64,000 nt of DNA from the IMG/VR virus record IMGVR_UViG_3300037313_001572, one strand, 5' to 3'. Shown piece after piece: positions 1 to 64,000 of this stretch (positions within the stretch are counted from its first letter, which is position 1; every line of letters starts with the position of its first letter). The DNA is from a virus. A program made the position numbers and the translations under genes. The notes beneath the pieces are model-generated. The model was given only the letters and a program-made list of their open reading frames with translations. It ran no database searches and was not told where the DNA came from.

Positions 1-1872
1 GCCGGCGCCACTGCTGGTGTCCGGGTGTGTCTGGTCGCTATCCGTACGGCCAAGCAGCCAGCGATACCGCGTGTCGGAGGAAACGTGCGTCGAGTCTACC
101 TGAAACTGCAGACGAGCCTCAAAGAAAATCGACCAATCCATCGCGTCGGCAGGGAAAAGCGAGCCATAACCATTCAGCGTCCGCTGCCACTGCACCAAGC
201 CGTAGTTTCCGCTGCTCATGCCGCTGTAGATATTCATCGCCGAATACCCGATCGGGTTTCCGGTGTTGACACCTCCGCCCCCGCTCGTTCCGCTGCTATA
301 GAACGAGCCGGGCGTAAATGGAATTCGCTGCCAGGTGGGCGACCGCTCTCCAATGTAATCCTCGACGGCAGTGAAATGGAACGGCACGGTTTCCGGGATG
401 TTGAAGTCCCGAAGACCGAGCACGCTGTTCATTGTCAAATCCACCTTCCCGGGCGAGATGGCGGTATGGTGCCATCCCTCGATGGAGATGTCCTGAACCG
501 AGGCCAAGGCAACATCGGTTGCGATTCGTCCGAGATAGGTCTGTCCGGCCACTGTGGGGCCGGCGCAACTTTGCTGGCCTTGGATGATCACCCCTTGGGT
601 GTTGCGAACGCTGATGTTTTGCAGCCTTCCAGTGCCGCCTGTGCCATAGAACCGAAGCATATTCGATCCGGCCAGAGAGGTGATGTTTTCGGCGGTGATG
701 TTTTTGATGAACCCATCGCCGCCAGTGCCTCTGCGTGGATCGGCATTTAAAATACCCTCGTCGGTGTTGAACGCCAAAATATCGTCATCGCCGTTGTTCT
801 CGTAATCGACGATGTGACCAGTATCGAGTGGGCACCACATGTGGATGCCGTCGCGGTTGTTGTTGGTCAGCTTGGTAAAGGTGAACGTAAGGCCACTCGC
901 CGTGGCTGTGGCGGAGTTGCTAATCGTGGCCTGCGTGCTGCTAGTAATCGCGGAAATGGTGGTATTGGCCGGGATGCCAGGACCATTGACGGTGTAGCCG
1001 ACCTGCACCACTGCGGCACCAGTCCCGTATCCGGGATCGGCGGCGTAAGTGATGGTCGTATTGGACGAGGTGGCGCCGGTGCCGAGCGTTTGAATTCCGG
1101 GGTTATCAGTCCATTTGCTCTTGCATCGTTCGATCACGAAATCCGATCCGTTGCTCAAAACGATGCTGAACACGCGCGAATCGATCACCGAAACCCCGCT
1201 CAAAAGAAGGTTCTTGAATCCGGAGAACCACACGCCATGCACGAGACCGACAGCACGGTCATACGGGCTGGCAAACTGGAATAGCAGAGAGTTGGTGCCG
1301 CTCGCCGTGGCGTTATTGGTCAGTGTTACGGTAGTTCCCGAGACGCTCAGAACATAGGTATCGGTCGGGATGCCCGTGCCGGTAACCTTCATTCCAATAG
1401 CAACTATGGCGTTGGAAGAGGAAAGCGTGATAGTGGAACTGGTGTTCGTGGTCGTCGCAGTCTGGTTTGTGAAACTCAGGTCGACATTGTTTTCCCATCT
1501 GGATTGGTTATTCCCGTTGCAATTGACGGTAAGTCCGTAAATCGAAATATCCGTGTCAACGATGGAGGAGCCATTGAGCCGGTTGCTAAGAGCGATGCAA
1601 TTGCTGTTTGCGGCTAGGAAAAAGCCGCAGTTCGCAAGGGCAAAGACGGTCGTGAAGCTGCGCGCCACCAGCGTTTTCGAGATCAATCCGACCTTGTCGA
1701 CGTACATCCAAAGAGGGGAAACCGCCGTTGGAGAGTCGAGAATTGCCTGTACCTTATCCGTGCAGTCAGTTCCGCCTCCGGTATCGATGTTAGAGTCCAG
1801 CGTGACCTCTTGACTCAGGAAAACTACCCGGGCCGGAAATCCTTTCGGGAATGGAGAAACGGATAGTCCCAT
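1..1872 (-). CDS. Tailspike / polysaccharide depolymerase (pectin-lyase/GH28-like beta-helix), 3'-truncated by window edge
   Basis: Hand-translated from ATG at 1872 (just after the stop of 1874..2359); open to base 1 (624 codons), absent from the ORF track. Contains DCTDKVQAILD, NRDGIHMW..GDDDILAFNTD and two copies of a VG(M/Y)xVxGxGIPxxTx(V/I) beta-rich insert. Confidence 0.75.
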   Translation of the reverse strand, partial: MGLSVSPFPKGFPARVVFLSQEVTLDSNIDTGGGTDCTDKVQAILDSPTAVSPLWMYVDKVGLISKTLVARSFTTVFALANCGFFLAANSNCIALSNRLNGSSIVDTDISIYGLTVNCNGNNQSRWENNVDLSFTNQTATTTNTSSTITLSSSNAIVAIGMKVTGTGIPTDTYVLSVSGTTVTLTNNATASGTNSLLFQFASPYDRAVGLVHGVWFSGFKNLLLSGVSVIDSRVFSIVLSNGSDFVIERCKSKWTDNPGIQTLGTGATSSNTTITYAADPGYGTGAAVVQVGYTVNGPGIPANTTISAITSSTQATISNSATATASGLTFTFTKLTNNNRDGIHMWCPLDTGHIVDYENNGDDDILAFNTDEGILNADPRRGTGGDGFIKNITAENITSLAGSNMLRFYGTGGTGRLQNISVRNTQGVIIQGQQSCAGPTVAGQTYLGRIATDVALASVQDISIEGWHHTAISPGKVDLTMNSVLGLRDFNIPETVPFHFTAVEDYIGERSPTWQRIPFTPGSFYSSGTSGGGGVNTGNPIGYSAMNIYSGMSSGNYGLVQWQRTLNGYGSLFPADAMDWSIFFEARLQFQVDSTHVSSDTRYRWLLGRTDSDQTHPDTSSGAG

Positions 1873-1873
1873 A

Positions 1874-2359
1874 TCAAATCACCTGCGCGAAGTAGATGGA
1901 ATCGGCGCCTCCGATGGCCTTCGTGAAGTTGTTATTTGGACCGTTGCAAATGACGATGCCGGCGCTGGCGACGATAGGGTCTGGCAAATCCAATGCCAGG
2001 AAAGTTCCGGCCGCTACCGGGATCGGAGGGTAAAGAAGTTGAACGGCTCCATCCACTGGCAGTGTGGCTGAATTTATCAGCAGATAGTATTGCGTCGCGC
2101 CACTGGTGTTGTTGATTGCCAGGCTTTTCAGGCTTCCGGGAGAACCCTTTAGAACCTTACCGGCTTCAAGGGCTGTGCTCATTACCTGCGTGGGCGCTAC
2201 TCCCTCGGAAATCACCAATGAACCATCGGCACCCGTAGCCAGCGGATTCCCTGAGTTATCGACGAGGATGACGTACTTTACGTTGTTGTCGATGCGCCGA
2301 CTCCCGGCGCTGGTCTGCAAAATGACTGGCCTATTTGCGGCCGGGGCGTTGTCGGACAT
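1874..2359 (-). CDS. Putative virion structural protein (161 aa)
   Basis: Tightly packed in the late operon; small/hydrophobic beta-rich composition. Confidence 0.6.
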   Translation of the reverse strand: MSDNAPAANRPVILQTSAGSRRIDNNVKYVILVDNSGNPLATGADGSLVISEGVAPTQVMSTALEAGKVLKGSPGSLKSLAINNTSGATQYYLLINSATLPVDGAVQLLYPPIPVAAGTFLALDLPDPIVASAGIVICNGPNNNFTKAIGGADSIYFAQVI

Positions 2360-2390
2360 GCCACCCGAATTTAAGAAAACGGGCTTTCTG

Positions 2391-2732
2391 TCAACGCTGA
2401 TCTGCCGCGTCTTGCTCCTCGGCGGCGACCGCGTCTAGCTCCTTCTTCGTCGCGCTCCGCGTATCCAGTGCCCAACAGAGTATTTTCTCAATCTCGATGC
2501 GCAGCTGCACCGACATGTCTCGCTCGGCGCTGCTCTTTTGTGGATCCAAGGCGTCGCTGGTTACCTGGTTGAGCCGTTTTTCGACGACGGTTTCCAGGAA
2601 AAAAAGGAACGATTCGTTTCCCAGCAGGGAACTGGCGTGGCCGAACAGGACGCGCTGGGCGGCAATCGCTTCAGCCCGCTCCTTGCTGTTTTCGACGCGT
2701 CTATTTACCGGGAGGCTTGGGAGGTTGTTCAT
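2391..2732 (-). CDS. Hypothetical helical protein downstream of portal (113 aa)
   Basis: Overlaps the portal 3' end; helical, charged sequence. Confidence 0.6.
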   Translation of the reverse strand: MNNLPSLPVNRRVENSKERAEAIAAQRVLFGHASSLLGNESFLFFLETVVEKRLNQVTSDALDPQKSSAERDMSVQLRIEIEKILCWALDTRSATKKELDAVAAEEQDAADQR

Positions 2733-4989
2733 GCTGAGGAGCAGCCTGTTTTACGGCCAACTTTTCGGCAAGGTCATTCTGCTGCTTGCCCTGTATCTCG
2801 TCGTCACTGGCCGGCTTGATGCCCTCCTGCTGCAAAATCTGCACCTGTTCGCTCCGGGCGAGGTCGGTGTATTTCGTGGCGATGTTTTTGGATGGTGGCT
2901 TGTTCTCGCCCTGCTTCGCCGCCTCGGCCTGCTGCTGCAGAAATTGCTGCGCCTGCTCCTGGGTGACTTCGGGCAACAAATGGTCTACGTCATCCACCTC
3001 GAGCCCCTTCAGCTGCTTGACGTAGAAGGGCCGACCGATGAACTGCTCGTAGGGGTTCAGCTTCATGTAACGCATCCAGACCGCTTCCGCCTGCTGGTTG
3101 TTCTGCTGCTGCTGCGTGGAGCGGCTCTTGGTCAGCAACAGCCGCACCTTGCGCCGCAGGGTCCGGACTTCGTCGCGGTTGAGCGAGACCAGCTTGTTGC
3201 TCTTCATGCTGAAGAAGAGCTCGAGCCTATCCATGTTGGTAAGCAGATGCTCCACGGCATTCTTGAGCACCTCTTCGATGCCCATGATGTTGTCATACTC
3301 GGTATCGGAGGTGACGACATTTGCGTCGCGATCGATCGACATTACTCCGGTAGCCGTCTTGCTCTGGTTGAGGTCGCTGGCGCTGGCATCGCGCGAGGAG
3401 ATGACGCCAAACTCCAAATCGCTCGCCTGCTGCATCCTGTCCATGAGCGAGAAATCAAGGGTCGTGTTGGCGTTCAGGTCGACCGAGAAAGCCGGCGGAT
3501 TCTTCGAGTCGTATCCGGGCAGGCAATCCAGGAACTCGCGCGAGCCCGGCCGGACTGGCGCCTGGTCCTTCCACTGCTTGACCGCGTGCGGGACACGGAA
3601 ATTGAATCGGCTCGCCTGGCTGTCCTTCTCGTTGGCGCGGTTCAGCTGCGTGTCTATGTAGAGCTGGCTGTGCTCCATCTTCGTGAAGACGCCAACTCCG
3701 TACCAGCGGTTTGGAACCTTCTCCAGACCGGGAATCACGGAAAACGGCCGCGCATCCATGTGGTTACCAAGGAAGTCGTAGAAGATCGTGTCTTTCTGGT
3801 CCATGTCGATCATCACCCACAACTCCACTTGCTGGCCGTTGGAAACTCCGGTCGTCAAAAGACCGTAGTCGATTCGCAGGTAGACATCGGCAATCATCAC
3901 GTCTCCCAGAACGCGGCTGGGGACGGTGTCTTTTTCCCCCATCGGCTGCTTTGCGGCGTCCTTCCCAGTCATCTGCCCGCGGGCGCCGCGGCGATTGAAA
4001 TACTCGATAGATGGAGCAAGGCCGGAAAATGTTCCGCGCAGGTTGTCCGGATTCTCGTGGAAGAAGTGCACGTTGATATCCGCCTGGTGGATGGACTCGT
4101 GTTTCAGAGGGCAGAGGAAATCCCGATGATCCAGCACCGTCGAATAGGCGTTGTCATAGTGGACGATCTTTTGCGTGAGATTCGGGAAGTTTTTATACGC
4201 GAACTGGTTTTTCGTCATCTGGAAGGACGGGTCTTTGACCAGATACATCACCCCTTGCGCCTCGGGCAGCGGAGCGAAGTCGTCCATTTCGTAAATGTAG
4301 AGCCGCTTGATCGGCGTCTGGATCGGCATGCCATTGGGCGCCACCATCACCTTCACGGGCCCAAGATACATTGTCTCGTTTTTCAGATAGGTCGTCTTGA
4401 CGATCGCCTCGTTTCGAATCAACCCGATGCGCAGCGCGTCGCGCAACACGTTCGGCACGTTGCTGGCCGTGATCCTCTCCTGCACGTATTCCTCCACTTG
4501 TTGGGTCAGTTCCGGGTCTCCGAATTCCTGCGTCATGGCACCGAAGAAAGGGCGGGTGCTCAGAAGATCGGAGCGGGTGCGCGCGGAAATCAGTCGGGCG
4601 TACCGGCGGTTTGTCCCAAGAGTGAAGTTGTTGCCCGTGCCGAAGACGCCCCCCAACGATTTTCGCCACTCGAGATTATTGTCGTAGGTGTCTTGGTTCC
4701 TCTGGCGGATGTCTAGCCAGGTGCCAGTCTGCACGCTCCCGTCTGAGTTGAGACCAATCTCGAACATCACTTCCGCCATTCGCCCGAAAATGTATTCGTT
4801 TACCAGCCATTGCCGGCGGTCCTCGGTGATATTCAGGCTGCTGGGGATCCCACCTACGGAGAGCGTGCTGTACTCTCCGTCTCCCTGCGGGTAGGCCGCC
4901 TTTGACTGCATTTCTGGAGTGATGGGGCCGGCCAGAGGTTGCGGTTTTCCTCCGATGCTGGAATTGAGAAGGGTGCGCAGGGGTGTCAT
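2701..4989 (-). CDS. Portal protein (P22-like, 762 aa)
   Basis: Size, late-operon position, WYGVGVF..ME.SQ..ID.QLN segment, SKTATGV motif and Q-rich C-terminal barrel resemble podovirus portals. Confidence 0.7.
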   Translation of the reverse strand: MTPLRTLLNSSIGGKPQPLAGPITPEMQSKAAYPQGDGEYSTLSVGGIPSSLNITEDRRQWLVNEYIFGRMAEVMFEIGLNSDGSVQTGTWLDIRQRNQDTYDNNLEWRKSLGGVFGTGNNFTLGTNRRYARLISARTRSDLLSTRPFFGAMTQEFGDPELTQQVEEYVQERITASNVPNVLRDALRIGLIRNEAIVKTTYLKNETMYLGPVKVMVAPNGMPIQTPIKRLYIYEMDDFAPLPEAQGVMYLVKDPSFQMTKNQFAYKNFPNLTQKIVHYDNAYSTVLDHRDFLCPLKHESIHQADINVHFFHENPDNLRGTFSGLAPSIEYFNRRGARGQMTGKDAAKQPMGEKDTVPSRVLGDVMIADVYLRIDYGLLTTGVSNGQQVELWVMIDMDQKDTIFYDFLGNHMDARPFSVIPGLEKVPNRWYGVGVFTKMEHSQLYIDTQLNRANEKDSQASRFNFRVPHAVKQWKDQAPVRPGSREFLDCLPGYDSKNPPAFSVDLNANTTLDFSLMDRMQQASDLEFGVISSRDASASDLNQSKTATGVMSIDRDANVVTSDTEYDNIMGIEEVLKNAVEHLLTNMDRLELFFSMKSNKLVSLNRDEVRTLRRKVRLLLTKSRSTQQQQNNQQAEAVWMRYMKLNPYEQFIGRPFYVKQLKGLEVDDVDHLLPEVTQEQAQQFLQQQAEAAKQGENKPPSKNIATKYTDLARSEQVQILQQEGIKPASDDEIQGKQQNDLAEKLAVKQAAPQHEQPPKPPGK

Positions 4990-4992
4990 GGG

Positions 4993-7900
4993 TCAGGAAT
5001 GGAATCCGGTGAAAATGTGCTTTGGCTTGCTGGGGGCCTCGGTAACGGATGCCGCGGCGGAGATGCGTTGCAGCATGGCCATCATAACGGCCTGCTTCGC
5101 TGTTGCGCGGTTGTAGACGGTCCGCTGGTGCTGGGACAGACCTTTTACAAAATCCTGCTCGGTTTCTCGGCCGCCGCTGAACGGGCGAAGGAGTGATTTG
5201 CGGAAACCCTGCATCACCTGATCTCGTCCCTCTTGCTTGGCTAGTTCGTCGAATGCCTGGCGCGCCTTGGATTCGTTGCCATCCTCGAGAGCGTATTTAA
5301 GCTTCTGGTATTTCGAGGGAGGAAAGACTTCATCCGGGTTGGCTTTGCCGTGGGCGACTTGATAATCGCGGCCGGCGACGCGCGTTTCCGTGATGTCGCT
5401 ATGGCGTTTGATGCTGAGACCGGTCGCGCCGGCCAGTTCCTCGCCAGGGTTGATGTCGGTGCGCTTGTCGATGATGCCGCGGATGGCGATGGGCACCGGG
5501 GCTTTCAGCATGTCTCCAAGCTGCTCTCCGAAACTGCGCTTCTGCCCGCGCCAGTCGCGGCCGGTCAATCCCTCGATGATGCCGCGGCTGATAATTGGCG
5601 ATATGCGGCCGTAGATGAAACGGCGGGTGTCGGCAAAAAGATCAATCATGTCGCCGGGCACGCTGCGCAGTTTGTATTCGCGCCCCTTGTAGGTAACGCT
5701 AAACGGGTGCCTCCAGTCGTAATCGCCGGTCAGCGCCTTCTCCGCCAACTTGGCGGTGAGGAACATGGTGGCGGCCAGGATGAGCAACGCGCGCCGCTGC
5801 TCGGATCCGTATTTTGTCGTCGCGTCCGCAGCAAACTTGAGGCGCGACTCCAGGAAGTCCGGTGCCAGTAATCCGAGGCGGAGGATGTCTTGGAAGGTCT
5901 GCGACCGGCCCATCATGCGGTAATTCTGCTCGCCGAATGCGTCGTTGGACTGCTGGGCAGTCTTGAACAGGATTTGCTGGCGGGTGATCTTGCCGGCCTT
6001 GATGTCGTCTTCGAAGCGGGCCAGGTTTCGTTTCAAGGCCTCGATCGCCATGGTCATTTTCAAACGCGGGATGTAGTCCTCGAAAAGGAAGGCATTCAAT
6101 TCCTGGTTCATCTTGCCAATGACGGGAAGCTTGTCGATGAGTCCGCCGCCGGCAACGCCCTCCATGAAATCCCTGCGGGCCTCGTGGCTGGCGATCATCA
6201 GACCGGAGTTTATGAGTTCCCGCTGCGTCTGGTCGTTGATGTCGATCTGCACCGGATGAAAAGGATTTATCGTGTGGCCGAGGGCGTGCGTGCCTTCCTG
6301 AACGAAATGGAAAGCGGACATACTGAGGAGGGTCTGCTTCACCGCGAATTGCAGGTTGCGCAGCTGCCGGATGATCGGCGTATTTTGAATGGCCGATTTC
6401 CCAAGTGTCCGCTTCAGGTCGCCGGCAATTTCCGGGTGAATGAGGATATCCCCCTTCACGAAAGTATTGGTTCCTGTGACCGGATCCACGTGCACCCATT
6501 TCCATCCGCGCAGCGCAGGGTTTTCAATGCGGACGTAGTCGGCGGTCTCGTCGCTCTTGCCTCGAGGCGTGACAAGAAGAGCGTCTCCGCCCGAATCCGA
6601 GACCGGCTTGGCGTATCCGCTGATCGTCGCTGCCGGGCGCCCATCGGTGGCGTTGATTTCATGCAGCAGCAGCTTTATGAAAGCGCGGTTCTGCATCACG
6701 CGATTGAAGCTCTCCGCCCAGAGGGCCATCAGCTTGCCAATCTTCTTCGTGAATGGCTTCAGGCCTTTCTGTTCCCCGGCGAAATAGCTCTCGTGGATCC
6801 GCTCGAAAGCGTTTTCAAATCGAGTATTCAAGCGACCTGGTCCTACCACATCGCCAAGGTTTCGGTTGCGCGCGTTCTGCGCCGCGTAGCTGGGATCGTT
6901 TCGGCGGTCCCACATCTGATTGACGTAATCGGTGAGCAGGTCGTCAAGGATTCCGGCTTCCTGGGCTTGCTTGGCCTTGGCCGCATAGAAAGACTTAACC
7001 TCATCGACGAATTTCAAAGGCTCGCCCGAAAGCTTGGCGGCTGCCTCGTACCCAGGAGCCAGTGACGGGCTGCTGGCGCCCGCGCGCTGCTGCAGGGTGC
7101 TCTTGTCGCCACCGGCTTGGATGAAATTGGTAATCGCCTCCTGCTCGGCCGGCGAAAACTTCGAGTTGATGGCGCGCTCCATCTGGCGCACTTCGTAATC
7201 GCTCTTTTGCCGGCCCGTGCTGCGCGGGTCGTCCAGCGCGCCGGTTCCCAGCCATTCACCCTTTGCCTTAAGGTAGTCGGTTACCGGTGCCAGCTGTGTG
7301 AAGAAGGATTTCGCGCTTCCGTAGACGGCCTTTGCGCCAGCGATGACGTCGGACAATTTCTTTTTCGCCTCTTCCTTCTGCCTTCCGATGTCTTCGGCGA
7401 TCGAGGATGCGGAAACACCAGCAGGCTTATTGGTCGAGGCCTTGGCCGCCGCGGCGGCCTTTGCTTCAGGCGTCTCTGCGGGGATGGGCGTGACGTTGTC
7501 CACGTGCGCAGGGATGACGCCCCCCTCATCAAGGGAAACGGTCATCTTCTTGCCCTTGATGCTCGTGATGGTGCCCGGCTTTTTGTAGACATTCACCCGG
7601 TCTCCAACTTTGATCTTCGAAGGATCCGCCGCGGCCAGTTCGGTGCCGGAATTAGGCCGGTATCCCAACGTTGCGCCGAGTCTGTCCATGATACCGACAA
7701 CCTCACCAAGATTGGAAATTTCCCCAACCATCCATTGGCCCTTCTGCTCAAACCCGTTCTTCATCGCGCGATTCACCGCCGGATCCTGCCAGAACTTCCC
7801 ACCGGCCTGCTTGCTGGATGGAACTTCCAGCAGATACTTTCCGCCCTTCAGTGCGATACGCACCTTCCCATCGCTGCTGCTGATTTCTTGCCCATTCCTC

Positions 7901-10900
7901 AAAACGTCCAGCGCGTGACCGACGTCACGGATGTTCTCGCGCTCGACTGCGTTGGGGTCGTAATCGCCTGGCATCAGAATGCCGGTTGCAACAGAGCCAT
8001 CGCTCTTCGTGTAGAGAGTGACCGCTCCACGCCACTGCAATTTGGCGTATGCCGCGATTAGGTTGCCCGTGATGATGACACGTTGCGCCTTGTCCTCTCG
8101 AGACGCGTTATATTGAACGTCGAACTGGTCTGGATCCATGTCGACCAGGCGTTCAGCCATCTGGCTGGCAGGGATCTTCATTTCCCGGCGAAGGGTGTTG
8201 TTGGCAACGGTGAATATCACCTTGCTGGGAGTGACCGGTGCATCCGGGTCAATCTCTACGTTGGTGATGGCGCCAACTTTCTTGCCGTTGGAGGTGTTGA
8301 TGATGACCGGGTTGCCGAGGCGCCCCAATTGCGCCCAGACTTCTGCATATTGGTTGCGCAACCGCTCGCGCTCTCGCTGTTCCTGGGTCGCCCAATCCGA
8401 GATGCTCTTTTCCTTTCGCTTCTCGAGATATTTTTCCACCCATTCGGAGGATTGCTTTTTGTAGTCGGCGATGATCTTGGGCCGGCGAATGGCAATGTCG
8501 TGGGCCTGCTTCATCACCTCGGCGGGCTCCAGCGGAGTCTGTTTCGGCTTCACCTTCACCATTTCCATGTGACTCGGCGCGTCGAAAGAAGATTTCCCAT
8601 TCGGGTCTCCGGGAGTGAATACCTTGCTGCTTACCGTCTCGGCGCCAAGATCGGCCGCCGCGGCGCGCAACTTGTTCTCGCCAATCTGGTCGAGATATTT
8701 GATTTGCGCGGTGTAGCGGTTGAGCACGTCATCCCAGAACATTTCCTGTTCTTCTACGGGCAAAAGCCCGGCATAGCTGGCCACGTTTCGCGCCAGCTTC
8801 CCGTCTTCCTCCATGTCGTCCAGAATATCTTTGATCGGCGCCAGCTTCCCGTCTTTGTCGACGATCTTGGGATATTGCAGGTCTTTCAGGAACTTGGGAT
8901 TGTCCGCCAGATATTTGTAAACGACCGCGTCCCCGTACTCGTTGAAAACATCCACCACATTCGTTCCGTGGGAAACCTCGGAGTCCGTGTTGCTGGTCGT
9001 ATTGGCGTTCAGGCTCGCCATCTTCTTTCCCAGGATGGCGGCCGGCCGCTTCTCCGCCGGCAGAGCCGTTTGAAGCAGCTGGTATCGAGGCAATTCAACC
9101 TGACCGGAGCGAAAGATGCGTCCGAGGGTCTGCGTGAACTCGTTGATGTCCAGATGCGGCTGCGCAATGACCATCATGCGCGGACTGTGATTCTTGAACG
9201 TCTTGTCTGAGTGCGCGCTGATCCCCGTCGATCCGCTCTGGTTGATGACCAATAGGTGCGTGTCGCCGTTGTTGAAGTCTTTCAGCGCGGCCAGTTGCCC
9301 CCTCTTCGTGCTGTCCTCCGGTTCGCGCTCGTAGACCGCGCCGTATTTATCGATACCGGTAGTTCGACCGGTGATTTCGGCCGTCTTGATTCCCTCGTCC
9401 TGCACCCGCTGCCGGATATGGTCGATGGGCGAGAGCGGCATGCCGCCAAGATTCAATTGCTTGAGCTCTGCCTCGGCGTCGAGGAAAGCGTCGTTGGCGA
9501 TGCGGCGGAAGACTTCCGCAGCCACCTCGGGAACGACCACGCCAATTTGTTTCGGTCCTTCATCGGTGCTGATCGTCTCCACCTTAATCAGCTGTGCGAC
9601 GAGGTTGTCGTCACTGTCGTTTTTAAAGCGCGGATCGGGCTTTCTACCAATGTGGGTGTATTCAGCGGTACCGGCGGATTCGCTGCCCCTCGTCTTCACG
9701 CGGCGCAACCCGTTCAATGTTCGCACTAGCAGGCTTCCAAACTCCAGAGTAAGACCTTCCTGGTGCAATCCCTTGATGGGTTGCTCCATGGTATTCTGAA
9801 CGGCCACGATGACCTTGTGCGACTTTACCGTTCCGTCCTTTGTCTGGTGGCCAACCTTAATCGCCTGGATGGCTTGCTGGGCTGCTGCCTCTGCCTTGAT
9901 GGCGAAGAGATATTGAGAAACGAAGTTGTGAATCTGGCTGGCGAAATCGGCCGCCTCCATCTTGATGGTGGAGATATCCATTTTTTTGCCGGCCCTCACC
10001 ATAATGGCGTTCATGGATTTCACCGCGTCCTTTACGCGGTTGCTCATATCCAAGATCGTCCGAAGGCCTCGAGTGTATTCGTTGGCCAACTTTCGATCGC
10101 GCTCCTCGGTGTCGGTATTGATGCGAGTCTCAAACGGAACGCCGTCGTAACTGCGTTCCCGCCGAATGTACTGCCCGTCTTGGGCGAGCATCTGGCTCGC
10201 CACCTGTTGCATTACCACGCCGCCTCGCTTGAAAACTTCCATTAGGTTTTTCGCGCTTCCGGCCGCCTTGCTCAGATTGGTCTTGAAGTAGAGCGGCATG
10301 GAGTCGGGCCGCTTGGCAAAGGTTGCGCTGCTGTAGTAGGCTCGAGCATTGGGATTCTCGAGCATCTTCAGCAGTCGGCCGCCCTGGATGCTTTCGCCGG
10401 CAGCGAGATGCGATTCGTCCAGCAGGAAAAGAACGCGATTGCGAGCCACCAGCGCATTCAGCGCGGCCGTTCGCTTTCCAGGAAGCGGAAGGCGGCCGGC
10501 GCGCATGGCAGCCCGGCGCTCTTCGGCGGTCTCTCCCTTGGCGAAATCCTTGCCCAGCTGGTGGTAGGAAGTGAAAACCGCATCATGCCCATGCGGCATC
10601 TGTCCGTCCTTGGCGATAAGCTCCATGGTCGGATTCATGTCGCGCGTTTTGATTTCCGCATCGGTGATCGGATGCAGGATGTTCAAATTATTGTTCGTGA
10701 ACAGCGGATTGACCGTCCGGCCGATGTTGTGGAAGTCGCCCAGCATGGCCGAGAAAAGAGCCTCGTCCTTGGTGACGAAGATCGGAAGAAACCCATTGCG
10801 TTTGGCGTATTCGATCAATCCGGCCACCACGCGCCCCTTGCCAACACCAGCCATGTCTCCCAGCACCAGCGCGCCCGCGGTCTCGATGTTGTGAATTGCG

Positions 10901-13900
10901 CTGGCGATGGCGTCCAGCTGCTCGGCCGCGAAGTGTTTGCTGAGGTCGTATCCCTTTTTATACCCCATCTTTTCCCGGGCGTATTCGGCCAGGGGTTTTC
11001 CTACCTTGCGCTGAATTTCTTCCAGGGCGTGGCGTTGCGCGTCGGCAATGCCGGCGGGCGTCTCGATGCCGAAAGACGTTCCCTTCGACACGGGAACATA
11101 CGGCTTGTGAAACTGCGGTTTCTCCTCGTCGCTCTGAGCCTCGAGGGTTACCAGTCCCCGCTGCCCGCTCCCGCCGTGTTCAGCTGCTCCATTCCCCAAT
11201 CCGCCCTCTGGTCGCTCGGCAGGCTGTTCCACTCCTTCGCTGGAACTAGTTGCGGCTGGTTCTCGAGAAGCTGCTCCAGACTCATCGTTACCTCCTCCAC
11301 TGTTGGATTCCGCGGGAAATTGAGATGCAGGCCGTTTTTCTCCAGCCCCTCGACGACCGGCCAAAGCTGTTCGGACTCCAGCAAGGCTTTCGCCAAGCTC
11401 GTTGCGATGCTTTCCCTCGTCGTATTGGCCTGCTTGGATTCGGTCGTCATCGGTGCGGTTGAGTTCGGAGCGAAGTTCGCTCCACGTGTTCAAAATACGC
11501 GGCGGTTCCTGGTTTGGCAACTGGATAGGGGACTTGCCCTTTCCGGCGATCGTGATGATGTCCACCGGCCATCCGGCACCCTGTTTTTTGTAGAGGTCGC
11601 CGTTGACGGTGAAATGATCGACTACCTTGTATTGCTCGTAGAGACGCTTGAAGAACTCGCCCCGCTCGCCGCTGGCGTAGTGCTGTCGGCGCGCATTCGG
11701 GTCAATGGCTTGCGAACCTCCGATGATTAGCGAGGCGCGGCCATTGGGCGCAAGGTTCTGCAACGTATTCAGGACGATGGCATGGTCGATTTCACGCGTT
11801 TCGCCGCCGCCGGCCATAGGGAACATCGTCGCTTGGCCATTCTCGCCCTTGAGCACGCCGAATGGAGGGTTTTCGACAATGCGCGTAAACTCGCCGCTGA
11901 ATGGTTTGGTCGCGTCCTGGTCGGAGACGTCGAACCCCTGCGCCTTGAGTGCGGCTCGGCGGGTCGGGTCAATCTCGTTCGCCAGGACGTGCGCGGGATC
12001 CGCCTCGAGAAGCAGCGCGCCGTTGCCGGCGGTTGGCTCGAGTACGTACGTCTTCTCGTTCACTCCAGCGAGATGGCTTGCCAGGAATCCGAGTGGAATC
12101 GGGGTGCTGTATGCCTGGTTGATTTTACTGGCGCTCGTCTTGGCCGTGAGATTCGGCTGCCTGTTGTAGAGCTCAAGAAGGCGGTCGAAGACCTTTCCGG
12201 CATCGTGATTCTGGGCGCGTCCCTCCTCTACGATCATGCGGCCACGAATGACGACACCGTGCTCCGCCGCTTCGTCGATCTGCTTCACAGTAAGACCTGG
12301 ATGCTTCGCGGCGAGCTTTCCGAGGTCGTTTCTGTTGAGCGGGCCGTCTTTCAGTGCATCGGCCACGACGCTCGCGAGTCCCATGGCTGGCTTAATCTTT
12401 TCTGGCTTTTTCGACGGTTGGCTTAATTCGCCAGGCTCGTAGATGCTCTTCCAATCCGGCTCAGACGGCCCATCGGCACCGATGCCCTTCATGAAGAACC
12501 AGAACGATTGCGAGTAACCCTTGGCCTTCTCGCTGATGCGCCCCAGCGTTGTTGCGAGGTCTTCGGGCGATTTGATGCCGAGGCCTTCCAGCTTTTGCGC
12601 CATGGTGATGGCGTCCGCCATGCGCTCGGGCGGCAGCTTGGACGTGTAACCTGCTTCGGGGTTGGCTGCGTATAGATTGAATTGCGGGGTCTGCTCCTTC
12701 CATGCTTCGGGAATCGGCATGGTGTGGATGGGAGCCTTCCCGAAGTCTGGATTTTCAGCACGGTCAAGATGATCGCCCATTTCCATCTTTTCAGGATTGA
12801 GCTTATCAATCTGTCCGCGCTCCACCTTGCCGCCAACCTTCTCAGCCAGCTTGTTCGCAATGCGCGGAAGCATCACGTCGTAAAGGCTCTTCAGTCCTTC
12901 GCCTCCAACTTTGAGATCGGTGTTAGAATACGTCTGGGTTTTACCTTCTTGCGCGACGATTTTCTGTGCCAATTCCTTTCCGACAATGGCTTCTAGTTCA
13001 GACGGTGTTTGATCCGTGACATGAATTATCGGTTCGCTGTCGTTCCCTTTTTTGAACGCTTGGACATGGAATTGATTTTGGATACTCGACTTTGAGGCAA
13101 CGATTTTGGATATGGTATTGCTCAAGTCATACCGCTCCGTCTGCTGCTCGCCGGTAGTCCACCCAATCGCATCCGCGCCCTGGTCGATCGCGTCGCGGAT
13201 AGCCCGCTTCATGCCAATCTCATAGATGCGCTTGCGCAGTGGTTCAGGCATCTTCTGTTGCTCGGCCGCGCTCGGTCCCTGTATTTCCTCGATGAAGTAG
13301 GTTCGGCGCCCTTGGGAGTCCTCGCGGATGTTGCGGCGGATGCGGACAATCGGGTTGGCGATGTCGTTGTATTGGCTGTGCCCGTCGTGCCAGTTCTCCG
13401 ACGAATCGCGCTCGTTTCCACGAACCTGAATTTTAGAAAGCCTGTCCGCTTCCTTCAATTCTTCATCCATCCATCTGCCGCGCTTGGTTGCGGATTCTAC
13501 AAGCGCCTTAAGCTTCGACTGCGCCTCTGCGTGAGTGAGTCCGCTAGATGGCCACGTCACGAACTGCTCGCGGTAGCTGCCAGGTTCGGCGCCGGGGAGT
13601 TGGTATTGCGAGAAGCTGGCAGGCGTCCCGCGCGTAACTATTCCGCCAGCACCATCATCCATCGGCCTGCCATTCGCATCCAATACTCGCTGCTCTCCGC
13701 CCATCATAACATCCTGCACCTTGGCCTGTCGCTCAAGCGAGTAGTCCGTCAGTTCACTCTTGGTAACGCGCGAATCATCGGGCTTGCCGACGAGCGGGCT
13801 CAATGGGTCATCCAAAAGCCCCTGCTGCTTGATCTCGTCGGGTTTCGCGCCCTTTAGGATCGCCGCCCGCGCCTGCCCTACGGTCATCGTCGACTGCGGC

Positions 13901-16900
13901 AAGCTCTGGATGGTCTTGGTCAGCTTCGAAATGAAAACGGGCTTCTCTTCGTCTGGGTTGGCTGCGAACAGGTCGCCGAATCCCTTTTTTAGCTCGTCGG
14001 CCGCCTGGTCGAATTTGTCGCCCTGCTTTTTGCTGGCGATTTTCTTTTCCCGCTTATTGATGCGTTTCAGTTCGGCGTTTTGATGCGCCAAAATCTCATC
14101 ATCCATCTCTGGACGCGAGGGCTCGAGTTCGCGCTTTTTGTAGCGTCCCAGCTTCTCCTCGATGCCGTTTAGTAATTCGCGCACGTCCTTAGACAGAGTC
14201 CCCAGCTTTTCCCGCAGCCACTTCAAAAGGTTGTCCAGGAACTTGTAGCTGGATTCAGTGAGGTTTTCCGGGCCCTCGAGAAGCACTCGCGCCGCCTCGG
14301 CCGCGCGCTGGAATTCGTTCAGCCCTTCCCATTCCGGACCATAGATTTCACCGGTCTTCTCCATCAGTTCCTTGTCTCCGTTGAGACTGAGCAGCCGTTG
14401 CATGTTGGCCGTGCTTTCCTTGGCGTACTTCACGGTGCCAAGGTGGATAATTTCGTGCGCTACGGCTCGCTTCACCCACTTGGATGCCTCTTCCTTTCCG
14501 AGTTTGGAGACCGCCGCGGCAAATTTCTCTTTGTCGATGACGATACGTCCGCTGTTGGAGTCGGTGATGATTCCGCTTTTTGCCGGCGTCTCTCGGAAAA
14601 TGAATTCGTCCGGGTGCCCAAGGGCATCCAGTTCGGATTTGTGCAGCTTCAGCGCGGCATTGGCCAGTGCTACCGCGTAGTTTTTCTGTCCCTCGGTCGG
14701 TTTTTCCTCTGCCTCTGCCTTGGCCTTTTCAATCGCGGCATTTCGCTCTTTCTCCGTGGAGATTTGTTTCTCCTTCTGGAATTTATCGCGAGTCTCCTGC
14801 AGCTTCGCCTTGGCCTTTTCGGGTGTCAGTTCGGCATCGGACAGTGAGAAGTTTCCGCCGGTCTTTTCGTCTTTGAAAGCGTGCAACCCTTGGTCGCCTT
14901 TACCTTGGTATGTCGCTCCGATTTCCTTGGCGATCGACTCTGGATTGACGTTAGATGAATTTATGGCACTATTCGGCTCATGGGACGCCCTTCCACTGGT
15001 GGACACATCCGCCGATTTCCTCGCCATAATACTTCCTATCGCCTTATAAGCGTCGTCGTTGACGGTGTCAGGCGACAACGGTTTGAACACCGAATTGTTA
15101 TGGAGAAAGCTCTTGGAAGAAAGCTCTCCTCCAAGGAGGTCGTTCACCATCGCGACGGGAATGGACTTAACAACTCCATCGGAAATCTTGAGATCATTTC
15201 CCAGCGGGAGCATGTTCAAATTCACCGGTTCGGACGACTTCGATGGCCGCTGGATGAGGCCATTGAGCTTCGCAAGCAGGGATTTACCATCGCTGCGATT
15301 GCTGCCCGATACAAAGTGACCTACGCCAGCATCCAGCGCGCTTTTAAGCGCAGAGGACTCCTCGGGCGTTACGTGAAGACCGTTCGCATTCGAGACGCTG
15401 CCACCGGAAGGATTCTCGGCAGGAAGACGCTCCCCGCGTGATCTCTGCACGCGAGTCGACATTGCCCACTGCTTGAACATCTCAAGCGAAGGAAATTCCG
15501 CGATGCTATGAATGCCGGGAACCTTCGAGTAATTCGATGCGTAAAGCTCGTGCGCTTCCTTTTTTGATCCTACGCCGATTACGGCCTTCGCCTCGTCGTA
15601 TGTTCCATCCGGTTTATTTTGGTTCACGACAAACACGGGCCCCTTGTAGTCCAAGGGCGTGCCGGGCTTGATGAAGGTATCGATGTGGTCGCCGTCGTTT
15701 CCTTCCGTTCCGCGGATGTAGCCGTAGTGCGCCGTGAGCGGCGGCCACTCCGGGCGCCGACTGCTGCCGGCCGGGTTCTCGATCGAAATATCCATACCGC
15801 CAAGGCGCAGATGCCCCTTGGCGTAGTTTCCGGCCTTCTTTTGCCCCTCGGTGGGGTGCTCGAGTTCGTTCTTGGTCGAGGTTGCGGCTTCGTGCGCCGC
15901 CTGGTCTACGGTTTCTTTCGGCGCCGTGGCGGATGCGCCAGTCGCTCCAGTGGATTGTTGCTGACGTGCTCCGGAAGGCTGCTGGGATCCGGCGTTTCCT
16001 TGGCCCACTTCTCCGCCTTGTCCTTCATTTCCTGCCCCAGTGCTCCCGAGAACGCTGCTCTCATTTGCGCTTTGCTCTTGAACGGCATTACCTGGTCCTT
16101 TCGTTGGTTGCTGGCCTCGAGGTGCCGCCCCCTGTGGCTCCGTAGTGACATTCGTGGGCGGCACCTCTTCTTGGTTTTCTACGGACGGCGATTTACCGAT
16201 GGCCCGAACGATATCGTCATTGTTCAGTCCCAGTTTGGTAAGTTTGTCGGTCGCCTCGGCGTGCGACATCGTTCCGGCCATGACAGCCTTTTGAATTGCC
16301 TCCTTGCCTTCCACTTCTGGCGATGGCGGCTGCTGTTGCGTTCCCGTAGTTTCCGCGGCCGGCCCGCCAACGGCAGGCGTAGTCGGCTCGGGCTGACCTC
16401 CGCCGCCGGACTCTCCCGGATTGGTCTCGATCTTGGCCGTGGTCAACGGAGTTCCTTCGCGCTTCCCAAATTCCGGGATGAATGCCTGCTTGGCGGTGAT
16501 GCCCTTGATGGTCGACGAATCAAATTGGCCGGTGGCCTTCATCTGCTTCGCCTGCTCGCCGATGGCATTGAATACCGCCTGTTCGGTCTTCGAAAGAGGC
16601 GCGGAATTGGTATTGGCCGCCTGGTTGCTGTCCAGACCCATCTTATTGAAGGCCTCGGCTACCTGCTGCGGAGTCAGTTCCGCATCCAATGGTACGCCCA
16701 CCATGTTGCGCATCTGGGCGCGCGTGAACATGCTGGCGATGTCCTGGCTGGAGTAGTCCTTGAACTTGATGTTGTGCCCGGCGGTGATGATGCCGAGTGC
16801 GATGTTCGTCGCCATGCTCTTCAGTGTCGGACTCTGCACCTGGTCATGCTGGATACCCAGCTGATCGGCCAAAGCATTGCTGGCGTAGTCGAACAGCGGG

Positions 16901-18606
16901 CGAATCGCTCCCTCGAATACTGCGCCGCCGGCCGCGCCGCCGGCCGCGATCTTGCCAACCAGCTTCGCCGCCGCGACCGTTCCGCCCACTTGTTTTGCGA
17001 TCTGGGCGGCCTTGTAGACGTTGCTCACCGCTTCCGGCGCGTTGGCGCTCATGCCTACCAGTTCACCGGCCGCATCAAACATCGGATGCAGCTGCGCAGA
17101 CGAGTTGAGGCTCTTGATGGTGTCCGAGTAGTCGGCCAGCTTGTCCAAGGCCTTACGCGCGGCAAAGGCGGCAATGGTGCCCGTGGTCAGGCCGCCAAGT
17201 GCGCCGCCAATGAGTTCCGGTATGCCGGTCTCGCCTGCTCCTGGAATCGCAGCGCCGGCCGCCGCTCCAAGTTTCGCTCCCGGTATGGATCCAGCCCAGA
17301 AAGCCGCTCCAATTCCGCCGCCATGCAGCAAGGCTTTCAACTCCTGCGCGCCGCCGGCGGCCTGCTGCAGGGCTTGATACTTGTCCTGCGCTGCCTGGAA
17401 GTCGGGCAAATGTTGCTGCGCCCACTCCGGAGACACCAGATGATCATTTACGGCCTGACGAAGACCATCCGCCATGTTCTGCGGCTGGAAGTGAACCCCG
17501 CTGGCATCATCGTAGGTGTACGGCTTGTTGCCCGCCCGTGCATCGGTCAAAGCCTTGTTCAGCTGGTCAATTTGCTCCGGAGCAAGCGCCGGACTCGAAC
17601 CGGCCGCACTGGGATTATGAGCCCCAAGCGTATCCTGATCTTGCCCCGGAGGAGGTAGCGCCCCAAAATCTTGCGCGCGACCTACGGCCACGTCCGCGCG
17701 CTGGTGTAAAAGGTTAGACTGCTGGGCGGTCTGCTGGTCGATATGCTGCGACCGCTCGGCAATCAAATCCTTCAGGCTGCTCATCTGGTCGAGCAGCTGA
17801 TGAGCCTTTGCCTTCTGCTGGTCGTAGCCATTGCGCAGAATAGTGGCTTGCGGAGAGAAATCGCCGGATCCAAACCAGCCCGACTTTTCATTCGCCTCTG
17901 GTGCCGCGTAGAGGTCGTTAAAATGGCTGTCGATCGCTTTATGGGCGTCGTCGAGCGAGGTGTCGTCCGGCTGGTTCTGGAGGGACGGCACCATGCCGAA
18001 AAGCCCCTTCTGCATCGCCTTGTATTGAGTCTGGTCGCGATGCAGCTGGCGCTCGTCCACGGTCAGCTGTCGACCGAGGGCCTCGGAGGCATCCTTTACG
18101 GCCTTCTGCTTTTCCTGTTCGAGCGCGGCCGCGGTGGCCTGCTCGTCCTGGCCGAGATATTTCCACCCCAATCCCTTTCGAATTCGGTATTTAGCGCCCG
18201 TGTCTTGATCGATCGTAGTTGGGACATCCTTGAAGGCATCCTCCACGGCCGGCGCGCCGCCATACTCGTTGGGAGTTACCTGCACCGGGTTACCCTGGCT
18301 GTCGTATCCGACATTCGCCGCCTTATTGTAGTGCGAGACCGGTGTTCCGGTCGCGTCTGTTACCGGCTGGACGTTCCCCTTGTCGTCGGTGTAGATCGCA
18401 TTCCCCTGCGCGGCAAGGTCGCGGCCCTTCATCCGGTTTACCGTCTGCTGCGCTTGCTGCTGAACGCGTTGCGTGGATACCTGGCGTTCCTCTGTCTGGA
18501 ACGGGGTTTCGCCGGGAAGCGGAGGATTGGACGCGTAATCGCGCTCCACATCGCCTACTTCACCCGGCACATTGAGCAGCGCGTCGAGTGGGTTGTTCGA
18601 GTCCAT
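4993..18606 (-). CDS. Giant polyvalent virion/ejection protein, DarB-like (4537 aa): Gly/Ala hydrophobic N-region, inorganic-pyrophosphatase-like domain, zincin, N6-adenine MTase, Strawberry-notch SF2 helicase, KOW-like, helical C-terminus
   Basis: GNYAKGH..ISIENPAGS..HYGYIRGTEGNDGDHID (~15465-15910); HEIIH (~14445); VLEPTAGNG (~12030) and NPPF (11860-11871); GDMAGVGKGR (~10845), DESH (~10413), SGSTGISAH and TLGRIFRSGQ (~9100-9240). Confidence 0.85.
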   Translation of the reverse strand: MDSNNPLDALLNVPGEVGDVERDYASNPPLPGETPFQTEERQVSTQRVQQQAQQTVNRMKGRDLAAQGNAIYTDDKGNVQPVTDATGTPVSHYNKAANVGYDSQGNPVQVTPNEYGGAPAVEDAFKDVPTTIDQDTGAKYRIRKGLGWKYLGQDEQATAAALEQEKQKAVKDASEALGRQLTVDERQLHRDQTQYKAMQKGLFGMVPSLQNQPDDTSLDDAHKAIDSHFNDLYAAPEANEKSGWFGSGDFSPQATILRNGYDQQKAKAHQLLDQMSSLKDLIAERSQHIDQQTAQQSNLLHQRADVAVGRAQDFGALPPPGQDQDTLGAHNPSAAGSSPALAPEQIDQLNKALTDARAGNKPYTYDDASGVHFQPQNMADGLRQAVNDHLVSPEWAQQHLPDFQAAQDKYQALQQAAGGAQELKALLHGGGIGAAFWAGSIPGAKLGAAAGAAIPGAGETGIPELIGGALGGLTTGTIAAFAARKALDKLADYSDTIKSLNSSAQLHPMFDAAGELVGMSANAPEAVSNVYKAAQIAKQVGGTVAAAKLVGKIAAGGAAGGAVFEGAIRPLFDYASNALADQLGIQHDQVQSPTLKSMATNIALGIITAGHNIKFKDYSSQDIASMFTRAQMRNMVGVPLDAELTPQQVAEAFNKMGLDSNQAANTNSAPLSKTEQAVFNAIGEQAKQMKATGQFDSSTIKGITAKQAFIPEFGKREGTPLTTAKIETNPGESGGGGQPEPTTPAVGGPAAETTGTQQQPPSPEVEGKEAIQKAVMAGTMSHAEATDKLTKLGLNNDDIVRAIGKSPSVENQEEVPPTNVTTEPQGAAPRGQQPTKGPGNAVQEQSANESSVLGSTGAGNEGQGGEVGQGNAGSQQPSGARQQQSTGATGASATAPKETVDQAAHEAATSTKNELEHPTEGQKKAGNYAKGHLRLGGMDISIENPAGSSRRPEWPPLTAHYGYIRGTEGNDGDHIDTFIKPGTPLDYKGPVFVVNQNKPDGTYDEAKAVIGVGSKKEAHELYASNYSKVPGIHSIAEFPSLEMFKQWAMSTRVQRSRGERLPAENPSGGSVSNANGLHVTPEESSALKSALDAGVGHFVSGSNRSDGKSLLAKLNGLIQRPSKSSEPVNLNMLPLGNDLKISDGVVKSIPVAMVNDLLGGELSSKSFLHNNSVFKPLSPDTVNDDAYKAIGSIMARKSADVSTSGRASHEPNSAINSSNVNPESIAKEIGATYQGKGDQGLHAFKDEKTGGNFSLSDAELTPEKAKAKLQETRDKFQKEKQISTEKERNAAIEKAKAEAEEKPTEGQKNYAVALANAALKLHKSELDALGHPDEFIFRETPAKSGIITDSNSGRIVIDKEKFAAAVSKLGKEEASKWVKRAVAHEIIHLGTVKYAKESTANMQRLLSLNGDKELMEKTGEIYGPEWEGLNEFQRAAEAARVLLEGPENLTESSYKFLDNLLKWLREKLGTLSKDVRELLNGIEEKLGRYKKRELEPSRPEMDDEILAHQNAELKRINKREKKIASKKQGDKFDQAADELKKGFGDLFAANPDEEKPVFISKLTKTIQSLPQSTMTVGQARAAILKGAKPDEIKQQGLLDDPLSPLVGKPDDSRVTKSELTDYSLERQAKVQDVMMGGEQRVLDANGRPMDDGAGGIVTRGTPASFSQYQLPGAEPGSYREQFVTWPSSGLTHAEAQSKLKALVESATKRGRWMDEELKEADRLSKIQVRGNERDSSENWHDGHSQYNDIANPIVRIRRNIREDSQGRRTYFIEEIQGPSAAEQQKMPEPLRKRIYEIGMKRAIRDAIDQGADAIGWTTGEQQTERYDLSNTISKIVASKSSIQNQFHVQAFKKGNDSEPIIHVTDQTPSELEAIVGKELAQKIVAQEGKTQTYSNTDLKVGGEGLKSLYDVMLPRIANKLAEKVGGKVERGQIDKLNPEKMEMGDHLDRAENPDFGKAPIHTMPIPEAWKEQTPQFNLYAANPEAGYTSKLPPERMADAITMAQKLEGLGIKSPEDLATTLGRISEKAKGYSQSFWFFMKGIGADGPSEPDWKSIYEPGELSQPSKKPEKIKPAMGLASVVADALKDGPLNRNDLGKLAAKHPGLTVKQIDEAAEHGVVIRGRMIVEEGRAQNHDAGKVFDRLLELYNRQPNLTAKTSASKINQAYSTPIPLGFLASHLAGVNEKTYVLEPTAGNGALLLEADPAHVLANEIDPTRRAALKAQGFDVSDQDATKPFSGEFTRIVENPPFGVLKGENGQATMFPMAGGGETREIDHAIVLNTLQNLAPNGRASLIIGGSQAIDPNARRQHYASGERGEFFKRLYEQYKVVDHFTVNGDLYKKQGAGWPVDIITIAGKGKSPIQLPNQEPPRILNTWSELRSELNRTDDDRIQAGQYDEGKHRNELGESLAGVRTALAGRRGAGEKRPASQFPAESNSGGGNDESGAASREPAATSSSEGVEQPAERPEGGLGNGAAEHGGSGQRGLVTLEAQSDEEKPQFHKPYVPVSKGTSFGIETPAGIADAQRHALEEIQRKVGKPLAEYAREKMGYKKGYDLSKHFAAEQLDAIASAIHNIETAGALVLGDMAGVGKGRVVAGLIEYAKRNGFLPIFVTKDEALFSAMLGDFHNIGRTVNPLFTNNNLNILHPITDAEIKTRDMNPTMELIAKDGQMPHGHDAVFTSYHQLGKDFAKGETAEERRAAMRAGRLPLPGKRTAALNALVARNRVLFLLDESHLAAGESIQGGRLLKMLENPNARAYYSSATFAKRPDSMPLYFKTNLSKAAGSAKNLMEVFKRGGVVMQQVASQMLAQDGQYIRRERSYDGVPFETRINTDTEERDRKLANEYTRGLRTILDMSNRVKDAVKSMNAIMVRAGKKMDISTIKMEAADFASQIHNFVSQYLFAIKAEAAAQQAIQAIKVGHQTKDGTVKSHKVIVAVQNTMEQPIKGLHQEGLTLEFGSLLVRTLNGLRRVKTRGSESAGTAEYTHIGRKPDPRFKNDSDDNLVAQLIKVETISTDEGPKQIGVVVPEVAAEVFRRIANDAFLDAEAELKQLNLGGMPLSPIDHIRQRVQDEGIKTAEITGRTTGIDKYGAVYEREPEDSTKRGQLAALKDFNNGDTHLLVINQSGSTGISAHSDKTFKNHSPRMMVIAQPHLDINEFTQTLGRIFRSGQVELPRYQLLQTALPAEKRPAAILGKKMASLNANTTSNTDSEVSHGTNVVDVFNEYGDAVVYKYLADNPKFLKDLQYPKIVDKDGKLAPIKDILDDMEEDGKLARNVASYAGLLPVEEQEMFWDDVLNRYTAQIKYLDQIGENKLRAAAADLGAETVSSKVFTPGDPNGKSSFDAPSHMEMVKVKPKQTPLEPAEVMKQAHDIAIRRPKIIADYKKQSSEWVEKYLEKRKEKSISDWATQEQRERERLRNQYAEVWAQLGRLGNPVIINTSNGKKVGAITNVEIDPDAPVTPSKVIFTVANNTLRREMKIPASQMAERLVDMDPDQFDVQYNASREDKAQRVIITGNLIAAYAKLQWRGAVTLYTKSDGSVATGILMPGDYDPNAVERENIRDVGHALDVLRNGQEISSSDGKVRIALKGGKYLLEVPSSKQAGGKFWQDPAVNRAMKNGFEQKGQWMVGEISNLGEVVGIMDRLGATLGYRPNSGTELAAADPSKIKVGDRVNVYKKPGTITSIKGKKMTVSLDEGGVIPAHVDNVTPIPAETPEAKAAAAAKASTNKPAGVSASSIAEDIGRQKEEAKKKLSDVIAGAKAVYGSAKSFFTQLAPVTDYLKAKGEWLGTGALDDPRSTGRQKSDYEVRQMERAINSKFSPAEQEAITNFIQAGGDKSTLQQRAGASSPSLAPGYEAAAKLSGEPLKFVDEVKSFYAAKAKQAQEAGILDDLLTDYVNQMWDRRNDPSYAAQNARNRNLGDVVGPGRLNTRFENAFERIHESYFAGEQKGLKPFTKKIGKLMALWAESFNRVMQNRAFIKLLLHEINATDGRPAATISGYAKPVSDSGGDALLVTPRGKSDETADYVRIENPALRGWKWVHVDPVTGTNTFVKGDILIHPEIAGDLKRTLGKSAIQNTPIIRQLRNLQFAVKQTLLSMSAFHFVQEGTHALGHTINPFHPVQIDINDQTQRELINSGLMIASHEARRDFMEGVAGGGLIDKLPVIGKMNQELNAFLFEDYIPRLKMTMAIEALKRNLARFEDDIKAGKITRQQILFKTAQQSNDAFGEQNYRMMGRSQTFQDILRLGLLAPDFLESRLKFAADATTKYGSEQRRALLILAATMFLTAKLAEKALTGDYDWRHPFSVTYKGREYKLRSVPGDMIDLFADTRRFIYGRISPIISRGIIEGLTGRDWRGQKRSFGEQLGDMLKAPVPIAIRGIIDKRTDINPGEELAGATGLSIKRHSDITETRVAGRDYQVAHGKANPDEVFPPSKYQKLKYALEDGNESKARQAFDELAKQEGRDQVMQGFRKSLLRPFSGGRETEQDFVKGLSQHQRTVYNRATAKQAVMMAMLQRISAAASVTEAPSKPKHIFTGFHS
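11148..11450 (-). CDS. Candidate nested gene in the +1 frame of the giant ORF (100 aa, or 45 aa from ATG 11285)
   Basis: Protein-like acidic helical sequence while the host frame here reads as a G/R/A/E/S-rich shadow; ATG at 11285 is preceded by GGAGGAGGT. Confidence 0.45.
   Translation of the reverse strand: MTTESKQANTTRESIATSLAKALLESEQLWPVVEGLEKNGLHLNFPRNPTVEEVTMSLEQLLENQPQLVPAKEWNSLPSDQRADWGMEQLNTAGAGSGDW
14980..15441 (+). CDS. HNH homing endonuclease (HNH_3-like + C-terminal HTH), nested antisense in the giant ORF
   Basis: EHRIVMEKALGRKLSSKEVVHHRDGNGLNNSIGNL..H motif; C-terminal helix-turn-helix-like LRKQGFTIAAIAARYKVTYASI. Confidence 0.85.
   Translation: MGRPSTGGHIRRFPRHNTSYRLISVVVDGVRRQRFEHRIVMEKALGRKLSSKEVVHHRDGNGLNNSIGNLEIISQREHVQIHRFGRLRWPLDEAIELRKQGFTIAAIAARYKVTYASIQRAFKRRGLLGRYVKTVRIRDAATGRILGRKTLPA
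15906..16088 (-). CDS. Nested 60-aa 'MPFKSKAQ' small phage protein in the +1 frame of the giant ORF
   Basis: MPFKSKAQMRAAF..AEKWAKETP..SLPEHV matches a recurring small phage protein pattern (from recall); AAGGA 7-8 nt upstream of ATG 16088. Confidence 0.6.
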   Translation of the reverse strand: MPFKSKAQMRAAFSGALGQEMKDKAEKWAKETPDPSSLPEHVSNNPLERLAHPPRRRKKP

Positions 18607-18609
18607 TGA

Positions 18610-20133
18610 TTAAACGCCGTCGTTGACGGAGGTGTCCGTGAGCCGCTTTTTGAATTCCGCATCCTGCGGACTGGTGGCGAATCGATCCAATGGGTTCTCC
18701 TGCATCGAGGTAGTTCCCAAGGGAGTCGGCGCCGCGGTGTTCTCGCCAAACAAAATCGTGCCCGGCGATCCATACTCTGGATTCCCCTTGTCCATCTCTT
18801 CCTTCTGCTGCGGTAGACTTTGCGGGGCCGGCTGCGCATTGATCTGCTGCGCGCGCTGCGCGTCGGAGGCATCTTTCTGCTTCGCCTGAAATGCGGCATC
18901 CTGCGCGGCCACATCCGACATTTGTTTCGCCTTTGCCTGCTCTGCTGCTTTCAGCTGATCGGCTCCGGTAATGGGCGGCTCCTGCGCGGCATTCGAGGAT
19001 CCCATCAACTCCGCCGGGTTGATTCCGGCGAAGGGAGATTGAGGAGCGGTCGCATTCGCGGCGGCGGCCGGCGCGGCCGGCATGTCGGACAACGAATCGA
19101 AGAAGGATCCGTGCTGCGGGCTGCTGCTGGCTCCTGTTCCGGCCGATGGGCTTGCGGTTTGGACGTCTGCCGGATGCACAAAACGAACGCCATTCTCGCC
19201 GCCTGGGGTGCCGTATTTCTCCGCGATCTTCGCGCCGCCCATGGTGTCGTAACGAGGATCGTATTCGATTGCCTCGGTCGTGCGACGATCGCCGCCGGGG
19301 GTGCGCGCCGTGCCTTCGCCGGTCTGCAACGTCTTTTGACCGAGCACGCGCTCTCCGCGGTAGTCGAAAGCACCAGCCCCAGTGTCCGTGACTTCGCCGG
19401 TACTCGGCGCCGGGTTTTCCCGAAGCCACTGTGCGCGCTGTTGCGGCGTCCACGTCTGCCATTGTCCGCCGGTACGCGCGTGCATCACCTGATCGAAGGT
19501 AGGAGACACTCCCACCTCTCGGGGCCCGCTGTGGGTTTGCACCGTGGAGACCAGGCCGGCGCCTGTCTGGGTGACGTGCGGATTCATCCCATTGGGAAAA
19601 GGGATGGCATCGACCGCTTTTTCCAGCGGGGTTCGCTCACTTCCAGGAGTGTTCACGGCCGGGGAGCGCAATGGCGTCTGACCCGGAGACGTTCCCGGAA
19701 CCGGGATACCCGTTACCGCTCCTGCCATGGCGTTGCCGGCGTTCTGCACGGCTGCCGATACCTTTCCGGCGGAATTGGTGTTAGGCGTCGCGCTGGTCGC
19801 CTGTGACGAAATTCGGCGTTGTTGCGCCTGGGCAATTCCGTCCATCCGAATGGTGGCATCGGCGATATCCTTGGCGGACATTTCGCCGTGAACTACGGGA
19901 AGAGCGGACTCCATGGCGCCGTTTTTGATGAGATTGGCCCGCTGATTTCGCAAGGCGGCCACCAATTCGGCGCGATGCTGCTCCTGCTGCATCTGGTGTG
20001 CCGCGGCCTTCTCCGTGGCCAGATTGCTCATCACAGTTCCCGCGCTGGGCGGGCCGTAGGGTGCGTAGGGGCGGCTCATGTCTCCCGTATTTGGGAAACC
20101 TTCGTCAAAGTCAAGTGAACGCCGCCAGTCCAA
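18610..20133 (-). CDS. Putative internal virion / ejection protein (507 aa, A/P/Q-rich)
   Basis: Lies between terL and the giant protein; low-complexity composition typical of podovirus core proteins. Confidence 0.55.
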   Translation of the reverse strand: MDWRRSLDFDEGFPNTGDMSRPYAPYGPPSAGTVMSNLATEKAAAHQMQQEQHRAELVAALRNQRANLIKNGAMESALPVVHGEMSAKDIADATIRMDGIAQAQQRRISSQATSATPNTNSAGKVSAAVQNAGNAMAGAVTGIPVPGTSPGQTPLRSPAVNTPGSERTPLEKAVDAIPFPNGMNPHVTQTGAGLVSTVQTHSGPREVGVSPTFDQVMHARTGGQWQTWTPQQRAQWLRENPAPSTGEVTDTGAGAFDYRGERVLGQKTLQTGEGTARTPGGDRRTTEAIEYDPRYDTMGGAKIAEKYGTPGGENGVRFVHPADVQTASPSAGTGASSSPQHGSFFDSLSDMPAAPAAAANATAPQSPFAGINPAELMGSSNAAQEPPITGADQLKAAEQAKAKQMSDVAAQDAAFQAKQKDASDAQRAQQINAQPAPQSLPQQKEEMDKGNPEYGSPGTILFGENTAAPTPLGTTSMQENPLDRFATSPQDAEFKKRLTDTSVNDGV

Positions 20134-22414
20134 GCCCGCTGCGTAAAGAAATGTCGCCTGCGTCGGTATCGGAATGCAGAGAAGTGAAGACCGCCGGCGG
20201 CATGTACATGGTGGCCCGCTCGATATTTGCCAGTCCGATGCCGATACCCATCACCCAATCGTCATGGCACCCGGGCTTCGCTTCTGCGCGGCCGCGGTCG
20301 GTCACGATGAAGGTCTTCAGTTCCACGATTGCCGGCATAAATTCGCAGTCCAAGGCGTCCTCGGAGACGTAATTCGTGATCGCGTTCACCACGATTGGAC
20401 GCGTGTCTTTGTTCGTCTCCCATCCGATGACATTGATTCTCTCGTTGGGGTGGACATTGTCCATCTTCTCGCGCTGGTAGATGCGGCACCCGGCGCGGCG
20501 AAGCTCGTTGAGCATTCCAAGCCCGTTGCCGGTCTCGGGAATAATCTCGCACCCCCCATACCAGTCCAAAAGCATGCGCATGCGCTCCGCATAAAGTGCG
20601 TCGTCCCACCGGCATCCGGTCGGAACATCGATCGCCGCCACGAGGCGCGGCTTTCGCCACCGGCCGCGATCGTCGAAGTAACCTTGCCGCAGGATTCCGC
20701 CAGCGTGCGCGTCTGGGAACAGGCTGCCCTCGCTCTGCTCGCCCTGGCACGGATCCAGGAACGCGATGTAGGAGCAGCCGGCGGCTGGCCGCTCTTTCAC
20801 CCAGAGCCAATTATCCGAGTCTCCTCGAGGCATGAAATTGATGCCGCCGCGCTCGCCCTTCTCGAGTACACCGGTTTCTGCGATTCCGTAGGAAACGCGC
20901 GCCACCTTTTCCCACCGTGAGAGCACGTCGAGATTGAATTTTGGCCGGCCCGACGCAAGGAAGCAGCTTTCGGCGTCTTCCGGGAAATCCTGGTCGAACA
21001 TACGCACATCGTTGGCGCAGTCCTTTTTGATCTTCATGCGGCGCCAGGCGATTTGCTCTGGTGACCAGTTGTAAAGGTCGATACCGCGGCGCTCGCGGTG
21101 GTCAAGATCGGAAGAAAAGTAGTCGGCGTTGTCCGCCGTGCGCGCCAGCTTGTGCTCCGGGAAGTAGAACCAGGCTGCGAAGACCTTGATCCAGCCATTT
21201 CCAACGACACCCTTCTTTCGCTGCTCAAGCGTCACGGCGTCCTGCCACGTCTCGTAGAACCAGCCTGATGCGCCTTCAGCCGTGCTCTCCGCCGCGCAAA
21301 GGGTATTGGGTTTGTCCGGGAGAGAGTTGAGAACGGCGGTGATGACCTTCTTGTCCCGCCCGCTGTTCTTCATGTAGCGGGCCGCCTCGGTCAACCACAC
21401 AATTTGCCGGGTGCCAGAGATACCGGCTTTCGGATCGAGCGCGGTGTCGTGCTCCACGACTGCCTCGCTTCCATCGTCCATCTGGAAAACAATCTTTTCC
21501 GTGTTCGATTTGATGATGGCCGTGTCCCACTGGAAATTATCGTGCTTGGGGATGTCCTGGAACATTTGCCAAACCTTTTCCGTCCGCTTGGCCACGTCCC
21601 CCATCATAATCATGTCGAACTTGAACCGCCGGATGTGGTGATAACATACCGCGGCGCAGTAAGTAGAGCATCCAACCTGGCGCGGCTTCAGGATGATGAG
21701 CCGAATCGGGATGCTATTATCTAGGCAATACTGGTAGGCATCGGAGATTGAGAATTGCAGGATGTTAGGAATCGGAGTTCTCCACACGTGCTCCTTATCC
21801 TCTATCTCCGTGAATCCTGCGAAGTGCACCAGCGGGCTGTTGCGCACCATCTCGATGCCGATTTCCGCAGTCATGTCCGGAATTTTCGGCGCCTCCACCT
21901 CCGGTATATTCATCGAGGGAAATCGCCGGCCGCCTTTGAACTCGTGCCAGTTCTTTCGCATCCATTCATCCAGTCCTTTGCCTGGCCGGTATTGGCAATT
22001 CGTCAAGAGCTCGAATTCATCGGCCGCTTCATCAAAGGAGGCGGCAGTGATTCGATACAGCACCTTGGCAAGAAAGAGAATTGCCAGCGTTGGGGCCCGG
22101 CTTTCTCCCTGGTTGCAGTGGATGAGGATTTTCCGGCCTTCCTCCCACGCGTGCCGCATGAATTCTATGAAGGAGTCGAACATTTCACGCTGAAAGAGCG
22201 GAGTGCTCGGATCGATCATGTTCAAAAACAGGTCGTTCCCCTCGCGATAGGCGAGATAATTTGAGGAGCTCGAGTCGGGCCGGCTGCCACACTTGGAGGC
22301 ATGGCACGGATGCTTGCAAGCATGCACCACGCTCCACTCTGGGTTACCCTCTACGGCTTTGCAGTCCTCGAGCGAGCCGACGTAGAGGTTATCGATTACC
22401 CGGCAACGGGGCAT
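20111..22414 (-). CDS. terL: Terminase large subunit with N-terminal dual-specificity-phosphatase-like domain
   Basis: IILKPRQVGCST (Walker A), VWLTEAA (Walker B), ESTAEG coupling motif, FLDPCQG and HDDWVMG nuclease motifs; N-terminal ~160 aa has NLYVGS..D and ILIHCNQGESRA (CX5R). Confidence 0.9.
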   Translation of the reverse strand: MPRCRVIDNLYVGSLEDCKAVEGNPEWSVVHACKHPCHASKCGSRPDSSSSNYLAYREGNDLFLNMIDPSTPLFQREMFDSFIEFMRHAWEEGRKILIHCNQGESRAPTLAILFLAKVLYRITAASFDEAADEFELLTNCQYRPGKGLDEWMRKNWHEFKGGRRFPSMNIPEVEAPKIPDMTAEIGIEMVRNSPLVHFAGFTEIEDKEHVWRTPIPNILQFSISDAYQYCLDNSIPIRLIILKPRQVGCSTYCAAVCYHHIRRFKFDMIMMGDVAKRTEKVWQMFQDIPKHDNFQWDTAIIKSNTEKIVFQMDDGSEAVVEHDTALDPKAGISGTRQIVWLTEAARYMKNSGRDKKVITAVLNSLPDKPNTLCAAESTAEGASGWFYETWQDAVTLEQRKKGVVGNGWIKVFAAWFYFPEHKLARTADNADYFSSDLDHRERRGIDLYNWSPEQIAWRRMKIKKDCANDVRMFDQDFPEDAESCFLASGRPKFNLDVLSRWEKVARVSYGIAETGVLEKGERGGINFMPRGDSDNWLWVKERPAAGCSYIAFLDPCQGEQSEGSLFPDAHAGGILRQGYFDDRGRWRKPRLVAAIDVPTGCRWDDALYAERMRMLLDWYGGCEIIPETGNGLGMLNELRRAGCRIYQREKMDNVHPNERINVIGWETNKDTRPIVVNAITNYVSEDALDCEFMPAIVELKTFIVTDRGRAEAKPGCHDDWVMGIGIGLANIERATMYMPPAVFTSLHSDTDAGDISLRSGLGLAAFT

Positions 22415-22418
22415 CCGA

Positions 22419-23375
22419 TTACGCCGATTTGGCCGGCGTATCGAAGAGCGTCCACGTGTCCGCCGCGGTGCAGACCGCGCGCACGCCCTTGCTGGCCAGC
22501 AACGTCACCGAGGCATCAGCGGATCCGCCGTTGATCGTTCCTCCGGTGGCCGGATAAATCTTGCAGTTGGTCGCCGATGTATTGATGACCAGGAAGTCAT
22601 AACCTGTAACGCCGGTCGGAAGCTTCACTCCCTTGGCTGCCGAGTCACTGCTGACCGTCTGAATATCCTTGGCAACGAGTGCCGCGGCATCGGTGGTAGT
22701 GGATCCAGCGGCGGCCACGGGAGTTGCGACCGTGGCGCCCTTGATAGTAACTCCGCCGAGGGTGTTGGCGCCGGTCGAGGTTTTGAAAGTGCCGGTCGAG
22801 GCACTGAAATCGTTGGAGGCGGATCCGGTTGCCGTCAGGCCGCTGGTTATGATGGGCCCGGTAAGGGGAAGCCCGCTGGCGTTGGAGATACCATCGGTGC
22901 GCTGCCAGGTGCTGGCCGCGACCTTGACGTAGCTGATGACCTGGTTTACCGCGAGACTCGAGGGAGTCAGGCCGTTGACGGTCAACCCGCTGGCCGAAAG
23001 CGTCAGCGCCGTGATGATGTGGCTGCTGACCACGGAGAGACGTTGACCGATGCGCGAATTTGCGTTCGTGGGGAAGGCGACCGTGAGCGCGGCCAGGGTG
23101 CCGGCGGGCGTCAGGTTGAGCAACTCGTCAGCCTTGGCCGTTCCAAAGGAGACCGTGCCGCCCGTGGTGGGACTCGAGGTGGTAACCACTTGCACATTGC
23201 CCAGACTGCCGCTCGGAGTCACGAAAGCGCCATTGTCATCGATGTAGGCCACCACGGCGCCCGTCTTCGGGTGAATGAGGGCGACGCTCAGAACCGAAGC
23301 GGAAACTTCGATCGGCGGAAGTCCGAGTTTGATGCGGATGGCGTCGGCTACTGCGCGGAGATTCAAAATGCTCAT
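22419..23375 (-). CDS. Putative virion structural/decoration protein (318 aa)
   Basis: T/S/G/A-rich beta composition; late operon. Confidence 0.55.
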   Translation of the reverse strand: MSILNLRAVADAIRIKLGLPPIEVSASVLSVALIHPKTGAVVAYIDDNGAFVTPSGSLGNVQVVTTSSPTTGGTVSFGTAKADELLNLTPAGTLAALTVAFPTNANSRIGQRLSVVSSHIITALTLSASGLTVNGLTPSSLAVNQVISYVKVAASTWQRTDGISNASGLPLTGPIITSGLTATGSASNDFSASTGTFKTSTGANTLGGVTIKGATVATPVAAAGSTTTDAAALVAKDIQTVSSDSAAKGVKLPTGVTGYDFLVINTSATNCKIYPATGGTINGGSADASVTLLASKGVRAVCTAADTWTLFDTPAKSA

Positions 23376-23444
23376 AGGAAAGAAGTGGGTGCTTCGGGTT
23401 CGTTCCCGCTATTTGTCAAACGCCGTTTCGGCGCAAGAAAATTC

Positions 23445-23678
23445 TCACTCCAACATTTTCAACGCCTCGATCGATTCCATTTTAACGCACCGGACGCAGC
23501 CGCGGCGGAAGGTGCTGGAAGTCTCCTTGCGATGGTCTTCCGGGTGGCAAACAACGCCGGTAATAATCTCGTGAGTAGCCAGGCCGCCGCGGCAATCGTC
23601 GCGCAGATGACACGCAGATGCGAAGTTTGATGAAACCGGCTGAACCTTGATGAAGGTGATTGGGAATGGCGAAGTCAT
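23445..23678 (-). CDS. Small Cys/His-containing hypothetical protein
   Basis: Fills the gap in the operon; CHLRDDC and CVRC. Confidence 0.35.
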   Translation of the reverse strand: MTSPFPITFIKVQPVSSNFASACHLRDDCRGGLATHEIITGVVCHPEDHRKETSSTFRRGCVRCVKMESIEALKMLE

Positions 23679-23718
23679 AGGCGATGGTCTACGCGCAATT
23701 CCTCATCCTGGTCAAACA

Positions 23719-23748
23719 AAAGGGCACCGGGATGAACCGGTGCCCTTT
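23719..23748 (-). terminator. Intrinsic terminator hairpin
   Basis: AAAGGGCACCGG-GATGAA-CCGGTGCCCTTT just after the stop of 23770..25113. Confidence 0.7.
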
Positions 23749-23769
23749 CAATGTTGATGACGAATCCGA

Positions 23770-25113
23770 CTACTGATTCGCCGGCGGCTGAGTCGGCGGC
23801 TGTGCGGGCGGCGCCGAAGTATCGGGCGAGTCGGGCGCGGGGGATGCCGCGGTATTCGCTGCCGGATCGGATTCGCCAGCGGGCGCCGCCGGCTGCTGCT
23901 GCTCGACGGGCGGCGCGGTGTCCACCGGCTGCGGAGTCGGCGCGGGTTGGCCGGCGGTCTGCACGGACACCGCGGTCGCACCAGTCGGCGGGATCGTCGT
24001 GGCCGTCTCGTTCACCACGGGATTGCCGGCGGCCGGTTCCTGCGGCTGCTCGACCGGAGCGGATTCGATGACCGGCGCGGGATTGGCGAGCGTGAAGTCG
24101 ACATAGTATTTCTCGCCCTGCTTGATCTTGCCGAACAGCGCGGGATTGTTGCAACTGATCTCGAAGTTACCGCTGGGACTCCACTTCGCGAAATCGTTAT
24201 CTTCATCCGTGCCGTCCTCCGGGTAACCGTGCTGCACCTTGTCTCCGCCAACGCATGTCATCTGGTAACTCTCGCAGACAATTTGGCTCAGTGTCGGATC
24301 GGCGCCGCCCTTATCGGTGCCATACGACTTGACTCCAGTCACCAGCATCTTGCAGCGCATGGATGGAGCGGCGATCTTGGTGGCGAGGTCGACGGAGACG
24401 GGAATGTTGACTTCCGAGTAACCTTTCTCGAATGCGTCCGCCGGGCTGTAACTAACATACCCGTTTTCGTATTCCACGAGATAGCCGCCAAGTTCCGGCG
24501 CGAAATGTTTCATCCAGTCCAGGCCGACGACAGCCAGCGCGCCGTCAGCGCCAAGGAGGGACAACTCGGTGCGGCCGGTAGCATCGCTGTTGATGCTCGT
24601 GATCTTGGCACCACGGACGATCTTGTGCGACTGGTACCGCGGCATATCCGGCAGGGCTCGCACGGCGGCCTGCGCGGCATCCGGCTGTGACACCGATTCC
24701 GCAACCTGCGACGCAACCGGCTGGACGGAAAGGTTATCCTGGCCGAGGTCGTGCAGGGGCCCGTGAGACGGAGTCAGGGTGTCCGCGGCATTGGCGAGTT
24801 TGACGAGGCCGAGATTCCCTTGCTGGTCGATCGTCACGGTGTCGCCGGGTTGCGGGTTGTGCGCGGCGGCGAAGCCGAGCGGGACGCTGATCTTGGAGAG
24901 GCGCGGATTCTCGGGGTGAACGTCGATGCCGCCGCCGGGGACGGCGCTCGGTTGGGTGCCCTTGATCTTGAACACGCTCACAATCTTCTGCTCGAGATTG
25001 TGGAACATGGTGGGCAGGCTGCCCCAGGCGATGCCGATATTGAAGCGCGGCTTGGGGGCCGGCGCGGTGTTGACGGTGGAGGACGACGGTGCGGAGGAGT
25101 TGGTAGGTTCCAT
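23770..25113 (-). CDS. Multi-domain hypothetical phage protein (447 aa)
   Basis: Contains YQSHKIVRGAKI..GGYLVEYENGYVSYSPADAFEKGY and MRCKM..DEDNDFAKWSPSG..NPALFG..YYVDFT modules plus P/A-rich ends. Confidence 0.65.
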   Translation of the reverse strand: MEPTNSSAPSSSTVNTAPAPKPRFNIGIAWGSLPTMFHNLEQKIVSVFKIKGTQPSAVPGGGIDVHPENPRLSKISVPLGFAAAHNPQPGDTVTIDQQGNLGLVKLANAADTLTPSHGPLHDLGQDNLSVQPVASQVAESVSQPDAAQAAVRALPDMPRYQSHKIVRGAKITSINSDATGRTELSLLGADGALAVVGLDWMKHFAPELGGYLVEYENGYVSYSPADAFEKGYSEVNIPVSVDLATKIAAPSMRCKMLVTGVKSYGTDKGGADPTLSQIVCESYQMTCVGGDKVQHGYPEDGTDEDNDFAKWSPSGNFEISCNNPALFGKIKQGEKYYVDFTLANPAPVIESAPVEQPQEPAAGNPVVNETATTIPPTGATAVSVQTAGQPAPTPQPVDTAPPVEQQQPAAPAGESDPAANTAASPAPDSPDTSAPPAQPPTQPPANQ

Positions 25114-25151
25114 GGCCGGTCACTGCAACATATCCTCCGCAACGGTGTCAA

Positions 25152-25231
25152 TGCTGCTCACCGGCCGGAATCGAACCGAGGGCTCCTTAGCCGGGCGTTG
25201 AACCCGGTTCCGTGCATCACTGCAAGGTGGC
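25152..25231 (-). tRNA. Degenerate tRNA-like element (possible pseudo-tRNA-Leu(CAA))
   Basis: T-arm CTCGG-TTCGATT-CCGGC; perfect 5-bp stem CCGGG-TTCAACG-CCCGG; 4-bp D-like hairpin; acceptor stem only ~4/7 paired; no CCA. Confidence 0.35.
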
Positions 25232-25391
25232 TGGAGTTTCCAAACTCCCTCGATGAGCAAGGCGCCACGGGCGGCCGAGTGAAACACTCCCGAAACCGGT
25301 CTCTCGACGAGCACAAGTATCCAGAGATTATCATCTGCCGGCCGCCACGTGACACCAGCATCCCTACCCCGTCTCCCGGCATCCGCGCAAC

Positions 25392-25428
25392 AAAAAACCG
25401 GCCGGCACCCCTAAAGGCACCGGCCGGT
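25392..25428 (-). terminator. Intrinsic terminator
   Basis: ACCGGCCGG..CCGGCCGGT stem followed by TTTTTT on the minus strand. Confidence 0.6.
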
Positions 25429-25546
25429 CGCACGAGCAATGACAAAACCCGGGGTACCAAACCTGGTCGGCATCGCTTCTGCCACCTCCCACCCCACCAG
25501 TCAAACTTTTCCTCGCGTAGCGTCCGCAAAATTTTTCGAAATTCCA

Positions 25547-25832
25547 GTATCCGGCCACCGGTTTCCGCCTCTCTCCACCACAAAAACGCCCTCCTTTTCT
25601 CTGTATCCGGCCACTTGTCGCCCATTGGGCGACAGCACACCATCGCCGCCTTGCAACGGACACTTGTTCCTGCCACCTTGCTGCCTGTATCCGGCCGGCG
25701 TCCCTGTCCCGCTAATCAGGGCTCGCGCTGCAAATGGCTCGGTGTGGCAATGGAGACCATCGCCCTATCGGCGCCTTGGTCTGGGAAACCGATGGTTGTG
25801 CATCGGAATCCCAGTCACGGCCGGCCGGATAC
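25547..25832. repeat. GTATCCGGCC boxes: three direct (25547, 25603, 25687) and one inverted (25823-25832)
   Basis: Exact 10-mers read directly in the non-coding region downstream of terS. Confidence 0.7.
25616..25634. promoter_or_regulatory. 19-bp palindrome TGTCGCCCA-T-TGGGCGACA, copy 1
   Basis: Perfect 9-bp inverted repeat; further copies at 25997-26015 and 60998-61016. Confidence 0.75.
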
Positions 25833-25996
25833 CACTGCGTCCAGCGACCGGTATCAGGGTAACATCCGCTCGTGCGAGGCTCCGATGCGGGAGAGGGCAT
25901 TGGATTATGGCCGCCAATACGAGTTGAGGGGTGCCGGGTGGGGTAGCGACCCTCCGCCCCGACCATCCCTCCCGGCGACCGGCCGCCGGCTGCAGC

Positions 25997-26015
25997 TGTC
26001 GCCCAATGGGCGACA
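25997..26015. promoter_or_regulatory. 19-bp palindrome TGTCGCCCA-A-TGGGCGACA, copy 2
   Basis: Read directly. Confidence 0.75.
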
Positions 26016-26039
26016 CGGCCGCCGGTTGCCGGCATCCAG

Positions 26040-26109
26040 ATGCAAGTTGGTTGCATCTTTGTGGGTCAAAAGGCGGGTTTTGCCGCATCCATATGCAAGT
26101 TACTTGCAT
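26040..26109. promoter_or_regulatory. Two ATGCAA-N5-TTGCAT palindromes (26040-26056, 26093-26109)
   Basis: ATGCAAGTTGGTTGCAT and ATGCAAGTTACTTGCAT at the terS 3' end. Confidence 0.65.
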
Positions 26110-27020
26110 CACGGCTGCTGGTGATGCGTGGCCCGGGCATCGAACAGGGCCTTGAGCGTGCCGGCGACCACGGCCGCCACGGTCTCGGCAGCGACCGGCT
26201 GCCGGCCGGCGGCCCGGCGGCTGGCTTCCGGCGTCTCCGGGGCATCGATCTTGCCGCGGAGCTTGAGCAGGAGCTCGGCATCCTTGGTGTTGCGCACCCG
26301 TTTGTAGCCTACGAGTAGGCCACCTTGGTAGACGGGAGCGGTGTCGCCGATGGTTGCGCCTCTGAAGACGGCCGCTTCGACCAGGTCCGTCGCGTGGGCG
26401 ACCGCATCCGCCGAGGCGCGGGCGAACTCCGGGCTGGCCGCCTGGGCATTCTCCACGCTTTGCCGGCTCACGTTCACCTTCCGGCAGGCCAAAGCGATCA
26501 CTCCGCCGTATTCCATCAGCGCCAGGACGTAGCGCGCCTGCCACTGCGGCAGCCGTTGCAGCTGGTCGCCCAGAGATTCCGGCGGTCTCGCGCGCGCAAG
26601 CGGCTCAGAGGAAGCCGGGGCGTAGCCCGCGATGGCCAAAGGCTCCGCCTGCTGCTGCTCCGGATGCTCCGCCGATTGCCCGTGCTCCGGCTCCCTGATA
26701 TCGGCTACAGTCGGTTGCTCCTGATTCGCTGTTGCCCGTTCCCTGATACCTTCCGGATGCTGTTCATGCTCTGCTGGCTGTGGAGGGTGATCTGGCTGGC
26801 ATTTTGAGATGATGTCGGCTTTTTCGTCGTTGAGTGGGTCGGGTTCGTAGGCGTCCTCTAGGGCTTCGTCGAGAGGGTAGGGCGGGGGTTTTGGGACGAG
26901 AGTGGGGTCGTAGCCTTCTTCTATCGCTCTTTCGCGCTTGGATTTGCGGCGGCTGGTTTGGGCGGGAGTCGTGTCGGCTTCGTAGTCGCCGTTGGATTGG
27001 TCGTAGTCGGTATCGCTCAT
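26109..27020 (-). CDS. terS: Terminase small subunit (likely start ATG 27020; ORF track extends it to 27371)
   Basis: YVLALMEYGGVIALACRKVNVSRQSV..PEFA..A..A.DLVE..FRGA..G..PVYQGG.LVG...DAELLLK pattern of HTH-type TerS. Confidence 0.75.
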   Translation of the reverse strand: MSDTDYDQSNGDYEADTTPAQTSRRKSKRERAIEEGYDPTLVPKPPPYPLDEALEDAYEPDPLNDEKADIISKCQPDHPPQPAEHEQHPEGIRERATANQEQPTVADIREPEHGQSAEHPEQQQAEPLAIAGYAPASSEPLARARPPESLGDQLQRLPQWQARYVLALMEYGGVIALACRKVNVSRQSVENAQAASPEFARASADAVAHATDLVEAAVFRGATIGDTAPVYQGGLLVGYKRVRNTKDAELLLKLRGKIDAPETPEASRRAAGRQPVAAETVAAVVAGTLKALFDARATHHQQP

Positions 27021-27397
27021 AGGTCGGAGGGGTTGAGGATGGCGCGGTATCCGTGGAATCCGCAGGCTGGGCAGTGGACGTGGCCGGGTTCTGGGTGCTC
27101 GAGGAGGGCGCAGCCGTTGGGGCAGACTCCGTCCTCTTCTCTGGTGCGGCTGCGGACGTAAGCGCGAAGATCGGCAATTGCGGCGGCAAGGTGAGGGGCT
27201 GGCGGATAGACTAGGTGGGGCGAGGCGTCCAGTTCCTCGATCGCTTTTAGCATCCACCGGGCGTGGGCGCCGGATTCGTGGCACTGGAGGCAGACGGGAT
27301 AACGGTTCTCGGGCTCGTCGGTGTGTCCGTGAGTTCCCATCACCTCTCTGATTTGGTCGCAGACTACGCACGGTTTCTTCTCGGATTTGTCGCTCAT
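27017..27397 (-). CDS. Zinc-finger hypothetical protein
   Basis: CxxC, CxxCH, CPNGC and CPACG; ATGA-type overlap with terS. Confidence 0.55.
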   Translation of the reverse strand: MSDKSEKKPCVVCDQIREVMGTHGHTDEPENRYPVCLQCHESGAHARWMLKAIEELDASPHLVYPPAPHLAAAIADLRAYVRSRTREEDGVCPNGCALLEHPEPGHVHCPACGFHGYRAILNPSDL

Positions 27398-27634
27398 GTC
27401 AGGGTTTCTATGTATAAAATTTCGCGTTTAAATGCCCGTGGTACGGACTCTGATGCTTTGTTGGGTGCCCTAAAATACCTTGCATTCCGTACTGGTATTG
27501 TGTTCTTTTACTCTGGAGAGTGTCATTCGTGAAACCCGTTTTCCGAATGGTAACATAGCGGACACCCGCTTGATTTCGGAAAATGTTTCCGATTTGAGCC
27601 CGGCAGCCACTTTTGGCGACCGCCGGGCCGTGAA

Positions 27635-27832
27635 TTACGGCATCTCGTCGCCGTCGTTGTCGCTGGGCGCGGCGGGTGCGCCGCCAGGCTGCGCGGGCTG
27701 CATCGGCATCTGCGGCTTGGTGCCGCCTCGATCGTTGCCGCCTGCCGGTTTCTGCATCGGTGGCCGGCGATGCGGCGGCGCCGAGTGGCTCTTGCCGCCT
27801 TGCGTGTGTGGCCAGGGGTTGGACTGTGACAT
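27635..27832 (-). CDS. Small P/Q/G-rich hypothetical protein
   Basis: Position between neighbouring ORFs. Confidence 0.4.
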   Translation of the reverse strand: MSQSNPWPHTQGGKSHSAPPHRRPPMQKPAGGNDRGGTKPQMPMQPAQPGGAPAAPSDNDGDEMP

Positions 27833-27868
27833 GTGGTGGTCTCTCTTTCTAGCGGACGGATCCGCGGT

Positions 27869-28084
27869 TTACTTGCTGTGGTTCCAGCCCTTTGCGTTGC
27901 GGGCGAAGTTCGCGCGCTTCCGCACGGCTGGGTCTGAACTGTGAAGCGCTTGCTCGAGTTTCTGCGCCGGAATCGGCTGCCCCTGCGGCGTGCCGGTGTC
28001 GCGGTGCAGTTCCCCTTTGTGCGCCGGGTTGATGTGGATGCCCGATTTCTTCGGGCCGGTGTGTGGCCAGTGTGCCATTTTCAA
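27869..28084 (-). CDS. Small basic phage protein (HKGELH..GQPIP..KL..A.HS..RKRANFA)
   Basis: Recurring small phage protein pattern (from recall). Confidence 0.6.
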   Translation of the reverse strand: MKMAHWPHTGPKKSGIHINPAHKGELHRDTGTPQGQPIPAQKLEQALHSSDPAVRKRANFARNAKGWNHSK

Positions 28085-28308
28085 TCACCTCCTTCGGCTT
28101 CGTCTTTGAGACGCTCAAAGCAGTCGATGCACGCGTACGCATCGGTGATCGGCACGTGTTCCCCCATCGCCTCGCCACCGCATACCACTTCGACATGCTC
28201 CTCGAAAGGCTCGATACGGGAGTCGGGAAGCCCCAGCTGCAGGCAGCGGAAGCACATCCGCGGCTCGGGCGAGCGGACCAGGTCCATCCGCAACAGCTGC
28301 GTGCTCAT
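28081..28308 (-). CDS. Small CxxC..CxxC protein
   Basis: CFRC and CIDC; overlaps its neighbours. Confidence 0.45.
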   Translation of the reverse strand: MSTQLLRMDLVRSPEPRMCFRCLQLGLPDSRIEPFEEHVEVVCGGEAMGEHVPITDAYACIDCFERLKDEAEGGD

Positions 28309-28463
28309 TTAACCGATCCTCCAGAAGCTCTCGTCTAAATTCACTGGCTCGCCAGCCTTAACGATTCGAAGCCCGGCACGAAGAAACCGTCTGCCCTCCT
28401 CGATTTTTTCCCAAGGCGTGGTGTCGATGGCCGCCGGTACCGTGATGATGCCGCGCCAGAGGT

Positions 28464-28787
28464 TCAGGAGTCGGAGGAATGTGTGCATGGCGCGAAGCAT
28501 GCCCGCACATAGCTCCATAGTCCAGTCCACGCTTCCTCCTCGGCGTGGCGATCGCACCGGCCGGCGATGAGTAATGCCGCCATCGCGTAACGGCTCGCCT
28601 CCCACTCGACGAGCACCCGCACCGGGCGCGCCAGGAATGGCCAGTTTCCTACCCGCTCGTGGATCCGCCAGATGCGCGTCCGCTCCCGCTGCTGCCACTC
28701 ATGGGCGCGCTCGTGAGCCAGCTGGTAGGGACTGGCGTCCGGCGGGAGAGTGATCTGCTGCGTCTGCGGGTCGTAGCTGGGCTGCAT
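28464..28787 (-). CDS. HExxH metallopeptidase-like protein (ImmA/IrrE-like)
   Basis: LAHERAH followed by VEWEASRYAMAALL; likely start ATG 28787. Confidence 0.5.
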   Translation of the reverse strand: MQPSYDPQTQQITLPPDASPYQLAHERAHEWQQRERTRIWRIHERVGNWPFLARPVRVLVEWEASRYAMAALLIAGRCDRHAEEEAWTGLWSYVRACFAPCTHSSDS

Positions 28788-29020
28788 GCCGCCGCTATTT
28801 GTCAGGGGCGAAAAAAAATCAAAATAATTCGTGACATACGCGAGGCTTAGGTTATTCGTATCAGTGCCAAGCAATCACACGACCATGACTATTCTGCTCG
28901 AATACCTCAATGCGGACGGCTCTGTCCGCTCCGCTCACATCATCCACGTCTCGGAGCTCTCCGAGTGGGAGAATACCACATCCAATCACTATCAATGCAC
29001 CTATCTCGCTAACTAACACT

Positions 29021-29929
29021 ATGCCAAGCACCAACAACAACCCTGACGCTGCTCGCGATGCAGAGCTCCCATTGCCACCGGATCCCGAAAACCTAAACGA
29101 CGACCGCGCAGGATGGGCGCAGGCTGCCATTGCTTCGTTCATCGACAAGACGAAATCGGATGACTGCGACGCAATTAGCGATCTGCTCGCCGATATCGCA
29201 CATTACTGCGACCGCAACGGATTCGACATGAAGGAGGAATTGCGGCGCGCCGCCTTCCACTATCACGCTGAAACGGATGGGGAGGGTAAACAGCTTCTTG
29301 TTGAATCGCAGGAAGAGCCTCGTGCTTCCAATGTGGATACTTCGGAACTCACGCTGGAATGCTTACTGCGCGAAGGGAAGGGCGAAATATCCTCACCGTT
29401 CCTTAACAATGATGCGCCAAAGGTGGAATGGACTTCCACCGATGCGCACAACACCTCTGGCATGCTGAACAAGCTGCAAGGATGGTTGCGGCGGTTCTCG
29501 GTCAAATGCTCCGTCGAAGTTACCTGCCTTCACATCCCAACCGCTCTCGGAGGTTGTTGGAAAGTGGGCGACGCTAATGACAATTGGGGAATGGATTTCT
29601 ACGAAGACGAGACCGATTTGTCAGAACCAACATTCTCGCTGGAGTTGCCCATTTCCTCGGATAACAACAGCAACGGCTACACGCTCGCTGCAGCCATCTG
29701 CGCGGCCATGATTGGCAGCGCCATTTCGCCCGCAGCCCGTGATTACCTTCGTGAGTCGGTGAAGCTCGGATTTGGGCATACCTACTTCAGCGCACTGCAT
29801 GATCTTTGTGACGCCAACATGCTGCTTCCGGGTGCCACTGCTGCGTATTGCACTGACGACATGTTCCGCGTCTTCCACAATGCCGTGATGGAGGAGTTCA
29901 ATAACCTGATGGAAAGGGGGACACTGTGA
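29021..29929 (+). CDS. Early hypothetical protein (acidic, multi-domain)
   Basis: NDDRAGWAQAA..DLLADIAHYCDRNG..A..HYHAE phage module; start of the plus-strand early cluster. Confidence 0.65.
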   Translation: MPSTNNNPDAARDAELPLPPDPENLNDDRAGWAQAAIASFIDKTKSDDCDAISDLLADIAHYCDRNGFDMKEELRRAAFHYHAETDGEGKQLLVESQEEPRASNVDTSELTLECLLREGKGEISSPFLNNDAPKVEWTSTDAHNTSGMLNKLQGWLRRFSVKCSVEVTCLHIPTALGGCWKVGDANDNWGMDFYEDETDLSEPTFSLELPISSDNNSNGYTLAAAICAAMIGSAISPAARDYLRESVKLGFGHTYFSALHDLCDANMLLPGATAAYCTDDMFRVFHNAVMEEFNNLMERGTL

Positions 29930-30168
29930 AAATGAAACCCATCACTCGCGGCCAATTCGAAGACATCGAACAGGCTCTTGGCCACCTGACCCTCGCGCGC
30001 GGGATGCTGCGGGGCGCAGGCTGCCCGGAAGCTGCGAAAGCCGTAACCCGTGCCATCAAATCCACCGAGGGCGCCAAACGGCATGGCGAGCGTCGCATGA
30101 TGCACTCGCCGCGCCCGGAACGGCGGCATGTTCCCGTCCGGCTGCCGGAATGCCACCGGCAGCCGTGA
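29926..30168 (+). CDS. Early hypothetical protein
   Basis: GTGA overlap with the upstream gene. Confidence 0.55.
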   Translation: MKMKPITRGQFEDIEQALGHLTLARGMLRGAGCPEAAKAVTRAIKSTEGAKRHGERRMMHSPRPERRHVPVRLPECHRQP

Positions 30169-30203
30169 GGAGCAATACCGCTCCATCCAAGCACAACTCA
30201 ATT

Positions 30204-30620
30204 ATGAAAAACGCACTCGCGCAACACGCGCTAAAATACAGCATCGGGGCAGCATCCCTCACGGAATTCGCAGCTAAATTCGGCGAACAACTTCCGGCAG
30301 TCGCCTGCGGCTGCATGGTCAGCTACGACGGTATTCCTTCCGTCACGCTCTACACGGGCAATACCTCCGATGACAAGGACAAGGCCTTGAGCCTCTACGG
30401 TGATGTCTTTGGCCGGGATGGTTGGATGGCCGAAGAGAGTCAGACTTATCGCGGCACGTTCAACTGGAGCAAGACCATTGACGGCGTCCCCGTGACCATC
30501 CTCCACGCCGAACAGCTTCCTCCGAAGCCGACCGCGATTCCGGTGCCGCCGTCCAAGTTCCCCATTCAACTGGCCGATGCCGCTCCGGTCGTGGTGGATG
30601 TAGAGGAGGATAGGATATGA
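30204..30620 (+). CDS. Early hypothetical protein
   Basis: ATG 30204 after an A/C-rich leader; protein-like composition. Confidence 0.55.
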   Translation: MKNALAQHALKYSIGAASLTEFAAKFGEQLPAVACGCMVSYDGIPSVTLYTGNTSDDKDKALSLYGDVFGRDGWMAEESQTYRGTFNWSKTIDGVPVTILHAEQLPPKPTAIPVPPSKFPIQLADAAPVVVDVEEDRI

Positions 30621-30901
30621 GCCAGCACCCGCAAATTGACGATCTGCTTCGCGAGGCGCGCGCGACTGCTCGGTGTCTCGAGCTTTCGCTTCGCCAAGCA
30701 TTGCAGGCCGCCGGTAAGCTCGAGGATCCTCTCACGTCAACGGCTTTGCACATCACGCTTTCGGGCCATGTGGAAAGCGTGACCACGATCGAGCGGCAAC
30801 TCTCCCGCATGCTCGAAGACATCCCTGCGGAATTGAAGGAGGATGCCGGTATCGACACCACGGGTATTCCTGTCATCCAACCTCGGCGCGTGACGCTATG
30901 A
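30617..30901 (+). CDS. Early hypothetical protein
   Basis: ATGA overlaps on both sides; GGAGGA upstream. Confidence 0.55.
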   Translation: MSQHPQIDDLLREARATARCLELSLRQALQAAGKLEDPLTSTALHITLSGHVESVTTIERQLSRMLEDIPAELKEDAGIDTTGIPVIQPRRVTL

Positions 30902-31167
30902 AGAAACGCCACCTGTCTCCAGAAACCCGCGCGCGGCTGGCAGCAGCCGGCCGCCGCGGCGGGAAGAGCACCAGCGCGGCCAAGGCGGCTGCGGTTGCAA
31001 AGAACGGCGCCATGCCGCGCAGGGACGGAAAACCCCGCGGCTGGCCTCGCGGAAAACCAAGGAAAAAGATTGATCCAGAGCAGAGGCAGCTGTTGCCCAA
31101 GGTGCATCCGCCGGGCTGCGCCTGTCATCGGTGCATCCGGGAACGGATCCGGGCACGGGGCGAGTAG
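30898..31167 (+). CDS. Small basic protein (GRRGGKSTSAAKAAA..KNG motif)
   Basis: KGG-like / AT-hook-like basic motif; last gene before the terminator. Confidence 0.55.
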   Translation: MKKRHLSPETRARLAAAGRRGGKSTSAAKAAAVAKNGAMPRRDGKPRGWPRGKPRKKIDPEQRQLLPKVHPPGCACHRCIRERIRARGE

Positions 31168-31179
31168 CCGCTACGCACA

Positions 31180-31834
31180 TCACAGGCCGCCCTGGTCCGC
31201 CGGGGCGGCCTTTTCTTTTACAGCGTTCCTAAGTCCAGCCTGATAGGCCGCCTGCATCGATAAGAGGATTCGTTCCGGATGCTGCAATCCCGCTTCTGAT
31301 GCCTCTGCCAGCCACAGCGCTTCGCGTTTGGCTATGAAATGGGTCAGCACCTCAATTTCAAGCAGGGTCAGCTTTACAGGCGTCGTGCTCATCCGAGTTC
31401 GGGTAGATGCGGGACGTGCTCAGTCGGCGGTCGGCGGCTGAAGGTGCTATGCTTCAGCGCGGTGCGCAGCAGCGGATCCGAGGCGGCGATTGTTTTTAGC
31501 GCCATGCAGAACTCAGCTATCGTGAGTTCGCTTTCGGCGGCCACGGGTTGGAGCTCGTCGGCGAGCCGGTGGAGGGCGAGGTGTTGCAGGTCGGGGTCGG
31601 TCATAATGTCTCGAAGTTTCTGGTTCCCTAATCCTCGCGCAGTATTTTGTGCTTGGCGTATTCGATGAGCCCGAGCGATGAGGCGCACGTTCCGCACGTC
31701 CTGTAACTGAGGTGGCAAAGCGTCGGGTCCCTGTCCTCCATCGCGTCTGTCTCGAAGACGAATAACGCCGAGTCGAAATGTTCGCGCATTAGCTCAGTGA
31801 TTTGGTTCAAGGCGGTAGTTTGTGCGTCGGTCAT
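31180..31834 (-). CDS. Three small hypothetical ORFs (31180-31392, 31389-~31606, 31628-31834)
   Basis: Overlapping start/stop chain downstream of the MTase. Confidence 0.45.
31184..31219 (+). terminator. Intrinsic terminator of the early plus-strand operon
   Basis: AGGCCGCCCTGG-TCCG-CCGGGGCGGCCT followed by TTTCTTTT. Confidence 0.7.
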
Positions 31835-31966
31835 AATGAAAGTGCTTTGGCGATTCGATGGGCTACGAGCAGTTGAGCACGGTGTCGTAGGTGCGCAGCT
31901 TCCCGTTGATGCGGATCCGTTCCCTGTAGGTGCGGTGTCCTCGTGGCCGGTGGATCGTTTGGCGCT

Positions 31967-33172
31967 TCATTGGATTGAGATGGCTCTGGTGATTCGGTCG
32001 CCGATTAGCCGAATGCAGTTAACCGCGAAGCTATTGCCGTGCGACTTGTAGCGCGGTCCGTCTTTGGCTGGTTTCCCTTTCACGGGAATTGCCGTGTAGT
32101 TGCGCGGAAATCCCTGCAATAACTCTGTCTCCCTTACGGTAAGACGCCTCACCTCGTATCTAGTTTTCCCCTCCTGGCCTGCATGGCATGCATTCCACAA
32201 TAGCCATTCGCGTGATATCGCCTCCCACACGCTGGAACTTTGCAAATTCGCCGCTCGTTCTCCTCCGAGTCCTTCCGAAGAGCCGTGAATTGATTGTCCT
32301 TCACCATGTTCGGATCGCCCCATTTCTTGAACCGCTGGTAATGCATCTCGCAATAACCCAATCCCTTCACTGGCTGCCCGCAGATGGCGCAAGACCTCCT
32401 TACACGATGCGCTCGGATGTGACAGCCACGACAAATACGCTGCAAGTTCGACCGTTCGTTGTTCGTGTGGTTCCCATCCAAATGATGAACGTCTTTCGCG
32501 TTGGGTTTCCCGCATCTCTCGCACGAGCCTTTTGGCACCATCTTCCGCGCATGGTAGTGCGTAACGGACGACTCCAAACTCTTCGATGGTCTGGCATCGA
32601 ATGCCGAAGCCATGCACTGCCGATTGCAGTATTTGCGACGGGAAAAATGAAGCAAGCACTCCAAGTCCCCATTCGGAAAACGCTTCCTCTCCAATTTCGA
32701 ACCGCAGTGCGCGCAGAACTTCAATGGTGTTGGTTTTAGTGGCATGCTCATAGGATTTTTCTTGGTGTGAAATCGCCACATACGAACGTGAGGTATCTGC
32801 CTGCTTGGAGTTTCCACACGAAAGCGTGTTGGCATTATCGTTGCCTTCCTGCACATCGGTTCCGTTGACGTGAATTGCCGTAACGACGCAGTTTCGAACG
32901 CCCTGGTCATTGTTTCCGGCGACCGCCCCGCCAGAGCGATACATGTCCGAGGTGACGGTTTGCGCGACCAGCGGCAGTCCGCGCCCGGTGCCGTCTTCCG
33001 ACGCGTCGAAGCCATCGGCCTTGAGCGTGTGTGCAACGAGGTTCGCATGTGATCCACCGCCAAGACTGGAGTCGCGCAGTGCTTGCGCTACTGGGTCGTC
33101 ATTCCACCATCCATGGCCTGTCTCTTGGAAAGTCCAGGTAGCCTCGTCAAAGAAACCTCCTTGAGGCGTCAC
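31967..33172 (-). CDS. C5-cytosine DNA methyltransferase, C-terminal part (TRD, motifs IX-X) carrying an in-frame HNH-shadow insertion
   Basis: VRRLTVRETELLQGFPRNYT (IX) and RYKSHGNSFAV (X); frame fuses to 33147..34061 if the 14-bp repeat has 1 or 4 copies. Confidence 0.8.
   Translation of the reverse strand: MTPQGGFFDEATWTFQETGHGWWNDDPVAQALRDSSLGGGSHANLVAHTLKADGFDASEDGTGRGLPLVAQTVTSDMYRSGGAVAGNNDQGVRNCVVTAIHVNGTDVQEGNDNANTLSCGNSKQADTSRSYVAISHQEKSYEHATKTNTIEVLRALRFEIGEEAFSEWGLGVLASFFPSQILQSAVHGFGIRCQTIEEFGVVRYALPCAEDGAKRLVREMRETQRERRSSFGWEPHEQRTVELAAYLSWLSHPSASCKEVLRHLRAASEGIGLLRDALPAVQEMGRSEHGEGQSIHGSSEGLGGERAANLQSSSVWEAISREWLLWNACHAGQEGKTRYEVRRLTVRETELLQGFPRNYTAIPVKGKPAKDGPRYKSHGNSFAVNCIRLIGDRITRAISIQ
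32149..32751 (-). CDS. HNH endonuclease with Zn-ribbons, nested in the +1 frame of the MTase
   Basis: CAHCG..KYCNRQC; CERCG..DVHHLDGNHTNNERSNLQRICRGCHIRAH; two CxxxxC..GYCxxH modules; ATG 32751 or 32745. Confidence 0.85.
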   Translation of the reverse strand: MSMPLKPTPLKFCAHCGSKLERKRFPNGDLECLLHFSRRKYCNRQCMASAFDARPSKSLESSVTHYHARKMVPKGSCERCGKPNAKDVHHLDGNHTNNERSNLQRICRGCHIRAHRVRRSCAICGQPVKGLGYCEMHYQRFKKWGDPNMVKDNQFTALRKDSEENERRICKVPACGRRYHANGYCGMHAMQARRGKLDTR

Positions 33173-34061
33173 TATCAGATGCCCCTCTTTCGTGCTGCTG
33201 TCCTGGCCCTTCGCGTCGCGCTCCTGAAGCGCCCACGCTACTTCCGGAATGTCCGCGCTCTGATGTCCGCGCTCTGATGTCCGCGCTCTCTACTGCGACT
33301 ACCGGGTCCTGTCCTCGCGTTTCTCCGGTTCGTTCAACACCCCTGCCACTGCTTGTAAGGCACGGCGCAGACTCGAAGGTAGTTCCTTTCCCCTGGCTTC
33401 GGCGCGGCGGAGAATTCCGGCGCAAGCCTTGGGCGTCAAGAAATAGCGGCGCGCGACTGGACCAGTCTCCAGAATCTCGGACAAGGAACACACGTCGGCG
33501 TCGTTGAGGGACAGCCCGAGGGTGTGATTCCACTCGCACGAACTGTGCATCCAGAGTGAACCACTCGACGAGCCCGCGGCTCCCAAGCGCCACACCGGCA
33601 TTTCGCCAGCCGTCTTCTGGAACGTCGACTTGGCACCCAGCCAGCTCTCCAACCACTGCAGCAAACGCCCGCCCTGCATCGTTGCTGAATAGACCGGGGA
33701 CGTTCTCGGCAATGGCCCATCTGGCTTTTGACCATTCGACGATTCGGCAGGCGACGTAGAAGAGCCCGCTTCGAGTAAGAGATCCATCTGCATGTGTGAG
33801 TCCTTTCTGTTTTCCGGCAACGCTCAAATCCTGGCAGGGGAAGCCGAAGATTACGGCGTCGATGTGGCCGAGAGCTTCGATTTGCTCCCGCGTGATCTTG
33901 GTGACGTCGCCTAGGTTTGGAACGTCTGGATAGTGGTGCCGCAGAACCGCACACGGGAACGGCTCGACCTCTGCCACGGCCACGCATTCCCAGCCGAGTG
34001 GCAGCAGGGCCACGGACGCGGCCTCGATCCCGCTGAAGAGGCTGATAAATTTGAATCTCAC
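33147..34061 (-). CDS. C5-cytosine DNA methyltransferase, N-terminal part (motifs I-VIII), frameshifted
   Basis: SLFSGIE (I), GFPCQD (IV), ENVPG (VI), VPQRRRRVF (VIII). Confidence 0.9.
   Translation of the reverse strand: MRFKFISLFSGIEAASVALLPLGWECVAVAEVEPFPCAVLRHHYPDVPNLGDVTKITREQIEALGHIDAVIFGFPCQDLSVAGKQKGLTHADGSLTRSGLFYVACRIVEWSKARWAIAENVPGLFSNDAGRAFAAVVGELAGCQVDVPEDGWRNAGVALGSRGLVEWFTLDAQFVRVESHPRAVPQRRRRVFLVRDSGDWSSRAPLFLDAQGLRRNSPPRRSQGKGTTFESAPCLTSSGRGVERTGETRGQDPVVAVESADIRARTSERGHSGSSVGASGARREGPGQQHERGASDSDASRRFL
33249..33289. repeat. 14-bp tandem repeat ATGTCCGCGCTCTG x~3
   Basis: Units at 33249, 33263, 33277 (last one 13/14). Confidence 0.95.
33299..33820 (-). CDS. Alternative-frame (+1) polypeptide within the C5 MTase (M.EcoHK31I beta-like)
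   Basis: CSLSEILETGPVARRYFLTPKACAGILRRAEARGKELP..L..AL motif. Confidence 0.6.
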   Translation of the reverse strand: MPENRKDSHMQMDLLLEAGSSTSPAESSNGQKPDGPLPRTSPVYSATMQGGRLLQWLESWLGAKSTFQKTAGEMPVWRLGAAGSSSGSLWMHSSCEWNHTLGLSLNDADVCSLSEILETGPVARRYFLTPKACAGILRRAEARGKELPSSLRRALQAVAGVLNEPEKREDRTR

Positions 34062-34241
34062 GGCATCAATAGGTTTAGGCGCATCTCTTCCACCATTTCC
34101 TGATATGCACGGTCTCTATCCGATGGGCGGATGTAGCATGGGTATTCCAGCCGCACAAAGACGTAGCTATCCTCGCTGCGATTGCCGCGCGCCTCCATGA
34201 CAAAAACGCTCTCTCGGATGGGACTGTGCTCGGTGAATTCT

Positions 34242-34604
34242 TCAATGATCGGCATGGGTGGGGATGATGTTGGGTGAAAAAGGAAGCCCGGCGAGCTCGC
34301 ACAGTTCGCGGGCGTGGTGGAGTTCGGCGTTTACAGCGTCGACATGGATACACGTCCAACGCTCTGGCTCTTCCCCGCGCCGTATAGGACACTCAATGCG
34401 GATATCGAAGTCTTTGCAGGAGCATCGACCACGGGGAAAGCCCGGGTCGTCCAAGTCGACTCGATACCAGTCGGGGCAGGCCGGGCGCTGGGAGCGGACG
34501 TCGTAGGTGCCCCGGTCGACTCTTCGCACTGCTAGAGGTTTGGCGTCCATCTCATTACGGCAATACTCCTGCGCAGCGAAGGCTGTAGTAGCTCCCGCGT
34601 CCAC
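34242..34604 (-). CDS. SWIM-type zinc-finger protein
   Basis: YDVRS..WYRVD..RCSCKDF..TCIHV. Confidence 0.65.
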   Translation of the reverse strand: MDAGATTAFAAQEYCRNEMDAKPLAVRRVDRGTYDVRSQRPACPDWYRVDLDDPGFPRGRCSCKDFDIRIECPIRRGEEPERWTCIHVDAVNAELHHARELCELAGLPFSPNIIPTHADH

Positions 34605-34809
34605 TGGTCTTTTTCACACGGACGATGAGACCCATATCGGCCAGCCGCTCGAGTCGATTATAAGAAGCCTGGGTGGATATTCTCAGCTGCTTTGCTACGT
34701 GCGTAGCCGTAGAGGGAATCTTGAGGGCGGATATTGTCGCCTGGATTCGGTTGGATGCCGTTACGCTCCCGCTGCCGCCGCAGTTAGGGCACTTGATTTT
34801 CTTGGGCAT
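34555..34809 (-). CDS. Zn-ribbon + winged-HTH protein
   Basis: CPNCGGSG; TATHVAKQLRISTQASYNRLERLADMGLI. Confidence 0.7.
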   Translation of the reverse strand: MPKKIKCPNCGGSGSVTASNRIQATISALKIPSTATHVAKQLRISTQASYNRLERLADMGLIVRVKKTSGRGSYYSLRCAGVLP

Positions 34810-35239
34810 GGATGTCCGCCTCCTTCGGTGGTTGCAGGTATCCGCGCTCCTGGAGCCGCAACCCCAGCCAGCGCGGCAGGATCCACATCACCACGCAATG
34901 GCGGGCGATGCGGCGTGCGGCCTCGATGCCCTTGCGGCGTGAGTAGATATCGCGCTGGAGATCGTAAAACTGCGCGGCGATGGCGAGGCGACGAAAGAGT
35001 CCGGCGCCGGCATTGGTGCGTGCCAGGTCTTCCACGGCCCGGATGCGGATTAGTTCCGCCTCAAAGTGCGAGGCGCATTCCTTCAGGACGAAGTAGGACG
35101 TGCGGCCCTTGCGCATCGTGCGGGTGCGACCATCGATCGCCGTCCAAGTGCTCTGTACGGTTGTCATTCGGCTGCGGGGAGCGGTGCCGCCGCAGCCGCA
35201 TTGGCAGGTAAATGTGAAGGGCGTGGGTTTAGTTGTCAT
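34784..35239 (-). CDS. Hypothetical protein (true start probably ATG 35239)
   Basis: MTTKPTPFTFTCQCGCGG..; the 380-aa call's N-terminus is only an alternative reading of the 9-bp repeat. Confidence 0.5.
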   Translation of the reverse strand: MTTKPTPFTFTCQCGCGGTAPRSRMTTVQSTWTAIDGRTRTMRKGRTSYFVLKECASHFEAELIRIRAVEDLARTNAGAGLFRRLAIAAQFYDLQRDIYSRRKGIEAARRIARHCVVMWILPRWLGLRLQERGYLQPPKEADIHAQENQVP

Positions 35240-36011
35240 TGGAAGATTCCTCTTTCGCGCAACGCTCGATGTCAGCCATAGCCACCTCGTTCTTTTCGTA
35301 GAAGCGAACTGGAGCAACTGGGATCGACGAAGACGCCTTGTAAATCTGCTTGGCAGCGAACTCGGTCGATGTCCGTTCTTCCAGTTCCTTGCCAGCCTGA
35401 CCGGCAAGCGTGACGACCCACCCAGCGCGGCAGTGGGTCGTTTCGCAGGTGTGCCAGTTTCCCATATCAAGCTTGTTTCCGTTGTTGGTAACAGCCTCCA
35501 GAACCCGCTGGTGTATGTGCTTGATTTTAGGTATCTGCATCGGGTTCTTTGCGGGCGCCATATCCGAGCAACCCGAGCAACCCGAGCAACCCGAGCAGTC
35601 CGAGCAGTCCGAGCAGCGCGAGCAGCCCGAGCAGTCCGAGCAACCCGAGCAACCCGAGCAGTCCGAGCAGTCCGAGCAGTCCGAGCAACCCGAGCAGTCC
35701 GAGCAGCGCGAGCAGCCCGAGCAGTCCGAGCAGTCCGAGCAACCCGAGCAACCCGAGCAACCCGAGCAACCCGAGCAGTCCGAGCAGCGCGAGCAGTCCG
35801 AGCAGTCCGAGCAGTCCGAGCAACCCGAGCAACCCGAGCAGTCCGAGCAGCGCGAGCAGCGCGAGCAGTCCGAGCAATTCCAACAACCTTCGTTACCGCG
35901 CTCATGCGCCCAGTTAGGGTTGGCATCGGCGAACGATTGAGAGACGCCGTTAATGGCTTTGTCCTCGCGGTTGTAGAACGTGATATAGGATTCGAAGATT
36001 TGGGTTTTCAT
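35229..36011 (-). CDS. Cys-rich (SxC)n repeat protein with C-terminal LDMxxWHxCETTHCRAGW domain
   Basis: ~36 S(D/G/R)C triplets encoded by a 9-bp repeat (~35563-35880); the C-domain is usually seen with pentapeptide repeats in phages (from recall). Confidence 0.75.
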   Translation of the reverse strand: MKTQIFESYITFYNREDKAINGVSQSFADANPNWAHERGNEGCWNCSDCSRCSRCSDCSGCSGCSDCSDCSDCSRCSDCSGCSGCSGCSGCSDCSDCSGCSRCSDCSGCSDCSDCSDCSGCSGCSDCSGCSRCSDCSDCSGCSGCSGCSDMAPAKNPMQIPKIKHIHQRVLEAVTNNGNKLDMGNWHTCETTHCRAGWVVTLAGQAGKELEERTSTEFAAKQIYKASSSIPVAPVRFYEKNEVAMADIERCAKEESSNDN

Positions 36012-36723
36012 ATTGTTAATTCACTTTTTAGCGTGACTCGTTTGGGTTGTCTACAGACAATTTGCATCTGAATTCTTCAGTAATCTTATTCTCGCAATTT
36101 AATTCCTCCTCCCTTAAGGCATCCCTAACTCTGGTTGCCTGCTGCTCGCTGCACCGGAATTCCAGAAGCATCTCGTGAACGGTCGGAAGTTCCTTTCGAG
36201 TCCGCAGCTTGGTGATGATGGTCGAGTCTTTCATTGTTTCGATGCGGTGACTGCTACGAGGGTGAACGTCATGGCCGCGAATAGTCCGACGATTTGCGGA
36301 ACAGGATGGGTGGCCGTGAGGCTGGCATGCAGCATTATCGCCGCGACCAGAAAGCTAAGTTGATTGGCGCTCATGGCCGGTGACACTCGCAGTTGCAGCT
36401 TGCGATGCGAAGACCGCGCTGGCTGGCGCAGTGGGTCGCGTTCTGGTGCGCGCAGTCGCAGGGCGCTCGCAGCGGATGCGGATACTGGTGCGGCTGCGGG
36501 CCGGCGTGCTGCGGGAAGCGCGGCAGCGTGGACGGGTCGGGTTGTTCCTCGGATGGATGTGATGTGCTCATGGTTTCTTTTTCTCGTATTCTCGAAGCGC
36601 GCGGCGACCACAGCTCTTGCAATACCGTCCGCATGGCGCGTTTCGATCGTTGTAAAGTTCAACCGTCGCGACCTTTCCGCATCTGCAACGGTATTTAGGT
36701 ATTTCTCTCAGGTGTGGCATAAG

Positions 36724-37227
36724 TTAACAAATCTGGTTCCACTCGCCTTTTTCCCACTGCCACATTTCAAAATCGAATTGCGGCCACTGGGCGCGGGCTC
36801 CTTTGTAGCGGACGGAATCCTGGTAACGGATGTGCGCGCCCTTTGTCTCGATGCACTTGAACCGCTTCCATGTAACATGGCGGTGCTCTGCATCGTCGTA
36901 ATACGATTCCTCGATCGTCACGAAGAAATCCGGCTTGTAAAACATCGCCTGGCCGGTCTTCGGGTCTACACCCCATTTCAGACGCACGCCCTCATAGACG
37001 TAGTCCTCGATATCGCCGCGCCGCTTCATCGCCTCGAGGATGGCCGCGTAACGCTCCTCGGTCTTGTTCATCTTCCTGCCCTGCTTTATCTGCGGCGCGG
37101 CGGGTGCGGATTTCTCGGCCGGCTGCTGGGCTCCGAAGAGATGCGGGTTGAGCGCGATGGCGGCGGCCGATAGCTGCGGATTCCCGCGGCGCATGTTGTC
37201 ACCCAGAGCTTTTGCGGGGTCGCTCAT
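36724..37227 (-). CDS. PD-(D/E)xK nuclease (DUF1064-like)
   Basis: MNKTEERYA..YEGVRLK..YKPDFFV..ETKG; likely start ATG 37227. Confidence 0.7.
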   Translation of the reverse strand: MSDPAKALGDNMRRGNPQLSAAAIALNPHLFGAQQPAEKSAPAAPQIKQGRKMNKTEERYAAILEAMKRRGDIEDYVYEGVRLKWGVDPKTGQAMFYKPDFFVTIEESYYDDAEHRHVTWKRFKCIETKGAHIRYQDSVRYKGARAQWPQFDFEMWQWEKGEWNQIC

Positions 37228-39236
37228 TTTGCGGCCTCTTTCGCGATTTCGAGTTTTTCCAGAGCCAGCAGTTCCTTGGCCGATTCCCGATATTCGGAGA
37301 CGACGGCCGGCGGCATAGGCTGCCCGGATTCCTCTTCGGAATCCTGACAAATCTGGAAGGCAAGGTTTGCCGCATTGAATCGCGCCTGGGCGGAGTCGAG
37401 TTCGGAAATGATAATCATTTTGGTATAGATGACGGATTTGTGACGATAAATTTTAGCCCGCATGAAGCGCATCGAAATGCGGGACTATCACCACTTTGAG
37501 GTGTTTTCCCACAGCCAATTACAGCCGATCCGCAGGACGGACAATTTAGCTTTCCGGCGAGCTTATTAACCCATCGCTTAAATACGATAGGTATCACGGA
37601 AACACCTCCCGGCCTTCGCATTCCCGCGGGTGATGCGGATAACGCACAAACATACCTCCCACGCGCTTTCCGTTCTTCGTGCCGTCCCAGAAGCCGCGGT
37701 CTGGCTGCGGGCCGCGGATGTGCATTCCCGGGCCGCCGTTGGCGGTGAGTAGCGGGCTTGTGCACGTGATTCCCTTTCGAAGCTTGCAGGCCACGCACAT
37801 GGGCATGATGCCTGGAAACGGGCCCATCTCCGGAAGTTCCGAGTAAAGCCGCGGGTGCGGTTCGATTAGTTTGTCCGAGCACGCCCGGCAGAGGATGACG
37901 ACGACCGAAGTCGTTTTGTCGTTCTCGTCGCACTCTTGCCAGCGGAGGAGGTCCGTATCCTCGAGTCCGGTCGCGATGCCTTGGCCGCAGTTTTTGCAGC
38001 TTTCGGGATGGTTCTCGAAACGGCAGGTTTCCGAGAGCTTCGGCCATGGAGATTTCTCGCTCATCGTGCAACCCCCTGGCGCTTGTCGTTGATGCGGTCG
38101 ACGAGGTCTTTAATCATCTTTTCGGCGATCAACTGAGATAGGTGTTCGACCAGCGCGCGCATCCTCCGCGTGTCGCGGCGTGCGTAGTAAGCGGTTTCCG
38201 GGTTTACCCCCACACCTATTACACGCCGCTCTAGGCGAACGATCGTCTCGATCATTCGCTGCATCGGTGGAAAATTAGAGGTGTAATCCGCGCGCACTTC
38301 GATCAGGCCTGGAAAATCGAGATAGCTCCCGGTAAATCCAGACGCATCTATTTTAACCTGGAGCCCGTTATTAAGCATCTCGTGGTTGAGCCGGATAAGT
38401 TCCTCATTGTACTCTTCGATGTGTCGAAGGAGACCAAGTAGGCGAGCCCGTTCCATCGACGCGTTACTCTCCTCGGACAGAAGCTTGCGCACCCGCATTT
38501 CCAGTTTCCACCGCTCTCCATGGAGAGCGATATTCACGCGGCGCCGGCACCAGCGCAAGAAGGCAGCTGTAGGAAGATTGGCCAGTTTCGCGAATTTATG
38601 GTGTGTCATGGCTTGGCTTCCCGGTGAGGTCTTGTTTCTCCGTTCCGAGCGACGGCATAAGATTGCCCATCAATCGGCGCCGGTCTTCGTCGAGCGCCGT
38701 GCTCATGTTGCGGAAGTAATCGGCGATCTGGTGCCGAAATGACCAGAGCGCGCCCCCGAAGGATTCGGCGAACTCGCAACTGCAGGCATCCACGAGGAAG
38801 TATCCGCCCAGTGCATAGCCGGCCCGGAGCGGTCGCTCCTCGGTGCTTTTGTGCGACTGCCCGCACTCGCAGGTAACGGTATCGCCTGGTTTGATTCGCT
38901 CAGTGCAAAAGGCTTTTTTGAATGCGTCGGTGAGTAGGCTCATAAGTTATCGGTGGTTACGTTGTAGAGATAGATATCAGATTCGGCGTGGAATAGTTCG
39001 TGCAGGATTTGGTAGGTGTTCGGCGATAGAAGCGCGCGCATGTCCCGCCGCTTTTCGTCCGTCGTCATTACCAGCTTCAGCGTGTATCCACGATGGTCCT
39101 TCCTCCATTTCACTTTCGCGCAGTGGTGTTTGATCAGGTCGGTGAATCGGAGGTCGTTTACGGCCTTGCACATTCGGCGCATGGCGGCGCGGATCCCAAT
39201 AGCTTCCGCCGAGACGGTGTGATAGATTTCACTCAT
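37224..39236 (-). CDS. Cluster of hypothetical ORFs (37224-37472, 37594-38064, 38061-38609, 38596-38943, 38940-39236)
   Basis: Overlapping start/stop chain; two have Cys clusters. Confidence 0.5.
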
Positions 39237-39408
39237 AGCCGTAGAAGGCGAGGGCCTCGCGATTGGCGCGGATGCAGTTGCGGGCGCTAGATCGGATGAA
39301 AAGACCGTTCAGGCTCCGTGCCCGTGACAGCGCAACGTAGGCCTGGGGCGATGTGTAAATGCGTGCGGCCGCCTGCTCGTCGCTCAATTGGGGCTCTGGT
39401 GTTTCCAT
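39229..39408 (-). pseudogene. 59-aa Pif1/RecD-like helicase remnant
   Basis: Hand translation METPEPQLSDEQAAARIYTSPQAYVALSRARSLNGLFIR..ANREALAFYGYE*; not in the ORF track. Confidence 0.6.
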
Positions 39409-39409
39409 A

Positions 39410-39835
39410 TCAGTTTACCCCATGACGATGTGCGTCATTAATTTCACCGATTACAACCTCGTGCAGAATTGGGAATTTTTCCGGGTCTATGCGCCAGGGG
39501 CGCTTATCATCGAATACCGGCGTGGCATCAATTCCAAGCACCTCCCTTACGGCTTCGATGGCTGACTCGGAGTCCTTTGGGGTTCGGAATACGAATCCCC
39601 CAAGAGTCTCGAGTCCTTCTTCTCCCTCCTTTATCAATTGAATCCCCAGCGTTCGCTTGCTGAAATCCGAAGCGAAGCACCAGAGCACTCCGTCATGGAA
39701 GTTGTATCCAAAAAGATCGGGATTTGGATGGACGCTTTGAACTAGATCCCGGAATCCATCGATAACCATTTCAGCTAGGGCTATTCTCAATGCGTGGTTG
39801 ATTTTATTCATTTCCGAGTCCTCCAAGATTGCCAC
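39410..39835 (-). CDS. Hypothetical protein (141 aa)
   Basis: Protein-like acidic sequence in the operon. Confidence 0.55.
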   Translation of the reverse strand: MAILEDSEMNKINHALRIALAEMVIDGFRDLVQSVHPNPDLFGYNFHDGVLWCFASDFSKRTLGIQLIKEGEEGLETLGGFVFRTPKDSESAIEAVREVLGIDATPVFDDKRPWRIDPEKFPILHEVVIGEINDAHRHGVN

Positions 39836-40671
39836 TCACACGAGAGTATCGCGCCCGTCTCGGTAAGTCGGCTGATGATAGACTGATTCATTTCGGCGCG
39901 AAAGGTCTGGGCGTCGCGGTTGCTGATTAAGATGGTGTCGCGCCGCTCCGCGTACCGTCGGTCGATCAAGTCCACCAGCATGGCCATTGCCGGCTGAATG
40001 GTCTCGGCATCGTGCACCTCGTCGATAACGAGCAGGCTTTCCTTTACCCAATTGTTGTAGAGCTCGGTCAGCTTGGTTTGCTCGATCGAGCCGTATCCCG
40101 CGAAGATGGCTTTGAACATCACGCCCAGCTTGGTCAGTTTCTCGTAGCGGCCGGCGGATGGCGGCTCATTCTGCCCCTTGTTTTCCGCGCGGTCGGGCCC
40201 GTAGTGGTATTCCACGAGTGCCTCGAGGCGACGAAGCATTACCTGCGTGGCGATCGTCGTCTTGCCCGTCCCGCGGCTGCCGACCAGCGCGACTACCGCG
40301 CCCGTGCCGCGGCAAAGATCGCGGGTCCGGATGAAAGTCTTCTCCTGGCTGGGATTACCCCAGTCCTCTAGGAGAGTGCGGTGCAACTTCGGAATTCCGG
40401 CGCCGGCGGCCCATTCCTGGCCGATCGTCGCCCACCGATGGCGCCGAAGCACTTCCGGGCTGGACGGTTTTAGGTTTCCGATGACTCGACGGATTTCTCC
40501 AAGGACGCCCTGGAGTTTGGCGTCGTCGACGCGCTCCGCACGGTCTCGAGCTTCGAGTTCTCGTAGTTCCGCCTGGCGATGCGCTTCCTCGCGCTCCTCC
40601 GGGCTCAGTGTCGCCCAATGGGCGACACTGGCCTCAATGTGCTCCAAGATTTCTCGGCGTGGCTTGCTCAT
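39808..40671 (-). CDS. DnaC/IstB-like AAA+ helicase loader
   Basis: LVGSRGTGKT (Walker A), LLVIDE (Walker B), LIDRRY..TILISN, IISRL; follows the initiator. Confidence 0.85.
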   Translation of the reverse strand: MSKPRREILEHIEASVAHWATLSPEEREEAHRQAELRELEARDRAERVDDAKLQGVLGEIRRVIGNLKPSSPEVLRRHRWATIGQEWAAGAGIPKLHRTLLEDWGNPSQEKTFIRTRDLCRGTGAVVALVGSRGTGKTTIATQVMLRRLEALVEYHYGPDRAENKGQNEPPSAGRYEKLTKLGVMFKAIFAGYGSIEQTKLTELYNNWVKESLLVIDEVHDAETIQPAMAMLVDLIDRRYAERRDTILISNRDAQTFRAEMNQSIISRLTETGAILSCEWQSWRTRK

Positions 40672-40946
40672 ACTTTCGGATTTGGTCGTTGTACGTCTCC
40701 CGGTGATGTGCATTCCCAATCTGCTGAATCCCACCGTTCATCGATGGTGAGTTGATAACATTCAGGATGAGCATGTGCCGTTGAGAACCCCTCTCCCGGT
40801 TCAAGCCCGCTCCACCTTACGCATTCCTCTCCGGACTCGATTCGTTCGTCGCAAAGGCGGCAATGGTGATGCTTCCTTGGCTTGCAAGGCTTCGGGAATA
40901 GGGCCTTCAGCTTCGGCGACCAGTCTTCGAATTTTACGTTATTCAT
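40668..40946 (-). CDS. Small Zn-binding protein
   Basis: CRLC..HPEC; ATGA overlaps. Confidence 0.55.
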   Translation of the reverse strand: MNNVKFEDWSPKLKALFPKPCKPRKHHHCRLCDERIESGEECVRWSGLEPGEGFSTAHAHPECYQLTIDERWDSADWECTSPGDVQRPNPKV

Positions 40947-41854
40947 AGGGTTTCGATCGGCGGAAGGTCGCCAGGAGAAATTGCGACGGTCGGCGGCGGC
41001 GTGGGCCGGCCGTTGCGCTGCTGCGCAGGCCGCTTTAGGGCCGGCAGGAGCCGCGCCAAGCCGTTTGCGAGGTCGTAGAGGGTATCTGTGGCCGTGAAGG
41101 GGTAGCCTTCGGCCTGGCGCTTGTGGCACGCCCTGATGAAGGCGATGGATTTTTCCATGGGCGTGCCTTCGCCGGGTTCTTTGGCGAAGTGGGTGAGCAG
41201 CTGTTTTACGGCCTTTGCGTCCCGGGGACCGAAGGGGTAGTTGAGTCCGTGGCTGCGGATCTTCGAGTATTCCATCCATCGGTCGATGAATTCCTGGTGC
41301 TCGCCGGATGCCTTTTTTCCCTTCTTCTCATCCGCCGGAACGGCAGGCTCCGAAGGAGCCTTCTCTGCTTCTGTCTCTGCTTCTGTCTCTGCTTCTGTCT
41401 CTGCTTCTGTTGTTTGACATTGAGGACAATTGTTGACTTTGTTGACCGTTGTTGACTCCGTGTTGACAGTCTTTCCAGATGATTTTACACGTAACCTGCT
41501 CTCCTGCTTCTTGATACGAAGATATTCCCTGCGTTCGTCAGCACCCATTTTTGCACGATATTTAGCGTGATTTAACACAGACCATCCACCTTCGACCTTT
41601 TCAATCCTTCGACCTTCGAAGTCAGATGTCCTCGAATATTTGTCAGGTGCCTCCAGTCTGGATATAGCCTCCTCGCACTCCTGAATCGTCACACGGGATA
41701 GGTCCGCCAATCCTGGAAGTGATGCCTCAACTACCCCATATCGGTTGGCAATTGCCAGCATGGTTATCCAGACAATCCGAACTGTGTTGGGTTCGCGCCA
41801 GACGGTTGACGCCACGATGGAGCTAAATAGTTTAGTGTAGCCGGTCATGGGCAT
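40943..41854 (-). CDS. Phage replication initiator protein
   Basis: GYTKLFSSIVASTVW..VWITMLAIA..SRT..EGRRI..GGW.VLNH.KYR N-domain, (AETE)4 linker, upstream of the DnaC-like gene. Confidence 0.75.
   Translation of the reverse strand: MPMTGYTKLFSSIVASTVWREPNTVRIVWITMLAIANRYGVVEASLPGLADLSRVTIQECEEAISRLEAPDKYSRTSDFEGRRIEKVEGGWSVLNHAKYRAKMGADERREYLRIKKQESRLRVKSSGKTVNTESTTVNKVNNCPQCQTTEAETEAETEAETEAEKAPSEPAVPADEKKGKKASGEHQEFIDRWMEYSKIRSHGLNYPFGPRDAKAVKQLLTHFAKEPGEGTPMEKSIAFIRACHKRQAEGYPFTATDTLYDLANGLARLLPALKRPAQQRNGRPTPPPTVAISPGDLPPIETL
41364..41467. repeat. Candidate replication origin: 12-bp repeat x4 (41364-41410) plus TGTTGAC x4 (41431, 41440, 41450, 41461)
   Basis: Read directly inside the initiator gene. 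Confidence 0.6.
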
Positions 41855-42258
41855 GACGCTTTGGAAAGAGGCATGAACGTGTCAACATTATTTTGTTGAC
41901 CGAATTCGGACACAGAAATTGGCAGCGTGATCATGGTGTTGCAGCCTTCTCGAAATTGCACCCTTCCCGGCGCTGCAAGGCTCCTGTAGCCACGTTACAC
42001 GCCAAACCGTGCCCGGGGCACACCCGGGCTCCGTTTTCCAATGGCGCGCCTGCCAGCGAGATGCTCTTTTCCATCACGCACCCCTCTTTCCATCGCTCTC
42101 GTGGCTGCCAAGCACACATTTATGACCCAATCCAGAGTTTCCTCCATCAATGAGCATGAGAGCGATGGAAGGAAGAGTGCGTAACGCAGGAAGAGTCATA
42201 AGTTGAAATGTGAACGCCTTGGCAGCAATGCGGGTATAGGCTGAGTAGGTCATCGGGG

Positions 42259-44985
42259 TCAAATCAAAGTTTGTTGGATGGCGTGTTTTTCTTCCGCGGG
42301 TTTTCCGTATACGATCTTCTGAACGTAGCGGTAGACCGCCGGGTGCTTCTCCTGGACGAGCTTCCAGCTGTTTCGGCAAGCCTGGTCGGCGCCGGATGTC
42401 AGCCAGTCCCAGTAACGCTTCGGAACTTCGTCCAGCGGGACGCCCTGGTGCTTCTTGCCGAAGGTGCACGGGAACTTTGTCCCAAGCGTTCGGATGGCGT
42501 CGTTCATGGTCATCCTCGCCGGATCCTCTACGCCGGCCGCGCGCAGCTGCGCAAAGGCCTGTATCGGCGCCATGCCGTCACGCTGCCGGCCCTCGATCGA
42601 ATCGATGATCTGGCTGGCGTGGCCGGCGCAGGTAATCGACTGGGCCGTAAATCCGTATCGTTCCAGCTTCTCCTTTTGCCAGTGGTTGACCGGCAGCTGT
42701 TCTGACGCGGTGGCCGGCTCGTAGTTGAGCAGGGAGTGGTTTCCGAGCTCGAGCACGATTTCCCGAGCGTCCCGCAGCGATGCCTTGCGCGCCTGGTCCT
42801 TGGCGGCCTTCTCCAACTCCTTGCGGAGTTCCTCTTCCTTGGCGCGCTTCACTTCCTCGCGGATGTCGGCGAGCTCCTCGGCGGAACGCTTCTTTGCCAC
42901 GCGTTTGGCAATCTCCTCTTCCTCCTGCTCGGTATCGGCGATGATGCTGGCCGCGCCCGCCAGCCCGATACGCTCGGTCTGCCAAAGGACATCCAAAATC
43001 AGGCAATTATGGACTAGAAGACCGTTGGCAGTGAAGCGATGAAGTGGTCCGCAGTTGAGAATGTCCCATACACGCCTTTTGGTTTGCGGGATGGGCGATG
43101 ATAGCGGGCCACGATCTGCTGAAAAGTCATCGTGGCGACCATCTTTTCCAGCGTAGAATCTGCATATCGAACCTCCGGGTGCTCCAATCGGAAGCGATGG
43201 AAAAGAGGAGCGTTGGGTGTCCTTCTGGTATGCGACTGATTTTGATGGGCTGTTGACCAGCGAATGTTGCCGGCCTCGTAGTGTCCATCGTTGTTGATGC
43301 GGTCGAGTTGCTTGCCCTTCTCCAGTCCAAGATTCTCCATAACCCACACGCAAGCTTCGTAGGTGCTTGGAAAATTGAAACGAATGCCGCGACCTCCGTA
43401 CCGTTCGTATCCGCTGTCTTTCGGATTCTCGCATCGTTGTTTCTGCGCCATCACACGATTCAATAGCCATTTCGGAACTCGAACTTGGCGCTTGATGGTA
43501 CCACATTTGCGGCAGCCAGATTGGCCATTTAGAAGGGCTCCACGCCAGCGCCATCCCTGCCTGCCGCAGGTTACACATTCCATAAGCATCTGGATGTGAT
43601 TGCCTGGCTGTGCTCTCCGATACGCTGCGGAAATAACCTTCAACCTCCCGAATCGCTCGCCAACCGTCAGCGGTGGAAGCGATGGGCGCGGCTTCCCTCG
43701 CGGCTTCTGCAAAGGTGATCCATCCGTTCTGAGTCCAGACGAGATGCGTGGGGGTAGCTGTGAGACCGGCGTAGGTGATGGTTTCTTGTTCACCCTTGTA
43801 AATTGCCCCATCGTGTTTGCAGTAGCAAGTACCATCCCACACGAGCATTGATTTAGTCACCCGCTCAATGGGAACAAGGCCAATATCCGTGAGAATCATT
43901 GTCCCCTCGGCGATGCAGTCCGGCTTTTCGCTGGCGGCGATGGCGGCCTTGCGCTCCTCCGCCGTGGGCAGCGTCACGCCTCCCGGATCGATCACCCCTG
44001 GCAGCAAGCGCATGATGCGGCCGGCGCGCTGCCGGTATTCGCCGCGGCTGCGGGTGGCCGCCAAGTTGAGCATGCAATCGCAGCGGATGAAGTCTACGCC
44101 GGTCGAAAACACCTGGCTGTTGGAGAGGATTTGAAATTCGCCGTTCTCGAATTGCTCGATTATTTCGTTTCGATTGTCGCTGGCTCCGTCGCAGTGCCGT
44201 GCGGTCAATCCTTCTCGCTGCATCACGGAAACGAATTCCTGGCTGCTCTTGATCAGCGGTAGGAAAGCGAGGATGCGGCGGTTGTTGGCGTATTTCTTGA
44301 TGGCCGCGGCGATGGCCACGTAATGCGGCTCGAGAGCGATCGAAACTTCGTCCTGGTCGAAATCTCCGCTGCGCTGGTGAACCTGGGCCAAATCCACCTC
44401 GAGCGGCATGGTCAGCACTTTTACCGGCGTGATGTATCCTTCCCCGATGAGGTCGAATGTCCCGAGCTCGAAGGCGACCGTCTTGTACCACTTGGACAAG
44501 TCCGCCATGTTCTTCCGAAAAGCCGTGGCGGTGATGCCAAGCACGTTCGCGTCCGGATAGGCGTCGTGGATCTTCTGGCGGCCATCGGTGTTGCGGTGGG
44601 CTTCATCGTCTATTATGACGTCGAATGGCCGGCCACCGGGCAGGCGGCGGGAAAGCGTCTGGATGCTGGCTACGACAACGTCCGCCATCGGGCTGGCCGA
44701 CTGGGTGCCGCGGTGAATCGCAGCGGTGATGCCGCAAGCTTTGTGGAACTTTTCCACGGGCTGCATGATGAGTTCCTCACGATCGCCCACGAACAGGATG
44801 CGTTTCCCCATCTTGCGAAGGGTTTGGCACAGAAACGCGCTGATGATAGTTTTGCCGGCCGAGGTGGCGAGATTGGCCACCGTCTTTTTTGAAGTCGGCC
44901 GCTCGCCGTCCCACCATGGAGCGAATCCGAATTCCCGTAGCACGGCGTCATGCGCCGCTACCTGATAGTCTCGGAGTCCTAGCAT
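42259..44985 (-). CDS. SF2 DEAD/ResIII-like helicase with intein
   Basis: NLATSAGKT, IIDDEAH, GITATAFR, TGVDF, QRAGRIMR, KPD|C..HN|CLILD. Confidence 0.9.
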   Translation of the reverse strand: MLGLRDYQVAAHDAVLREFGFAPWWDGERPTSKKTVANLATSAGKTIISAFLCQTLRKMGKRILFVGDREELIMQPVEKFHKACGITAAIHRGTQSASPMADVVVASIQTLSRRLPGGRPFDVIIDDEAHRNTDGRQKIHDAYPDANVLGITATAFRKNMADLSKWYKTVAFELGTFDLIGEGYITPVKVLTMPLEVDLAQVHQRSGDFDQDEVSIALEPHYVAIAAAIKKYANNRRILAFLPLIKSSQEFVSVMQREGLTARHCDGASDNRNEIIEQFENGEFQILSNSQVFSTGVDFIRCDCMLNLAATRSRGEYRQRAGRIMRLLPGVIDPGGVTLPTAEERKAAIAASEKPDCIAEGTMILTDIGLVPIERVTKSMLVWDGTCYCKHDGAIYKGEQETITYAGLTATPTHLVWTQNGWITFAEAAREAAPIASTADGWRAIREVEGYFRSVSESTARQSHPDAYGMCNLRQAGMALAWSPSKWPIWLPQMWYHQAPSSSSEMAIESCDGAETTMRESERQRIRTVRRSRHSFQFSKHLRSLRVGYGESWTGEGQATRPHQQRWTLRGRQHSLVNSPSKSVAYQKDTQRSSFPSLPIGAPGGSICRFYAGKDGRHDDFSADRGPLSSPIPQTKRRVWDILNCGPLHRFTANGLLVHNCLILDVLWQTERIGLAGAASIIADTEQEEEEIAKRVAKKRSAEELADIREEVKRAKEEELRKELEKAAKDQARKASLRDAREIVLELGNHSLLNYEPATASEQLPVNHWQKEKLERYGFTAQSITCAGHASQIIDSIEGRQRDGMAPIQAFAQLRAAGVEDPARMTMNDAIRTLGTKFPCTFGKKHQGVPLDEVPKRYWDWLTSGADQACRNSWKLVQEKHPAVYRYVQKIVYGKPAEEKHAIQQTLI
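43006..43917 (-). mobile_element. Intein (304 aa) in the helicase; no LAGLIDADG in its own frame
   Basis: Block A CIAEGTMILT, block B TATPTHLVW, blocks F/G RVWDILNCGPLHRFTANGLLVHN, Cys+1. Confidence 0.9.
43014..43811 (-). CDS. HNH homing endonuclease nested in the +1 frame of the intein
   Basis: GERFGRLKV..ECVTCG..GCRKCG..KQRCENPKDSGYERYGGRGI..QLDRINNDGHYEAGNIRW; ATG 43811 (ORF open from 43835). Confidence 0.85.
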   Translation of the reverse strand: MGQFTRVNKKPSPTPVSQLPPRISSGLRTDGSPLQKPRGKPRPSLPPLTVGERFGRLKVISAAYRRAQPGNHIQMLMECVTCGRQGWRWRGALLNGQSGCRKCGTIKRQVRVPKWLLNRVMAQKQRCENPKDSGYERYGGRGIRFNFPSTYEACVWVMENLGLEKGKQLDRINNDGHYEAGNIRWSTAHQNQSHTRRTPNAPLFHRFRLEHPEVRYADSTLEKMVATMTFQQIVARYHRPSRKPKGVYGTFSTADHFIASLPTVF

Positions 44986-45914
44986 TGGTTTCCGGATTCT
45001 GGGTTGGGTGAGAGGGCAGCTTTAATAGCTCCCACCATTTCGACTACTACTTCAGGAACAAGTATCTGGTAACTCATGCCTTCCATCTGAATCACGTTTT
45101 CTCCAGCTTCTGGAAGTTCGGTTCTTACATATGCCAGTGTCTCCCGTAGCCGTCCGCACTCGGCCTCCAGCTTGTTGCGTTTGGTTAGCAATAATTCCTT
45201 TTGGCGATTTAAGGACATGTTGCTAGTGATCTTTACGTGCAAGTCGTCCTCCAGCTCCTTCACTCGGGATTCGAAAGCCTCAGCGCGTTCAATCGCTGCA
45301 TGTTGTGACAACACTGCGCTCACACACGTCTCCCGCACCTGCACTAACTCCTCGTTGGTTTTGATTCCAACCTCAATTGCCCTTGCGTAGTTCGCATGTG
45401 CCTCCGCCAGTTGCGCGCGTGCTTCGTCGCGGTCCTTAGCGACAGCCGCAGTTTCCTTGCACTGCGCCTCCACGGCTTGGATAAGCAACTGCGCCGTCTC
45501 TTTGGCTGGACGCTTCAGAAGTTCATCCCGCTCCCTCTCTGCCTTGTCTGCGCGAGCGTTGGCGACGTCACGCTCTACTACTATATCGGTGATTACAGTC
45601 GGCAGTGTCGCAACATCGCCTGTGAGTGGAATCCCCGCGCTATTTGCAGCCAAGGACAGAGTCTGAGCCATTGTTCCCGCTGCTAATGTCAACCGCTCCA
45701 CCTCAGCCCGTGCCGCGTCCCGTTCCTCGGTGAGCTTGGTTGCTTCGGCGCGGGCGGCGTTGCGCTGGCGTTCGAGGGTGCGGGCAAATTTGGAAAAGAC
45801 GTAAGGACCGTCTAACCTGAAAAATCGCACATCGTAGCCATTTGCGAATGCTGCTGCATCCGTATCCGGCGTGTCGTTCTGCCCCTGCGAGGACGGTGTT
45901 GTTTCTTCAGACAT
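44979..45914 (-). CDS. Coiled-coil hypothetical protein
   Basis: TPDTDA..FARTLERQRNAAR and repeated ERDxARA heptads. Confidence 0.65.
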   Translation of the reverse strand: MSEETTPSSQGQNDTPDTDAAAFANGYDVRFFRLDGPYVFSKFARTLERQRNAARAEATKLTEERDAARAEVERLTLAAGTMAQTLSLAANSAGIPLTGDVATLPTVITDIVVERDVANARADKAERERDELLKRPAKETAQLLIQAVEAQCKETAAVAKDRDEARAQLAEAHANYARAIEVGIKTNEELVQVRETCVSAVLSQHAAIERAEAFESRVKELEDDLHVKITSNMSLNRQKELLLTKRNKLEAECGRLRETLAYVRTELPEAGENVIQMEGMSYQILVPEVVVEMVGAIKAALSPNPESGNQC

Positions 45915-45916
45915 GG

Positions 45917-46681
45917 CTATTTCCTACGCTTAGACTGTTTTACGACGATATCGAATCCGTTGACGGTTCCCTCCCACGTGCCGCTTCCAGCGACGCAGAG
46001 GTTGATTAGCTCTTCGATCTTGGTATCAGCGGTGACCATCTTATTGATGGCCGCAAACGCTCGCTTCGGATCCCAGCGTTTTGAAACTACGAGTTCCTGG
46101 ATGTCGGCCATATCGGAATCTTTCAGGCCAGCCCAGTAAATGGCGGCCTTCTCCGTGACGTGGTCAAGAATTCCGTTTTGCACGGCCTTGGACACTTCCG
46201 CGCCGCAGACCTTTTTAATCCGCTCGATCGCGGCGGCATACTTTCCACCGGCATCCTTGTTCGGTGCCTTGGATTTGTCCGGCTTCGATTTCGCCTTTTT
46301 TTTCGGAGTGCGCTTCTCCACTTCCGCGGCCGAAGTCTCTCCGGTCGCCTCGGAGCCGCCAGCCGCCTGGTAAGCTGCCTTCTGTTCTTCCGGAGGCAAT
46401 TTACCGATCTGGCGCGAGACCTGTGTCGATACCGCGGGCGCGCCGACATTTTGCGCAACCTCGTCTTGCTGCATGAGGCGGTAGACCTGAGACCGGCAGC
46501 CGTAGATATCGCGGAATTCCTTTTCGCAGGCCGCCTTAAACGAGGCGTATCCCATCACGCGCCAGCCTTCTCGGTCGCGGTATTCGCGCAGCAGTATCCC
46601 GGAACGTATGACGCTGTCGTTGATGTCTTTTACGACTCCCCTGGCTTCTTCCAGGCTCATTAGAATTATTGCTTTCGACAT
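45917..46681 (-). CDS. Hypothetical DNA-binding phage protein
   Basis: LREYRDREGW..GYASFKAAC..RSQVYRL pattern. Confidence 0.6.
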   Translation of the reverse strand: MSKAIILMSLEEARGVVKDINDSVIRSGILLREYRDREGWRVMGYASFKAACEKEFRDIYGCRSQVYRLMQQDEVAQNVGAPAVSTQVSRQIGKLPPEEQKAAYQAAGGSEATGETSAAEVEKRTPKKKAKSKPDKSKAPNKDAGGKYAAAIERIKKVCGAEVSKAVQNGILDHVTEKAAIYWAGLKDSDMADIQELVVSKRWDPKRAFAAINKMVTADTKIEELINLCVAGSGTWEGTVNGFDIVVKQSKRRK

Positions 46682-46688
46682 GGGGTGT

Positions 46689-47318
46689 TTATTTTTGGGC
46701 GCGCAGTTCGCAGGCGATGCGGTAGGCCTCGCCTACTTGGTGAAATTTTTCGGCATCTGGCTCTTTACCGTCCGGATGGTACCGGCGGACCAGGTCGCGG
46801 CGCGCATCGGCGATTACCTGGAGGGACGCGTGCTCAGGCACACCCAACACCTCAAACCATTTGGCCTGCGTCTGCGCCTCGAGCGCAAGGTATCCAGTGA
46901 AGGCGCGCTCCAAGCTTCCGACTCCCCACCGCTCTTGCCCTCGCAACGCCTCGATGTGCTTGGACAGAGCGTAGATATTGCACTGCACATGCTGCCATTT
47001 ATCGCAGGCCAGGACGTTGCGCTTGCCGCGTAGTTCGAAGTAAACGGCGGCTCCGCAATCCTGCGGCTGTGCTTGGTTTCCGTGCGGCTGGCCGTTGGCC
47101 TTCAGAACAAGATTCGTGCTCAAGACAACCTTGGTAGCTTTCAAACGGTCGAGTTCATCAAAGAGACAGCGCGAGGCGTCTGCGATCGTGTGCCGGCGGT
47201 CTCCGATGCGGGTGCTGTTGGTCTGAGACCCTGGACGAAGGAAGCGAGATTGCTGTGGAAACTTCGTGCGCGGCCAGCCGATAGGCCACGATAGGGGATA
47301 GGCTTGGGGTTGGTTCAT
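46689..47318 (-). CDS. Phage J-domain (DnaJ-like) protein
   Basis: AYPLSWPIGWPRT N-terminus; WFEVLGV..RRYHPD J-domain. Confidence 0.85.
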   Translation of the reverse strand: MNQPQAYPLSWPIGWPRTKFPQQSRFLRPGSQTNSTRIGDRRHTIADASRCLFDELDRLKATKVVLSTNLVLKANGQPHGNQAQPQDCGAAVYFELRGKRNVLACDKWQHVQCNIYALSKHIEALRGQERWGVGSLERAFTGYLALEAQTQAKWFEVLGVPEHASLQVIADARRDLVRRYHPDGKEPDAEKFHQVGEAYRIACELRAQK

Positions 47319-47354
47319 GGAATAAAATCTGAATAATTTAAGGGAGTTTTGTTA

Positions 47355-47807
47355 CTAAATCAGCCAGCCGCGGCGCCGCGCTTCGTTCGGGTGCTGCTCA
47401 ATCCACCGATGCCCCTCGCGTGACACGCGGATGCACTTCGAGAAATCCAGAAGCAATTTTCCTTCTCGTCCGCCCTTGTGGTGGGTGTCGGTCGCCAACA
47501 GTTTTCGGCGGCGGCATTGCTCGATCGTCTTGCCGCAGTGAAGGCAGTTTTCGCAGGTTTCTCCCTCGTGCTCTTCAAAGTAGTGCGCGACTCCAATGAA
47601 TTTGCAGTCGCTAAGAATCAACCCGGCCGCGGCCACTGGGCACCAGCGATTTTCCGGGAGCTCGGCAAACTCCTTGTTGAGCTTCGCGTATTGCCGGCGC
47701 CGTGCCGCCAGTGCTGGCGACGCCTGGCGCATGCGCTTCTGCGGCTTCATGGGGAACGGCTTCGGCTTCCCGAACGGAGTTTTGCGTCGGAGGGGCGTGC
47801 GCTTCAT
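47355..47807 (-). CDS. NinG/HNH-like small nuclease-fold protein
   Basis: Basic N-terminus; WCPV..ATDTHHKGGR..CIRVSREGHRWI. Confidence 0.55.
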   Translation of the reverse strand: MKRTPLRRKTPFGKPKPFPMKPQKRMRQASPALAARRRQYAKLNKEFAELPENRWCPVAAAGLILSDCKFIGVAHYFEEHEGETCENCLHCGKTIEQCRRRKLLATDTHHKGGREGKLLLDFSKCIRVSREGHRWIEQHPNEARRRGWLI

Positions 47808-49465
47808 ACCAGCAACCCCGCTTCCTTGATGAAGATGCTGGGTTGCGATTCCTTCACTCCTCCCCAGTTCTGCCGTCGCTGACTAACGCTGCTGATGTGG
47901 CATTCATCGGCGGCGCGCGTGATGGCCACGAATGCCAGGCGACGCTCTTCCTCGAGGTCTGCGTCGGCTCGCAACGACGGAAGCACTCCCTGCTCCCATG
48001 CAGGAAGGAAGACGATCGGGAATTCCCGCCCCTTGGCGCTGTGGATGGTGCAGACGGTGACTCCGTGGCTGTCGCCATCGGTCTTTGCCCACTTGTCGTG
48101 GTTGAATAGGTCGTGCCGAAGGTCGGTCAGGGTCGGGTTCGGCATCGGCAACTGCTTGATGCGCTCGGCGATGAGTTCGCACGTCTCCATGTCGACGTTC
48201 CATAGTGGTAGCGCGCTAATTAGACTGGCTGGATCATTGTCGTAACCGAATGTATCAGCCGGGCACAATCCCCAGAGGACATGCGCAAGGCTTATCCCTT
48301 CGGTTGAAGCAGTCCGCTTTCCATCCGCAATCTTTTTAGGCGACTCTGATTCTTTGGCGACCTTCTCGGCGATGATGTCATTATACGGGTCAGCAATGAG
48401 GCTAAGCACGTCGACGCAGTGCCGGAAATCGGCCGGCAGGTCGGCCGCGCCGCTGGTGTGCATCGGGATTCCGTTCTGCTCGAGCACCTGGCGAAACTCT
48501 TCGCACAGGCGATTGGTGCGGCACAGGATGGCGATGTCGCTGTAGCTGTAGGCTTGGTGCTTCTCCTGAATCTGCAAGCACACGCTGCCGCGCTCGGCTG
48601 CGTCGTTCCGGTGCAGCGTATAGAGCGTTTCGCCCTCGTCGCGGCGCCATGGCTCCACGTTCTTGGGGATACGATTGACGTTGTTGGAAATCAGCTTCGT
48701 GGCCGTCGCGCACACGCTGACGCAACTGCGGTAGTTCGTCGAAAGCGTGTAGCACGAGGCGGACGAGCCTTGATTCCACCGCTCAATAAATCCGGACGGG
48801 TGCGCTCCACGAAAGGCAAATATGCTTTGGTCAGTGTCGCCTACGATGAAGACGTATGCCGCTTTGAGCAGGTCGTAAATCTCCCAATCGGCGAGGGCGG
48901 AGTCCTGTGCTTCGTCCACGAAAAGGAACTTGGGTAGTCCCCAGGACTCGCCTTGTACTGGCGTGCCGAGAAGTTCGATCGCCTCGCGCAAAACTCCGTC
49001 GTAGTCGACGAGGTTGTTTTTCTTCAGCGTGAAATGATACTCCTTCCAGCACAGTTGCGCCTGTGGATCCCGGCCGGCGAAAAGCGCCTTGTCGCTGCCC
49101 TTGTAGCGGAAACGCTTCGCGACATCCCGAAGCAGTTCCTCTGAGGTCTTCTCGTCGATCAAGTTGATAGAGCCATGCCGGTAGCCGAGAATCTTCCCGA
49201 ACCGCTGGAGCAGGCGGAAGCAGTAGCCATGGAGCGTTCCCAGGAATCCCAGCTTGATGTGTCCGAGCCGATCGGCGAGTTCATTTGCCCCGGCATTGGT
49301 GAACGTCAGGCAAACGATGTCCTTGGGGCTGGCGCCGCGCGAGATCGTCGTCAGGATTGCGGCGCAGAGGGTGCGGGTCTTGCCAGCCCCGGGGTTGGCG
49401 GAGACGATCGTGACGGGTGCCGTGCTTTCGGCGGCGGCGAGTTGGTGCGGGTCAAGGGAGCTCAT
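47804..49465 (-). CDS. UvrD/Rep/PcrA-family SF1 helicase
   Basis: LDPHQ..ANPGAGKT, TFTNAGA, VDEAQD, VGDTDQSIFAFRGA, NYRS, TIHSAKGREF, EERRLAFVAITRA. Confidence 0.9.
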   Translation of the reverse strand: MSSLDPHQLAAAESTAPVTIVSANPGAGKTRTLCAAILTTISRGASPKDIVCLTFTNAGANELADRLGHIKLGFLGTLHGYCFRLLQRFGKILGYRHGSINLIDEKTSEELLRDVAKRFRYKGSDKALFAGRDPQAQLCWKEYHFTLKKNNLVDYDGVLREAIELLGTPVQGESWGLPKFLFVDEAQDSALADWEIYDLLKAAYVFIVGDTDQSIFAFRGAHPSGFIERWNQGSSASCYTLSTNYRSCVSVCATATKLISNNVNRIPKNVEPWRRDEGETLYTLHRNDAAERGSVCLQIQEKHQAYSYSDIAILCRTNRLCEEFRQVLEQNGIPMHTSGAADLPADFRHCVDVLSLIADPYNDIIAEKVAKESESPKKIADGKRTASTEGISLAHVLWGLCPADTFGYDNDPASLISALPLWNVDMETCELIAERIKQLPMPNPTLTDLRHDLFNHDKWAKTDGDSHGVTVCTIHSAKGREFPIVFLPAWEQGVLPSLRADADLEEERRLAFVAITRAADECHISSVSQRRQNWGGVKESQPSIFIKEAGLLV

Positions 49466-49992
49466 GGGACGTGTTTCCAAGTTTTTCCTGTTGTGATTTT
49501 TAGAATGGCGCCACATGTCACGCCGTACTCTTTTGCCAACAATGTTGCGTTTCCGCGATGCAGTGCGGTGCTGACATACCTAGCTCGAATACTGCGTACA
49601 TCTTCTTCCGTAAGAATTGAGTTGTGATGCTTCTCTCCGATAGGCGATCTGCGTCTACCTTTTTGTTTCGAGTCAGCATAGTTATCCTTCCCGGTGCCAG
49701 CAAATAAGTGTGACGGGTTGCAGCACGGTGGATTGTCGCAGCGATGGCAAATCTCGCTGCCATTTTGAATTGGACCGTTCGCGGCCATAAATGCAAAACG
49801 ATGAGTTCGTATACTCCTCCAATTGAACCAAATCCTGCCATACCCAGACGGGAATCGCCTACCATTCCACTCCCAGCATTCTTGAGGAGTTTTGATGTCC
49901 ACGAGGCTCCAGAATTGAAGCAAGGCGTCATGGAGTGTTTTTTGTCTGCGACCTTTCAGTGCTTTTCCTTGGTCGTCCCCCGCGTCTTCCAT
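49462..49992 (-). CDS. Free-standing HNH endonuclease (zinc-binding loop type)
   Basis: FWSLVD..ECWEW..YGRI..THRFAF..ICHRCDNPPCCNPSHLFAGT..DN. Confidence 0.85.
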   Translation of the reverse strand: MEDAGDDQGKALKGRRQKTLHDALLQFWSLVDIKTPQECWEWNGRRFPSGYGRIWFNWRSIRTHRFAFMAANGPIQNGSEICHRCDNPPCCNPSHLFAGTGKDNYADSKQKGRRRSPIGEKHHNSILTEEDVRSIRARYVSTALHRGNATLLAKEYGVTCGAILKITTGKTWKHVP

Positions 49993-50080
49993 TGCGGCGG
50001 GCGGCCTCTGCTTTTCGTTTTGACGTAATTCTTCCGAGCATTGCTGCAGCCTCGCTAGCTGGAGTTTTATATTTTGGCAT
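49928..50080 (-). CDS. 50-aa basic ORF (SKRKAEAARRNGRRGGRPRK)
   Basis: Hand translation; overlaps the HNH start. Confidence 0.5.
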   Translation of the reverse strand: MPKYKTPASEAAAMLGRITSKRKAEAARRNGRRGGRPRKSTERSQTKNTP

Positions 50081-50120
50081 GTAAACATTAACCCAACGAT
50101 GGGTTTTAGTTTTAATTCTG

Positions 50121-52142
50121 TCAATGGATATTTACGACATCCCATCCATCCTTTTTAAGTGGCTCATCGGATGGTATGATGACGATAACCTGATCTAGTG
50201 TGCCTGATTCAACAGCACGTTTCAGATTGGCCATTAGACGCTCGCGAAGTCCTTCGGTTGCACGCGCCAACTCGTCTATGATAGGCACCCTTAACCGGGA
50301 TTTTGCACTGAGCGCACAAGCAACAGCGACGTACGAAATAAATCGTTCGACACCACTAAATGTCCGATGTGACACAAACCCGCTGGTTCGCCACATGCCG
50401 AGCTCGTTGTCGTGGTAGGCCAGAGGGGCCGGCAGAAGTTCCCCAACGATGCCATTGGCGGTATCCAGCAGCACCTTGAAAGCCGTAGTTACCAAATCTC
50501 CCTTCACCTCGGTCAGCTTGGATTTTACCTGCTTGATGACATCCCGGCGCGCGGCGGCCTTCTCGTGCTCCTCGGCGGCCTGCGCCTGGCGTTTGATGTC
50601 GTGCGCCAGGGATTGCGCATCGAGGAGCCGTTGCCGGGCTTCCCGGAGATTAGCGTTGATGGCACCCAGGTCGCCGTTCACGCGCTCGATTTCGTCCGCG
50701 GATACGTCCTTTACGGATTCGATGCGCACGAGCTCCTCCCGAAGGGATTGCATATTTTTCGCGTGGGATTCGACGATCATCTTCCGCGTGGCGATGGCGT
50801 GGTCTACGTTGCGGTCGTAGGCATCGACTTCGCGCTCGTATTGGCGAAGCTTCTGATTCAATTCATCGATTTCGGAGAGCAGTTGCCGGCGGCCCGCCTG
50901 CCGCGTTTCCATCGCGCGCCAAGCTGCATGTGCTTCGCCTTGGGATTTCTTCTTTTTCTCGGCATCTTGCGTGGCAGTCTCGAGATTGAATCGCAGTGGC
51001 CGCAACTGTTCTTCCAGCGACTTGGCGACGATGTCCTTCCATCCTTGCTGGGCACTACGGCAAAACGGGCAGCAGTCGAGGCCCTGAAGGTCCAACAATT
51101 CGGATTCCTTGTCGCTGAGAATCGATTGCCGGTTCTCCATCTCCATGTGTGCCTCGACCCATTCACGATCGGCAGCATCGTAGGAATTTCGTACAGAGGA
51201 TGGATCCTCGGCCGGATACTTCTCGAGCGTTTGGTTCGCATGCCGAATGGCAGAACGAACTTTCTCGATGTCGATCGCTGATTTAAACGGAGCCAATGGT
51301 TTCTCTGCCGGAACCTCCTCGAGCAGCGCGTCGGCAATTTCCTGCCGACGCTTTTCGGCGGAAAGGAAGTACTTCTTATTCGCCCGAAGTTCGCCCTCCG
51401 CCCGGCTGGTCTCCTGCTGCGTTTTCTCGAGCGCGGCAATGTCCCGTTTAATCTCATCGAGCGTGGTGGCAGAACACGTGCCCTCACGCAGCTTCAATTC
51501 GGCCAGGATGCGAACGCTTCCCTCCGAGTCGGCAGCCCGGCGGTTGTAGATCGTGAATTCCTGCGCCAGCGAGGTTTCCGCAGAAAGTATCAGGTCGGGC
51601 AAAAATTCTGGGCGATTCAGAATCTCCGATACGTCCGAAATCACGGCATGCTTGGCGTCCTCGATCGCCTCGGAGTGCTCGGCACCGAAATCGATGCGCC
51701 GAAGCATGGCGACGATTCCGGCCGGCGTCTTGTCTTCCGGCATGGTGACATTGCGGAAAATGAAATCGATGCGCTCGCGCTCGCTCTGCTTCAACCAGGC
51801 TTCGCAGTCCAGGAGAGGGCATGTGTAGGCAGGATCCGCCTTGGACGGAACACACTTTATGCTGCCCTCAGACTGGGTCAGTGAGCGGCTGATGTTGACT
51901 CCGTCTTCGCTGTAATCGCCCAGCGTGACGCCAACCGTCATCTGGTGTCCGCTGGCCAGCGCGAAAGCGGCACCGGGTTTCTCGCCCACTTCGGGCAACT
52001 TGCCCAGCAGGGCGAAACGAATGGCGTCCACGATGGCGGTTTTCCCGGCCATGTTCGGGCCGGCGATGATCGTGAGAGGAGACAGAGCGTAACGGAAGTT
52101 ACGGCCCTTGAGGTTTTTGGCTTCTACGGATTGGATGTGCAT
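50121..52142 (-). CDS. SMC/Rad50/SbcC-like ATPase
   Basis: IAGPNMAGKT, long coiled coil with CPFC zinc hook, FSGVE signature, IIDE. Confidence 0.85.
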   Translation of the reverse strand: MHIQSVEAKNLKGRNFRYALSPLTIIAGPNMAGKTAIVDAIRFALLGKLPEVGEKPGAAFALASGHQMTVGVTLGDYSEDGVNISRSLTQSEGSIKCVPSKADPAYTCPLLDCEAWLKQSERERIDFIFRNVTMPEDKTPAGIVAMLRRIDFGAEHSEAIEDAKHAVISDVSEILNRPEFLPDLILSAETSLAQEFTIYNRRAADSEGSVRILAELKLREGTCSATTLDEIKRDIAALEKTQQETSRAEGELRANKKYFLSAEKRRQEIADALLEEVPAEKPLAPFKSAIDIEKVRSAIRHANQTLEKYPAEDPSSVRNSYDAADREWVEAHMEMENRQSILSDKESELLDLQGLDCCPFCRSAQQGWKDIVAKSLEEQLRPLRFNLETATQDAEKKKKSQGEAHAAWRAMETRQAGRRQLLSEIDELNQKLRQYEREVDAYDRNVDHAIATRKMIVESHAKNMQSLREELVRIESVKDVSADEIERVNGDLGAINANLREARQRLLDAQSLAHDIKRQAQAAEEHEKAAARRDVIKQVKSKLTEVKGDLVTTAFKVLLDTANGIVGELLPAPLAYHDNELGMWRTSGFVSHRTFSGVERFISYVAVACALSAKSRLRVPIIDELARATEGLRERLMANLKRAVESGTLDQVIVIIPSDEPLKKDGWDVVNIH

Positions 52143-52241
52143 GATGATTTTTGGTGAAAGGGTTGATCGTCCGGCGGCGGAGACAGTCACCCCCGCCGGA
52201 CTCGCGTGCGCCTCGGTGCGACGGTTCTGTTCCGGCGCTCG

Positions 52242-53006
52242 CTAAAAGGGAATGTCTGATTCCGCGTCAGAATCGTCGATCGCCGGATGCGCGCGTTCCG
52301 GCGGACGCTCTTCCCGCGGCGGCGGCTCCGGTGCGCGCTCCTCGCGTGCCGGCGGCTGTTGCTGCTGCCGCTGCTTGGTGTCGATCCACTTCACCGGCAG
52401 CTTGTGAATGTCCGTGCTGCTCTTCGTCTCAATGAAGATGGTCGTCGCCAAGGCGCGCACATCCTCCGGGTTTCCTTCGGGGATATGCTTCGTAACCAAT
52501 CCTTCCGCCACGTGCAGGCACACATCCATCAACACGCCACACTTGGCAGCGAAATGCTTGGCCTTAGTGAATGCCTCGCGCTGCTCCTCCTCGCGCTCCT
52601 CTGCCGATTTACGATGCGAAATGCTTGCCTCGCGTCGGTTATCACGGCCGCCACGCTCTTCGCCGCGGTCGCTACGGTCGTCGCGCGATTCCCGGCGCTC
52701 TTCGCGGTGATGGCGGTGGCCATCGCCATCAACCTCAATCGCGGCTTCTTTTTCGCGACCGCTGGCCACAATCTTGATCGTCTTTCCCTTGTATCCGCTG
52801 AGAGCATCCCCGCACCGATCGTTCTCGATGGGGTAGTAGTGCGTTTCGCCGTAGCACTTGAATGCGATCTGCTTCGGGCGTCCCTTGAATTTGCTTTCCT
52901 CGGGCTCGTCGCAGAGCAACGAGATTTCCAGCGGGCCATTGTCCTGGGTCTCTTTGACGATGGCGGAGTGATAGACGGTTGCTTTTTCGAACGGGGATTT
53001 GCTCAT
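52242..53006 (-). CDS. SSB-like protein
   Basis: Acidic C-terminal tail DDSDAESDIPF; recombination/replication context. Confidence 0.55.
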   Translation of the reverse strand: MSKSPFEKATVYHSAIVKETQDNGPLEISLLCDEPEESKFKGRPKQIAFKCYGETHYYPIENDRCGDALSGYKGKTIKIVASGREKEAAIEVDGDGHRHHREERRESRDDRSDRGEERGGRDNRREASISHRKSAEEREEEQREAFTKAKHFAAKCGVLMDVCLHVAEGLVTKHIPEGNPEDVRALATTIFIETKSSTDIHKLPVKWIDTKQRQQQQPPAREERAPEPPPREERPPERAHPAIDDSDAESDIPF

Positions 53007-53010
53007 AAAA

Positions 53011-53190
53011 TTACCTGGAAGATTTGCGGGCGTTTTTCTGACGCTTGAGTGAGTTCTCATTCCTTGCAATCCATTCGCAAACCGCCTCGCCGACTAAAAA
53101 ACTAACCGATCGCCTACGCAATTTCGCATGCTCAGAAAGAGCCTTTGACTGATCGTCTGTTACTGAAGCCGAAATGCGAGGTGCCTTCAT
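53011..53190 (-). CDS. Ribbon-helix-helix transcriptional regulator
   Basis: RISASVTDDQSKAL..AKLRRRSVSFLVGEAV. Confidence 0.7.
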   Translation of the reverse strand: MKAPRISASVTDDQSKALSEHAKLRRRSVSFLVGEAVCEWIARNENSLKRQKNARKSSR

Positions 53191-53191
53191 T

Positions 53192-53218
53192 TGCAGCACT
53201 ATGCAGCAACGTGCTGCA
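53192..53218. promoter_or_regulatory. Candidate RHH operator: TGCAGCA-ACG-TGCTGCA plus an extra TGCAGCA
   Basis: 7-bp inverted repeat immediately upstream of the RHH ATG. Confidence 0.5.
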
Positions 53219-53251
53219 CGTTGGCAAGAAAAAATCCGAAATAAATTCCGC

Positions 53252-53890
53252 TCAGTTCGTCGGAGGCTGCAATTCCGCGCCTGTGGCCGTGTCGTAAATC
53301 GGGCTTCCGTCCTTTAATGCCGCGTACGGCCAATACTCGATGATCGTGAGTGCCAGGGAGGTGGCAGAGTGGGAAAATATCGTTCCCTGAGTGGAAACGT
53401 AGAGTGTTATGCTGTGCCCCTCAAAAGTTCCGGTGAACGTCGATTGATTGTCGGTGAACTGGTATCCCCCCGTCTGCACGCTGAGCGCGTTTACGCCATC
53501 GCCAATGACAAGCGAATACCCGCAGACAAGGTAATAGTCACCTGAGTATTTTGCGACTCCGAACGAGGCACTTCCATTTCCATCCGATCCGCCGAAAATA
53601 ATCACGGGATTTAGGATGAAATCTAGCTCGCGAGTTGGATTTGAGCCTGCAGGAATCATGGTTCCGCTGGCGGCCGTAAATGTTCCGCCTGGTGTGTCTA
53701 CCGTTGCGCCGATTGAAAGCGCCCAATTTTTCGGCTTCCAGTAGAACTTTATGGCATCGCCAAGTGGCACCGGTCCGTAGGTGTTATCCGGAGGAGTCGA
53801 AATGAAATTGGCAATCCCAAATGGAAACCCCTGCTCTGATGCGCTTACCGCTGGTGAAGCGACCGAAAGAAACCTGACCGTGTCACTCAT
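53252..53890 (-). CDS. Putative virion protein (212 aa)
   Basis: End of the tail operon; aromatic/Gly-rich beta composition. Confidence 0.55.
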   Translation of the reverse strand: MSDTVRFLSVASPAVSASEQGFPFGIANFISTPPDNTYGPVPLGDAIKFYWKPKNWALSIGATVDTPGGTFTAASGTMIPAGSNPTRELDFILNPVIIFGGSDGNGSASFGVAKYSGDYYLVCGYSLVIGDGVNALSVQTGGYQFTDNQSTFTGTFEGHSITLYVSTQGTIFSHSATSLALTIIEYWPYAALKDGSPIYDTATGAELQPPTN

Positions 53891-54165
53891 ACCGGGCCGG
53901 TGATTTTACCACTGAGGCTGCAGTAATATCCCGTTCCACTGAAGACGATAATGACATTGTCGATCGTCGTACCGGAACCATCATCCTGGCGCCGCGGTAT
54001 CAACAGCGGATTCGGCGGCGGATTCGGTGCGTCCGACTGGCTCTTTTTTGGGTCGTTAATGACAGCATCATGCCGACGCGTGTCGATCGGCGGAAGCGGC
54101 GGCCGAAGCTGCCGCATGAGGTCGTCGATGTACTCGCGGTTTTTGTCGGCCTGTTGATTGCTCAC
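53887..54165 (-). CDS. Small tail-associated protein (GTG 54165)
   Basis: GTGA overlap with the upstream stop. Confidence 0.5.
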   Translation of the reverse strand: MSNQQADKNREYIDDLMRQLRPPLPPIDTRRHDAVINDPKKSQSDAPNPPPNPLLIPRRQDDGSGTTIDNVIIVFSGTGYYCSLSGKITGPV

Positions 54166-56432
54166 GACATCACAATAATTCGAACGAGATACACGTCGAA
54201 GTGCAAAATCTCTCCGGGCCCCATCTGCACAATGCCGGGGCGGTCTCCCTTGACCAGCGGAGTAACGCGGAACGTCCATACTCGAGCCTGGCCGTTGGTG
54301 ACGTTTGCGCCCCACAAGGTTTGCGTGACCGAATCCCCGCCAGTGCTGAATCCGGACGGCAAGGTCATCGCCTCGTAGTCCGAGGAGTCGAGGAAATACT
54401 CGTAGCAGGTCGCCAGAGCTGATCCGTGGCCGCCATTGTTGAGCACCTCATCCAGTCCTAGGTCCACATTGGTTCCGTAGGCGTAGACCAGAGACCAGGA
54501 ACCGGTGTCATCAAACTTCTTGTGCACGGCGCAGGGGAACGCCCGCGGGGATGGCAAAGAGGATTTTCGAAGCGAGGAAAGAATGGCCACGCTCTTGATC
54601 GAATCGACCGGAGTCACCTTGACGTACGTGCGCGAACCGATAGTCGCACTGACTACGGCGCCCGTCAGCCCGGCGCAGGTAACGGTGACCGCCGGGGCAC
54701 CAGTGTAGAGCGATCCGGGGTTGGTTAGGCTGACCGCGCTGAGATATCCGCTGGCGATCGTCACGTGCGCGGCCGCGGAAGTTCCGCCGCCACCGATACA
54801 ATTGACCGTCGTAGTCAGCGCGGCATATCCGCTACCTGCGGTGTCGATGACCACCGAGGCTACGGGTGTAGGTTTCACCTTGATCGAGACGACCGCCGTA
54901 GAGGATCCGTGCACGACGATTTCCGGGCTCTGATACCTCGAGCCGGATTGGGTCATTTGAAGCGAGGCGATACTTGTAGCGAGCAGCGTCCACGGCCCGA
55001 AGGATCCGCCGCTGCCGCCGCTGGTTCCAGGGTCAACCGTGACCGCTGGACGTTTGGTGTACCCTGATCCGGCGTTTGTCATGCTGTACCCAGTGATTAC
55101 ACCACCGGTCAGCACCGGGTCTGCTGTGGCCTGGGTTCCTCCCGATACGTCAGGAGCACCAATTACGAGAGTCGTGGTTGAATCGTATCCGCTGCCGCCG
55201 GAAATAAGTATTCCGGCCGCTCCGTCCAGTGCAACGGGCGTGTTAGTGGCCAGAACGATGGCGCCGCTACCGGGCCCGTTGTCCTGGTCGATCACTTCGA
55301 GCAAAACCGCGTCTGTGATATCGCTACCGGCGACATCGATCGAGAGCGAAGCAGGATCCAGCAGCGAGGGCGAAAGAAGGCTGTGACCGGTGGCACCGGT
55401 GCCCGCTCCGGAAAATGCCACGGCCGGCGGACTGGTGTATTGCGTGCCGCCCGCGTCCATAACGACGCTGGCCAGCGCGCCAGCGGTCGCCGGCATGTGA
55501 ATGGTGGCCGTCCCCAGCGCTGTCGTTCCTCCTCCGCCTGGCGCGGCAATGGTCAACGTGGCGGAACTGCTGGTCGCGCCGGTACCGGCGGAGATGATAT
55601 TCAGACCGGTCACCACGGAGCCGAGTATTCCGCTGGTCAATGATCCGGCGGGGATGACCTGCTTGGAGTAGTCGGTGATGAAGCCGTAGCGTTCATCGGT
55701 ATCGATGCCGGACAGCAGCGGGCCAGGAACTCGCTCCCAGCGTCTTTGCACGCGCACGAATCGGCCTTCCATCATCTCCTCGGCCTTCCCTACGTTCTCG
55801 TCGGTCAGGATGCAGAGCGTGGGCTGCATCGTGGCGGTGATGATGGCCGTGGTCGAGGCTGCCGAGACATTCGGCAGGCTGCCCGCATCGTAGCCGCTGC
55901 CGCTATTGGTCAGGTAGGCTCCGATGACCTTGCTGTTGCGGACCTGGTATTTTCCAGTGGCCTGCGTTCCGGAAAATGGGGCGTCGATGGTCAGGCTGTA
56001 GATTCCATCGGCCAGGGCAGTGACTCCAGCTGACCAGACTTTCACGCTGACCAGAGCCGTGAGGGGATCGCCGAGGACCATCGGCGTAAAGTCTCGAGGC
56101 AACAGGTAACTCCGCACGAAGATCGGATAGTCTGCGTTGGCCAGGTCGCTCAATCCCTGATCGAGATTGTATTGCTCCTGGGCAAGGCGATCGTTGGCGA
56201 AGATCCGCCGGACGCCCATATTGTTGCGGTCGCCATGCACCGGCCCCTGCCAGGTGAGCCGGCAATCGGTGCGGACGTCATGTAGACTCTGCGGGGGCAG
56301 CGTGTTCGGAAGCTGGTTCCGAATTGGTCCCTCCTCGATGATGATGATATCCTCCGGGCATGGTGTCGGGTAGTTGATACCCGGCACTCCGTATTTGTCC
56401 GGCGGCGGCGTTTGCGTCCAGTCGACAGGCAT
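54162..56432 (-). CDS. Tail protein with repeated (I/V)xxxGSGY...P.V modules
   Basis: About 8 GSGY/GTQY/GSLY-type repeats typical of phage tail/baseplate proteins. Confidence 0.7.
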   Translation of the reverse strand: MPVDWTQTPPPDKYGVPGINYPTPCPEDIIIIEEGPIRNQLPNTLPPQSLHDVRTDCRLTWQGPVHGDRNNMGVRRIFANDRLAQEQYNLDQGLSDLANADYPIFVRSYLLPRDFTPMVLGDPLTALVSVKVWSAGVTALADGIYSLTIDAPFSGTQATGKYQVRNSKVIGAYLTNSGSGYDAGSLPNVSAASTTAIITATMQPTLCILTDENVGKAEEMMEGRFVRVQRRWERVPGPLLSGIDTDERYGFITDYSKQVIPAGSLTSGILGSVVTGLNIISAGTGATSSSATLTIAAPGGGGTTALGTATIHMPATAGALASVVMDAGGTQYTSPPAVAFSGAGTGATGHSLLSPSLLDPASLSIDVAGSDITDAVLLEVIDQDNGPGSGAIVLATNTPVALDGAAGILISGGSGYDSTTTLVIGAPDVSGGTQATADPVLTGGVITGYSMTNAGSGYTKRPAVTVDPGTSGGSGGSFGPWTLLATSIASLQMTQSGSRYQSPEIVVHGSSTAVVSIKVKPTPVASVVIDTAGSGYAALTTTVNCIGGGGTSAAAHVTIASGYLSAVSLTNPGSLYTGAPAVTVTCAGLTGAVVSATIGSRTYVKVTPVDSIKSVAILSSLRKSSLPSPRAFPCAVHKKFDDTGSWSLVYAYGTNVDLGLDEVLNNGGHGSALATCYEYFLDSSDYEAMTLPSGFSTGGDSVTQTLWGANVTNGQARVWTFRVTPLVKGDRPGIVQMGPGEILHFDVYLVRIIVMS

Positions 56433-56436
56433 GATT

Positions 56437-57399
56437 TTACGGCCCGATGAATTGGCCGATGGTGGCTGAGGCTGTGGGTTTCCAGGAAATCACCTTTTCC
56501 TTGGCCGCCTGGAACTGCCGAAGAATTTCCTCCTTGGCCTGCTTGTTGGTGAAACCGTTGTGACCGGTGAAGCGCATGGCCACGTAGGGGTAGACGACGA
56601 GTTCATGCCAGTTGGCCGGGATGGGGATATCCGGAGCGGAACTTGCATCGCCGAAATCGGATGCCTGAAAGGTGGGCGCTTCGATCTTCAGACGCATGTA
56701 AAGCCGGTAGGCCTGGTTAGGCATCGGGTTGACGTGCAGATACAGCGGGATGTAGCTCAATCCAAGTGCAGGATCGTTGTGCGGCTCACAGAAGTAGACC
56801 GCGGGCTGGCCGATCGATTTGGACTGCTGGATATAGTACGTGCTGCCGGGCCGCTGGGGAGGGTTGCCATAGTCGTGCGGGATATTCCACGCGCGGAATT
56901 CCTGCCTCGAGGTGGACGGAATCAGCGGAACCGTTTTCGGCAGTTCCACGGGATCCAAAACGCAATCGGTTCCCTGCGGCAATTTCAGGGTGTCGCCGTA
57001 GACAACGCCGCTGACCGTGCCCGTCGATCCCATGTACGGGTAAAGCAGCTGCGTTCCGCTGACAAGTTCGTTGTCCTGGTCATCGCCGCCCAGCCGGAAG
57101 GTGCAAAGCTGCATCCAGTTTTGATACCCGGAAAAGGTGATCGCCTTGGAGTATTGCGTCACGCCGATGCCCGCCACGGACGTTGGTGCGTGCAAAACAT
57201 CCCCGTAACGCTGCTCGCTCCATGCAGAGGTGCCATCGGCGAAGATTTGCGAGATTCCGCCAGTCATGCACCCGGCGAGGAATTCCAAATCCCCTGCCAG
57301 CTGTGGACGCTTCAGAACAGAATCCGGGTTGGCTGTAAGGTCGAAGGAATTGACCCCGATATAAGGGAGCAGGCGGAGGGCGAAATCTTGCGGCTTCAT
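56437..57399 (-). CDS. Head-tail adaptor / tail tubular protein
   Basis: Position after the capsid gene; C-terminal P.IP..WHELVVY..AMR pattern. Confidence 0.55.
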   Translation of the reverse strand: MKPQDFALRLLPYIGVNSFDLTANPDSVLKRPQLAGDLEFLAGCMTGGISQIFADGTSAWSEQRYGDVLHAPTSVAGIGVTQYSKAITFSGYQNWMQLCTFRLGGDDQDNELVSGTQLLYPYMGSTGTVSGVVYGDTLKLPQGTDCVLDPVELPKTVPLIPSTSRQEFRAWNIPHDYGNPPQRPGSTYYIQQSKSIGQPAVYFCEPHNDPALGLSYIPLYLHVNPMPNQAYRLYMRLKIEAPTFQASDFGDASSAPDIPIPANWHELVVYPYVAMRFTGHNGFTNKQAKEEILRQFQAAKEKVISWKPTASATIGQFIGP

Positions 57400-58017
57400 T
57401 TAGGCGACGTTTTTCAGGATGTCGGCAAGATCGGGAAGCGCGAGCAAGCTGGCGCGAAGCGTTTCCGTCGAGGGACTGGGAACGAGCTTGATGCGCTCTT
57501 CGGGCAAGTTGGCCAGCTTGGCGAGATTTCGCATGTCGCGATATCCCATCTCGTCCAGAGCCTTTCGAGGGTCGATATCGGTGCTTTGCTCTTTCACCTC
57601 TTTGAGAGTCGGAATTTCCGCCGCCTGCTGTGCGGCCGGCGGCTGTTCCGGAAGTGCTTTCGCTTCGACCTGGGCCGGCCGCTCGAGTTCGGAGATGCGC
57701 GCAAGGAGGGTCTGGATGGTGATGCGCGATTCCGTCAGCTGCGCGGCCATTGCGTCCAGCTTCTCCTCCGCGATCGTTTCCGGGGAATCCGGATCCGGAA
57801 TGGATTCGGCCGTGACAAAGGAGCGCGCGGTGCGCCGCTTCAAGCCGGCGCAAATATCCATGCCGTGCACGTTCCAATCCTTCTCGGAAATCTTGATTTC
57901 GTGATGCTTGGAAGCGGCGTTGTAGACGGCGTGCCCGAAGGATTTGCCGGTACGTCCGGCCACGTGTTGCGGGATGTGCGGGGGAAGCCCGAGGAAGTGA
58001 ACGAGGTATTGAATCAT
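57400..58017 (-). CDS. Hypothetical head-associated protein
   Basis: Follows the MCP terminator. Confidence 0.55.
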   Translation of the reverse strand: MIQYLVHFLGLPPHIPQHVAGRTGKSFGHAVYNAASKHHEIKISEKDWNVHGMDICAGLKRRTARSFVTAESIPDPDSPETIAEEKLDAMAAQLTESRITIQTLLARISELERPAQVEAKALPEQPPAAQQAAEIPTLKEVKEQSTDIDPRKALDEMGYRDMRNLAKLANLPEERIKLVPSPSTETLRASLLALPDLADILKNVA

Positions 58018-58023
58018 AGGGTG

Positions 58024-58060
58024 AAAAAGAAGGCCGGGGGCGGGGATACCGCCCCCGGCC
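58024..58060 (-). terminator. Intrinsic terminator after the major capsid gene
   Basis: GGCCGGGGGCGG-TATCC-CCGCCCCCGGCC followed by TTCTTTTT. Confidence 0.85.
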
Positions 58061-58080
58061 GGGGATTTGGGCCAGTCGCC

Positions 58081-59667
58081 TTACGAGATGATCGGCGCGC
58101 CCGGGGTCGGGAGGGCCGCTTCAATCACAACGAAGCCCGGATAAACGAGGTCAGGACGTTGCACGGCATTGCAGCCCCACACGGCTTCCACGCCGATAGC
58201 GTGATCCATGTCGTGGTTACGATGCTCTTCCGTGCGCTTGCCGACTTGCGGATCCGCCTTGTTGCCGTTGATCGTGCCGGCGCCGGTGGCGATTGCTTCC
58301 TGTGCCAGGCCGAGGAACCGGCAGAAGGGAACGCCGGCGGCGTTGCACTCCTGAATCAGCGCGCCTACGACGAAGTTCGTCGTTTCGGTGCCAATCCCGA
58401 TGGAGATTGCCGCGCCGCTGATGGTGATCTGGTTGCCGTCATTGGTGATGTACGGGAACACGCCGTAGCTGTTGTTCGGATTCTGGATCCGCAGATACCG
58501 GGTAGTGGAGTTGTCCGCGGCGATCGTCTCGCCGTTGGCAAACGTCCAGGGGGCATTGCTGAAGTATCCGAAGTAGAGCGGGGCCGGCGAAACGGAGGCG
58601 GCGTCATTGCTGCCGCCACCCTGAACGACCGTGGAAGTCGTCGCGCCAGTGATGGCCACGCCGAGGAATCCGCGGGGCACGAGCGGGCTGCCGACCGGGC
58701 CATAGTTGCCGTGGTCGATGTGCTCCCAGCGATAGATGCCATGTCCCAACCAGTCATCATACCGGCCGGTGAAGATGGTATTGTCGGTGCCGCGCACGCC
58801 ACCCTTGATACGGGCCTCGAGGTAGGCGTCTTCGGTGTCGAGCGGGATCCAACCGAGATTCGCGCCGAGGATGAGATGGTTCGAGAAGGTCGAACCGGCT
58901 TCATCCTTGCCGACACGCATCGGCTTGCCGCCGTTGCTGGTGATCTGCAGGCCGGTGCGGCTGATGAGCGAGGTCGACATGACAGACGCGCTGACCAGGT
59001 CTGCACGGCTGTTGCAGCCATCGGGCAGCAGGTAGTTGCGGCCAGAGGTGCCCGACTTGTTGATGATCTTCATCATGATGTCGTCGGACTTCTTCTTCGC
59101 CATGAGCTCTTTCAGGCCGGTGTTCACGATTTCATCGAGGCGCCCACCGATGACAGTTTCATCGCGGGCGACGGCCGTGAAGCCGACACCAAACCAGAAA
59201 CGGCCGATTTGCACCTGAAAGTTACCGATGCGGAGCTTCTGCTCGTTACCGATACGATCGCCTTCACCCATCACCGGCGGGCCGCCGAGACCGGCTACCG
59301 TCGGAATGTTCACGGTGTTACCCGCGACCTTCTCCGTTTCCATGACGTTGACGATGGGCCGGCCGCTGCCAGGCTTCCCGAGCATGCCATCGGCAAACGG
59401 GTTATCCTGATACATGCGGTCGGAACCGAGGACGATGCGGCGCACCCAGAGCTCTTCGCGAGCCTTGGCCGTCATCGTGGTCAGGTTGGAGACGGTAGTC
59501 GTGTTGATGACCGGATACGACGTGCCGAGCATGTTGGACATGCCATGCGGATTGATGAAGAGGACCAGCAAGCCGAAGACGCCAAAGCAGGCGACGGCGA
59601 GGGCCGTGAGGGTCAGATGACCAGCGCGCACAGTGTGGCGCGCCAAGGAGGATTTTTCAGTGTTCAC
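58081..59667 (-). CDS. Major capsid protein (N4-gp56 / DUF4043-like)
   Basis: KVAGNTVNIP..LGG..V.GEG..IGNEQKL..V.I pattern; HAIGVEAVWG; strong downstream terminator; follows the scaffold. Confidence 0.8.
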   Translation of the reverse strand: MNTEKSSLARHTVRAGHLTLTALAVACFGVFGLLVLFINPHGMSNMLGTSYPVINTTTVSNLTTMTAKAREELWVRRIVLGSDRMYQDNPFADGMLGKPGSGRPIVNVMETEKVAGNTVNIPTVAGLGGPPVMGEGDRIGNEQKLRIGNFQVQIGRFWFGVGFTAVARDETVIGGRLDEIVNTGLKELMAKKKSDDIMMKIINKSGTSGRNYLLPDGCNSRADLVSASVMSTSLISRTGLQITSNGGKPMRVGKDEAGSTFSNHLILGANLGWIPLDTEDAYLEARIKGGVRGTDNTIFTGRYDDWLGHGIYRWEHIDHGNYGPVGSPLVPRGFLGVAITGATTSTVVQGGGSNDAASVSPAPLYFGYFSNAPWTFANGETIAADNSTTRYLRIQNPNNSYGVFPYITNDGNQITISGAAISIGIGTETTNFVVGALIQECNAAGVPFCRFLGLAQEAIATGAGTINGNKADPQVGKRTEEHRNHDMDHAIGVEAVWGCNAVQRPDLVYPGFVVIEAALPTPGAPIIS

Positions 59668-59702
59668 GATTTTGGTGAAGAAGTGGTTTATGGTTTCGGT
59701 TA

Positions 59703-60959
59703 CTACCTGATGACAAACTGGGAAGGCCTCGAGCCGTAAAGAATTGCGTCGATACTTTCGGGGTCATCCAGAGAGGCAGCCAGGATTTGCGCCTCGGTCA
59801 GAGGAGCGGCCGGCGGCTGTGTGCCAGTGGCACCAGGGACCGGCGAAACGCGCCGCGGTTCGGGCTCAACCTGCTGTTGCTGAACGGCTGGGACGGGCGC
59901 CGCGGGCTGGGCGCGCAGGCTGTCGAAAGCCTGGGCGAAAGTCAGCGTGCCATTTGATTTCGCGGCCATTTCCGTAGCGAGTTCCACGGCAGCCAGGTTC
60001 GTCACATGGACAGCCGCATTAGTCGTTTGGAGGATGGCGTGATCCGGGTGATTCGGATTCAGCATCGCGTCAATCTTCGTCTGAATTTTCTGGCCGAGTG
60101 GCGTCGCCTTGTTGGCTGCGGTGGGAAATTCCGCCGCTGCCCGCTGCATCGCCTGGCGCCGGCCGTCCACTTCGACCTGAGAGGCTTTCGCCTCTGCGGC
60201 CTTGCGGGCGGAATCAGCGTCGCGCTGCGCAAGTGTCTTGGCTACTTTGGCATCATTGAGAGCGGAAAACTTCTCGGCGATTTTGTCGTCGAGTTCGTAG
60301 TGCCTTTCTCCGATGAAGCCCTCGCCAAGTTCCCTTTTCTCATCACGAAGGGCTTTTAACTCGCTCTCTATCCGAACTACATCCGATGTAGCCGTTTCAA
60401 GAGCGGTCGGACCTGGAGGAGCAACATGGGCGGGTTTGTCCGCTTCCGCAATGCGCGAAATGGCCTCGCTCAAAGTGACATATCCAGGGGAATCCTTGGT
60501 TTTGCCGCCATTAAGCGAGCTCTGAAGATTGATCGCCCGCTGCACGTCCGCCGGCAGTTCCGGCGCGCTGGGGGCGGGTGCCACAGGAGCAGGCGCCGCG
60601 GCCGGCGTTGCCGCTGGCGTAGGTGTCGCCGCAGGAGTCGCTGGAGTGACCGGCGCCGGGGGCGGGGTAGCTGCAGGAGTCGCTGCGGGTGCTGGGGTGG
60701 CGGGTGTCCCTTCCACTGCTGTAACCGGCACTTCGAGCGGTTTGGAACCGGCAAAGAACGAATCGATTTCATCGACGTTCATCGGCAGTCCGCCGCGCCC
60801 GTCATCCGGGGGAGCAGTAGAGGCAGGTTGGTTTTCCGCAACAGGAGGCGGAGTCGGCGCGGCCGTGGCCGGTTGGACTTCGCCGCTTTGCGCCGGCGGG
60901 GTAGTGGGCGTTGCCGTGGGTGCGGGTTCGCTCTGAGTTACCATATTGGATGTCTGCAT
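59703..60959 (-). CDS. Capsid scaffolding protein
   Basis: P/A/T-rich N-half plus coiled coil, directly upstream of MCP. Confidence 0.65.
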   Translation of the reverse strand: MQTSNMVTQSEPAPTATPTTPPAQSGEVQPATAAPTPPPVAENQPASTAPPDDGRGGLPMNVDEIDSFFAGSKPLEVPVTAVEGTPATPAPAATPAATPPPAPVTPATPAATPTPAATPAAAPAPVAPAPSAPELPADVQRAINLQSSLNGGKTKDSPGYVTLSEAISRIAEADKPAHVAPPGPTALETATSDVVRIESELKALRDEKRELGEGFIGERHYELDDKIAEKFSALNDAKVAKTLAQRDADSARKAAEAKASQVEVDGRRQAMQRAAAEFPTAANKATPLGQKIQTKIDAMLNPNHPDHAILQTTNAAVHVTNLAAVELATEMAAKSNGTLTFAQAFDSLRAQPAAPVPAVQQQQVEPEPRRVSPVPGATGTQPPAAPLTEAQILAASLDDPESIDAILYGSRPSQFVIR

Positions 60960-60997
60960 TTATGATGCCGTGACGAATGTCCAGCAATTTTCTGACT

Positions 60998-61016
60998 TGT
61001 CGCCCATTGGGCGACA
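60998..61016. promoter_or_regulatory. 19-bp palindrome TGTCGCCCA-T-TGGGCGACA, copy 3
   Basis: About 40 bp upstream of the scaffold ATG; 22 bp identical to 25613-25634. Confidence 0.75.
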
Positions 61017-61173
61017 CGTTCACCTCTTAGCGCGCGCTTTATTGCGCTTCCGCAGTTCGCCGCTGCTGCGGTCGCGCCGCTTCCGCGCCTCATCTCCGCC
61101 CTTTCGAAGTTCGTAGTCTCGAAGGCCTTTGAGCATGCTGCTCAATCCGTGGATAGTTGACGGGCCGTCATAT

Positions 61174-61773
61174 TCATTCATGGGGGGCGAACGGTATCAG
61201 GATGCCGCGCTCGAGCATCCGTTTCAGAATAGAAGAAAGCACAATTGAAAGCTCATGATCGCTAGATTTCGTCAAAATCTCGCTGGTGTGAAACGCAATT
61301 TTTTCTACATGCCTTTGACCTGCGCAGTGATTCGTGTCCCAAAGTTCGAGGTTTTCCGTCCTGTTGTCGTGCCGAATTCCATTTATGTGATGAACAGTTT
61401 CACCGGGTAGCAGGCCGCGCCCAATCTTCCGCTCCATCACAATTATGTGCTCCATTACGTAGCCATTGCAATCGGCACGATGATGCTCATTCACCTTAAC
61501 CCTTATGTATCCTCCAGACACCACTATCCTTCCCCCTTTCCAGTTGTGGTGTTTTTCTCCTATTTTTTGAGAGCATACTCTGGATACGATTTCTCGTTTC
61601 CAGCAACCACAACTTTTTGTCCTTCCAATTCTCAACGATGTTAACCACGGAGTGGTTATTTTACCGCATTCGCATCGGCAGCGAACCTGTTTTGCTTTCT
61701 TGCGTTTCCCGCGCCATCCCAAATCCTCTATTATCGTCAATCGGGAAAACGTTTGTCCGATCAGTTTGCTCAT
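61174..61773 (-). CDS. Free-standing HNH homing endonuclease
   Basis: LIGQTFSRLT..CRCECG..TKSCGC..GYVMEHIIVME..ETVHHINGIRHDNRTENL; AT-rich relative to flanks. Confidence 0.9.
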   Translation of the reverse strand: MSKLIGQTFSRLTIIEDLGWRGKRKKAKQVRCRCECGKITTPWLTSLRIGRTKSCGCWKREIVSRVCSQKIGEKHHNWKGGRIVVSGGYIRVKVNEHHRADCNGYVMEHIIVMERKIGRGLLPGETVHHINGIRHDNRTENLELWDTNHCAGQRHVEKIAFHTSEILTKSSDHELSIVLSSILKRMLERGILIPFAPHE

Positions 61774-62411
61774 GGCGCGAATTTCAATTTTATACCCCTA
61801 TATTGCATTCTTTTCAATACTGCAGCACATCCAAGTTGCCCATCTACTGCGGTTTTTGAAAACCTGCCATCGCTTACAAATTTTCCAGGTCTTTCAATTG
61901 TTGTTCCAGCCCAAAGATATGGAGAGGGCGGCCGTCCAGGACTCCTATATCCAGGACCATTAAATAGCTCAATTGCGTCCAATGATGACTGAAGATTAGA
62001 CCAATCTTTTTGGTCCAATTTGTCGACAGTATAGTAGGCATCCTCGGCGCTCTCCTCGAACGTGAATGGGGGCAGCTTCGGATACGGCAGCCGGCCCTTC
62101 GGGATATCGCGTGTCCGATGGGTCAGCGGGCTGCCCTCGTGCGGATGGCACCGGAAATTGTTGTCGCTCTCGCGCATGTGCAGGCAGAAGAGTGCCGGCG
62201 CCGGAACGCCGTTTGCGCGCATCTTCGAAATGGCCTCATAGCGGTAGGCGTTGCGCTGATAGAACGCGACCTCCTGGTCGAGCCTGATGGAGTCCTTCGG
62301 ATTGATCTTGGCCGCGCGCCAGCGGGCGACCTGGTCAACCGGATCGGCAAGAATCGACGTGCACCCAGGCACCAGCAGCACCAGGGCCAAAAGTTGCACG
62401 TGAAACCTCAT
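61770..62411 (-). CDS. Endolysin, lysozyme-like (COG5526-type) with N-terminal signal
   Basis: LHMRESD, EGSPL..T..IPKGR, E.FNG.GY..SPYLWAGT..GKFVSDG.F..D.QLGCAAVLK. Confidence 0.8.
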   Translation of the reverse strand: MRFHVQLLALVLLVPGCTSILADPVDQVARWRAAKINPKDSIRLDQEVAFYQRNAYRYEAISKMRANGVPAPALFCLHMRESDNNFRCHPHEGSPLTHRTRDIPKGRLPYPKLPPFTFEESAEDAYYTVDKLDQKDWSNLQSSLDAIELFNGPGYRSPGRPPSPYLWAGTTIERPGKFVSDGRFSKTAVDGQLGCAAVLKRMQYRGIKLKFAP

Positions 62412-62740
62412 CGTCCCACCGATGCTCCGACGATGCATTCGCCGATGAAGAACGCGCACAGGATGACCACGGTGAGAATCAGGCGCGTCTTCGGCTCCGC
62501 GTTATTCCAGGACGACACGAATGAGCCGGCATGGAAATCCTTGTCGAGCGTCTCGCGAAAGAGGAGGTGAATAATCAGCAGAATGGTGCTGACGGCCACG
62601 CAGGAAACCGCCGGGATGTAAATGAGCGCGCCCAGCTTTTGGAAAATCGATTCCTTAAGGCAGAGTCCGACGAAAATCACCGTGATGACAATGATTTGCC
62701 AATGGCGCATGAAGAAGGTGATGAGGGGGATGTTTTTCAT
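62408..62740 (-). CDS. Holin (three TM helices)
   Basis: Three hydrophobic segments; overlaps the endolysin start. Confidence 0.65.
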   Translation of the reverse strand: MKNIPLITFFMRHWQIIVITVIFVGLCLKESIFQKLGALIYIPAVSCVAVSTILLIIHLLFRETLDKDFHAGSFVSSWNNAEPKTRLILTVVILCAFFIGECIVGASVGR

Positions 62741-62742
62741 AA

Positions 62743-63399
62743 TCAGGGGATGACTTTGCCGGCGGCTGCCGCCGAGGTGTTGAGGACGAGTTTGCCTGAG
62801 AACCAGAGAAACCCGAAAATGACAATAGCGAGACCGGCGACCGCCTCGAGAGCACGGCGGATCCAGTTCTTAGACTTGAGCTCTCGAGCTTCATTTTCCG
62901 CCGTGGCTCGAGCAACGCTTTCCTGGCTCGCTTTCACTGCCAGTTGTGCCGCCGCCACTTTGTAATTTTCTTTGTCCGCCAAACTCTGTTTATCGGCCGC
63001 CTGCGCCTCTTCGATCTGCGCGCCGTGCACCGTCTGCTTTGCCTCGATGCTTCCCATCCTGGCGGCAAGCCCGGCATTGGCCGTCTTGATGGCCGCAACC
63101 TCCTGGCGCGCGGCATCGATCTTGTCCCGCAATTCCGGCGGGGCGATGCGGAAAAGGTCGTCCAGCTTCGGGCCAAGCACTTCGATATGTTGCCCCTCAT
63201 CGGCGACCGCCTGGCGGGCCTGTTGCACTTCCGCCTGGATTTCCTTGTGCGATGCAGCCGCGGATGTCACGGCGTCGTGCAGCCGCTTCGTGCCGGCATC
63301 CATCTTCGCCGAGTCCGGGGCCTTGTAGACCACCGGTTTGCTGGCGCAGGCCGTAAGAATTGAGGCAGCTGCCAGAGTGACGAAGAGGTGAGTTTTCAT
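62743..63399 (-). CDS. Spanin-like lipoprotein with C-terminal TM
   Basis: Lipobox ILTAC, coiled coil, ALEAVAGLAIVIFGFLWF. Confidence 0.6.
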   Translation of the reverse strand: MKTHLFVTLAAASILTACASKPVVYKAPDSAKMDAGTKRLHDAVTSAAASHKEIQAEVQQARQAVADEGQHIEVLGPKLDDLFRIAPPELRDKIDAARQEVAAIKTANAGLAARMGSIEAKQTVHGAQIEEAQAADKQSLADKENYKVAAAQLAVKASQESVARATAENEARELKSKNWIRRALEAVAGLAIVIFGFLWFSGKLVLNTSAAAAGKVIP

Positions 63400-64000
63400 G
63401 CGGGATTTGCGGCAGGCAGCTGGGGAAGTGCGTTGTGGTGATTGTGGGGCGTTATACGTGCTCCCCCGAAATAATTCAAGAGCGTACCGTCGCTGCGACA
63501 AATCGGGCTGGCGCTCACTCGGATGAAAGTTCGATGCCCGTGCCGGTCAATGAGGTGATACTCGTCGATGTACCGGCGCTTATGGTCGACCGCAAGGCGC
63601 CAGGCATTCACCACCCGCGGAAGGTCGTTTGGGCATACCCCCAATTCCCATCCCGTGCCGAGCGTGTCATCCAACGAAAGGCCGGTGATGTGCGTCCACG
63701 TGTCATTTACCCAGGTCGTCCTGCCGGTCTCGTCGGTGATGAACCAGATGCGGCTGTCATCGGCGTCCATGGTGTGCTGCCGAATTTTGATCTGGTTTAG
63801 CTGGCCGTCATCAAGCTTGGTCAGTTTGTCGACGATTTCCTTTCTGGCATTCTCGATCGCGGCCGCGTTGTTGTCGCTCAGTTCCTTGAACCTTTCCCGT
63901 ATCTCCAGGTTGAACTTGGCTCCGTTGTAGAACGATACCAGCAACCGGTAGAGCTTCGGCATCAGTGCAAAAATGCCTCCGATGGCGGCCAGGGACGCAA
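63396..64000 (-). CDS. TM + coiled-coil + PAS-domain protein (5'-truncated by window edge)
   Basis: Frame is open to the window end (ASLAAIGGIFALMPKLY); IWFITDETGRTTWVNDTWTHITGL...GTGW..V.PND..W..A..EYHL..GH..V.A.P is a PAS_3-type pattern. Confidence 0.75.
   Translation of the reverse strand, partial: ASLAAIGGIFALMPKLYRLLVSFYNGAKFNLEIRERFKELSDNNAAAIENARKEIVDKLTKLDDGQLNQIKIRQHTMDADDSRIWFITDETGRTTWVNDTWTHITGLSLDDTLGTGWELGVCPNDLPRVVNAWRLAVDHKRRYIDEYHLIDRHGHRTFIRVSASPICRSDGTLLNYFGGARITPHNHHNALPQLPAANPA

Follow-up and report, generated by a model that had tools for sequence, protein, structure and literature searches.

An HNH endonuclease gene carried antisense, codon for codon, in a linker of a giant phage polyvalent protein gene

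Results

A nuclease gene lies opposite a giant polyvalent gene

In the window, by which we mean the whole 64,000-nucleotide stretch of viral DNA analysed here, a complete ORF for an HNH endonuclease was found on the plus strand, inside a minus-strand gene for a protein of 4537 amino acids. Both reading frames are intact, the HNH frame is under protein-level selection, three codons are avoided in it, the arrangement recurs across many unrelated phages, and there are homologues of the giant protein without the segment. It is very probably a free-standing HNH homing-endonuclease cassette, lodged antisense in an inter-domain linker and translated through by the host gene. The features were as follows.

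4993..18606, minus strand: host gene, DarB-like polyvalent protein of 4537 aa with InPase, an HExxH module and a Strawberry-notch-type helicase (AAA_34 + Helicase_C_4)
15466..15846, minus strand: InPase domain, residues 921-1047 (Pfam E 5e-34)
14944..15441, minus strand: host-frame read-through of the cassette, residues 1056-1221, Ser/Leu/Gly-rich and without a confident fold
14443..14457, minus strand: HExxH motif, residues 1384-1388, in the conserved module after the insert
14980..15441, plus strand: HNH endonuclease ORF, 153 aa, ATG to TGA (HNH_3 E 1.2e-10)
15088-15216, plus strand: HNH core, residues 37-79, with invariant H56/H57, N69, H78 and H82
15250-15351, plus strand: HTH, residues 91-124, three helices (HTH_23 and HTH_7 marginal)
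14945-14950 and 14967-14972, plus strand: promoter-like element TTGACG-N16-CACTAT, hexamers read in the sequence
15539..15565, plus strand: weak terminator-like hairpin with a T-run, 5-bp stem, about 100 nt downstream of the HNH stop

The Pfam domains of the host protein were InPase, AAA_34 and Helicase_C_4, and its homologues are annotated as DarB-like; judged by this content, the gene is a typical phage polyvalent (DarB-like) gene, with a predicted role in anti-defence. An earlier note on this DNA had located the nuclease between a PPase-like and a zincin domain. The first of these was confirmed as InPase, whereas Pfam called no zincin domain in the host protein, and that name refers to the HExxH motif at residue 1384 only. 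The module bearing this motif was 62% identical to that of P0003, and the 2500 residues downstream showed 67% identity to a homologue, which argues that the giant ORF is neither a pseudogene nor two genes. The same note had raised a split into two genes at this place as a possibility; it was rejected, as the frame is continuous, with no stop, and both halves are conserved. The HNH stop codon falls 8 codons past the end of the InPase domain, and InPase and cassette likewise abut, at 0-9 codons, in L002, L014, L015 and L018.

The 153-aa plus-strand ORF with HNH motifs and an HTH tail was present as described in the earlier note. The ORF ends at its own stop, and an in-frame stop lies 8 codons before its start; its product is laid out as an N-terminal beta-sheet module, the HNH core and the HTH. 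The HNH_3 match reached 41.3 bits against a cut-off of 24.8, and tblastn with the nuclease matched annotated phage HNH endonucleases. When eight cassettes were aligned, 54 columns were invariant, including EHR, VHHxDGxGLNN, NL and two later His; H56, H57, N64/N65, N69, H78 and H82 were invariant in this alignment, and so the HNH residues, on whose conservation the earlier reading had been made to depend, are conserved. All 54 invariant residues were kept in the window nuclease, whose ORF is intact between its conserved start and a stop. Residues 91-124 matched HTH_23 (E 2e-4) and HTH_7 (E 3e-3) slightly below the Pfam cut-offs, and their helices matched the HTHs of resolvase, Hin and repressors in VIA-align (Z 4.5-5.3), in agreement with the proposed HTH tail. 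The AF2 model of the nuclease had a pLDDT of 81.5, and with it I-HmuI (1u3e) ranked first in both Foldseek (prob 0.98, E 0.012) and VIA-align (Z 7.8, rmsd 3.2, 80 residues; next row 5.3); the profile-to-PDB sequence match to I-HmuI was weak (E 0.061). Collectively, the domain match, the tblastn hits and the modelled fold indicate that this is a real HNH_3 / I-HmuI-like nuclease gene, with a predicted activity. A chance antisense ORF was ruled out by the domain E-values and by the codon-position pattern given below.

The two frames are in register and selection acts on the HNH frame

The earlier note had also claimed codon-for-codon pairing with the giant ORF, and computation of the register bore this out. 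The difference 18606-14982 is a multiple of 3, which puts the ATG of the plus strand opposite a CAT codon of the minus strand, and therefore each nuclease codon lies opposite one host codon; the HNH ORF is antisense to host residues 1056-1209, and the host frame is unbroken by stops through its whole length. In this register, stops in the host frame arise only from TTA, CTA and TCA in the nuclease frame. All three have synonyms, so the nuclease protein can be kept with the host frame open. Plus-strand AT skew lay between -0.2 and -0.5 where the giant gene flanks the segment, whereas over 15000-15500 it was about 0 to +0.1, a shift that is expected because the coding strand of this segment is the other one.

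Pairwise differences between cassettes were distributed over HNH codon positions 1, 2 and 3 as 0.29/0.16/0.54. Amino acid identity was 73% in the HNH frame vs 42% in the host frame, and the ratio of synonymous to non-synonymous codon differences was 905:647 in the former vs 165:1387 in the latter. Substitutions lie mostly at nuclease third positions, so protein selection acts on the HNH frame, and the constraint on the host frame is mainly to remain open.

Next, the use of the three host-stop codons was analyzed. Across cassettes, neither CTA nor TCA was found among 217 CTN/TCN codons, with 36 expected from the A-ending share (16.7%) in the other four-fold boxes of the same ORFs (P about 7e-18), and TTA accounted for none of 20 TTR codons (9.5 expected). 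The three codons were absent even in genomes of 32-39% GC. A strand-wide depletion of A was rejected as the cause, since the other codon boxes of the same ORFs use A-ending codons normally. In the window ORF alone, CTA and TCA were missing from 18 CTN/TCN codons (P about 0.007 at an A-ending rate in the ORF of 16/67); when the codon usage of the giant gene was applied to the window alone, an open antisense frame was not improbable (P about 0.41). It is the comparative data that place it beyond doubt that the open antisense frame is more than chance. Ordinary HNH_3 relatives from the same scans lacked TTA, CTA and TCA in 9 of 149 cases, and in 0 of 70 below 45% GC.

How the cassettes were found matters for these figures. 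Five of them (L014-L018) were found via the host-frame translation and are open by ascertainment, while L001, L002, L019, L099, L100 and L101 came from HNH-frame searches that are blind to the host frame. The cassette of L100 lies between genes and that of L101 just after an InPase ORF; neither is in a long ORF, and both are without antisense stops, with probabilities of an open frame under neighbouring-gene codon usage of 2e-3 (L100, GC 39%) and 5e-5 (L101, GC 32%). Selection in the present host would, by itself, leave these two stop-free frames unexplained.

The cassette recurs next to InPase and elsewhere

The DNA of 11 further cassettes was read; they came from metagenomes and MAGs, from viral contigs and from one Aromatoleum contig. 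The last of these, L099 (Aromatoleum anaerobium LuFRes1, NZ_WTVG02000039.1, about 298-307 kb), was the sole instance found in a cultured strain. Their nucleases were 57-70% identical (two of them were identical), the antisense frame was open in all 11, and nine were inside ORFs of 600 to over 4100 codons. In each of L014-L018 the antisense HNH ORF was intact, paired with the host frame codon for codon, and shared 64-70% identity with P0001. Between cassettes of different hosts, DNA similarity extended from about 60 nt before the start to the end of the ORF. An exhaustive search with the host-frame translation yielded, at E up to 0.001, 25 cluster representatives, of which about half exceeded 2300 aa; the profile of this translation matched 29 collected proteins, and P0005 also carries the segment.

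In 16 of these 29 carrier proteins, the segment was 80 residues or fewer from the InPase domain. Such proximity would also fit a domesticated, vertically inherited unit, in which InPase and the antisense HNH travel as one part of polyvalent proteins and the nuclease or the antisense transcript serves the phage, in giant-gene regulation or DNA processing, and not selfish homing. Two close groups, P0131/P0132 and P0145/P0135/P0146, were congruent for both InPase and the HNH segment, and the long-term purifying selection on the HNH frame would suit a useful gene and an active selfish one equally. We nevertheless consider such a unit unlikely, since the cassette occurs on either side of InPase, hosts L001, L016, L017 and L099 are without any InPase, and the antisense-HNH profile matched 5 of 120 giant proteins among the matches listed in the InPase-region search. 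Moreover, the closest host homologue is without the cassette, and L015, which holds the nearest cassette to that of the window among the fetched loci (69-70%), has it beside the most distant InPase (35.5%). Host-frame identity and identity of the adjacent InPase were weakly correlated (rho 0.23), and the nearest neighbours for the two mostly differed.

The segment is a probable insertion without intron or intein signatures

Insertion into a linker, as proposed in the earlier note, was upheld by P0003, P0004 and P0007. These proteins have the same flanking modules in the same order, InPase and then the HExxH module, and about 140-170 residues are missing from them at exactly the place of the cassette. 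The clean in-frame indel of about 480 bp that the note had suggested looking for was found in part: the residues are absent there, but divergence of the flanking linker blurs the edges at residue level. Sinorhizobium phage PBC5 and Ochrobactrum phage POI1126 are examples of insert-free relatives with a homologous region. The phage contig in metagenomes was 59 kb and had a depth of about 497 in one of the runs; all runs found to contain this sequence were DNA runs. Among the contigs of four metagenome runs, the three metagenomes carrying the phage showed no insert-free allele, and a viral-contig scan with the downstream host module found no relative.

An invertible cassette that would place the HNH in frame with the giant protein was rejected: the inverted repeats on its flanks were only 11 nt and of chance quality, and the HNH ORF has its own stop and the in-frame stop upstream of its start.

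The earlier note had proposed that no intron or intein was involved, and this agreed with our searches. No model of a group I or II intron matched when both strands of 13500-17000 were scanned with Rfam at E up to 1, where a chance match to ilvH was the only hit, so these introns were rejected. An intein was rejected likewise, as Pfam found no Intein_splicing domain in the host protein; the segment borders, ...STRVQR|S... and ...NPESIAKE..., are without Cys/Ser/Thr-HN junctions. By these searches the cassette gene is free-standing, with no intron or intein signature detected.

To the suggestion that the segment is removed by splicing, bypassing or a protein-level mechanism of an unrecognised kind, so that the giant protein never contains it, we assign almost no weight. 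Nothing direct speaks for it; group I introns vary widely in sequence and may be missed by covariance models, inteins with antisense endonuclease genes have been described (bioRxiv 10.1101/2025.01.02.630785), and in L073 and L170 we found more distant antisense HNH genes inside intein-like inserts, enclosed by Intein_splicing matches. Against it stand the empty Rfam search at a permissive threshold and the missing splicing domain and splice-junction residues in the window, and the strong, lineage-wide avoidance of the three host-stop codons would be pointless if the segment were not translated.

Read in the host frame, the cassette gave no Pfam family match, and its AF2 model had a pLDDT of 45.7 and a pTM of 0.12, with almost no secondary structure, at an alignment depth equal to that used for the nuclease. 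Taken on the computational evidence, every element of the earlier reading that could be tested in this way was supported.

Putative expression signals of the cassette

A TTGACG-N16-CACTAT element had been read in the earlier note as one that would set the transcription start at about the ATG, which suggested a leaderless antisense mRNA. The sequence is there and its position is conserved in relatives, whereas a consensus promoter scan of 14500-16000 returned no site and rejected the weak -10, in which CACTAT matches only 3/6 of the hexamer. CACTAT ends 7 nt before the ATG, and a Shine-Dalgarno sequence is absent in the window. Inside the spacer lies a conserved GATGAAT (14954-14960), and nine of 11 independent cassettes had a motif of the type GA[TC]G[AC]A[TC] at 19-52 nt before the start, GATGAAT itself in seven. 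This motif type was again flanked by -35/-10-like hexamers, for example in L014 (TTGACA-N17-GATACT) and L016 (TTGAGA-N16-TATAGT). In L014 and L015, the layout was that of the window, 6 nt separating the -10 hexamer from the start codon, and Shine-Dalgarno sequences at the right spacing were present in L016, L017 and L099 (AGGAG-type) and in L001 (AGAGG).

One could take the weak -10 box and the missing Shine-Dalgarno sequence to mean that the window copy is a relic of a past insertion, no longer expressed or active and kept since its loss would break the giant gene. The HTH region could be read in the same way, with one unit and an idiosyncratic tail in the window copy vs two units in several relatives, and so could the finding that no insert-free allele co-occurs in the samples. 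A relic is quite improbable, since the ORF is intact between its conserved start and a stop and keeps the 54 invariant residues, L014 and L015 have the same short single-HTH layout and leaderless-style start, and a neutral copy could give up the HNH frame and still keep the host frame, yet the HNH frame has been retained.

The hairpin at 15539..15565 could, speculatively, mark the end of the antisense transcript; terminator-like sites in the region numbered six vs 2.3 expected.

Discussion

The preferred reading, a homing cassette translated through by its host gene, would work as follows. About 500 bp, consisting of the promoter-like element and the ORF, would be lodged antisense in the linker directly after InPase. 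The nuclease would be made from its own plus-strand transcript, which in the window probably has little or no leader. The host gene would be neither spliced nor split, with ribosomes translating through the cassette, and synonymous choice in the nuclease would avoid TTA, CTA and TCA and so keep the host frame open. The read-through would then form about 165 residues of extra linker, predicted to be disordered, between separable domains that presumably tolerate it. During co-infection, insert-free InPase-bearing genes would be cut and the cassette spread by repair, i.e., by homing.

The nearest parallel in kind is the ShiLan domain, one of the 'hidden' HNH insertion elements that lie out of frame in phage DNA methylases (Arsenault, Gosselin & Gogarten 2025, PMC11855218). 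In both systems, an HNH gene is nested wholly in a stop-free phage ORF with no detectable intron or intein, the distribution is patchy, leaderless initiation has been proposed, and the host-frame product is predicted to be tolerated, as a loop in ShiLan and as a disordered linker here. They differ in that ShiLan shares the strand of its host gene, uses the +2 frame and needs the host transcript, whereas our cassette runs on the opposite strand, codon for codon, and carries a promoter-like element of its own and often, in addition, a Shine-Dalgarno sequence. Moreover, the ShiLan host is a methylase core and its nuclease is flanked by zinc fingers, whereas here the site is an inter-domain linker of giant polyvalent proteins by InPase and the nuclease is I-HmuI-like with an HTH.

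Antisense homing endonucleases have been described in inteins, both of the LAGLIDADG type (Gorbalenya 1998; Gogarten 2002) and VSR-like (bioRxiv 10.1101/2025.01.02.630785); HNH is not listed among the antisense intein endonucleases in the latter survey. As in our case, the nuclease is on the strand opposite the host ORF and the host frame stays open across it. In the inteins the nonsense peptide is removed by protein splicing, whereas here there is no splicing domain and the peptide should stay. The fold and module order are like those of I-HmuI, and, like the free-standing mob/seg genes of T4, the cassette adjoins conserved sequence (InPase) and is not in an intron; I-HmuI is, however, intron-encoded and the T4 genes are intergenic, whereas the present cassette is within coding sequence. 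The host gene resembles the polyvalent, DarB-like antirestriction proteins of Iyer et al. 2017 (PMC5512222) in its InPase, Strawberry-notch-type helicase and HExxH module and in its 59-kb phage contig. Homing and antisense genes are unmentioned in that work, and the cassette segment is not among the domains described there.

The strands are cleanly separated in this system, with ordinary protein-level selection on one and selection only against stops on the other, and a dozen diverged copies repeat the pattern, with codon controls of both an internal and an external kind. Few antisense overlapping gene pairs in phages and bacteria are well supported, and disputes over them are common. The recently described 'hidden HNH' idea, which concerned same-strand genes in methylases, is carried over here to the opposite strand and to a different and widespread host, the giant virion-delivered anti-defence proteins, and, if homing is true, it would offer a mechanism for modular exchange within giant genes.

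A broader proposal, which we put forward tentatively and hold to be possible but short of probable, is that these cassettes form a dedicated homing-endonuclease lineage whose antisense frame is permanently free of stops, which would add a third solution to those of introns and inteins. The open frame would then be a trait of the element and not of the host site, being kept in AT-rich genomes and in L100 and L101; the lineage would target the borders of InPase modules, and co-conversion of flanking DNA may move these modules between giant polyvalent genes and so drive domain shuffling.

The nuclease genes of such cassettes are missed by gene callers, and the matching stretches of polyvalent proteins would be nonsense linkers, not undiscovered domains. 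The cassettes would likewise mark spots where large proteins tolerate insertions of about 165 residues.

A nuclease gene antisense to the giant gene

The giant gene of the window runs without interruption across a nuclease ORF on the opposite strand. The features concerned are:

4993-18606, minus strand: giant ORF, 4537 aa, uninterrupted
Residues 921-1047 of the giant protein, minus strand: InPase (Pfam)
Beyond InPase in the giant protein, minus strand: Strawberry-notch-type helicase (AAA_34, Helicase_C_4; Pfam)
14980-15441, plus strand: HNH ORF, 153 aa

By coordinate arithmetic, the nuclease codons pair 1:1 with host codons 1056-1209. The arrangement described in the earlier note, an HNH ORF antisense within a giant gene whose frame stays unbroken, was confirmed. 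An HNH_3 domain exceeded the Pfam cut-off (E 1.2e-10), and the HTH tail that had been noticed was located at residues 91-124, slightly under the cut-off. Annotated free-standing HNH endonucleases from many phages matched the ORF with 33-56% identity (tblastn). When the nuclease was modeled (AF2, 8-sequence alignment, pLDDT 81.5), the top solved-structure match was the homing endonuclease I-HmuI (Foldseek rank 1, probability 0.98; VIA-align Z 7.8, rmsd 3.2 over 80 residues, next row 5.3), and the C-terminal helices resembled resolvase- and repressor-type HTHs. Plus-strand AT skew was about 0 to +0.1 at 15000-15500 but ranged from -0.2 to -0.5 in the giant gene on either side, a composition that marks the segment as coded on the opposite strand.

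In phages, homologues of the InPase region carry annotations as DarB-like antirestriction proteins or methylases, and the giant protein is a phage polyvalent protein as defined by Iyer et al. 2017 (PMC5512222). Its closest giant homologue, P0003 (4499 aa), was 51-67% identical along most of its length; the alignment ended at host residue 1052 and restarted at 1226, with 32 unrelated residues versus 173 in the window. The spacing from InPase to the HExxH module was 82 and 58 residues in the homologues P0004 and P0007 versus 255 in the window, with the same module order. These alignments identify the HNH segment as an insertion into the host gene. The earlier note proposed to look for a clean in-frame indel; homologues without the segment exist, but its edges are not residue-clean because the flanking linker has diverged.

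Recurrence in other giant proteins

When 1.84 billion cluster representatives were searched exhaustively with the host-frame translation, 25 proteins scored an E of 0.001 or less, about half of them longer than 2300 aa. A profile of this translation matched 29 proteins of the collected set, among them 5 of 120 giant proteins that the InPase-region search had listed. In P0005, a protein of 5013 aa with another architecture, a 173-residue stretch 52% identical to the window's lay immediately after its own InPase, with its strongest conservation opposite the HNH core. The antisense-HNH profile also matched P0005 residues 3226-3281, more weakly (E 5e-7), and this may be a decayed second cassette.

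Five loci chosen via the host-frame translation (L014-L018) all carried intact antisense HNH ORFs of 146-181 aa in codon-for-codon register, 64-70% identical to the window's nuclease and with the same N-terminal GRPS(T/S)GGH motif at the start. Searches in the HNH frame, which are blind to the state of the host frame, yielded L100 and L101, described below, and:

L001: cassette within an ORF of at least 4156 aa
L002: cassette within an InPase protein of 600 aa
L019: same host as L018, 2373 aa
L099: Aromatoleum anaerobium genome contig, cassette within an ORF of at least 2168 aa

The antisense frame was open in every relative more than about 55% identical.

Selection on the two frames

The frames were compared over the first 255 nt of eight cassettes in a gap-free alignment. 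Pairwise differences averaged 0.29, 0.16 and 0.54 at HNH codon positions 1, 2 and 3; amino-acid identity was 73% for the HNH frame versus 42% for the host frame, and synonymous to non-synonymous codon differences were 905:647 and 165:1387, respectively. Because the third base of each host codon pairs with the first base of an HNH codon, a host peptide under selection would produce the reverse pattern. In agreement with the full HNH motifs reported earlier, 54 columns of the nuclease were invariant, the catalytic motif among them. The codon-position pattern thus indicates that the nuclease is a protein-coding gene kept by selection, and that the host peptide across the cassette is essentially free to vary.

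In this register, TTA, CTA and TCA are the sole codons that create a host stop, and none occurred in any of the 12 ORFs. As an internal control from the same ORFs, codons ending in A accounted for 114 of 684 in the remaining four-fold boxes but for 0 of 217 CTN and TCN codons, where 36 were expected (P about 7e-18). Similarly, none of 20 TTR codons was TTA, although the K/E/Q/AGR pairs were 47% A-ending. When only loci found in the HNH frame were counted (L001, L002, L099, L100 and L101), the figure was 0 of 91, with about 18 expected (P about 2e-9). The external control consisted of ordinary HNH_3 ORFs recovered in the same scans: 9 of 149 were without the three codons, and below 45% GC none of 70 was free of them (mean 8.5 per ORF). 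By neighbouring-gene usage, their absence from L100 (39% GC) and L101 (32% GC) had P values of 2e-3 and 5e-5. For the window alone, P was about 0.007 by the internal control and 0.41 by the giant gene's own codon usage; stop avoidance is suggestive in this single case and decisive for the family. The host frame is kept open though the host peptide varies.

The earlier note had proposed neither intron nor intein, and this was upheld: no ribozyme matched at E up to 1 (Rfam), and neither an intein domain nor junction residues were present in the giant protein. Removal by splicing is further contradicted because stop avoidance would then serve no purpose. An invertible segment was also considered and rejected, the inverted repeats at the flanks being short and of chance quality. 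The host-frame translations, modeled at the same depth from the same DNA, gave a pLDDT of 45.7, a pTM of 0.12 and almost no secondary structure, and the stretch had a high content of Ser, Leu, Gly, Ala and Asn. In polyvalent proteins, separable domains are strung together, and some are thought to be cleaved apart by embedded peptidases (PMC5512222); an additional disordered linker would therefore plausibly be harmless to the host protein.

Expression signals

Pairs resembling -35/-10 elements preceded several of the nuclease ORFs.

Promoter-like pairs upstream of the cassettes
Window: TTGACG-N16-CACTAT
L014: TTGACA-N17-GATACT
L015: TTTACA-N17-TATCTT
L016: TTGAGA-N16-TATAGT
L001: TTGCCA-N17-TATGGT
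L100: TTGTAC-N16-CATAAT

The element described earlier in the window is present and has counterparts in relatives, but its own -10 hexamer is weak. The sequencing runs that contain the sequence are all DNA runs. In the window, L014 and L015, 6-7 nt separate the -10 from the start codon, a leaderless-type layout; AGGAG was found at normal spacing in L016, L017 and L099, and AGAGG in L001. In 9 of 11 independent cassettes, a GA[TC]G[AC]A[TC] match (GATGAAT itself in 7) occupied the spacer of the pair, 19-52 nt upstream of the start. Together, the pairs and AGGAG-type sites support independent expression of the predicted nuclease gene.

A conserved TAGATGAAT-like 9-mer was observed at 14952-14960, inside the promoter-like spacer, with equivalents at the same place in L001, L002, L014-L016, L018, L099 and L100. 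It reads TAG and TGA in two frames on the HNH strand and Ser-Ser in the host frame, and may represent an operator bound by the HTH, one end of the element or the remains of a target.

Position relative to InPase and mobility

Between 0 and 9 codons separated the HNH stop codon from the final InPase helix in the window, L002, L014, L015 and L018, and the segment was at most 80 residues from InPase in 16 of 29 carriers, mostly after it. It preceded InPase in P0125, P0131, P0132 and P0078, and by 135 residues in P0077; InPase was absent from L001, L016, L017 and L099. Two cassettes came from AT-rich MAG contigs:

L100, 1164-1853: intergenic, just 5' of a gene beginning with InPase
L101, 2804-3430: directly after the stop of an InPase ORF

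Their antisense frames were open for 229 and 208 codons, though outside any long ORF. This placement could reflect a recent move, a frameshifted host gene, on which the L101 coverage of about 3x bears, or a lineage trait.

DNA similarity between hosts was limited to the cassette ORF and about 60 nt upstream. Cassette and InPase similarity correlated weakly (rho 0.23) and nearest neighbours mostly differed; among the fetched loci, L015 had the cassette nearest to the window's, yet the most distant InPase. Taken together, these observations point to an element moving on its own, with a preference for either edge of the conserved InPase module. Endonuclease genes of the free-standing kind likewise adjoin conserved targets, and cleavage and homing by the cassette are putative.

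Comparison with known systems and other nuclease genes

The closest known system is the ShiLan domain, an HNH gene hidden in a shifted same-strand frame within mycobacteriophage methylases, whose host reads through without stops and with no detectable intron or intein (PMC11855218). Antisense LAGLIDADG and VSR-like endonuclease genes sit inside inteins, which splice the nonsense peptide out; the intein survey lists these two and not antisense HNH (bioRxiv 10.1101/2025.01.02.630785). The window's case unites both features, being antisense like the intein endonucleases and lacking a splicing element like ShiLan. Beyond both, it has another host class and insertion context, apparent expression signals of its own and a quantitative dual-constraint signature. 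Our literature search found no published description of an antisense HNH within a polyvalent gene without a splicing element. Collectively, the antisense-HNH observation was confirmed and its original interpretation supported, with transcription, read-through, cleavage and homing as proposed mechanistic steps.

Long ORFs with antisense, distant HNH_3 genes were also collected:

L073, 1475-3286, minus strand
L170, 2139-5114, minus strand
L004, 8412-10682, minus strand: terminase
L126, 2811-6305, minus strand: AAA ATPase

These HNH_3 genes have an N-terminal HTH and a register different from the window's. Around the HNH, Intein_splicing matched below cut-off in L073 (E 1e-7) and L170 (E 7e-6) and faintly in L004; the L126 ATPase ORF had no intein match.

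Apparent same-strand hidden nucleases and two further ORFs were noted:

31967-33172, minus strand: C5-cytosine methylase ORF with a candidate hidden nuclease, its frame staying open
32149-33063, minus strand: ORF with HNH motifs, 304 aa, out of frame with the methylase
L179 5312-7162, plus strand: 'DNA methylase' g59 of Cylindrospermopsis phage Cr-LKS3
L179 5707-6321, same strand: out-of-frame HNH ORF in g59, 204 aa
61174-61773, minus (majority) strand: conventional free-standing HNH_3 gene, third of its kind in the window, 199 aa, E 5e-8
20111-22414, minus strand: 767-aa ORF with a DSPc match, second ORF upstream of the giant gene

A second hidden nuclease, of ShiLan type, is apparently encoded in the window. 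The 304-aa ORF has zinc-ribbon and HNH motifs (HNH_3 E 0.002, HNH E 0.018, both below cut-off), and a 'DNA-cytosine methyltransferase' of Staphylococcus phage CUB-EPI_14 overlies a stretch 50% identical to it. The window's methylase appears split over two frames near 33147-33172. In g59, the methylase-frame translation over the HNH ORF is a Ser/Thr-rich low-complexity run, and this is a further ShiLan-like case, in a cyanophage. The 767-aa ORF matched the dual-specificity phosphatase family DSPc below threshold (E 8e-7; 29.3 versus 33.5 bits).

Follow-up and report, generated by a model that had tools for sequence, protein, structure and literature searches.

The window analysed here is a single stretch of viral DNA of 64,000 nucleotides (IMG/VR record IMGVR_UViG_3300037313_001572), and within it one giant gene carries a short stretch that can be read in two ways. 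The giant gene's own frame yields a low-complexity linker beginning with NAVQEQ; the +1 frame contains a complete small open reading frame (ORF) beginning with MPFKSKAQ. The question raised by this locus is whether the small ORF is a gene in its own right, and which of the two frames selection has acted upon. As will be argued below, the 183-base stretch very probably encodes two proteins, an inter-domain linker of the host protein and a separate, complete small gene in the +1 frame. The features on which the argument draws are as follows.

4993 to 18606, minus strand: the host gene, encoding a phage-type polyvalent protein of 4,537 amino acids with an InPase domain and a Strawberry-notch-type helicase (Pfam)
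16096 to 16100, minus strand: a Shine–Dalgarno (SD)-like AAGGA within the host coding sequence, at 7 nt from the nested ATG on its upstream side
15906 to 16088, minus strand: the putative nested small gene, 60 codons plus TAG read at +1 relative to the giant gene, assigned from the sequence and its homologues
15904 to 16089, minus strand: the dual-coded linker in the host frame, residues 840–901, of low complexity and rich in G, Q, S, N, A and E (NAVQEQ...EVGQGN)
15466 to 15846, minus strand: the InPase domain, Pfam PF18823, host residues 921–1047
Host residues 2562–2829: AAA_34, Pfam PF13872
Host residues 3074–3304: Helicase_C_4, Pfam PF13871

A polyvalent protein unites, in a single very long phage polypeptide, a number of effector or enzyme domains that are unrelated to one another, and the host protein is built in this manner. 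At the DNA level, its InPase stretch shares ~74% identity with genes of phages POI1126 and PBC5 that are annotated as DarB-like antirestriction genes, and terS-like and terminase-like ORFs precede the giant gene in the window. Megablast, run with 25 kb of the window, returned no match among phage records. Taken together, the Pfam domains, the DarB-like similarity and this genomic context therefore identify the host as a phage-type polyvalent protein of the kind described in PMC5512222. By BLASTP, the homology of the InPase module to other phages begins at residue 900 (window position 15909, VDQAAHEAAT...) and abuts the nested stop; the relatives that share the module from this residue on are the DarB-like proteins of POI1126 and PBC5 and the host protein of another locus, L008. 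A sequence-only reading of the window had placed the end of the small ORF exactly at the start of a PPase-like domain, and the homology boundary agrees with it.

The nested ORF starts with an ATG at 16088–16086 and ends with a TAG at 15908–15906, which overlaps the host codons V900/D901; relative to the host codons, the nested frame is shifted one base downstream. Its translation is MPFKSKAQMRAAF...WAKETP...LPEHV, while the same bases, translated in the host frame, give NAVQEQSANE.. from residue 840 on. The predicted product is a basic protein of ~6.8 kDa with a Lys/Arg-rich tail, in which the invariant MPFKSKAQ N-terminus is combined with two short helices and a W-A-x-E-T-P...L-P motif. The AAGGA that the same reading had reported upstream of the ORF is indeed found at a spacing of 7 nt from the ATG. 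An alternative ATG further upstream at 16151, which would extend the product to 81 residues, is unsupported by the homologues, all of which start at MPFKSK.

The sequence-only reading had also stated that this peptide pattern occurs as stand-alone small phage genes, and had proposed a protein search with the 60-residue peptide. The search bore this out: 25 close homologues of 47–84 residues were found among 5.8 billion proteins, with E values down to 2e-14 and identities of up to 83%, and they are free-standing on gene maps. When 1.84 billion cluster representatives were searched with a profile, the family grew to 1,342 members at E ≤1e-3, 235 of them at E ≤1e-10. Most of the 1,342 representatives have 47–130 residues with the domain at residues 1–50; the nested type is 42–66 residues long. 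The residues P2, F3, S5, Q8, F13, W28, A29, T32, L38 and P39 are conserved in the family. The window peptide has all the invariant or nearly invariant ones, and starts at MPFKSK as the family does.

The free-standing relatives keep recognizable company on the gene maps. They have been seen immediately upstream of a portal gene, between TerL and portal, between Cpn60 and a small ORF plus TerL, and among small genes upstream of the terminase. A head or packaging module is thus the setting of the relatives, through TerL and portal, as well as of the window gene, through its terS-like and terminase-like ORFs. The domain is also found in frame within longer proteins: followed by DUF5661 and then InPase in P0103, by InPase in P0171, and by NUDIX and then an AAA domain in P0101; in P0160 the InPase comes first and the MPFKSKAQ domain is internal, at residues 407–459.

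An AlphaFold2 model based on an 85-row alignment has a pLDDT of 84 overall and above 90 for residues 1–40. It predicts helices at residues 6–14 and 19–31, followed by an extended T-P...L-P segment and the basic tail. Pfam has no match for the window peptide or for any of the 85 family members in our two alignments (A1 and A2), and none of the Pfam LPD families stemming from Iyer et al. 2017 matches the MPFKSKAQ domain. In PHROG the family finds weak matches to phrog_14981 and phrog_1375, both families without an assigned function. A sequence-profile search of the PDB with the family returned nothing, a Foldseek search of the model against the PDB gave no match below E 4, and the Foldseek matches in BFVD were limited to uncharacterised small phage proteins. 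Searches of the Atlas gave viral hypothetical proteins, together with a weak lead to DUF3008 (PF11450). This family, too, consists of small viral proteins, and an Atlas cluster carrying it is the nearest named neighbour of the MPFKSKAQ family (0.88 in language-model features; TM 0.55 over 52 residues). Membership in DUF3008 was rejected, since no member of either alignment reaches PF11450 even at E 0.1–1. DUF3008 is best kept as a lead to a possible distant relationship.

If the small ORF is a gene, one would like to know how often it is met in this nested form. The viral sample consisted of 80 IMG/VR loci and 2 phage records, 82 in total, and the ORF is nested in about 33 of them; another two cases, on bacterial MAG contigs, came from a scan of prokaryote genome contigs. 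In all of these 35 other loci the ORF is intact from ATG to stop and always lies at +1, as would be expected from the +1-frame conservation on which the sequence-only reading had staked its case; the loci were collected by peptide search, so host linkers with a fully decayed nested frame cannot appear in this sample. One truncated duplicate of the gene start is present (L001/L038). The viral nested copies lie in host ORFs whose length varies from 270 to over 2,600 codons, many of these ORFs being cut by the ends of the loci. Of the two MAG contigs, L092 (Syntrophomonadaceae) belongs to the window's subfamily and its host ORF exceeds 1,775 codons; L099 (Flavobacteriaceae) has a host of 399 codons.

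The hosts are of two types. In the first, a giant polyvalent or structural protein, the cassette lies at residues of about 470–1230. The second is an acidic protein of ~400 residues, whose gene directly follows an 800-residue portal gene (phrog_6547, E 1e-145), and there the cassette lies at residues 42–60. Cultured phages have the arrangement as well. A tblastn search with the peptide found 68 records of Flavobacterium elemo phages and a Manatee Spring podovirus, and in both genomes examined an MPFKSK ORF of 42–43 codons lies at +1 within the annotated giant "structural protein" CDS, with the host frame reading (D/N)AVQKQ...GLQEVGQGN; the same search with peptides of two other subfamilies found little in cultured phages. 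By sequence, the nesting appears to span phages of at least three phyla: Bacteroidota, Firmicutes and, judging from host-gene similarity, Proteobacteria. The GenBank annotation of the cultured elemo phages gives the giant CDS only, with no nested gene, and a collection of 15 billion proteins lacks all six nested peptides that were looked up there, including that of the window. Gene callers therefore miss the nested gene systematically, and the nested copies fall into a blind spot of annotation.

A gene embedded in another should have a start codon and a ribosome-binding signal of its own, and the nested gene has both. Of the 13 loci of the SD type, 12 have an SD-like core, 4 nt or longer, between −18 and −3 of the nested ATG, whereas such cores precede 16% of the remaining ATGs internal to these host ORFs. 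The core is AAGGAGG in L008, for instance, and AAGGAG in L014, L016, L030 and L033. In the low-GC loci of the Flavobacterium type the SD-like site is absent (0/18, against a background of 21%) and the leaders are A-rich. Initiation in Bacteroidota can be SD-independent, and the A-rich leaders fit this mode. The window's nested start has neither a sigma-70-like promoter nor any RNA structure out of the ordinary, and we therefore infer internal initiation on the mRNA of the giant gene. Ribosomes would start at the internal SD and ATG on the late mRNA of the giant gene, and the small protein would be made separately from the giant protein, much as Rz1 is made inside Rz.

In the main rival reading, the +1 frame would be entered by ribosome slippage, and the product would be a shortened N-terminal part of the giant protein with the MPFKSKAQ domain at its end. 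The domain can work in longer chains, as its in-frame occurrence in polyvalent proteins and its internal position in P0160 indicate, and selection on the +1 frame would look the same under either mode of translation. Slippage, however, has no need for the invariant ATG and the start signal appropriate to each lineage that the nested loci possess, and the stand-alone relatives begin at exactly the same methionine. The sequence upstream differs among lineages, with no shared slippery motif visible by eye, and in the ~400-residue hosts merely 42–60 residues would precede the ATG in such a product. We regard slippage as improbable on these grounds, and separate translation from the internal start as the reading to which the start signals point.

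The next question is which frame has been selected. Over the 32 unique nested sequences, the mean column entropy at peptide codon positions 1, 2 and 3 is 0.68, 0.62 and 1.09. For comparison with the rest of the host gene, whole host ORFs were aligned pairwise by codon in three groups, with pairs taken within a group, and the differences per site were counted at host positions 1/2/3.

L014 group, 9 loci with giant hosts: 0.21/0.08/0.10 inside the overlap, 0.20/0.15/0.40 outside
L037 group, 4 loci with giant hosts: 0.18/0.03/0.04 inside the overlap, 0.08/0.05/0.17 outside
L031 group, 13 loci with ~400-residue hosts: 0.29/0.12/0.11 inside the overlap, 0.20/0.13/0.45 outside

The third-position differences of the host are 0.04–0.11 inside the overlap versus 0.17–0.45 outside, about four-fold lower, and the changes inside the overlap concentrate at host position 1, which is position 3 of the peptide. 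Pairs among the window, L008 and L092 have 16–19 differences at the third position against 5–11 at positions 1 and 2, and pairs of stand-alone genes behave alike. Within the overlap, then, the wobble pattern is that of the small gene's frame, a switch which shows purifying selection on the small gene there while the host frame is kept open.

One codon makes the same point in miniature. In some copies serine 5 of the peptide is encoded by TCG instead of AGC, an exchange that is silent in the peptide and makes the host read VE instead of EQ. The linker motif is therefore the shadow of the small gene. The NA(I/V)QEQ linkers of other large phage proteins had been suspected of being such shadows, and this suspicion proved correct: NA(I/V)Q(E/K)Q is the host-frame reading of MPFKSK, and on the codon pattern the whole host motif NA(V/I)Q(E/K)Q...EVGQGN is a shadow of this kind.

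The opposite relation has its own attractions. The small gene could be a silent fossil swallowed by the host, or the host linker could be the functional element, for instance a processing or recognition site, with the +1 ORF as its by-product. The host-frame motif is, after all, recognizable across loci, and an amino acid composition such as this one makes an open +1 frame easy to obtain: when the host linker is recoded synonymously, the +1 frame stays open over all 60 codons in 80% of cases, and for this reason the openness of the ORF was discarded as evidence. What the host's choice of codons spells in the +1 frame is a different matter. Against an HMM built only from stand-alone homologues, with the window sequence left out, the window peptide scores 99.4 bits (E 3e-29), far beyond the recodings, which have a mean of 8.4, a standard deviation of 7.7 and a maximum of 47.4 among the 4,980 that scored at all. 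The host's third positions are its least variable and its first positions its most variable, the opposite of what selection on the host frame would leave, and the serine switch alters the host residues while sparing the peptide. The nested copies are, moreover, intact at 35 of 35 other loci over deep divergence and three host phyla. A fossil or a functional linker motif is thus very unlikely, and the small gene remains, on the selection pattern, the partner that is maintained.

Recoding in the other direction shows how tightly the two frames are fitted together. When the peptide is recoded synonymously, the host frame is open in only 7.4% of cases, yet it is open at every nested locus, and the codons in use therefore satisfy both frames. 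The third frame was open in none of 5,000 recodings. The relation is always +1 because in the Q-M-(R/K) stretch the ATG has an A after it, which makes a TGA in the other frame; the constant +1 was considered as a sign of a single origin and rejected as such, since the other frame always meets this TGA.

A chance ORF in a GC-rich gene, over which many alternative-frame ORFs of 40–150 codons do lie, or an assembly frameshift that fused two genes, has next to no probability and is judged refuted by the homology to stand-alone relatives (E about 1e-14 to 1e-29), the conservation at the nested loci and the recoding scores, as well as by the same layout in independent assemblies and cultured phage genomes and by a continuous host frame with its homologous modules in one frame.

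The reading we prefer is hence that of a true overlapping gene, as had been proposed from the window's letters, and it is supported by the homology, the +1 conservation and the selection pattern. The host-frame product would be a disordered inter-domain linker of a giant virion-type polyvalent protein, its sequence mostly a by-product of reading the small gene one base early. The small gene would appear to be the older and more constrained partner, because it has free-standing relatives and is under the stronger constraint. As for its role, the small protein might perhaps be an accessory of the head or packaging module, binding for example packaged DNA, the portal or terminase, or packaged cargo proteins. 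This tentative idea draws on the synteny of the free-standing genes with terminase and portal, on the virion-type or post-portal hosts of the nested ones, and on the basic tail.

It is worth considering the cassette also as a module. In the window it stands before the InPase domain; at L008 it comes after it (cassette at host residues 713–776, InPase at 554–684), and the homologues of POI1126 and PBC5 have the InPase module without the cassette. From this differing position and absence it follows that the cassette has been gained, lost or moved independently of its neighbouring domains. A general association with InPase was rejected, as among the viral loci an InPase lies within 4 kb of the cassette only at L008. 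In the elemo phages (L001/L038), the start of the cassette stands on either side of a domain insertion of 396 nt, as a perfect 26-nt repeat. Conceivably, then, the MPFKSKAQ gene is a mobile dual-coding cassette that unites a hidden, separately translated gene, a ready-made linker and a recombination joint by which domains are shuffled in giant injected proteins. This speculative reading rests on the occurrence of the cassette on either side of InPase, its absence from homologous modules and the repeat-flanked insertion, and the proposed role as a recombination joint on the fact that the cassette DNA is frozen by two reading frames.

The MPFKSKAQ motif was found in no paper, and literature searches that paired polyvalent or virion proteins with overlapping or embedded genes gave nothing relevant. 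The words "overlapping", "linker" and "frameshift" are all absent from the text of Iyer et al. 2017 (PMC5512222). We have thus found no published description of a nested MPFKSKAQ gene in a polyvalent linker. A closely related known setting is that of the phage polyvalent proteins described by these authors, which our host resembles in its InPase and its Sno-type helicase, and in which the MPFKSKAQ domain also occurs in frame.

The case seems of interest for several reasons. Well-supported same-strand nested genes are few in dsDNA phages, and the spread of this one across Bacteroidota, Firmicutes and Proteobacteria (the last by host-gene similarity) would offer a broad natural data set on how two frames share one DNA. 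It also accounts for the NA(V/I)Q(E/K)Q motif of large phage proteins, a pattern that might otherwise pass for a functional site. The elemo phages, grown on Flavobacterium sp. BAL314, are a cultured system in which direct testing is possible.

Among known systems, the closest in layout is Rz1 of phage lambda, a complete small gene inside Rz, on the same strand, at +1 and translated separately. The MPFKSKAQ ORF is likewise enclosed entirely by a longer same-strand ORF, at +1 and with its own start. The two cases differ in what is nested and in what. Rz1 is a lipoprotein that works with Rz, the product of its host gene, whereas the MPFKSKAQ gene belongs to an unrelated family that also exists free-standing, and its host genes vary from giant polyvalent proteins to the ~400-residue post-portal proteins. 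The overlapped part of these hosts is a disordered linker only, and translation of the small gene is here inferred from sequence.

A wider comparison is with viral overprinting, of which B in A, E in D, and K of phiX174 are examples, and in which dual coding goes together with an asymmetric constraint on the two frames (PMC8227390). Classical overprinting creates a new gene within an older one. In the present case this usual direction appears to be reversed: the short nested gene seems to be old and strongly constrained, while the long host frame, the linker of a giant protein, would be the derived and weakly constrained one.

Besides the giant polyvalent protein, the MPFKSKAQ gene is found within a second type of host, an acidic protein of about 400 residues whose gene lies immediately downstream of an 800-aa portal gene.

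L039, 3868-5064: gene of the ~400-aa host; similar loci are L031, L035, L052, L056, L061, L062, L071, L074, L080, L083-L085 and L099 (a Flavobacteriaceae MAG contig)

The nested gene is located at residues 42-60 of this protein, which gave no Pfam or PHROG matches and which may be a scaffold-like protein.

The giant gene of the elemo phages, the cultured Flavobacterium phages with the nested gene inside a giant CDS, carries an insertion of 396 nt (132 aa) at the nested start.

L001, 2604-3025 (also L038): insertion region in the giant gene, with 26-nt direct repeats, seen by comparison with L037 and L041

The repeat is perfect, is present on both sides of the insertion and covers the start of the nested gene, and it left a truncated duplicate of that start upstream, which reads MPFKSKKLMK and then stops. 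It looks like recombination at the dual-coded sequence brought in a domain.

Two subfamilies of the peptide can be described. The two-cysteine variant, M-K-A-C-(Y/W)...W-(D/N)-C-K-K-W (L001, L002, L031, L035, L037-L041 and others), occurs in both the giant and the ~400-aa hosts, and within our sample, where it has about 18 unique sequences, it was seen in the nested state only. At the loci of the Q-Q-(G/K)-Y-M-F...K-T-A-K-(K/R)-W subfamily (L048, L049, L055, L059, L063, L067 and L082), the host-like frame, too, stays open across the small gene, in ORFs that are about 100-190 codons long and may represent additional, smaller nested or partly overlapping arrangements.

Two further features of the window were considered.

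16089-16151, minus strand: possible upstream extension of the nested ORF, from an in-frame ATG at 16151
20111-22414, minus strand: ORF of 767 aa that lies upstream of the giant gene

The extension, which would lengthen the nested ORF to 81 codons, has the support of none of the homologues, all of which begin at MPFKSK. The 767-aa ORF combines a C-terminal terminase-like PHROG match with a match in its N-terminal region to the dual-specificity-phosphatase-like PF00782 (29.3 bits, below the cut-off of 33.5).

The MPFKSKAQ domain is also found in frame, within the polyvalent-type proteins P0103, P0171, P0160 and P0101, where its partners are InPase, DUF5661, NUDIX or AAA domains. In P0160 the domain is internal, yet Met is still its first residue.

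Follow-up and report, generated by a model that had tools for sequence, protein, structure and literature searches.

A large terminase with an N-terminal dual-specificity-type phosphatase domain in an uncultured soil phage

The gene at positions 20111-22414 (minus strand) of a 64,000-nucleotide stretch of viral DNA, here called the window, encodes the large terminase (TerL) of an uncultured soil phage, and this terminase carries at its N-terminus a Cys-based, dual-specificity-type phosphatase (DSP) attached through a flexible linker. We are highly confident of this architecture, referred to below as DSP-TerL, taken together with the tie between the phosphatase and terminase; what the phosphatase does there is proposed far more tentatively.

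A single gene joins the two domains

DSP-TerL is one uninterrupted open reading frame of 767 aa plus stop, with no internal stop codon. The phosphatase (aa 1-160; 21935-22414) is followed by the linker (aa 161-192; 21839-21934) and by the large terminase (aa 193-740), all on the minus strand. The linker is enriched in Pro, Ala and Glu and varies between 27 and 71 aa across homologues, and the pLDDT of the AF2 model of the phosphatase domain falls towards the end of that model. The gene lies within a structural and packaging region of the phage, which also holds a capsid gene and, 3.7 kb upstream on the same strand, a candidate small terminase subunit of 420 aa (26109-27371, minus strand); aa 272-374 of the latter match phrog_4044, 'terminase small subunit', with an E of 5e-16, while a Pfam search gave no match.

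The sequence-only reading had proposed this in-frame fusion, and the open reading frame bears it out at exactly these positions. It is effectively refuted that two genes were joined by an assembly or sequencing error: although the junction is covered by contigs and not by raw reads, the identical protein is found on five contigs, Logan contigs from two soil runs (depth about 497 and 18) contain the whole open reading frame with zero differences, and another study contributes a 242-nt contig that spans the junction, matching 21799-22040; neither a stop nor a frameshift separates the domains. Furthermore, about 45 diverged homologues, 38-73% identical over their full length and coming from unrelated samples, carry the same fusion, each as one open reading frame of 750-830 aa. 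The same reading knew of no described TerL-phosphatase fusion, and our full-text literature searches and database look-up likewise found no publication or annotation of this architecture, every named public copy that we looked up being labelled 'hypothetical protein'. Its suggestion that an internal Met might also yield a phosphatase-free TerL fared less well, as M167 and M181 have no Shine-Dalgarno-like sequence in support; only the closest homologues retain M167, and M181 shows no conservation.

Fold and catalytic residues of the two parts

Translation places the motifs NLYVGS at aa 9-14, LNMIDP at aa 64-69 (22208-22225, minus strand) and HCNQGESR at aa 99-106 (22097-22120, minus strand), and all three catalytic elements (Cys100, Arg106 and Asp68) fall within a predicted DUSP fold. 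The Pfam DSPc profile matches aa 77-117 (E 2e-7 to 8e-7) at 29-31 bits, slightly below its curated cut-off of 33.5 bits; the doubt that this leaves about the identity of the domain is removed by the predicted fold. In the AF2 model of aa 1-165 (pLDDT 95.6), the top matches found with Foldseek and VIA-align are all DUSPs: DUSP8, DUSP16, DUSP15 and DUSP22 match at Z 15.8-16.3, with Foldseek E values of about 1e-7, and DUSP8 aligns over 136 residues with Z 16.3 and an rmsd of 2.7 Å. The 50 best solved structural matches consist of protein-directed DUSPs and the pseudophosphatase STYX, and none among them is of the RNA-triphosphatase or lipid-phosphatase type.

The phage domain and the small DUSPs (DUSP8/16/10, DUSP22/JSP-1, DUSP15, VHR/DUSP3) have a common fold that spans 134-142 residues (rmsd 2.7-3.1 Å at Z about 16), and both carry an HCX5R loop preceded, some 32 residues earlier, by a general-acid Asp; their sequences are only 16-22% identical. 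Unlike the DUSPs, the phage domain has a conserved Cys/His-rich segment (C18, H31, C33, C37, H38) and a C-terminal YxPGxGI...W motif, and it belongs to a prokaryotic and viral subfamily, with the signature VVHACKxPCH ... LNxIDP ... HCNQGESRAP, that is here fused to a DNA motor.

LNMIDP had been proposed as the general-acid loop, and in a profile alignment Asp68 indeed coincides with the general acid of VHR. Across the 41 aligned fused homologues, L64 and N65 never vary and at least 90% retain D68, while the corresponding Asp is invariant across the standalone family, as is the acidic Glu104 of the phosphate-binding loop. The CX5R motif, with Cys100 as nucleophile and Arg106, is intact in 35 of the 41 fused copies and in 202 of 216 family members (~93%), which are mostly standalone with a few other fusions among them. 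Cys, Arg and Asp are retained in 85% of the fused copies; six of the 41, in a few lineages of the terminase family, have lost the catalytic Cys (replaced by Ser or Asp) or the Arg and kept the domain, and the copies that lack the Cys stand on long branches. With Cys, Arg and general-acid Asp all present, the phosphatase studied here is, judged by its residues, apparently active.

The terminase part is confirmed by PHROG terminase matches and by its AF2 model (pLDDT 90.7), for which the best PDB match is T4 gp17 (E 4e-21). Its ATPase domain (aa 193-505; 20900-21838, minus strand) is matched in fold by gp17, both the full-length protein and the ATPase domain, and aligns with the gp17 profile. 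The RNase H-like nuclease domain (aa 506-740; 20195-20899, minus strand) has a PHROG terminase match at aa 607-726, a match to the gp17/RB49 nuclease profile (E 2e-9 to 8e-9) in which the acidic residues align, and fold matches to 3c6h and 5m1f. The ASCE ATPase and the RNase H-like nuclease are shared with T4 gp17 and other TerLs (3cpe; Sf6 gp2, D6E, HK97, P74-26), and the nuclease Asp/Glu/Asp, the catalytic Glu and the coupling S-T motif of gp17 all align; unlike these proteins, DSP-TerL has an additional N-terminal enzyme domain, and its identity to the TerL of any cultured phage is only 22-25%.

The TerL motifs had been called intact, which holds for the nuclease, where D554 (20753-20755), E627 (20534-20536) and D718/D719 (20258-20263) are canonical, but not for the Walker motifs, which are deviant though conserved in the family. 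Walker A, KPRQVGCST (21662-21688, minus strand), reads K243-x4-G-C249-S-T, so that in alignment with gp17 SRQLGKT its Lys stands at the start of the loop and Cys249 occupies the canonical Lys position; the columns of K243, G248 and S250 are invariant in homologues. In the Walker B strand IVWLTE (21386-21403, minus strand), aligned to gp17 MIYIDE, Thr342 replaces the Asp and is followed by the invariant catalytic Glu343. The deviant ATPase motifs and the canonical nuclease residues are common to fused and unfused members of the family.

The phosphatase subfamily in phages and cells

Within the fused homologues, conservation of the DSP domain comes close to that of the TerL core (pairwise identity averages 46% versus 51%, r = 0.65), which indicates that the domain is under purifying selection similar to that on the terminase. 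Inside this terminase family, at least 4-5 gains or losses of the domain have nonetheless occurred: unfused subclades are nested among fused ones in the TerL tree, two fused proteins, P0201 and P0264, group on their own within an otherwise unfused clade, and no DSP lies within about 2-6 kb of the TerL of an unfused relative (P0046).

The same subfamily is also fused, in P0321, to an unrelated TerL that matches phrog_6681 and has no BLAST similarity to the DSP-TerL core. The phosphatase of P0321 groups with standalone phage DSPs and not with the main fused clade; at least two of the fusions, involving unrelated TerL families, are independent. Every one of the 10 proteins above 350 aa in the best 150 profile matches is a TerL fusion or a DSP-TerL homologue (E < 1e-180), P0201, P0264, P0321 and P0198 having been scanned directly. 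Standalone copies show a similar tie: at five of 10 distinct IMG/VR loci, 0-2 small genes separate the DSP from a co-directional phrog_2/5909 TerL downstream of it, and in Tunturiibacter phage Tunturi_3 the order is DSP gp146, gp147, TerL gp1. Vibrio phage VpV262 ORF44 (Q8LT65), Vibrio phage 1.077.O gp32 and Tunturi_3 gp146 belong to the same subfamily or are near relatives (28-38% identity); unlike the fused domain they are separate proteins of 156-170 aa, with gp146, two genes upstream of TerL, resembling the fused tie with terminase, and among viral proteins ORF44 gives the best match in structure (TM 0.79-0.84, rmsd 2.5 Å). Phage members of the subfamily therefore recur just upstream of, or fused to, TerLs of at least three families. 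The standalone DSP of Zobellviridae phages lies in the early/replication module, away from TerL.

An accessory enzyme gene that recurs beside terminase and is sometimes fused to it has a parallel in the HNH endonucleases. Those of the HK97 gp74 type are terminase accessory factors that assist cos-terminases and are required for cos cleavage, and in the TerLs of L108 and L113 the N-terminal region is HNH-like. The DSP differs from them in fold and chemistry, being a phosphomonoesterase and not a nuclease, and is dispensable in close relatives. Cys-phosphatases are likewise deployed by mobile elements and toxin systems, in the conflict-system families PTP-SAK (PF22784) and Tc-R-P (PF22785), which match DSP-TerL weakly (E 6e-4 to 9e-3, under the curated cut-offs); the proteins that contain these domains are injected polyvalent proteins or toxins and not terminases. 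In a paper on polyvalent proteins, none of the phosphatase terms searched for occurs and terminase appears solely as the packaging system (PMC5512222).

Standalone cellular homologues, about 50% identical, are scattered over many phyla of Bacteria and Archaea (149 species representatives). They are solitary genes in defence islands, with no fixed or conserved partner gene, and are often co-directional within type I or type III-like restriction-modification operons; at about nine of 80 loci the gene is inside or directly beside such an operon, and other loci adjoin Shedu, SLFN/AlbA, AbiE, HipA or integrases. No PADLOC match links the subfamily to a known signalling defence.

A possible role for the phosphatase

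The sequence-only reading had suggested that the phosphatase may process DNA ends at packaging, regulate the motor or counter a host kinase-based defence, and the present results narrow this choice without deciding it. Taking into consideration the repeated loss of the domain in close relatives, a role in the core motor is disfavoured and an accessory, conflict-type role fits better. We tentatively suggest, as a possibility still short of an even chance, that the DSP acts as a protein-phosphatase guard: a dispensable enzyme of virus-host conflict, outside the core packaging mechanism, which, being tethered to TerL, would reach the DNA-bound packaging complex in cis, when and where it is needed. 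The likeliest chemistry would be a two-step hydrolysis of phosphomonoesters by Cys100, Arg106 and Asp68, and the likeliest substrates would be phospho-Ser/Thr/Tyr on TerL itself or on adjacent DNA-bound proteins. The general-acid Asp and the protein-directed DUSP matches favour such protein-type chemistry, although structural likeness does not fix the substrate. Dephosphorylation would reverse the inactivation imposed by defence kinases of the host or by phage kinases that are promiscuous and DNA-tethered, and the cellular homologues may render an equivalent service to restriction enzymes. DNA-binding defence proteins are preferred targets of the T7 kinase and its JSS1 relative, which inactivate them by phosphorylation, and phage proteins too are hyperphosphorylated during T7 infection (PMC13645617). 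Against the guard proposal, Pfam detects no protein kinase among the 27 largest ORFs of the window, so a kinase would need to be supplied by the host or by a competitor, and the six copies without Cys or Arg are better explained as binding-only or decaying than as an essential catalytic guard. The early location of the DSP in Zobellviridae also counts against it, and what terminases and restriction enzymes have in common could equally be the DNA ends that they create and not their status as phosphorylation targets.

DNA ends are indeed the main rival substrate to phosphoproteins. The enzyme would then strip the 5' (or 3') phosphate from double-strand ends cut by the terminase nuclease or, in cells, from ends that Shedu or type I/III restriction enzymes generate, and this would fit partners that are ATP-driven DNA translocase-nucleases or nucleases (at least three TerL families, HsdR/HsdM/HsdS, Res-Mod, Shedu), an active site tethered beside the DNA end held by TerL, and the precedent of DNA enzymes adjacent or fused to terminase, such as the HNH-like regions noted above. 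We nevertheless consider it doubtful: the ends left by RNase H-like and HNH nucleases are 3'-OH and 5'-P from the outset, so that 'repair' of ends is unneeded, Glu104 puts an acidic residue in the P-loop where enzymes for polyanionic substrates usually have basic ones, protein phosphatases are the closest structures, close relatives dispense with the domain, and we know of no Cys-based DSP-fold enzyme that acts on DNA monophosphate ends. Catalysis would be irrelevant if the fold were a non-catalytic adaptor docking the small terminase, the portal or DNA; in some phages the small-terminase contacts are made at the TerL N-terminus, and the six copies lacking a catalytic residue would be accounted for. 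This is very improbable, however, given the catalytic residues kept in 85% of fused copies and the Cys and Arg kept in about 93% of the family, including cellular copies without a terminase, the closest unfused relatives that package without the domain, and a linker that varies in length and appears flexible.

There are two further explanations. As a mobile 'moron' mechanistically unrelated to packaging, the domain would be a general late-expressed anti-host or metabolic phosphatase that tends to insert at the boundary before the packaging module and is occasionally fused to the first large gene of that module; its high mobility, its solitary state in cellular genomes, its early-module location in Zobellviridae and its repeated loss agree with this. 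We regard it as unlikely, since an insertion hot spot alone does not account for an in-frame fusion that persists across 38-73% divergence, all 10 long proteins of the profile search have TerL as the fusion partner, there are at least two independent fusions with unrelated TerL families, and selection on the fused domain is close to that on TerL. Quite unlikely, in our view, is an anti-defence enzyme or sponge that in late infection hydrolyses a small phosphorylated signal, modified nucleotide or tRNA, or in Cys-less variants merely binds it, when capsid- or terminase-triggered abortive systems fire. The natural Cys-to-Ser/Asp variants do retain the rest of the phosphate-binding loop, as if binding sufficed, the pattern of gain and loss resembles an arms race, and the family resides in defence islands; yet there is neither a PADLOC match nor a conserved partner gene, Cys phosphatases cleave monoesters and not the cyclic diesters of known immune signals, the Cys-less copies on long branches may be decaying, and TerL as the specific fusion partner is left unexplained.

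If DNA ends were the substrate, re-ligation or repair of cut phage DNA would be blocked in restriction, and in the phage the handling of genome ends by host exonucleases, ligases and end-sensing defences would be altered. The presence of one phosphatase subfamily beside or fused to several unrelated terminase families and in bacterial restriction operons hints at a putative partnership with DNA-cutting motors.

The fused gene and its two enzymes

The minus-strand open reading frame at 20111-22414 runs uninterrupted for 767 residues and joins an N-terminal dual-specificity phosphatase (DSP) domain to a large terminase subunit (TerL). It begins 4 nt beyond the stop of the upstream gene, and its start is credible because its first residues match the N-termini of homologues in alignment. 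The motifs that a sequence-only reading had picked out were all recovered when their coordinates were checked by translation (NLYVGS, aa 9-14; LNMIDP, aa 64-69; HCNQGESR, aa 99-106). The fusion proposed in that reading was borne out in the protein database, where about 45 full-length relatives of 750-830 aa share 38-73% identity with it; these fused homologues come mostly from contigs of 60-68 kb, and five contigs carry the identical protein. Continuity of the junction was assessed on Logan contigs: those of two soil/rhizosphere runs hold the whole gene with zero differences, and the boundary between the domains is also matched by a short contig from another study. The DSP domain is nearly as conserved as the TerL core, with mean pairwise identities of 46% and 51% that are correlated (r = 0.65), and the Pro/Ala/Glu-rich linker between them varies from 27 to 71 residues among homologues. 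It had also been suggested that an internal Met could yield a phosphatase-free TerL. No Shine-Dalgarno-like sequence is suitably spaced from either M167 or M181, and homologues do not conserve M181, so that internal initiation is not supported by the sequence. The homologues P0018, P0026, P0028, P0035, P0039 and P0044 are about 1,112-1,119 aa long, and several of them carry a LAGLIDADG-type intein (PF14528), which indicates that at least some fused terminases also host inteins; two of this group have no intein match on record.

The Pfam family DSPc (PF00782) matches only the core of the phosphatase domain (aa 77-117, E 2e-7 to 8e-7), with 29.3-31.1 bits versus a curated gathering threshold of 33.5 bits, which is thus missed; the relative P0321 scores 38.2. 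Sequence matches to DUSP10 and VHR in the PDB were weak. An AlphaFold2 model of aa 1-165, built with an alignment of 37 homologues, reached a mean pLDDT of 95.6. A Foldseek search with it returned 153 PDB matches at E ≤ 1e-3, and the best 50 of these 153 were all DSP-type phosphatases or the STYX pseudophosphatase. With VIA-align, DUSP8 was superposed at Z 16.3 (rmsd 2.7 Å, 136 aligned residues), with DUSP16, 15, 22, 7, 1 and 10 tied behind it. The modelled region has the DSP alpha/beta fold, and the predicted fold settles its identity; the below-threshold DSPc score marks a divergent subfamily, whose assignment is in no doubt from fold and motifs.

The phosphate-binding loop, of the form HCX5R(S/T/A), reads HCNQGESRA (aa 99-107), and its HCX5R signature is kept in 35 of the 41 fused copies and in 202 of 216 family members. 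Asp68 lies 32 residues before Cys100. At least 90% of fused copies retain it, the standalone family shows no variation at this position, and at sequence level a gap-free profile alignment sets it at the general-acid position of VHR. Judged by sequence, nucleophile, arginine and general acid are all present, a set characteristic of phosphomonoesterases that take alcohol or phenol esters, and such activity is predicted for this domain.

Cys-phosphatase RNA 5'-triphosphatases lack the general-acid Asp and carry a HCTHGxNRT-type loop. The domain differs from this type, represented by baculovirus BVP, PIR1/DUSP11 and the metazoan capping enzyme, in that Asp68 is conserved and the loop is HCNQGESR; no RNA-triphosphatase entry was identifiable among the best 50 solved-structure matches. 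Against PTP-SAK and Tc-R-P (PF22784, PF22785), the Pfam DSP domains of conflict systems, it scored 17-20 bits versus a 27-bit cut-off (E 6e-4 to 9e-3), and PADLOC and NCBIfam gave zero matches for the domain or its standalone homologues. A conserved Cys/His cluster specific to this DSP subfamily (C18, H31, C33, C37 and H38; aa 18-38, approximately nt 22301-22363, minus strand) may be a metal site, perhaps for Zn, or a redox site.

In the terminase part, PHROG terminase profiles match aa 607-726. An AF2 model of aa 186-767 (pLDDT 90.7) found T4 gp17 as its best PDB match (E 4e-21), followed by the T7, D6E, HK97 and Sf6 terminases, and isolated terminase ATPase and nuclease domains were also among its structure matches. 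The model thus has the two-domain TerL fold, with a predicted N-terminal ASCE ATPase and C-terminal RNase H-like nuclease. In a profile alignment, D401, E458 and D542 of gp17 correspond to D554, E627 and D718/D719; D554, D718 and D719 are invariant in the TerL family, and at least 90% of its members keep E627. The invariant catalytic Glu343 and the S377-T378 coupling motif also align with gp17. The Walker A loop, K243-P-R-Q-V-G-C249-S-T (21662-21688, minus strand), aligns to SRQLGKT of gp17 and has Cys249 at the canonical Lys position. An invariant lysine, K243, begins the loop six residues upstream of Cys249, an arrangement presumably of the 'deviant Walker A' terminase class. At the Walker B Asp position stands Thr342 (21386-21403, minus strand), Ser or Thr being found here across the family. 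Both deviations are shared by all 73 family members, fused and unfused, and are a family trait and not a defect of this copy; among terminases, an ATPase site with a Walker A Cys and a Walker B Thr/Ser is unusual. The nearest TerLs of cultured phages, those of Roseobacter phage CRP-7 and Stx-phage terminases, are only 22-25% identical. ATP-driven DNA packaging and concatemer cleavage are predicted for this TerL.

The gene lies in a packaging-module context with a TerS-like gene (26109-27371), and a capsid-like gene is found at 58081-59667. Relatives keep the order TerL, a gene of about 500 aa, giant polyvalent protein; in locus L002, for example, the giant protein has 3,686 aa. Here the giant protein, two genes downstream of TerL, has 4,537 aa (4993-18606, minus strand), with an InPase pyrophosphatase-like domain at aa 921-1047 and a Strawberry-notch-like helicase (AAA_34 and Helicase_C_4) at aa 2562-3304 by Pfam. 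Elsewhere, three minus-strand genes of a replication module encode a 908-aa SNF2/ResIII-type helicase (42259-44985), long enough for the intein noted in the sequence-only reading, a small protein that ends in a DnaJ domain (46689-47318) and an ATPase of the SMC/AAA_23 type (50121-52190). At 31967-34061 (minus strand) two adjacent ORFs, of 304 and 401 aa, make up a split DNA methyltransferase; both match the same PHROG methyltransferase families.

Gain, loss and standalone genes in phages

More distant TerL relatives, of 570-610 aa, have no DSP domain; P0046, one of them, has no DSP within about 2-6 kb of its TerL, and tblastn on loci L001 and L002 of unfused relatives found no separate DSP gene over that distance. 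In a tree of 76 TerL sequences, no fewer than 4-5 changes are needed to account for the fused state: unfused subclades branch within the fused clade, and P0201 and P0264 form a distinct fused pair in an otherwise unfused clade. A profile search of 1.8 billion representatives returned 714 proteins at E < 1e-10, nearly all of them standalone and 150-170 aa long. Among the best 150 matches, all ten proteins longer than 350 aa were TerL fusions or homologues of the present protein at E below 1e-180 (P0201, P0264, P0321 and P0198 were scanned directly). In P0321 the DSP is joined to a different terminase family, which matches phrog_6681 and has no BLAST similarity to the present TerL core, and its DSP clusters with phage standalone DSPs, outside the main fused clade. 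Together with the distribution of fused and unfused forms on the tree, P0321 leads us to conclude that the fusion arose at least twice and that the domain was lost repeatedly. The catalytic Cys (to Ser or Asp) or Arg is replaced in six of the 41 fused copies; at least two of these lie on long branches, and such copies look like decay on the way to loss.

Unfused DSP genes of phages frequently, though not universally, neighbour a terminase. At five of ten distinct IMG/VR standalone-DSP loci, a TerL of a third family (phrog_2/5909) lies 0-2 small genes downstream on the same strand, and at one further locus a TerL of the family studied here lies 4 kb downstream. The circular map of the cultured Tunturiibacter phage Tunturi_3 reads DSP (gp146), gp147, TerL (gp1), portal. 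In the Zobellviridae (VpV262 and Vibrio phage 1.077.O) the DSP gene is found among early and replication genes. Two of the phrog_2-family TerLs (L108:7893-9674 and L113:7606-9390) begin with a stretch of about 165 residues that resembles an HNH endonuclease; the gene immediately upstream of each encodes a standalone DSP. The in-frame fusions, which are independent of one another, are stronger evidence of a link than such proximity of genes.

Cellular homologues and restriction operons

Standalone DSPs encoded by cells are about 50% identical to the phage domain, and their HCNQGESR loop is invariant. They were found in 149 GTDB species representatives spanning Acidobacteriota, Planctomycetota, Gammaproteobacteria, Chloroflexota, Thermotogota, Halobacteria, Bathyarchaeia and Asgard archaea. 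When neighbours were clustered in 80 genomes, no family occurred in more than 7 loci, and the cellular DSP therefore does not belong to a fixed two-gene system. Recurrent neighbours were HsdM, HsdS, HsdR and a large N6/N4 methylase with a ResIII helicase, as well as Shedu, SLFN/AlbA ATPases and integrases. In about nine of the 80 loci, from diverse bacteria and archaea (L086, L089, L090, L094, L025, L033, L038, L095 and L097), the DSP is co-directional with a type I or type III-like restriction operon and lies within it or immediately next to it, as in hsdM-(SLFN)-DSP-hsdS. The layouts include hsdM-DSP-hsdS and DSP-hsdR-hsdM for type I, and ResIII-methylase-DSP for the type III-like operons. 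At L070 and L081 the DSP abuts a convergently oriented Shedu gene. All public copies looked up that carry a name are called 'hypothetical protein'.

Possible roles of the phosphatase

The tethering of a catalytically equipped DSP to the terminase is real, conserved and recurrent, and the domain is dispensable; we infer that on TerL it is an accessory, conflict-type module. In phages and cells alike its partners are DNA-bound, ATP-driven nuclease machines, and two readings fit this pattern. We favour, tentatively, a phosphatase that would keep these machines free of inactivating Ser/Thr/Tyr phosphorylation, because the domain resembles protein-directed DUSPs throughout, has the general acid, and has an acidic and not a basic residue in its P-loop. 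Two findings make this reading plausible: DNA-binding defence proteins are the preferred targets that the T7 kinase and its JSS1 relative phosphorylate and disarm, and hyperphosphorylation during T7 infection extends to proteins of the phage (PMC13645617). Against it, Pfam found no protein kinase in the 27 largest ORFs of the window. The other reading, in which the domain would act on DNA ends produced by its partner machines, suits the same neighbours, and we consider it unlikely given the same DUSP-like features. A docking prediction for the phosphatase and the TerL core scored 0.00, which counts neither way.

A functionally unlinked 'moron' would accord with the dispensability of the domain and with its place among early genes in Zobellviridae; the recurrent fusions and neighbourhoods speak for a partnership, and we hold this explanation to be slightly less likely still. 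The defence-type neighbourhoods of the family would suit a small-ligand phosphatase or sponge, distinctly improbable to our mind with zero PADLOC matches and no fixed partner gene. A non-catalytic adaptor might be read from the copies with a replaced Cys or Arg and is very improbable, the signature being intact in most fused copies. That the joined gene is an artefact is scarcely credible, with contigs of separate runs crossing the junction.

Returning to the favoured protein-directed reading and its DNA-end counterpart, it is possible, if doubtful, that the HCNQGESR subfamily is an unrecognised, widely exchanged accessory of ATP-driven DNA translocase-nucleases, namely phage terminases and cellular type I/III restriction enzymes, and one side of a phosphorylation-based arms race, erasing kinase marks or acting on DNA ends. 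Few molecular motors are as well studied as the large terminases, which are regarded as two-domain enzymes; we know of none for which a third, chemically unrelated catalytic domain has been described. Full-text literature searches found no description of a terminase-phosphatase fusion, and none of the phosphatase terms searched for occurs in the polyvalent-protein paper (PMC5512222). TerL and DSP are each well known; what appears to be undescribed is that they are joined, that this recurs in several terminase families, and that the same DSP subfamily is tied to restriction operons.

Fusions and neighbourhoods tie one compact phosphatase family, itself devoid of annotation, to several terminase lineages and to restriction systems, a pattern that is a classic signal of functional partnership. 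A confidently modelled domain of 160 residues and a cultivable phage, Tunturi_3, with an unfused gene near its terminase offer handles on the hypothesis. If the phosphatase dephosphorylates proteins, it would form the counterpart to a recently described strategy of T7-like phages, which disarm DNA-binding defences with a kinase, and the erasure of kinase marks would amount to a 'guard phosphatase' principle of general reach. If DNA ends are its substrate, no Cys-based phosphatase of that kind would have preceded it, and packaging and restriction would gain a new chemistry.

Follow-up and report, generated by a model that had tools for sequence, protein, structure and literature searches.

Inteins and group I introns that carry HNH or LAGLIDADG endonucleases (e.g. 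I-HmuI) are selfish elements that invade a conserved site and spare the host gene. They spread by homing with co-conversion of the flanks and are removed by RNA or protein splicing. A hidden HNH endonuclease, encoded out of frame, has been reported within the DNA methylase gp65 of Mycobacterium phage ShiLan and in about nine other actinophages (Gosselin et al. 2023, PMC9957025; Arsenault, Gosselin and Gogarten 2025, PMC11855218). The insert that forms this ShiLan domain is 202 aa long, leaves the host frame stop-free, has no intron or intein features, and is patchily distributed (PMC11855218; PMC9957025). The hidden HNH is a zinc-finger protein of 195 aa in the third frame, which starts 18 nt into the insert and stops in its last four bases (PMC11855218). 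It has also been reported that the divergence of the insert and that of the host are uncorrelated and that the in-frame product is predicted, with low confidence, to be a helical loop; 9 BLASTP hits were reported, and leaderless initiation was proposed (PMC11855218). In Pacc40, the gp60 methylase likewise contains an inserted segment in which an HNH-like ORF is hidden (PMC11855218, section 3.6), and free-standing relatives of this ORF are located upstream of the methylase in other phages (PMC11855218).

In this study, we analysed a nested locus in a 64,000-nucleotide stretch of viral DNA (IMG/VR record IMGVR_UViG_3300037313_001572; the whole stretch is referred to as the window). The locus encodes a phage Dmt-like C5 methyltransferase on the minus strand. 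Its N-domain carries motifs I, IV, VI, and VIII, and its C-terminus carries motifs IX and X. The N-terminal methylase ORF (33147..34061, minus strand) has a GTG start that overlaps the stop of the upstream gene. It contains motifs I (FSGIE), IV (FPCQDLS), VI (ENVPG), and VIII (QRRRRVF) and matches PF00145 with 100.7 bits; this half is 45% identical to Dmt of Sinorhizobium phage NV1.1.1. The C-terminal methylase ORF (31967..33172, minus strand) contains a TRD-like GFDASEDGTGRG repeat, an insert, and motifs IX and X, and matches PF00145 with 35.5 bits over residues 328-395. Motif IX is encoded at 32105..32152 (VRRLTVRETELLQGFP) and motif X (GNSFAV) at 32021..32038, both on the minus strand.

The initial annotation had placed an HNH ORF of about 200 aa at 32149-32751, with the TRD-like repeats on one side and motif IX on the other, and had described the methylase frame as open through it. 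We recovered this ORF as 32751..32149 on the minus strand. It encodes 200 aa with an ATG start, a TGA stop, and CxxC zinc ribbons at the N- and C-termini. Relative to the C-terminal methylase ORF it is in the +1 frame, (33172-32751) mod 3 being 1, and begins one base past a methylase codon start. In a three-frame translation of 34100..31900, the methylase frame was open over the entire HNH, with 0 stops, and ran directly into VRRLTVRETELLQGFP of motif IX and then into motif X as annotated, and the third minus-strand frame across the HNH was closed. A comparison with insert-free methylase alleles, which had also been proposed, gave a clean insert of 621 nt (32153..32773, minus strand) directly before VRRLT. 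It extends from just past SRSYVA, which ends at 32774, to just before VRRLT, and reads in the methylase frame as a 207-aa passenger peptide. From the 5' edge of the insert it is 22 nt to the ATG of the HNH, whose stop codon shares bases with the Val-Arg codons of motif IX. The insert consists of little more than the HNH ORF.

HNH homologues numbered 140, at 50-70% identity, and the window HNH was full length, with 99% coverage of the best homologues. Its HNH motif reads DVHHLDGNHTNN..NLQRICRGCHIRAH, and the central pattern is DVHH..N..N..CRGCH..H with CxxC pairs at both ends. Eight residues (C77, C80, H90, N102, C107, C110, H111, and H115) were invariant in 42 homologues, and all of them are kept in the window HNH. 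PHROG family phrog_1271, annotated as HNH endonuclease, matched the window HNH with E = 4.5e-22. The Pfam HNH models scored below their curated gathering thresholds (HNH_3, 18.6 bits vs 24.8; HNH, 16.5 vs 21.4), and the HNH domain of IscB gave a weak profile match (E 0.023). The AF2 model of the HNH had a mean pLDDT of 93.6 and contained strands at 87-90 and 103-106 followed by a helix at 108-115. When the whole model was compared with the PDB by Foldseek, no entry matched at E <= 0.001, and the best HNH-like rows, 5h0m and Cas5-HNH, had low probability. This is probably due to the model resembling beads on a string (pTM 0.58). These results indicate that the window HNH is a member of a real protein family, with a predicted HNH / His-Me finger (PF01844, PF13392) beta-beta-alpha-metal core and a zinc site.

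We then examined the nesting across relatives. Loci were collected by HNH homology, which required an alignment-based scan; a single HNH protein query gave 2 loci. The same +1 nesting in an open methylase ORF was found in 59 of the 61 loci with an HNH homologue at >= 40% identity, and a free-standing HNH was found only at L059 and L062. At most of the 59 nested loci, motifs I through X are contained in one ORF, and the remaining frame meets a stop within a few codons. The openness of the methylase frame was evaluated by synonymous-codon permutation, carried out separately on 50 distinct HNH ORFs. No methylase-frame stop was present in any of the 50 copies, compared with permuted means of approximately 2-13. 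For the window HNH, the permuted mean was 9.6 and 0 of 300 permutations were stop-free. Stop-free permutations were nearly absent for most copies and reached a maximum of 8% in two short ones. Across the HNH copies, 0 of 2517 codons standing before an AA-, AG-, or GA-starting codon ended in T, compared with 1580 of 5776 elsewhere. These results demonstrate that the open methylase frame across the HNH is not due to chance and that selection removes codon combinations that create stops.

The two frames of the insert differ in constraint. Copy-to-copy identity averaged 51% in the HNH frame and 31% in the methylase frame, for which 27% is expected under a null in which only the HNH sequence and stop avoidance are constrained, and the most variable base across nested copies was the third position of the HNH frame. 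The HNH frame is therefore the primary selected frame. The possibility that the methylase frame of the insert encodes a folded domain under selection was also considered and rejected; the columns that look conserved in this frame follow from HNH Cys codons (YTG = Leu) or from stop avoidance. For P0126, an intact relative of 670 aa, the AF2 model was confident in the catalytic N-domain and the motif IX-X regions, disordered in the TRD-repeat region, and helical in the insert, with pLDDT 40-81. On this model, the insert in the methylase would be best described as a tolerated passenger loop almost without constraint of its own.

Shine-Dalgarno (SD)-like motifs of >= 4 nt preceded 74% of HNH starts, compared with 29% of control positions within the same genes. 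This points to production of the HNH by internal initiation. The start of the window HNH has an A-rich leader without an SD. The initial annotation had likened this leader to those of bona fide genes nearby, and this agrees with our finding that the window genes generally have no Shine-Dalgarno sites and have A/T-rich leaders.

We next investigated the distribution of the element. A profile scan with the methylase N-domain returned 80 methylase loci, and the HNH was absent from all 80. On a tree of 108 methylase N-domains, 26 of them from HNH carriers, the carrier state required 20 changes, compared with a shuffled mean of 23.4, and at least 8 of the 20 were forced by well-supported branches. 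The sister of the window methylase on this tree is the insert-free L096, which is also its closest relative found (68% N-domain identity). There was almost no correlation between the identities of the HNH and those of the methylase (r2 = 0.12); at L052 and L053, the HNH proteins are 100% identical and the methylase N-domains 55% identical. Clean insert boundaries directly before VRRLT were observed in the sister pairs L023/L120, L030/L110, L033/L112, and L009/Pan4. Some of this patchiness may be due to repeated losses instead of gains.

The DNA directly 3' of the insert also differs between carriers and free alleles. Motif IX reads VRRLT.EECEFLQGFPRG in most carriers and VRRLTP.ECERLQGFPD in insert-free alleles; approximately half of the carriers, including the window, share a downstream flank of the ECEFLQGFPRG type, where free alleles have ECERLQGFPD. 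Most short-form copies encode motif IX with GTC AGA AGA TTA AC, which gives the HNH the ending ..GAT TAA. The changed carrier flank would look like co-conversion or target-site immunity of a homing endonuclease, and we infer that the motif IX DNA at 32105..32152 is the likely homing target or co-conversion tract, with the cleavage site at or near it. The suggestion made at the outset, that the HNH is a homing endonuclease targeting methyltransferase genes, is in keeping with all of these comparisons: the scattered carriers, the insert-free sisters, the low correlation, the L052/L053 pair, and the altered motif IX flank. Taken together, they support the view that the HNH element behaves as a homing endonuclease.

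The window methylase is not encoded in the uninterrupted single frame found in its relatives, and its two halves (34061..33147 and 33172..31967) are in different frames. Tblastn with the annotated phage enzymes NV1.1.1 Dmt, Bcep22 gp25, and Pan4 gp35 placed the frame change between GQDPVVAV (33291) and about 33200. This interval coincides with a perfect 14-nt repeat of 2.9 copies at 33249..33289 (Tandem Repeats Finder), which sets the methylase halves in different frames. One repeat copy would give an open ORF of 688 codons and four copies an open ORF of 702 codons; with two or three copies the frame is broken. L096 has no 14-nt repeat, and its methylase is in a single frame. The HNH in the window is intact despite the frameshifted methylase. 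The window methylase is probably off, or else phase-variable or split. The change in repeat number could be reversible by slippage; alternatively, it could be an assembly or population variant. A further candidate, TAG reassignment or a suppressor tRNA reading the two TAGs upstream of the C-terminal half, was rejected, as the repeat arithmetic explains the break and the sole tRNA in the window is a tRNA-Gly.

Other overlapping frames were observed in this methylase family. A second +1-frame ORF (33793..33299 in the window) overlaps methylase motifs IV-VIII, and it also occurs in NV1.1.1, Bcep22, Pan4, and some 100 distinct loci. It is contained in more than 3,254 database proteins, and in a few of these it is in frame with the TRD and motifs IX-X. 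The stop-count permutation is weak and partly circular for this ORF, as the region is set by its own stop, and comparisons of codon position and identity were used instead. Over the 45 codons past motif VIII, the ORF was 57-75% identical between loci, compared with 20-45% for the methylase frame, and the variable base was its own third position. Its last ~45 codons are under stronger purifying selection than the methylase frame. In the long-form HNH relatives L004, L007, L018, L177, and L178, CTT-TAG-CTT or CTT-TGA-CTT was found inside motif IX, and purifying selection persists downstream of it (dN 0.21, dS 1.58); this site is a candidate for a ribosome hop or read-through. Nested nucleases also occur at other positions, with an HNH_3 gene past motif VIII in L004 and a zinc-ribbon HNH between motifs IX and X in L096.

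It is conceivable, though rather doubtful, that the methylase gene is a stack of translated frames, in which the overlapping ORF and the HNH are both expressed and the slippage-prone 14-nt repeat toggles the methylase. The motif IV-VIII ORF would then represent either a genuine overlapping gene of ancient origin or the actual beginning of a C-terminal subunit of the methylase. If so, read-through of a foreign frame would be a general property of this methylase family, which could host more nested HNH genes at other sites, as in L004 and L096, and the 6-nt CTT-stop-CTT insert of some lineages would be decoded by ribosome hopping.

Our preferred reading, to which we assign a probability of roughly 0.8, is that a mobile, homing-type HNH gene invaded a phage C5 methylase upstream of motif IX and is not spliced but read through in another frame. 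In the proposed sequence of events, the HNH gene would enter the methylase gene just upstream of motif IX. Neither RNA nor protein splicing would follow, and the methylase would be translated straight through the insert, giving an enzyme with an extra, mostly unconstrained loop of about 200 residues between the target-recognition region and motif IX, which it presumably tolerates. Selection would purge those HNH codon combinations that give stops in the methylase frame, and the HNH itself would be produced separately by internal initiation at its own ATG. During co-infection, the conserved motif IX DNA of insert-free alleles, or a site near it, would most likely be cut by the HNH, and repair would copy the HNH in together with a short altered downstream flank. 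In the window phage, the 14-nt triplication would then have frameshifted the methylase, which is probably off, phase-variable, or split, and left the HNH intact.

Three other explanations were weighed against this reading. In one, the mature methylase is free of the loop because the insert is excised, whether through a small ribozyme of a kind not yet described, through an unconventional reaction akin to that of inteins, or through ribosomal bypass. In the methylase frame, the first part of the insert (EVLRALRFEIGEEAF) is loosely like the downstream flank (EVRRLTVRETELLQGF), a likeness also noted for ShiLan (PMC11855218). In some relatives, the stop-containing 6-nt insert in motif IX must be decoded somehow, and a ribozyme of an undescribed class would escape Rfam. 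However, no Rfam family matched 31500-34500 at E <= 1, and Pfam on the methylase-frame product gave PF00145 only, with no Hint/intein domain; as far as can be seen, the insert carries no detectable self-splicing intron or intein signal. The insert is also hardly longer than the HNH ORF, which leaves no room for a ribozyme core. RNA splicing is further disfavoured because the purging of stops from the methylase frame, over 600 nt and in 50 lineages, would then be pointless. Excision of the insert is thus highly improbable.

The remaining two explanations concern the role and state of the HNH. It might be a domesticated partner of the methylase, acting as a methylation-checked restriction-like nuclease (a compact R-M or addiction unit) or as an extra DNA-binding module. 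The HNH and methylase are physically inseparable and necessarily share one transcript, and the nesting is old, as HNH copies have diverged to ~45% identity yet are still nested; the module idea was raised by the authors of the ShiLan study (PMC11855218). On the other hand, the methylases retrieved by their N-domain all lack the HNH, the histories of the two proteins are discordant, and the methylase-frame peptide is almost without constraint of its own. A broken methylase beside an intact HNH, as in the window, should moreover be lethal or strongly selected against if the HNH depended on that methylase for protection. The compact selfish R-M-like unit proposed in the initial annotation is disfavoured on the same grounds, as the HNH is missing from all 80 N-domain loci, moves independently, and is intact beside a frameshifted methylase. 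We consider domestication unlikely. It could instead be argued that the element in the window phage is a dead relic, in which the methylase is a pseudogene and the HNH, although intact in sequence, is unexpressed or inactive. The 14-nt triplication does frameshift the methylase, no SD precedes the HNH ATG, and the homing cycle of homing endonuclease genes predicts decay after fixation. However, the HNH ORF is full length with every invariant residue retained, the methylase frame across it is still stop-free, and the frameshift is reversible by slippage or possibly an assembly or population variant. A dead relic is slightly less probable still than domestication.

The hidden HNH extends beyond some ten mycobacteriophages, and in the C5 methyltransferases of environmental phages it forms a lineage that is large and under selection. 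Read-through in another frame, rather than splicing, would be what spares the host gene from the insertion of a homing endonuclease. The codon signature, in which no T-ending codon stands before a codon starting with AA, AG, or GA, may be used for finding further elements. Nested loci are mis-annotated by gene callers, with the HNH called and the methylase lost or the opposite, and long 'methyltransferases' in databases carry a segment of about 200 aa that is no domain. The predicted target is the motif IX DNA of empty alleles, where homing is directly testable.

The window element may be compared with known systems at several levels. Unlike inteins and group I introns, it has no sign of splicing, and the host protein apparently retains the insert in another frame. 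As for the divided methylase, M.AquI, reportedly described by Karreman and de Waard in 1990, is said to be a C5 methyltransferase made from two overlapping ORFs, with the split between motifs VIII and IX. It resembles the two-ORF state of the window and would provide an earlier example of a C5 methyltransferase that functions as two polypeptides. In contrast to M.AquI, the split in the window comes from the gain of 28 nt of repeat, in a family whose members otherwise have a single ORF.

The closest likeness is to ShiLan. Both have a stop-free host frame and an HNH of ~195-200 aa with flanking zinc fingers, which starts about 20 nt into the insert and stops at its 3' edge. Also shared are the absence of an intron or intein signature, the patchy distribution, the uncoupled divergence, and the low-confidence helical loop product. 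However, the HNH of the window lineage is in the second (+1) frame and that of ShiLan in the reported third, the two being set apart here by the published description. The window lineage is also far larger, with 140 HNH homologues and 410 representative methylase-frame peptide clusters compared with the 9 BLASTP hits for ShiLan, and most of its copies have SD-like sites, whereas leaderless initiation was proposed for ShiLan. Tblastn of the window HNH against 50,697 phage records gave no actinophage at E <= 1e-5. The sole matches at this threshold were two Komagataeibacter phages and Staphylococcus phage CUB-EPI_14 (ON325435.2); in the latter, the match at around 37.8-38.2 kb is nested in a gene annotated as a cytosine methyltransferase. 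The hidden HNH design was already published for actinophage methylases in 2025, and the window element, whose lineage is larger and whose HNH has another relative frame, probably belongs to a lineage distinct from that of ShiLan. Pacc40 is like the window in having an out-of-frame nuclease ORF in a phage methylase, and it is a second, independent case; it differs in the methylase family, the insertion site, and its 160-aa AP2/HNH-like product. Pacc40, as an independent case, shows that methylase genes have been invaded repeatedly by out-of-frame nuclease ORFs.

Methylase motifs IV-VIII in the window are overlapped by a minus-strand ORF in the +1 frame (33299-33793), which is conserved among related loci. 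We found the same ORF in L001, L002, L003 and about 100 other loci. It starts with MQ(L/M)..F and ends with ..SLS.ILETG..P.RYFL..KAC.GILRRAEKRGK.LP..L..AL. Over the ~45 codons 3' of motif VIII, identity between loci was 57-75% in the frame of the +1 ORF, whereas it was 20-45% in the methylase frame, and the base that varies there is the third position of the +1 ORF's own codons. The ORF was also found in more than 3,254 database proteins, mostly of 115-210 aa and labelled 'hypothetical', and no Pfam family was found for it. In a few of the proteins (P0323, P0335, P0356 and P0390), it was joined in frame to the target-recognition region and motifs IX-X. The motif IV-VIII ORF appears to be a genuine gene that overlaps the methylase, or else to form the beginning of a C-terminal subunit of that enzyme.

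Gene callers performed poorly at methylase loci with overlapping frames. In L007 (3011-3643) and L095 (1997-2431), the +1 ORF was chosen in place of the N-terminal half of the methylase. At L009 (3139-3945), an ORF on the opposite strand was predicted, and the methylase frame of 719 codons was missed altogether. Elsewhere in the window, a long tandem array with a 9-nt (34.8 copies) / 63-nt unit (35564-35876) keeps several frames open on both strands, which accounts for the CSDCSGCS-type, ARTARV-type and PEQSEQ-type translations in the ORF list.

The window methylase itself is frameshifted by a perfect 14-nt tandem repeat of 2.9 copies (33249-33289). With one copy the frame is open for 688 codons, and with four copies it is open for 702 codons. 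The repeat was absent from L096, the closest relative. It may serve to switch the gene by phase variation, may be a mutation that inactivates the methylase, or may be a variant within the population.

Related alleles carrying the long form of the HNH showed a motif IX interrupted by an in-frame stop, RRLTPL*LEC(E/C)RLQGFP. This was observed in L004 (3793-3840), L007 (4642-4689) and L018 (1868-1915), as well as in L177 and L178, and it is absent from the window. The stop is encoded as CTT TAG CTT or CTT TGA CTT and corresponds to a 6-nt insert between identical Leu codons. Downstream of it, purifying selection persists (dN 0.21 and dS 1.58 for L004 against L007). The site is a candidate for a +6 ribosomal hop or read-through tied to the homing element.

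In some relatives, nested nuclease ORFs were found at other sites of the methylase gene. The L096 methylase, which is nearest to that of the window, lacks this HNH and carries a different zinc-ribbon HNH of 206 aa (4362-4982), encoded in a frame other than the methylase's. Motif IX (QGFP) and motif X are separated in L096 by an insert of ~230 aa, which contains the 206-aa ORF and across which the methylase frame again stays open. Another nested ORF of about 205-270 aa, in the +2 frame, was found immediately 3' of motif VIII in L004 (1821-2438), where it is annotated as an HNH_3 gene, and in L022, L028, L032 and L041. Since the methylase frame stays open through this second ORF as well, a single methylase gene is able to hold two hidden nucleases.
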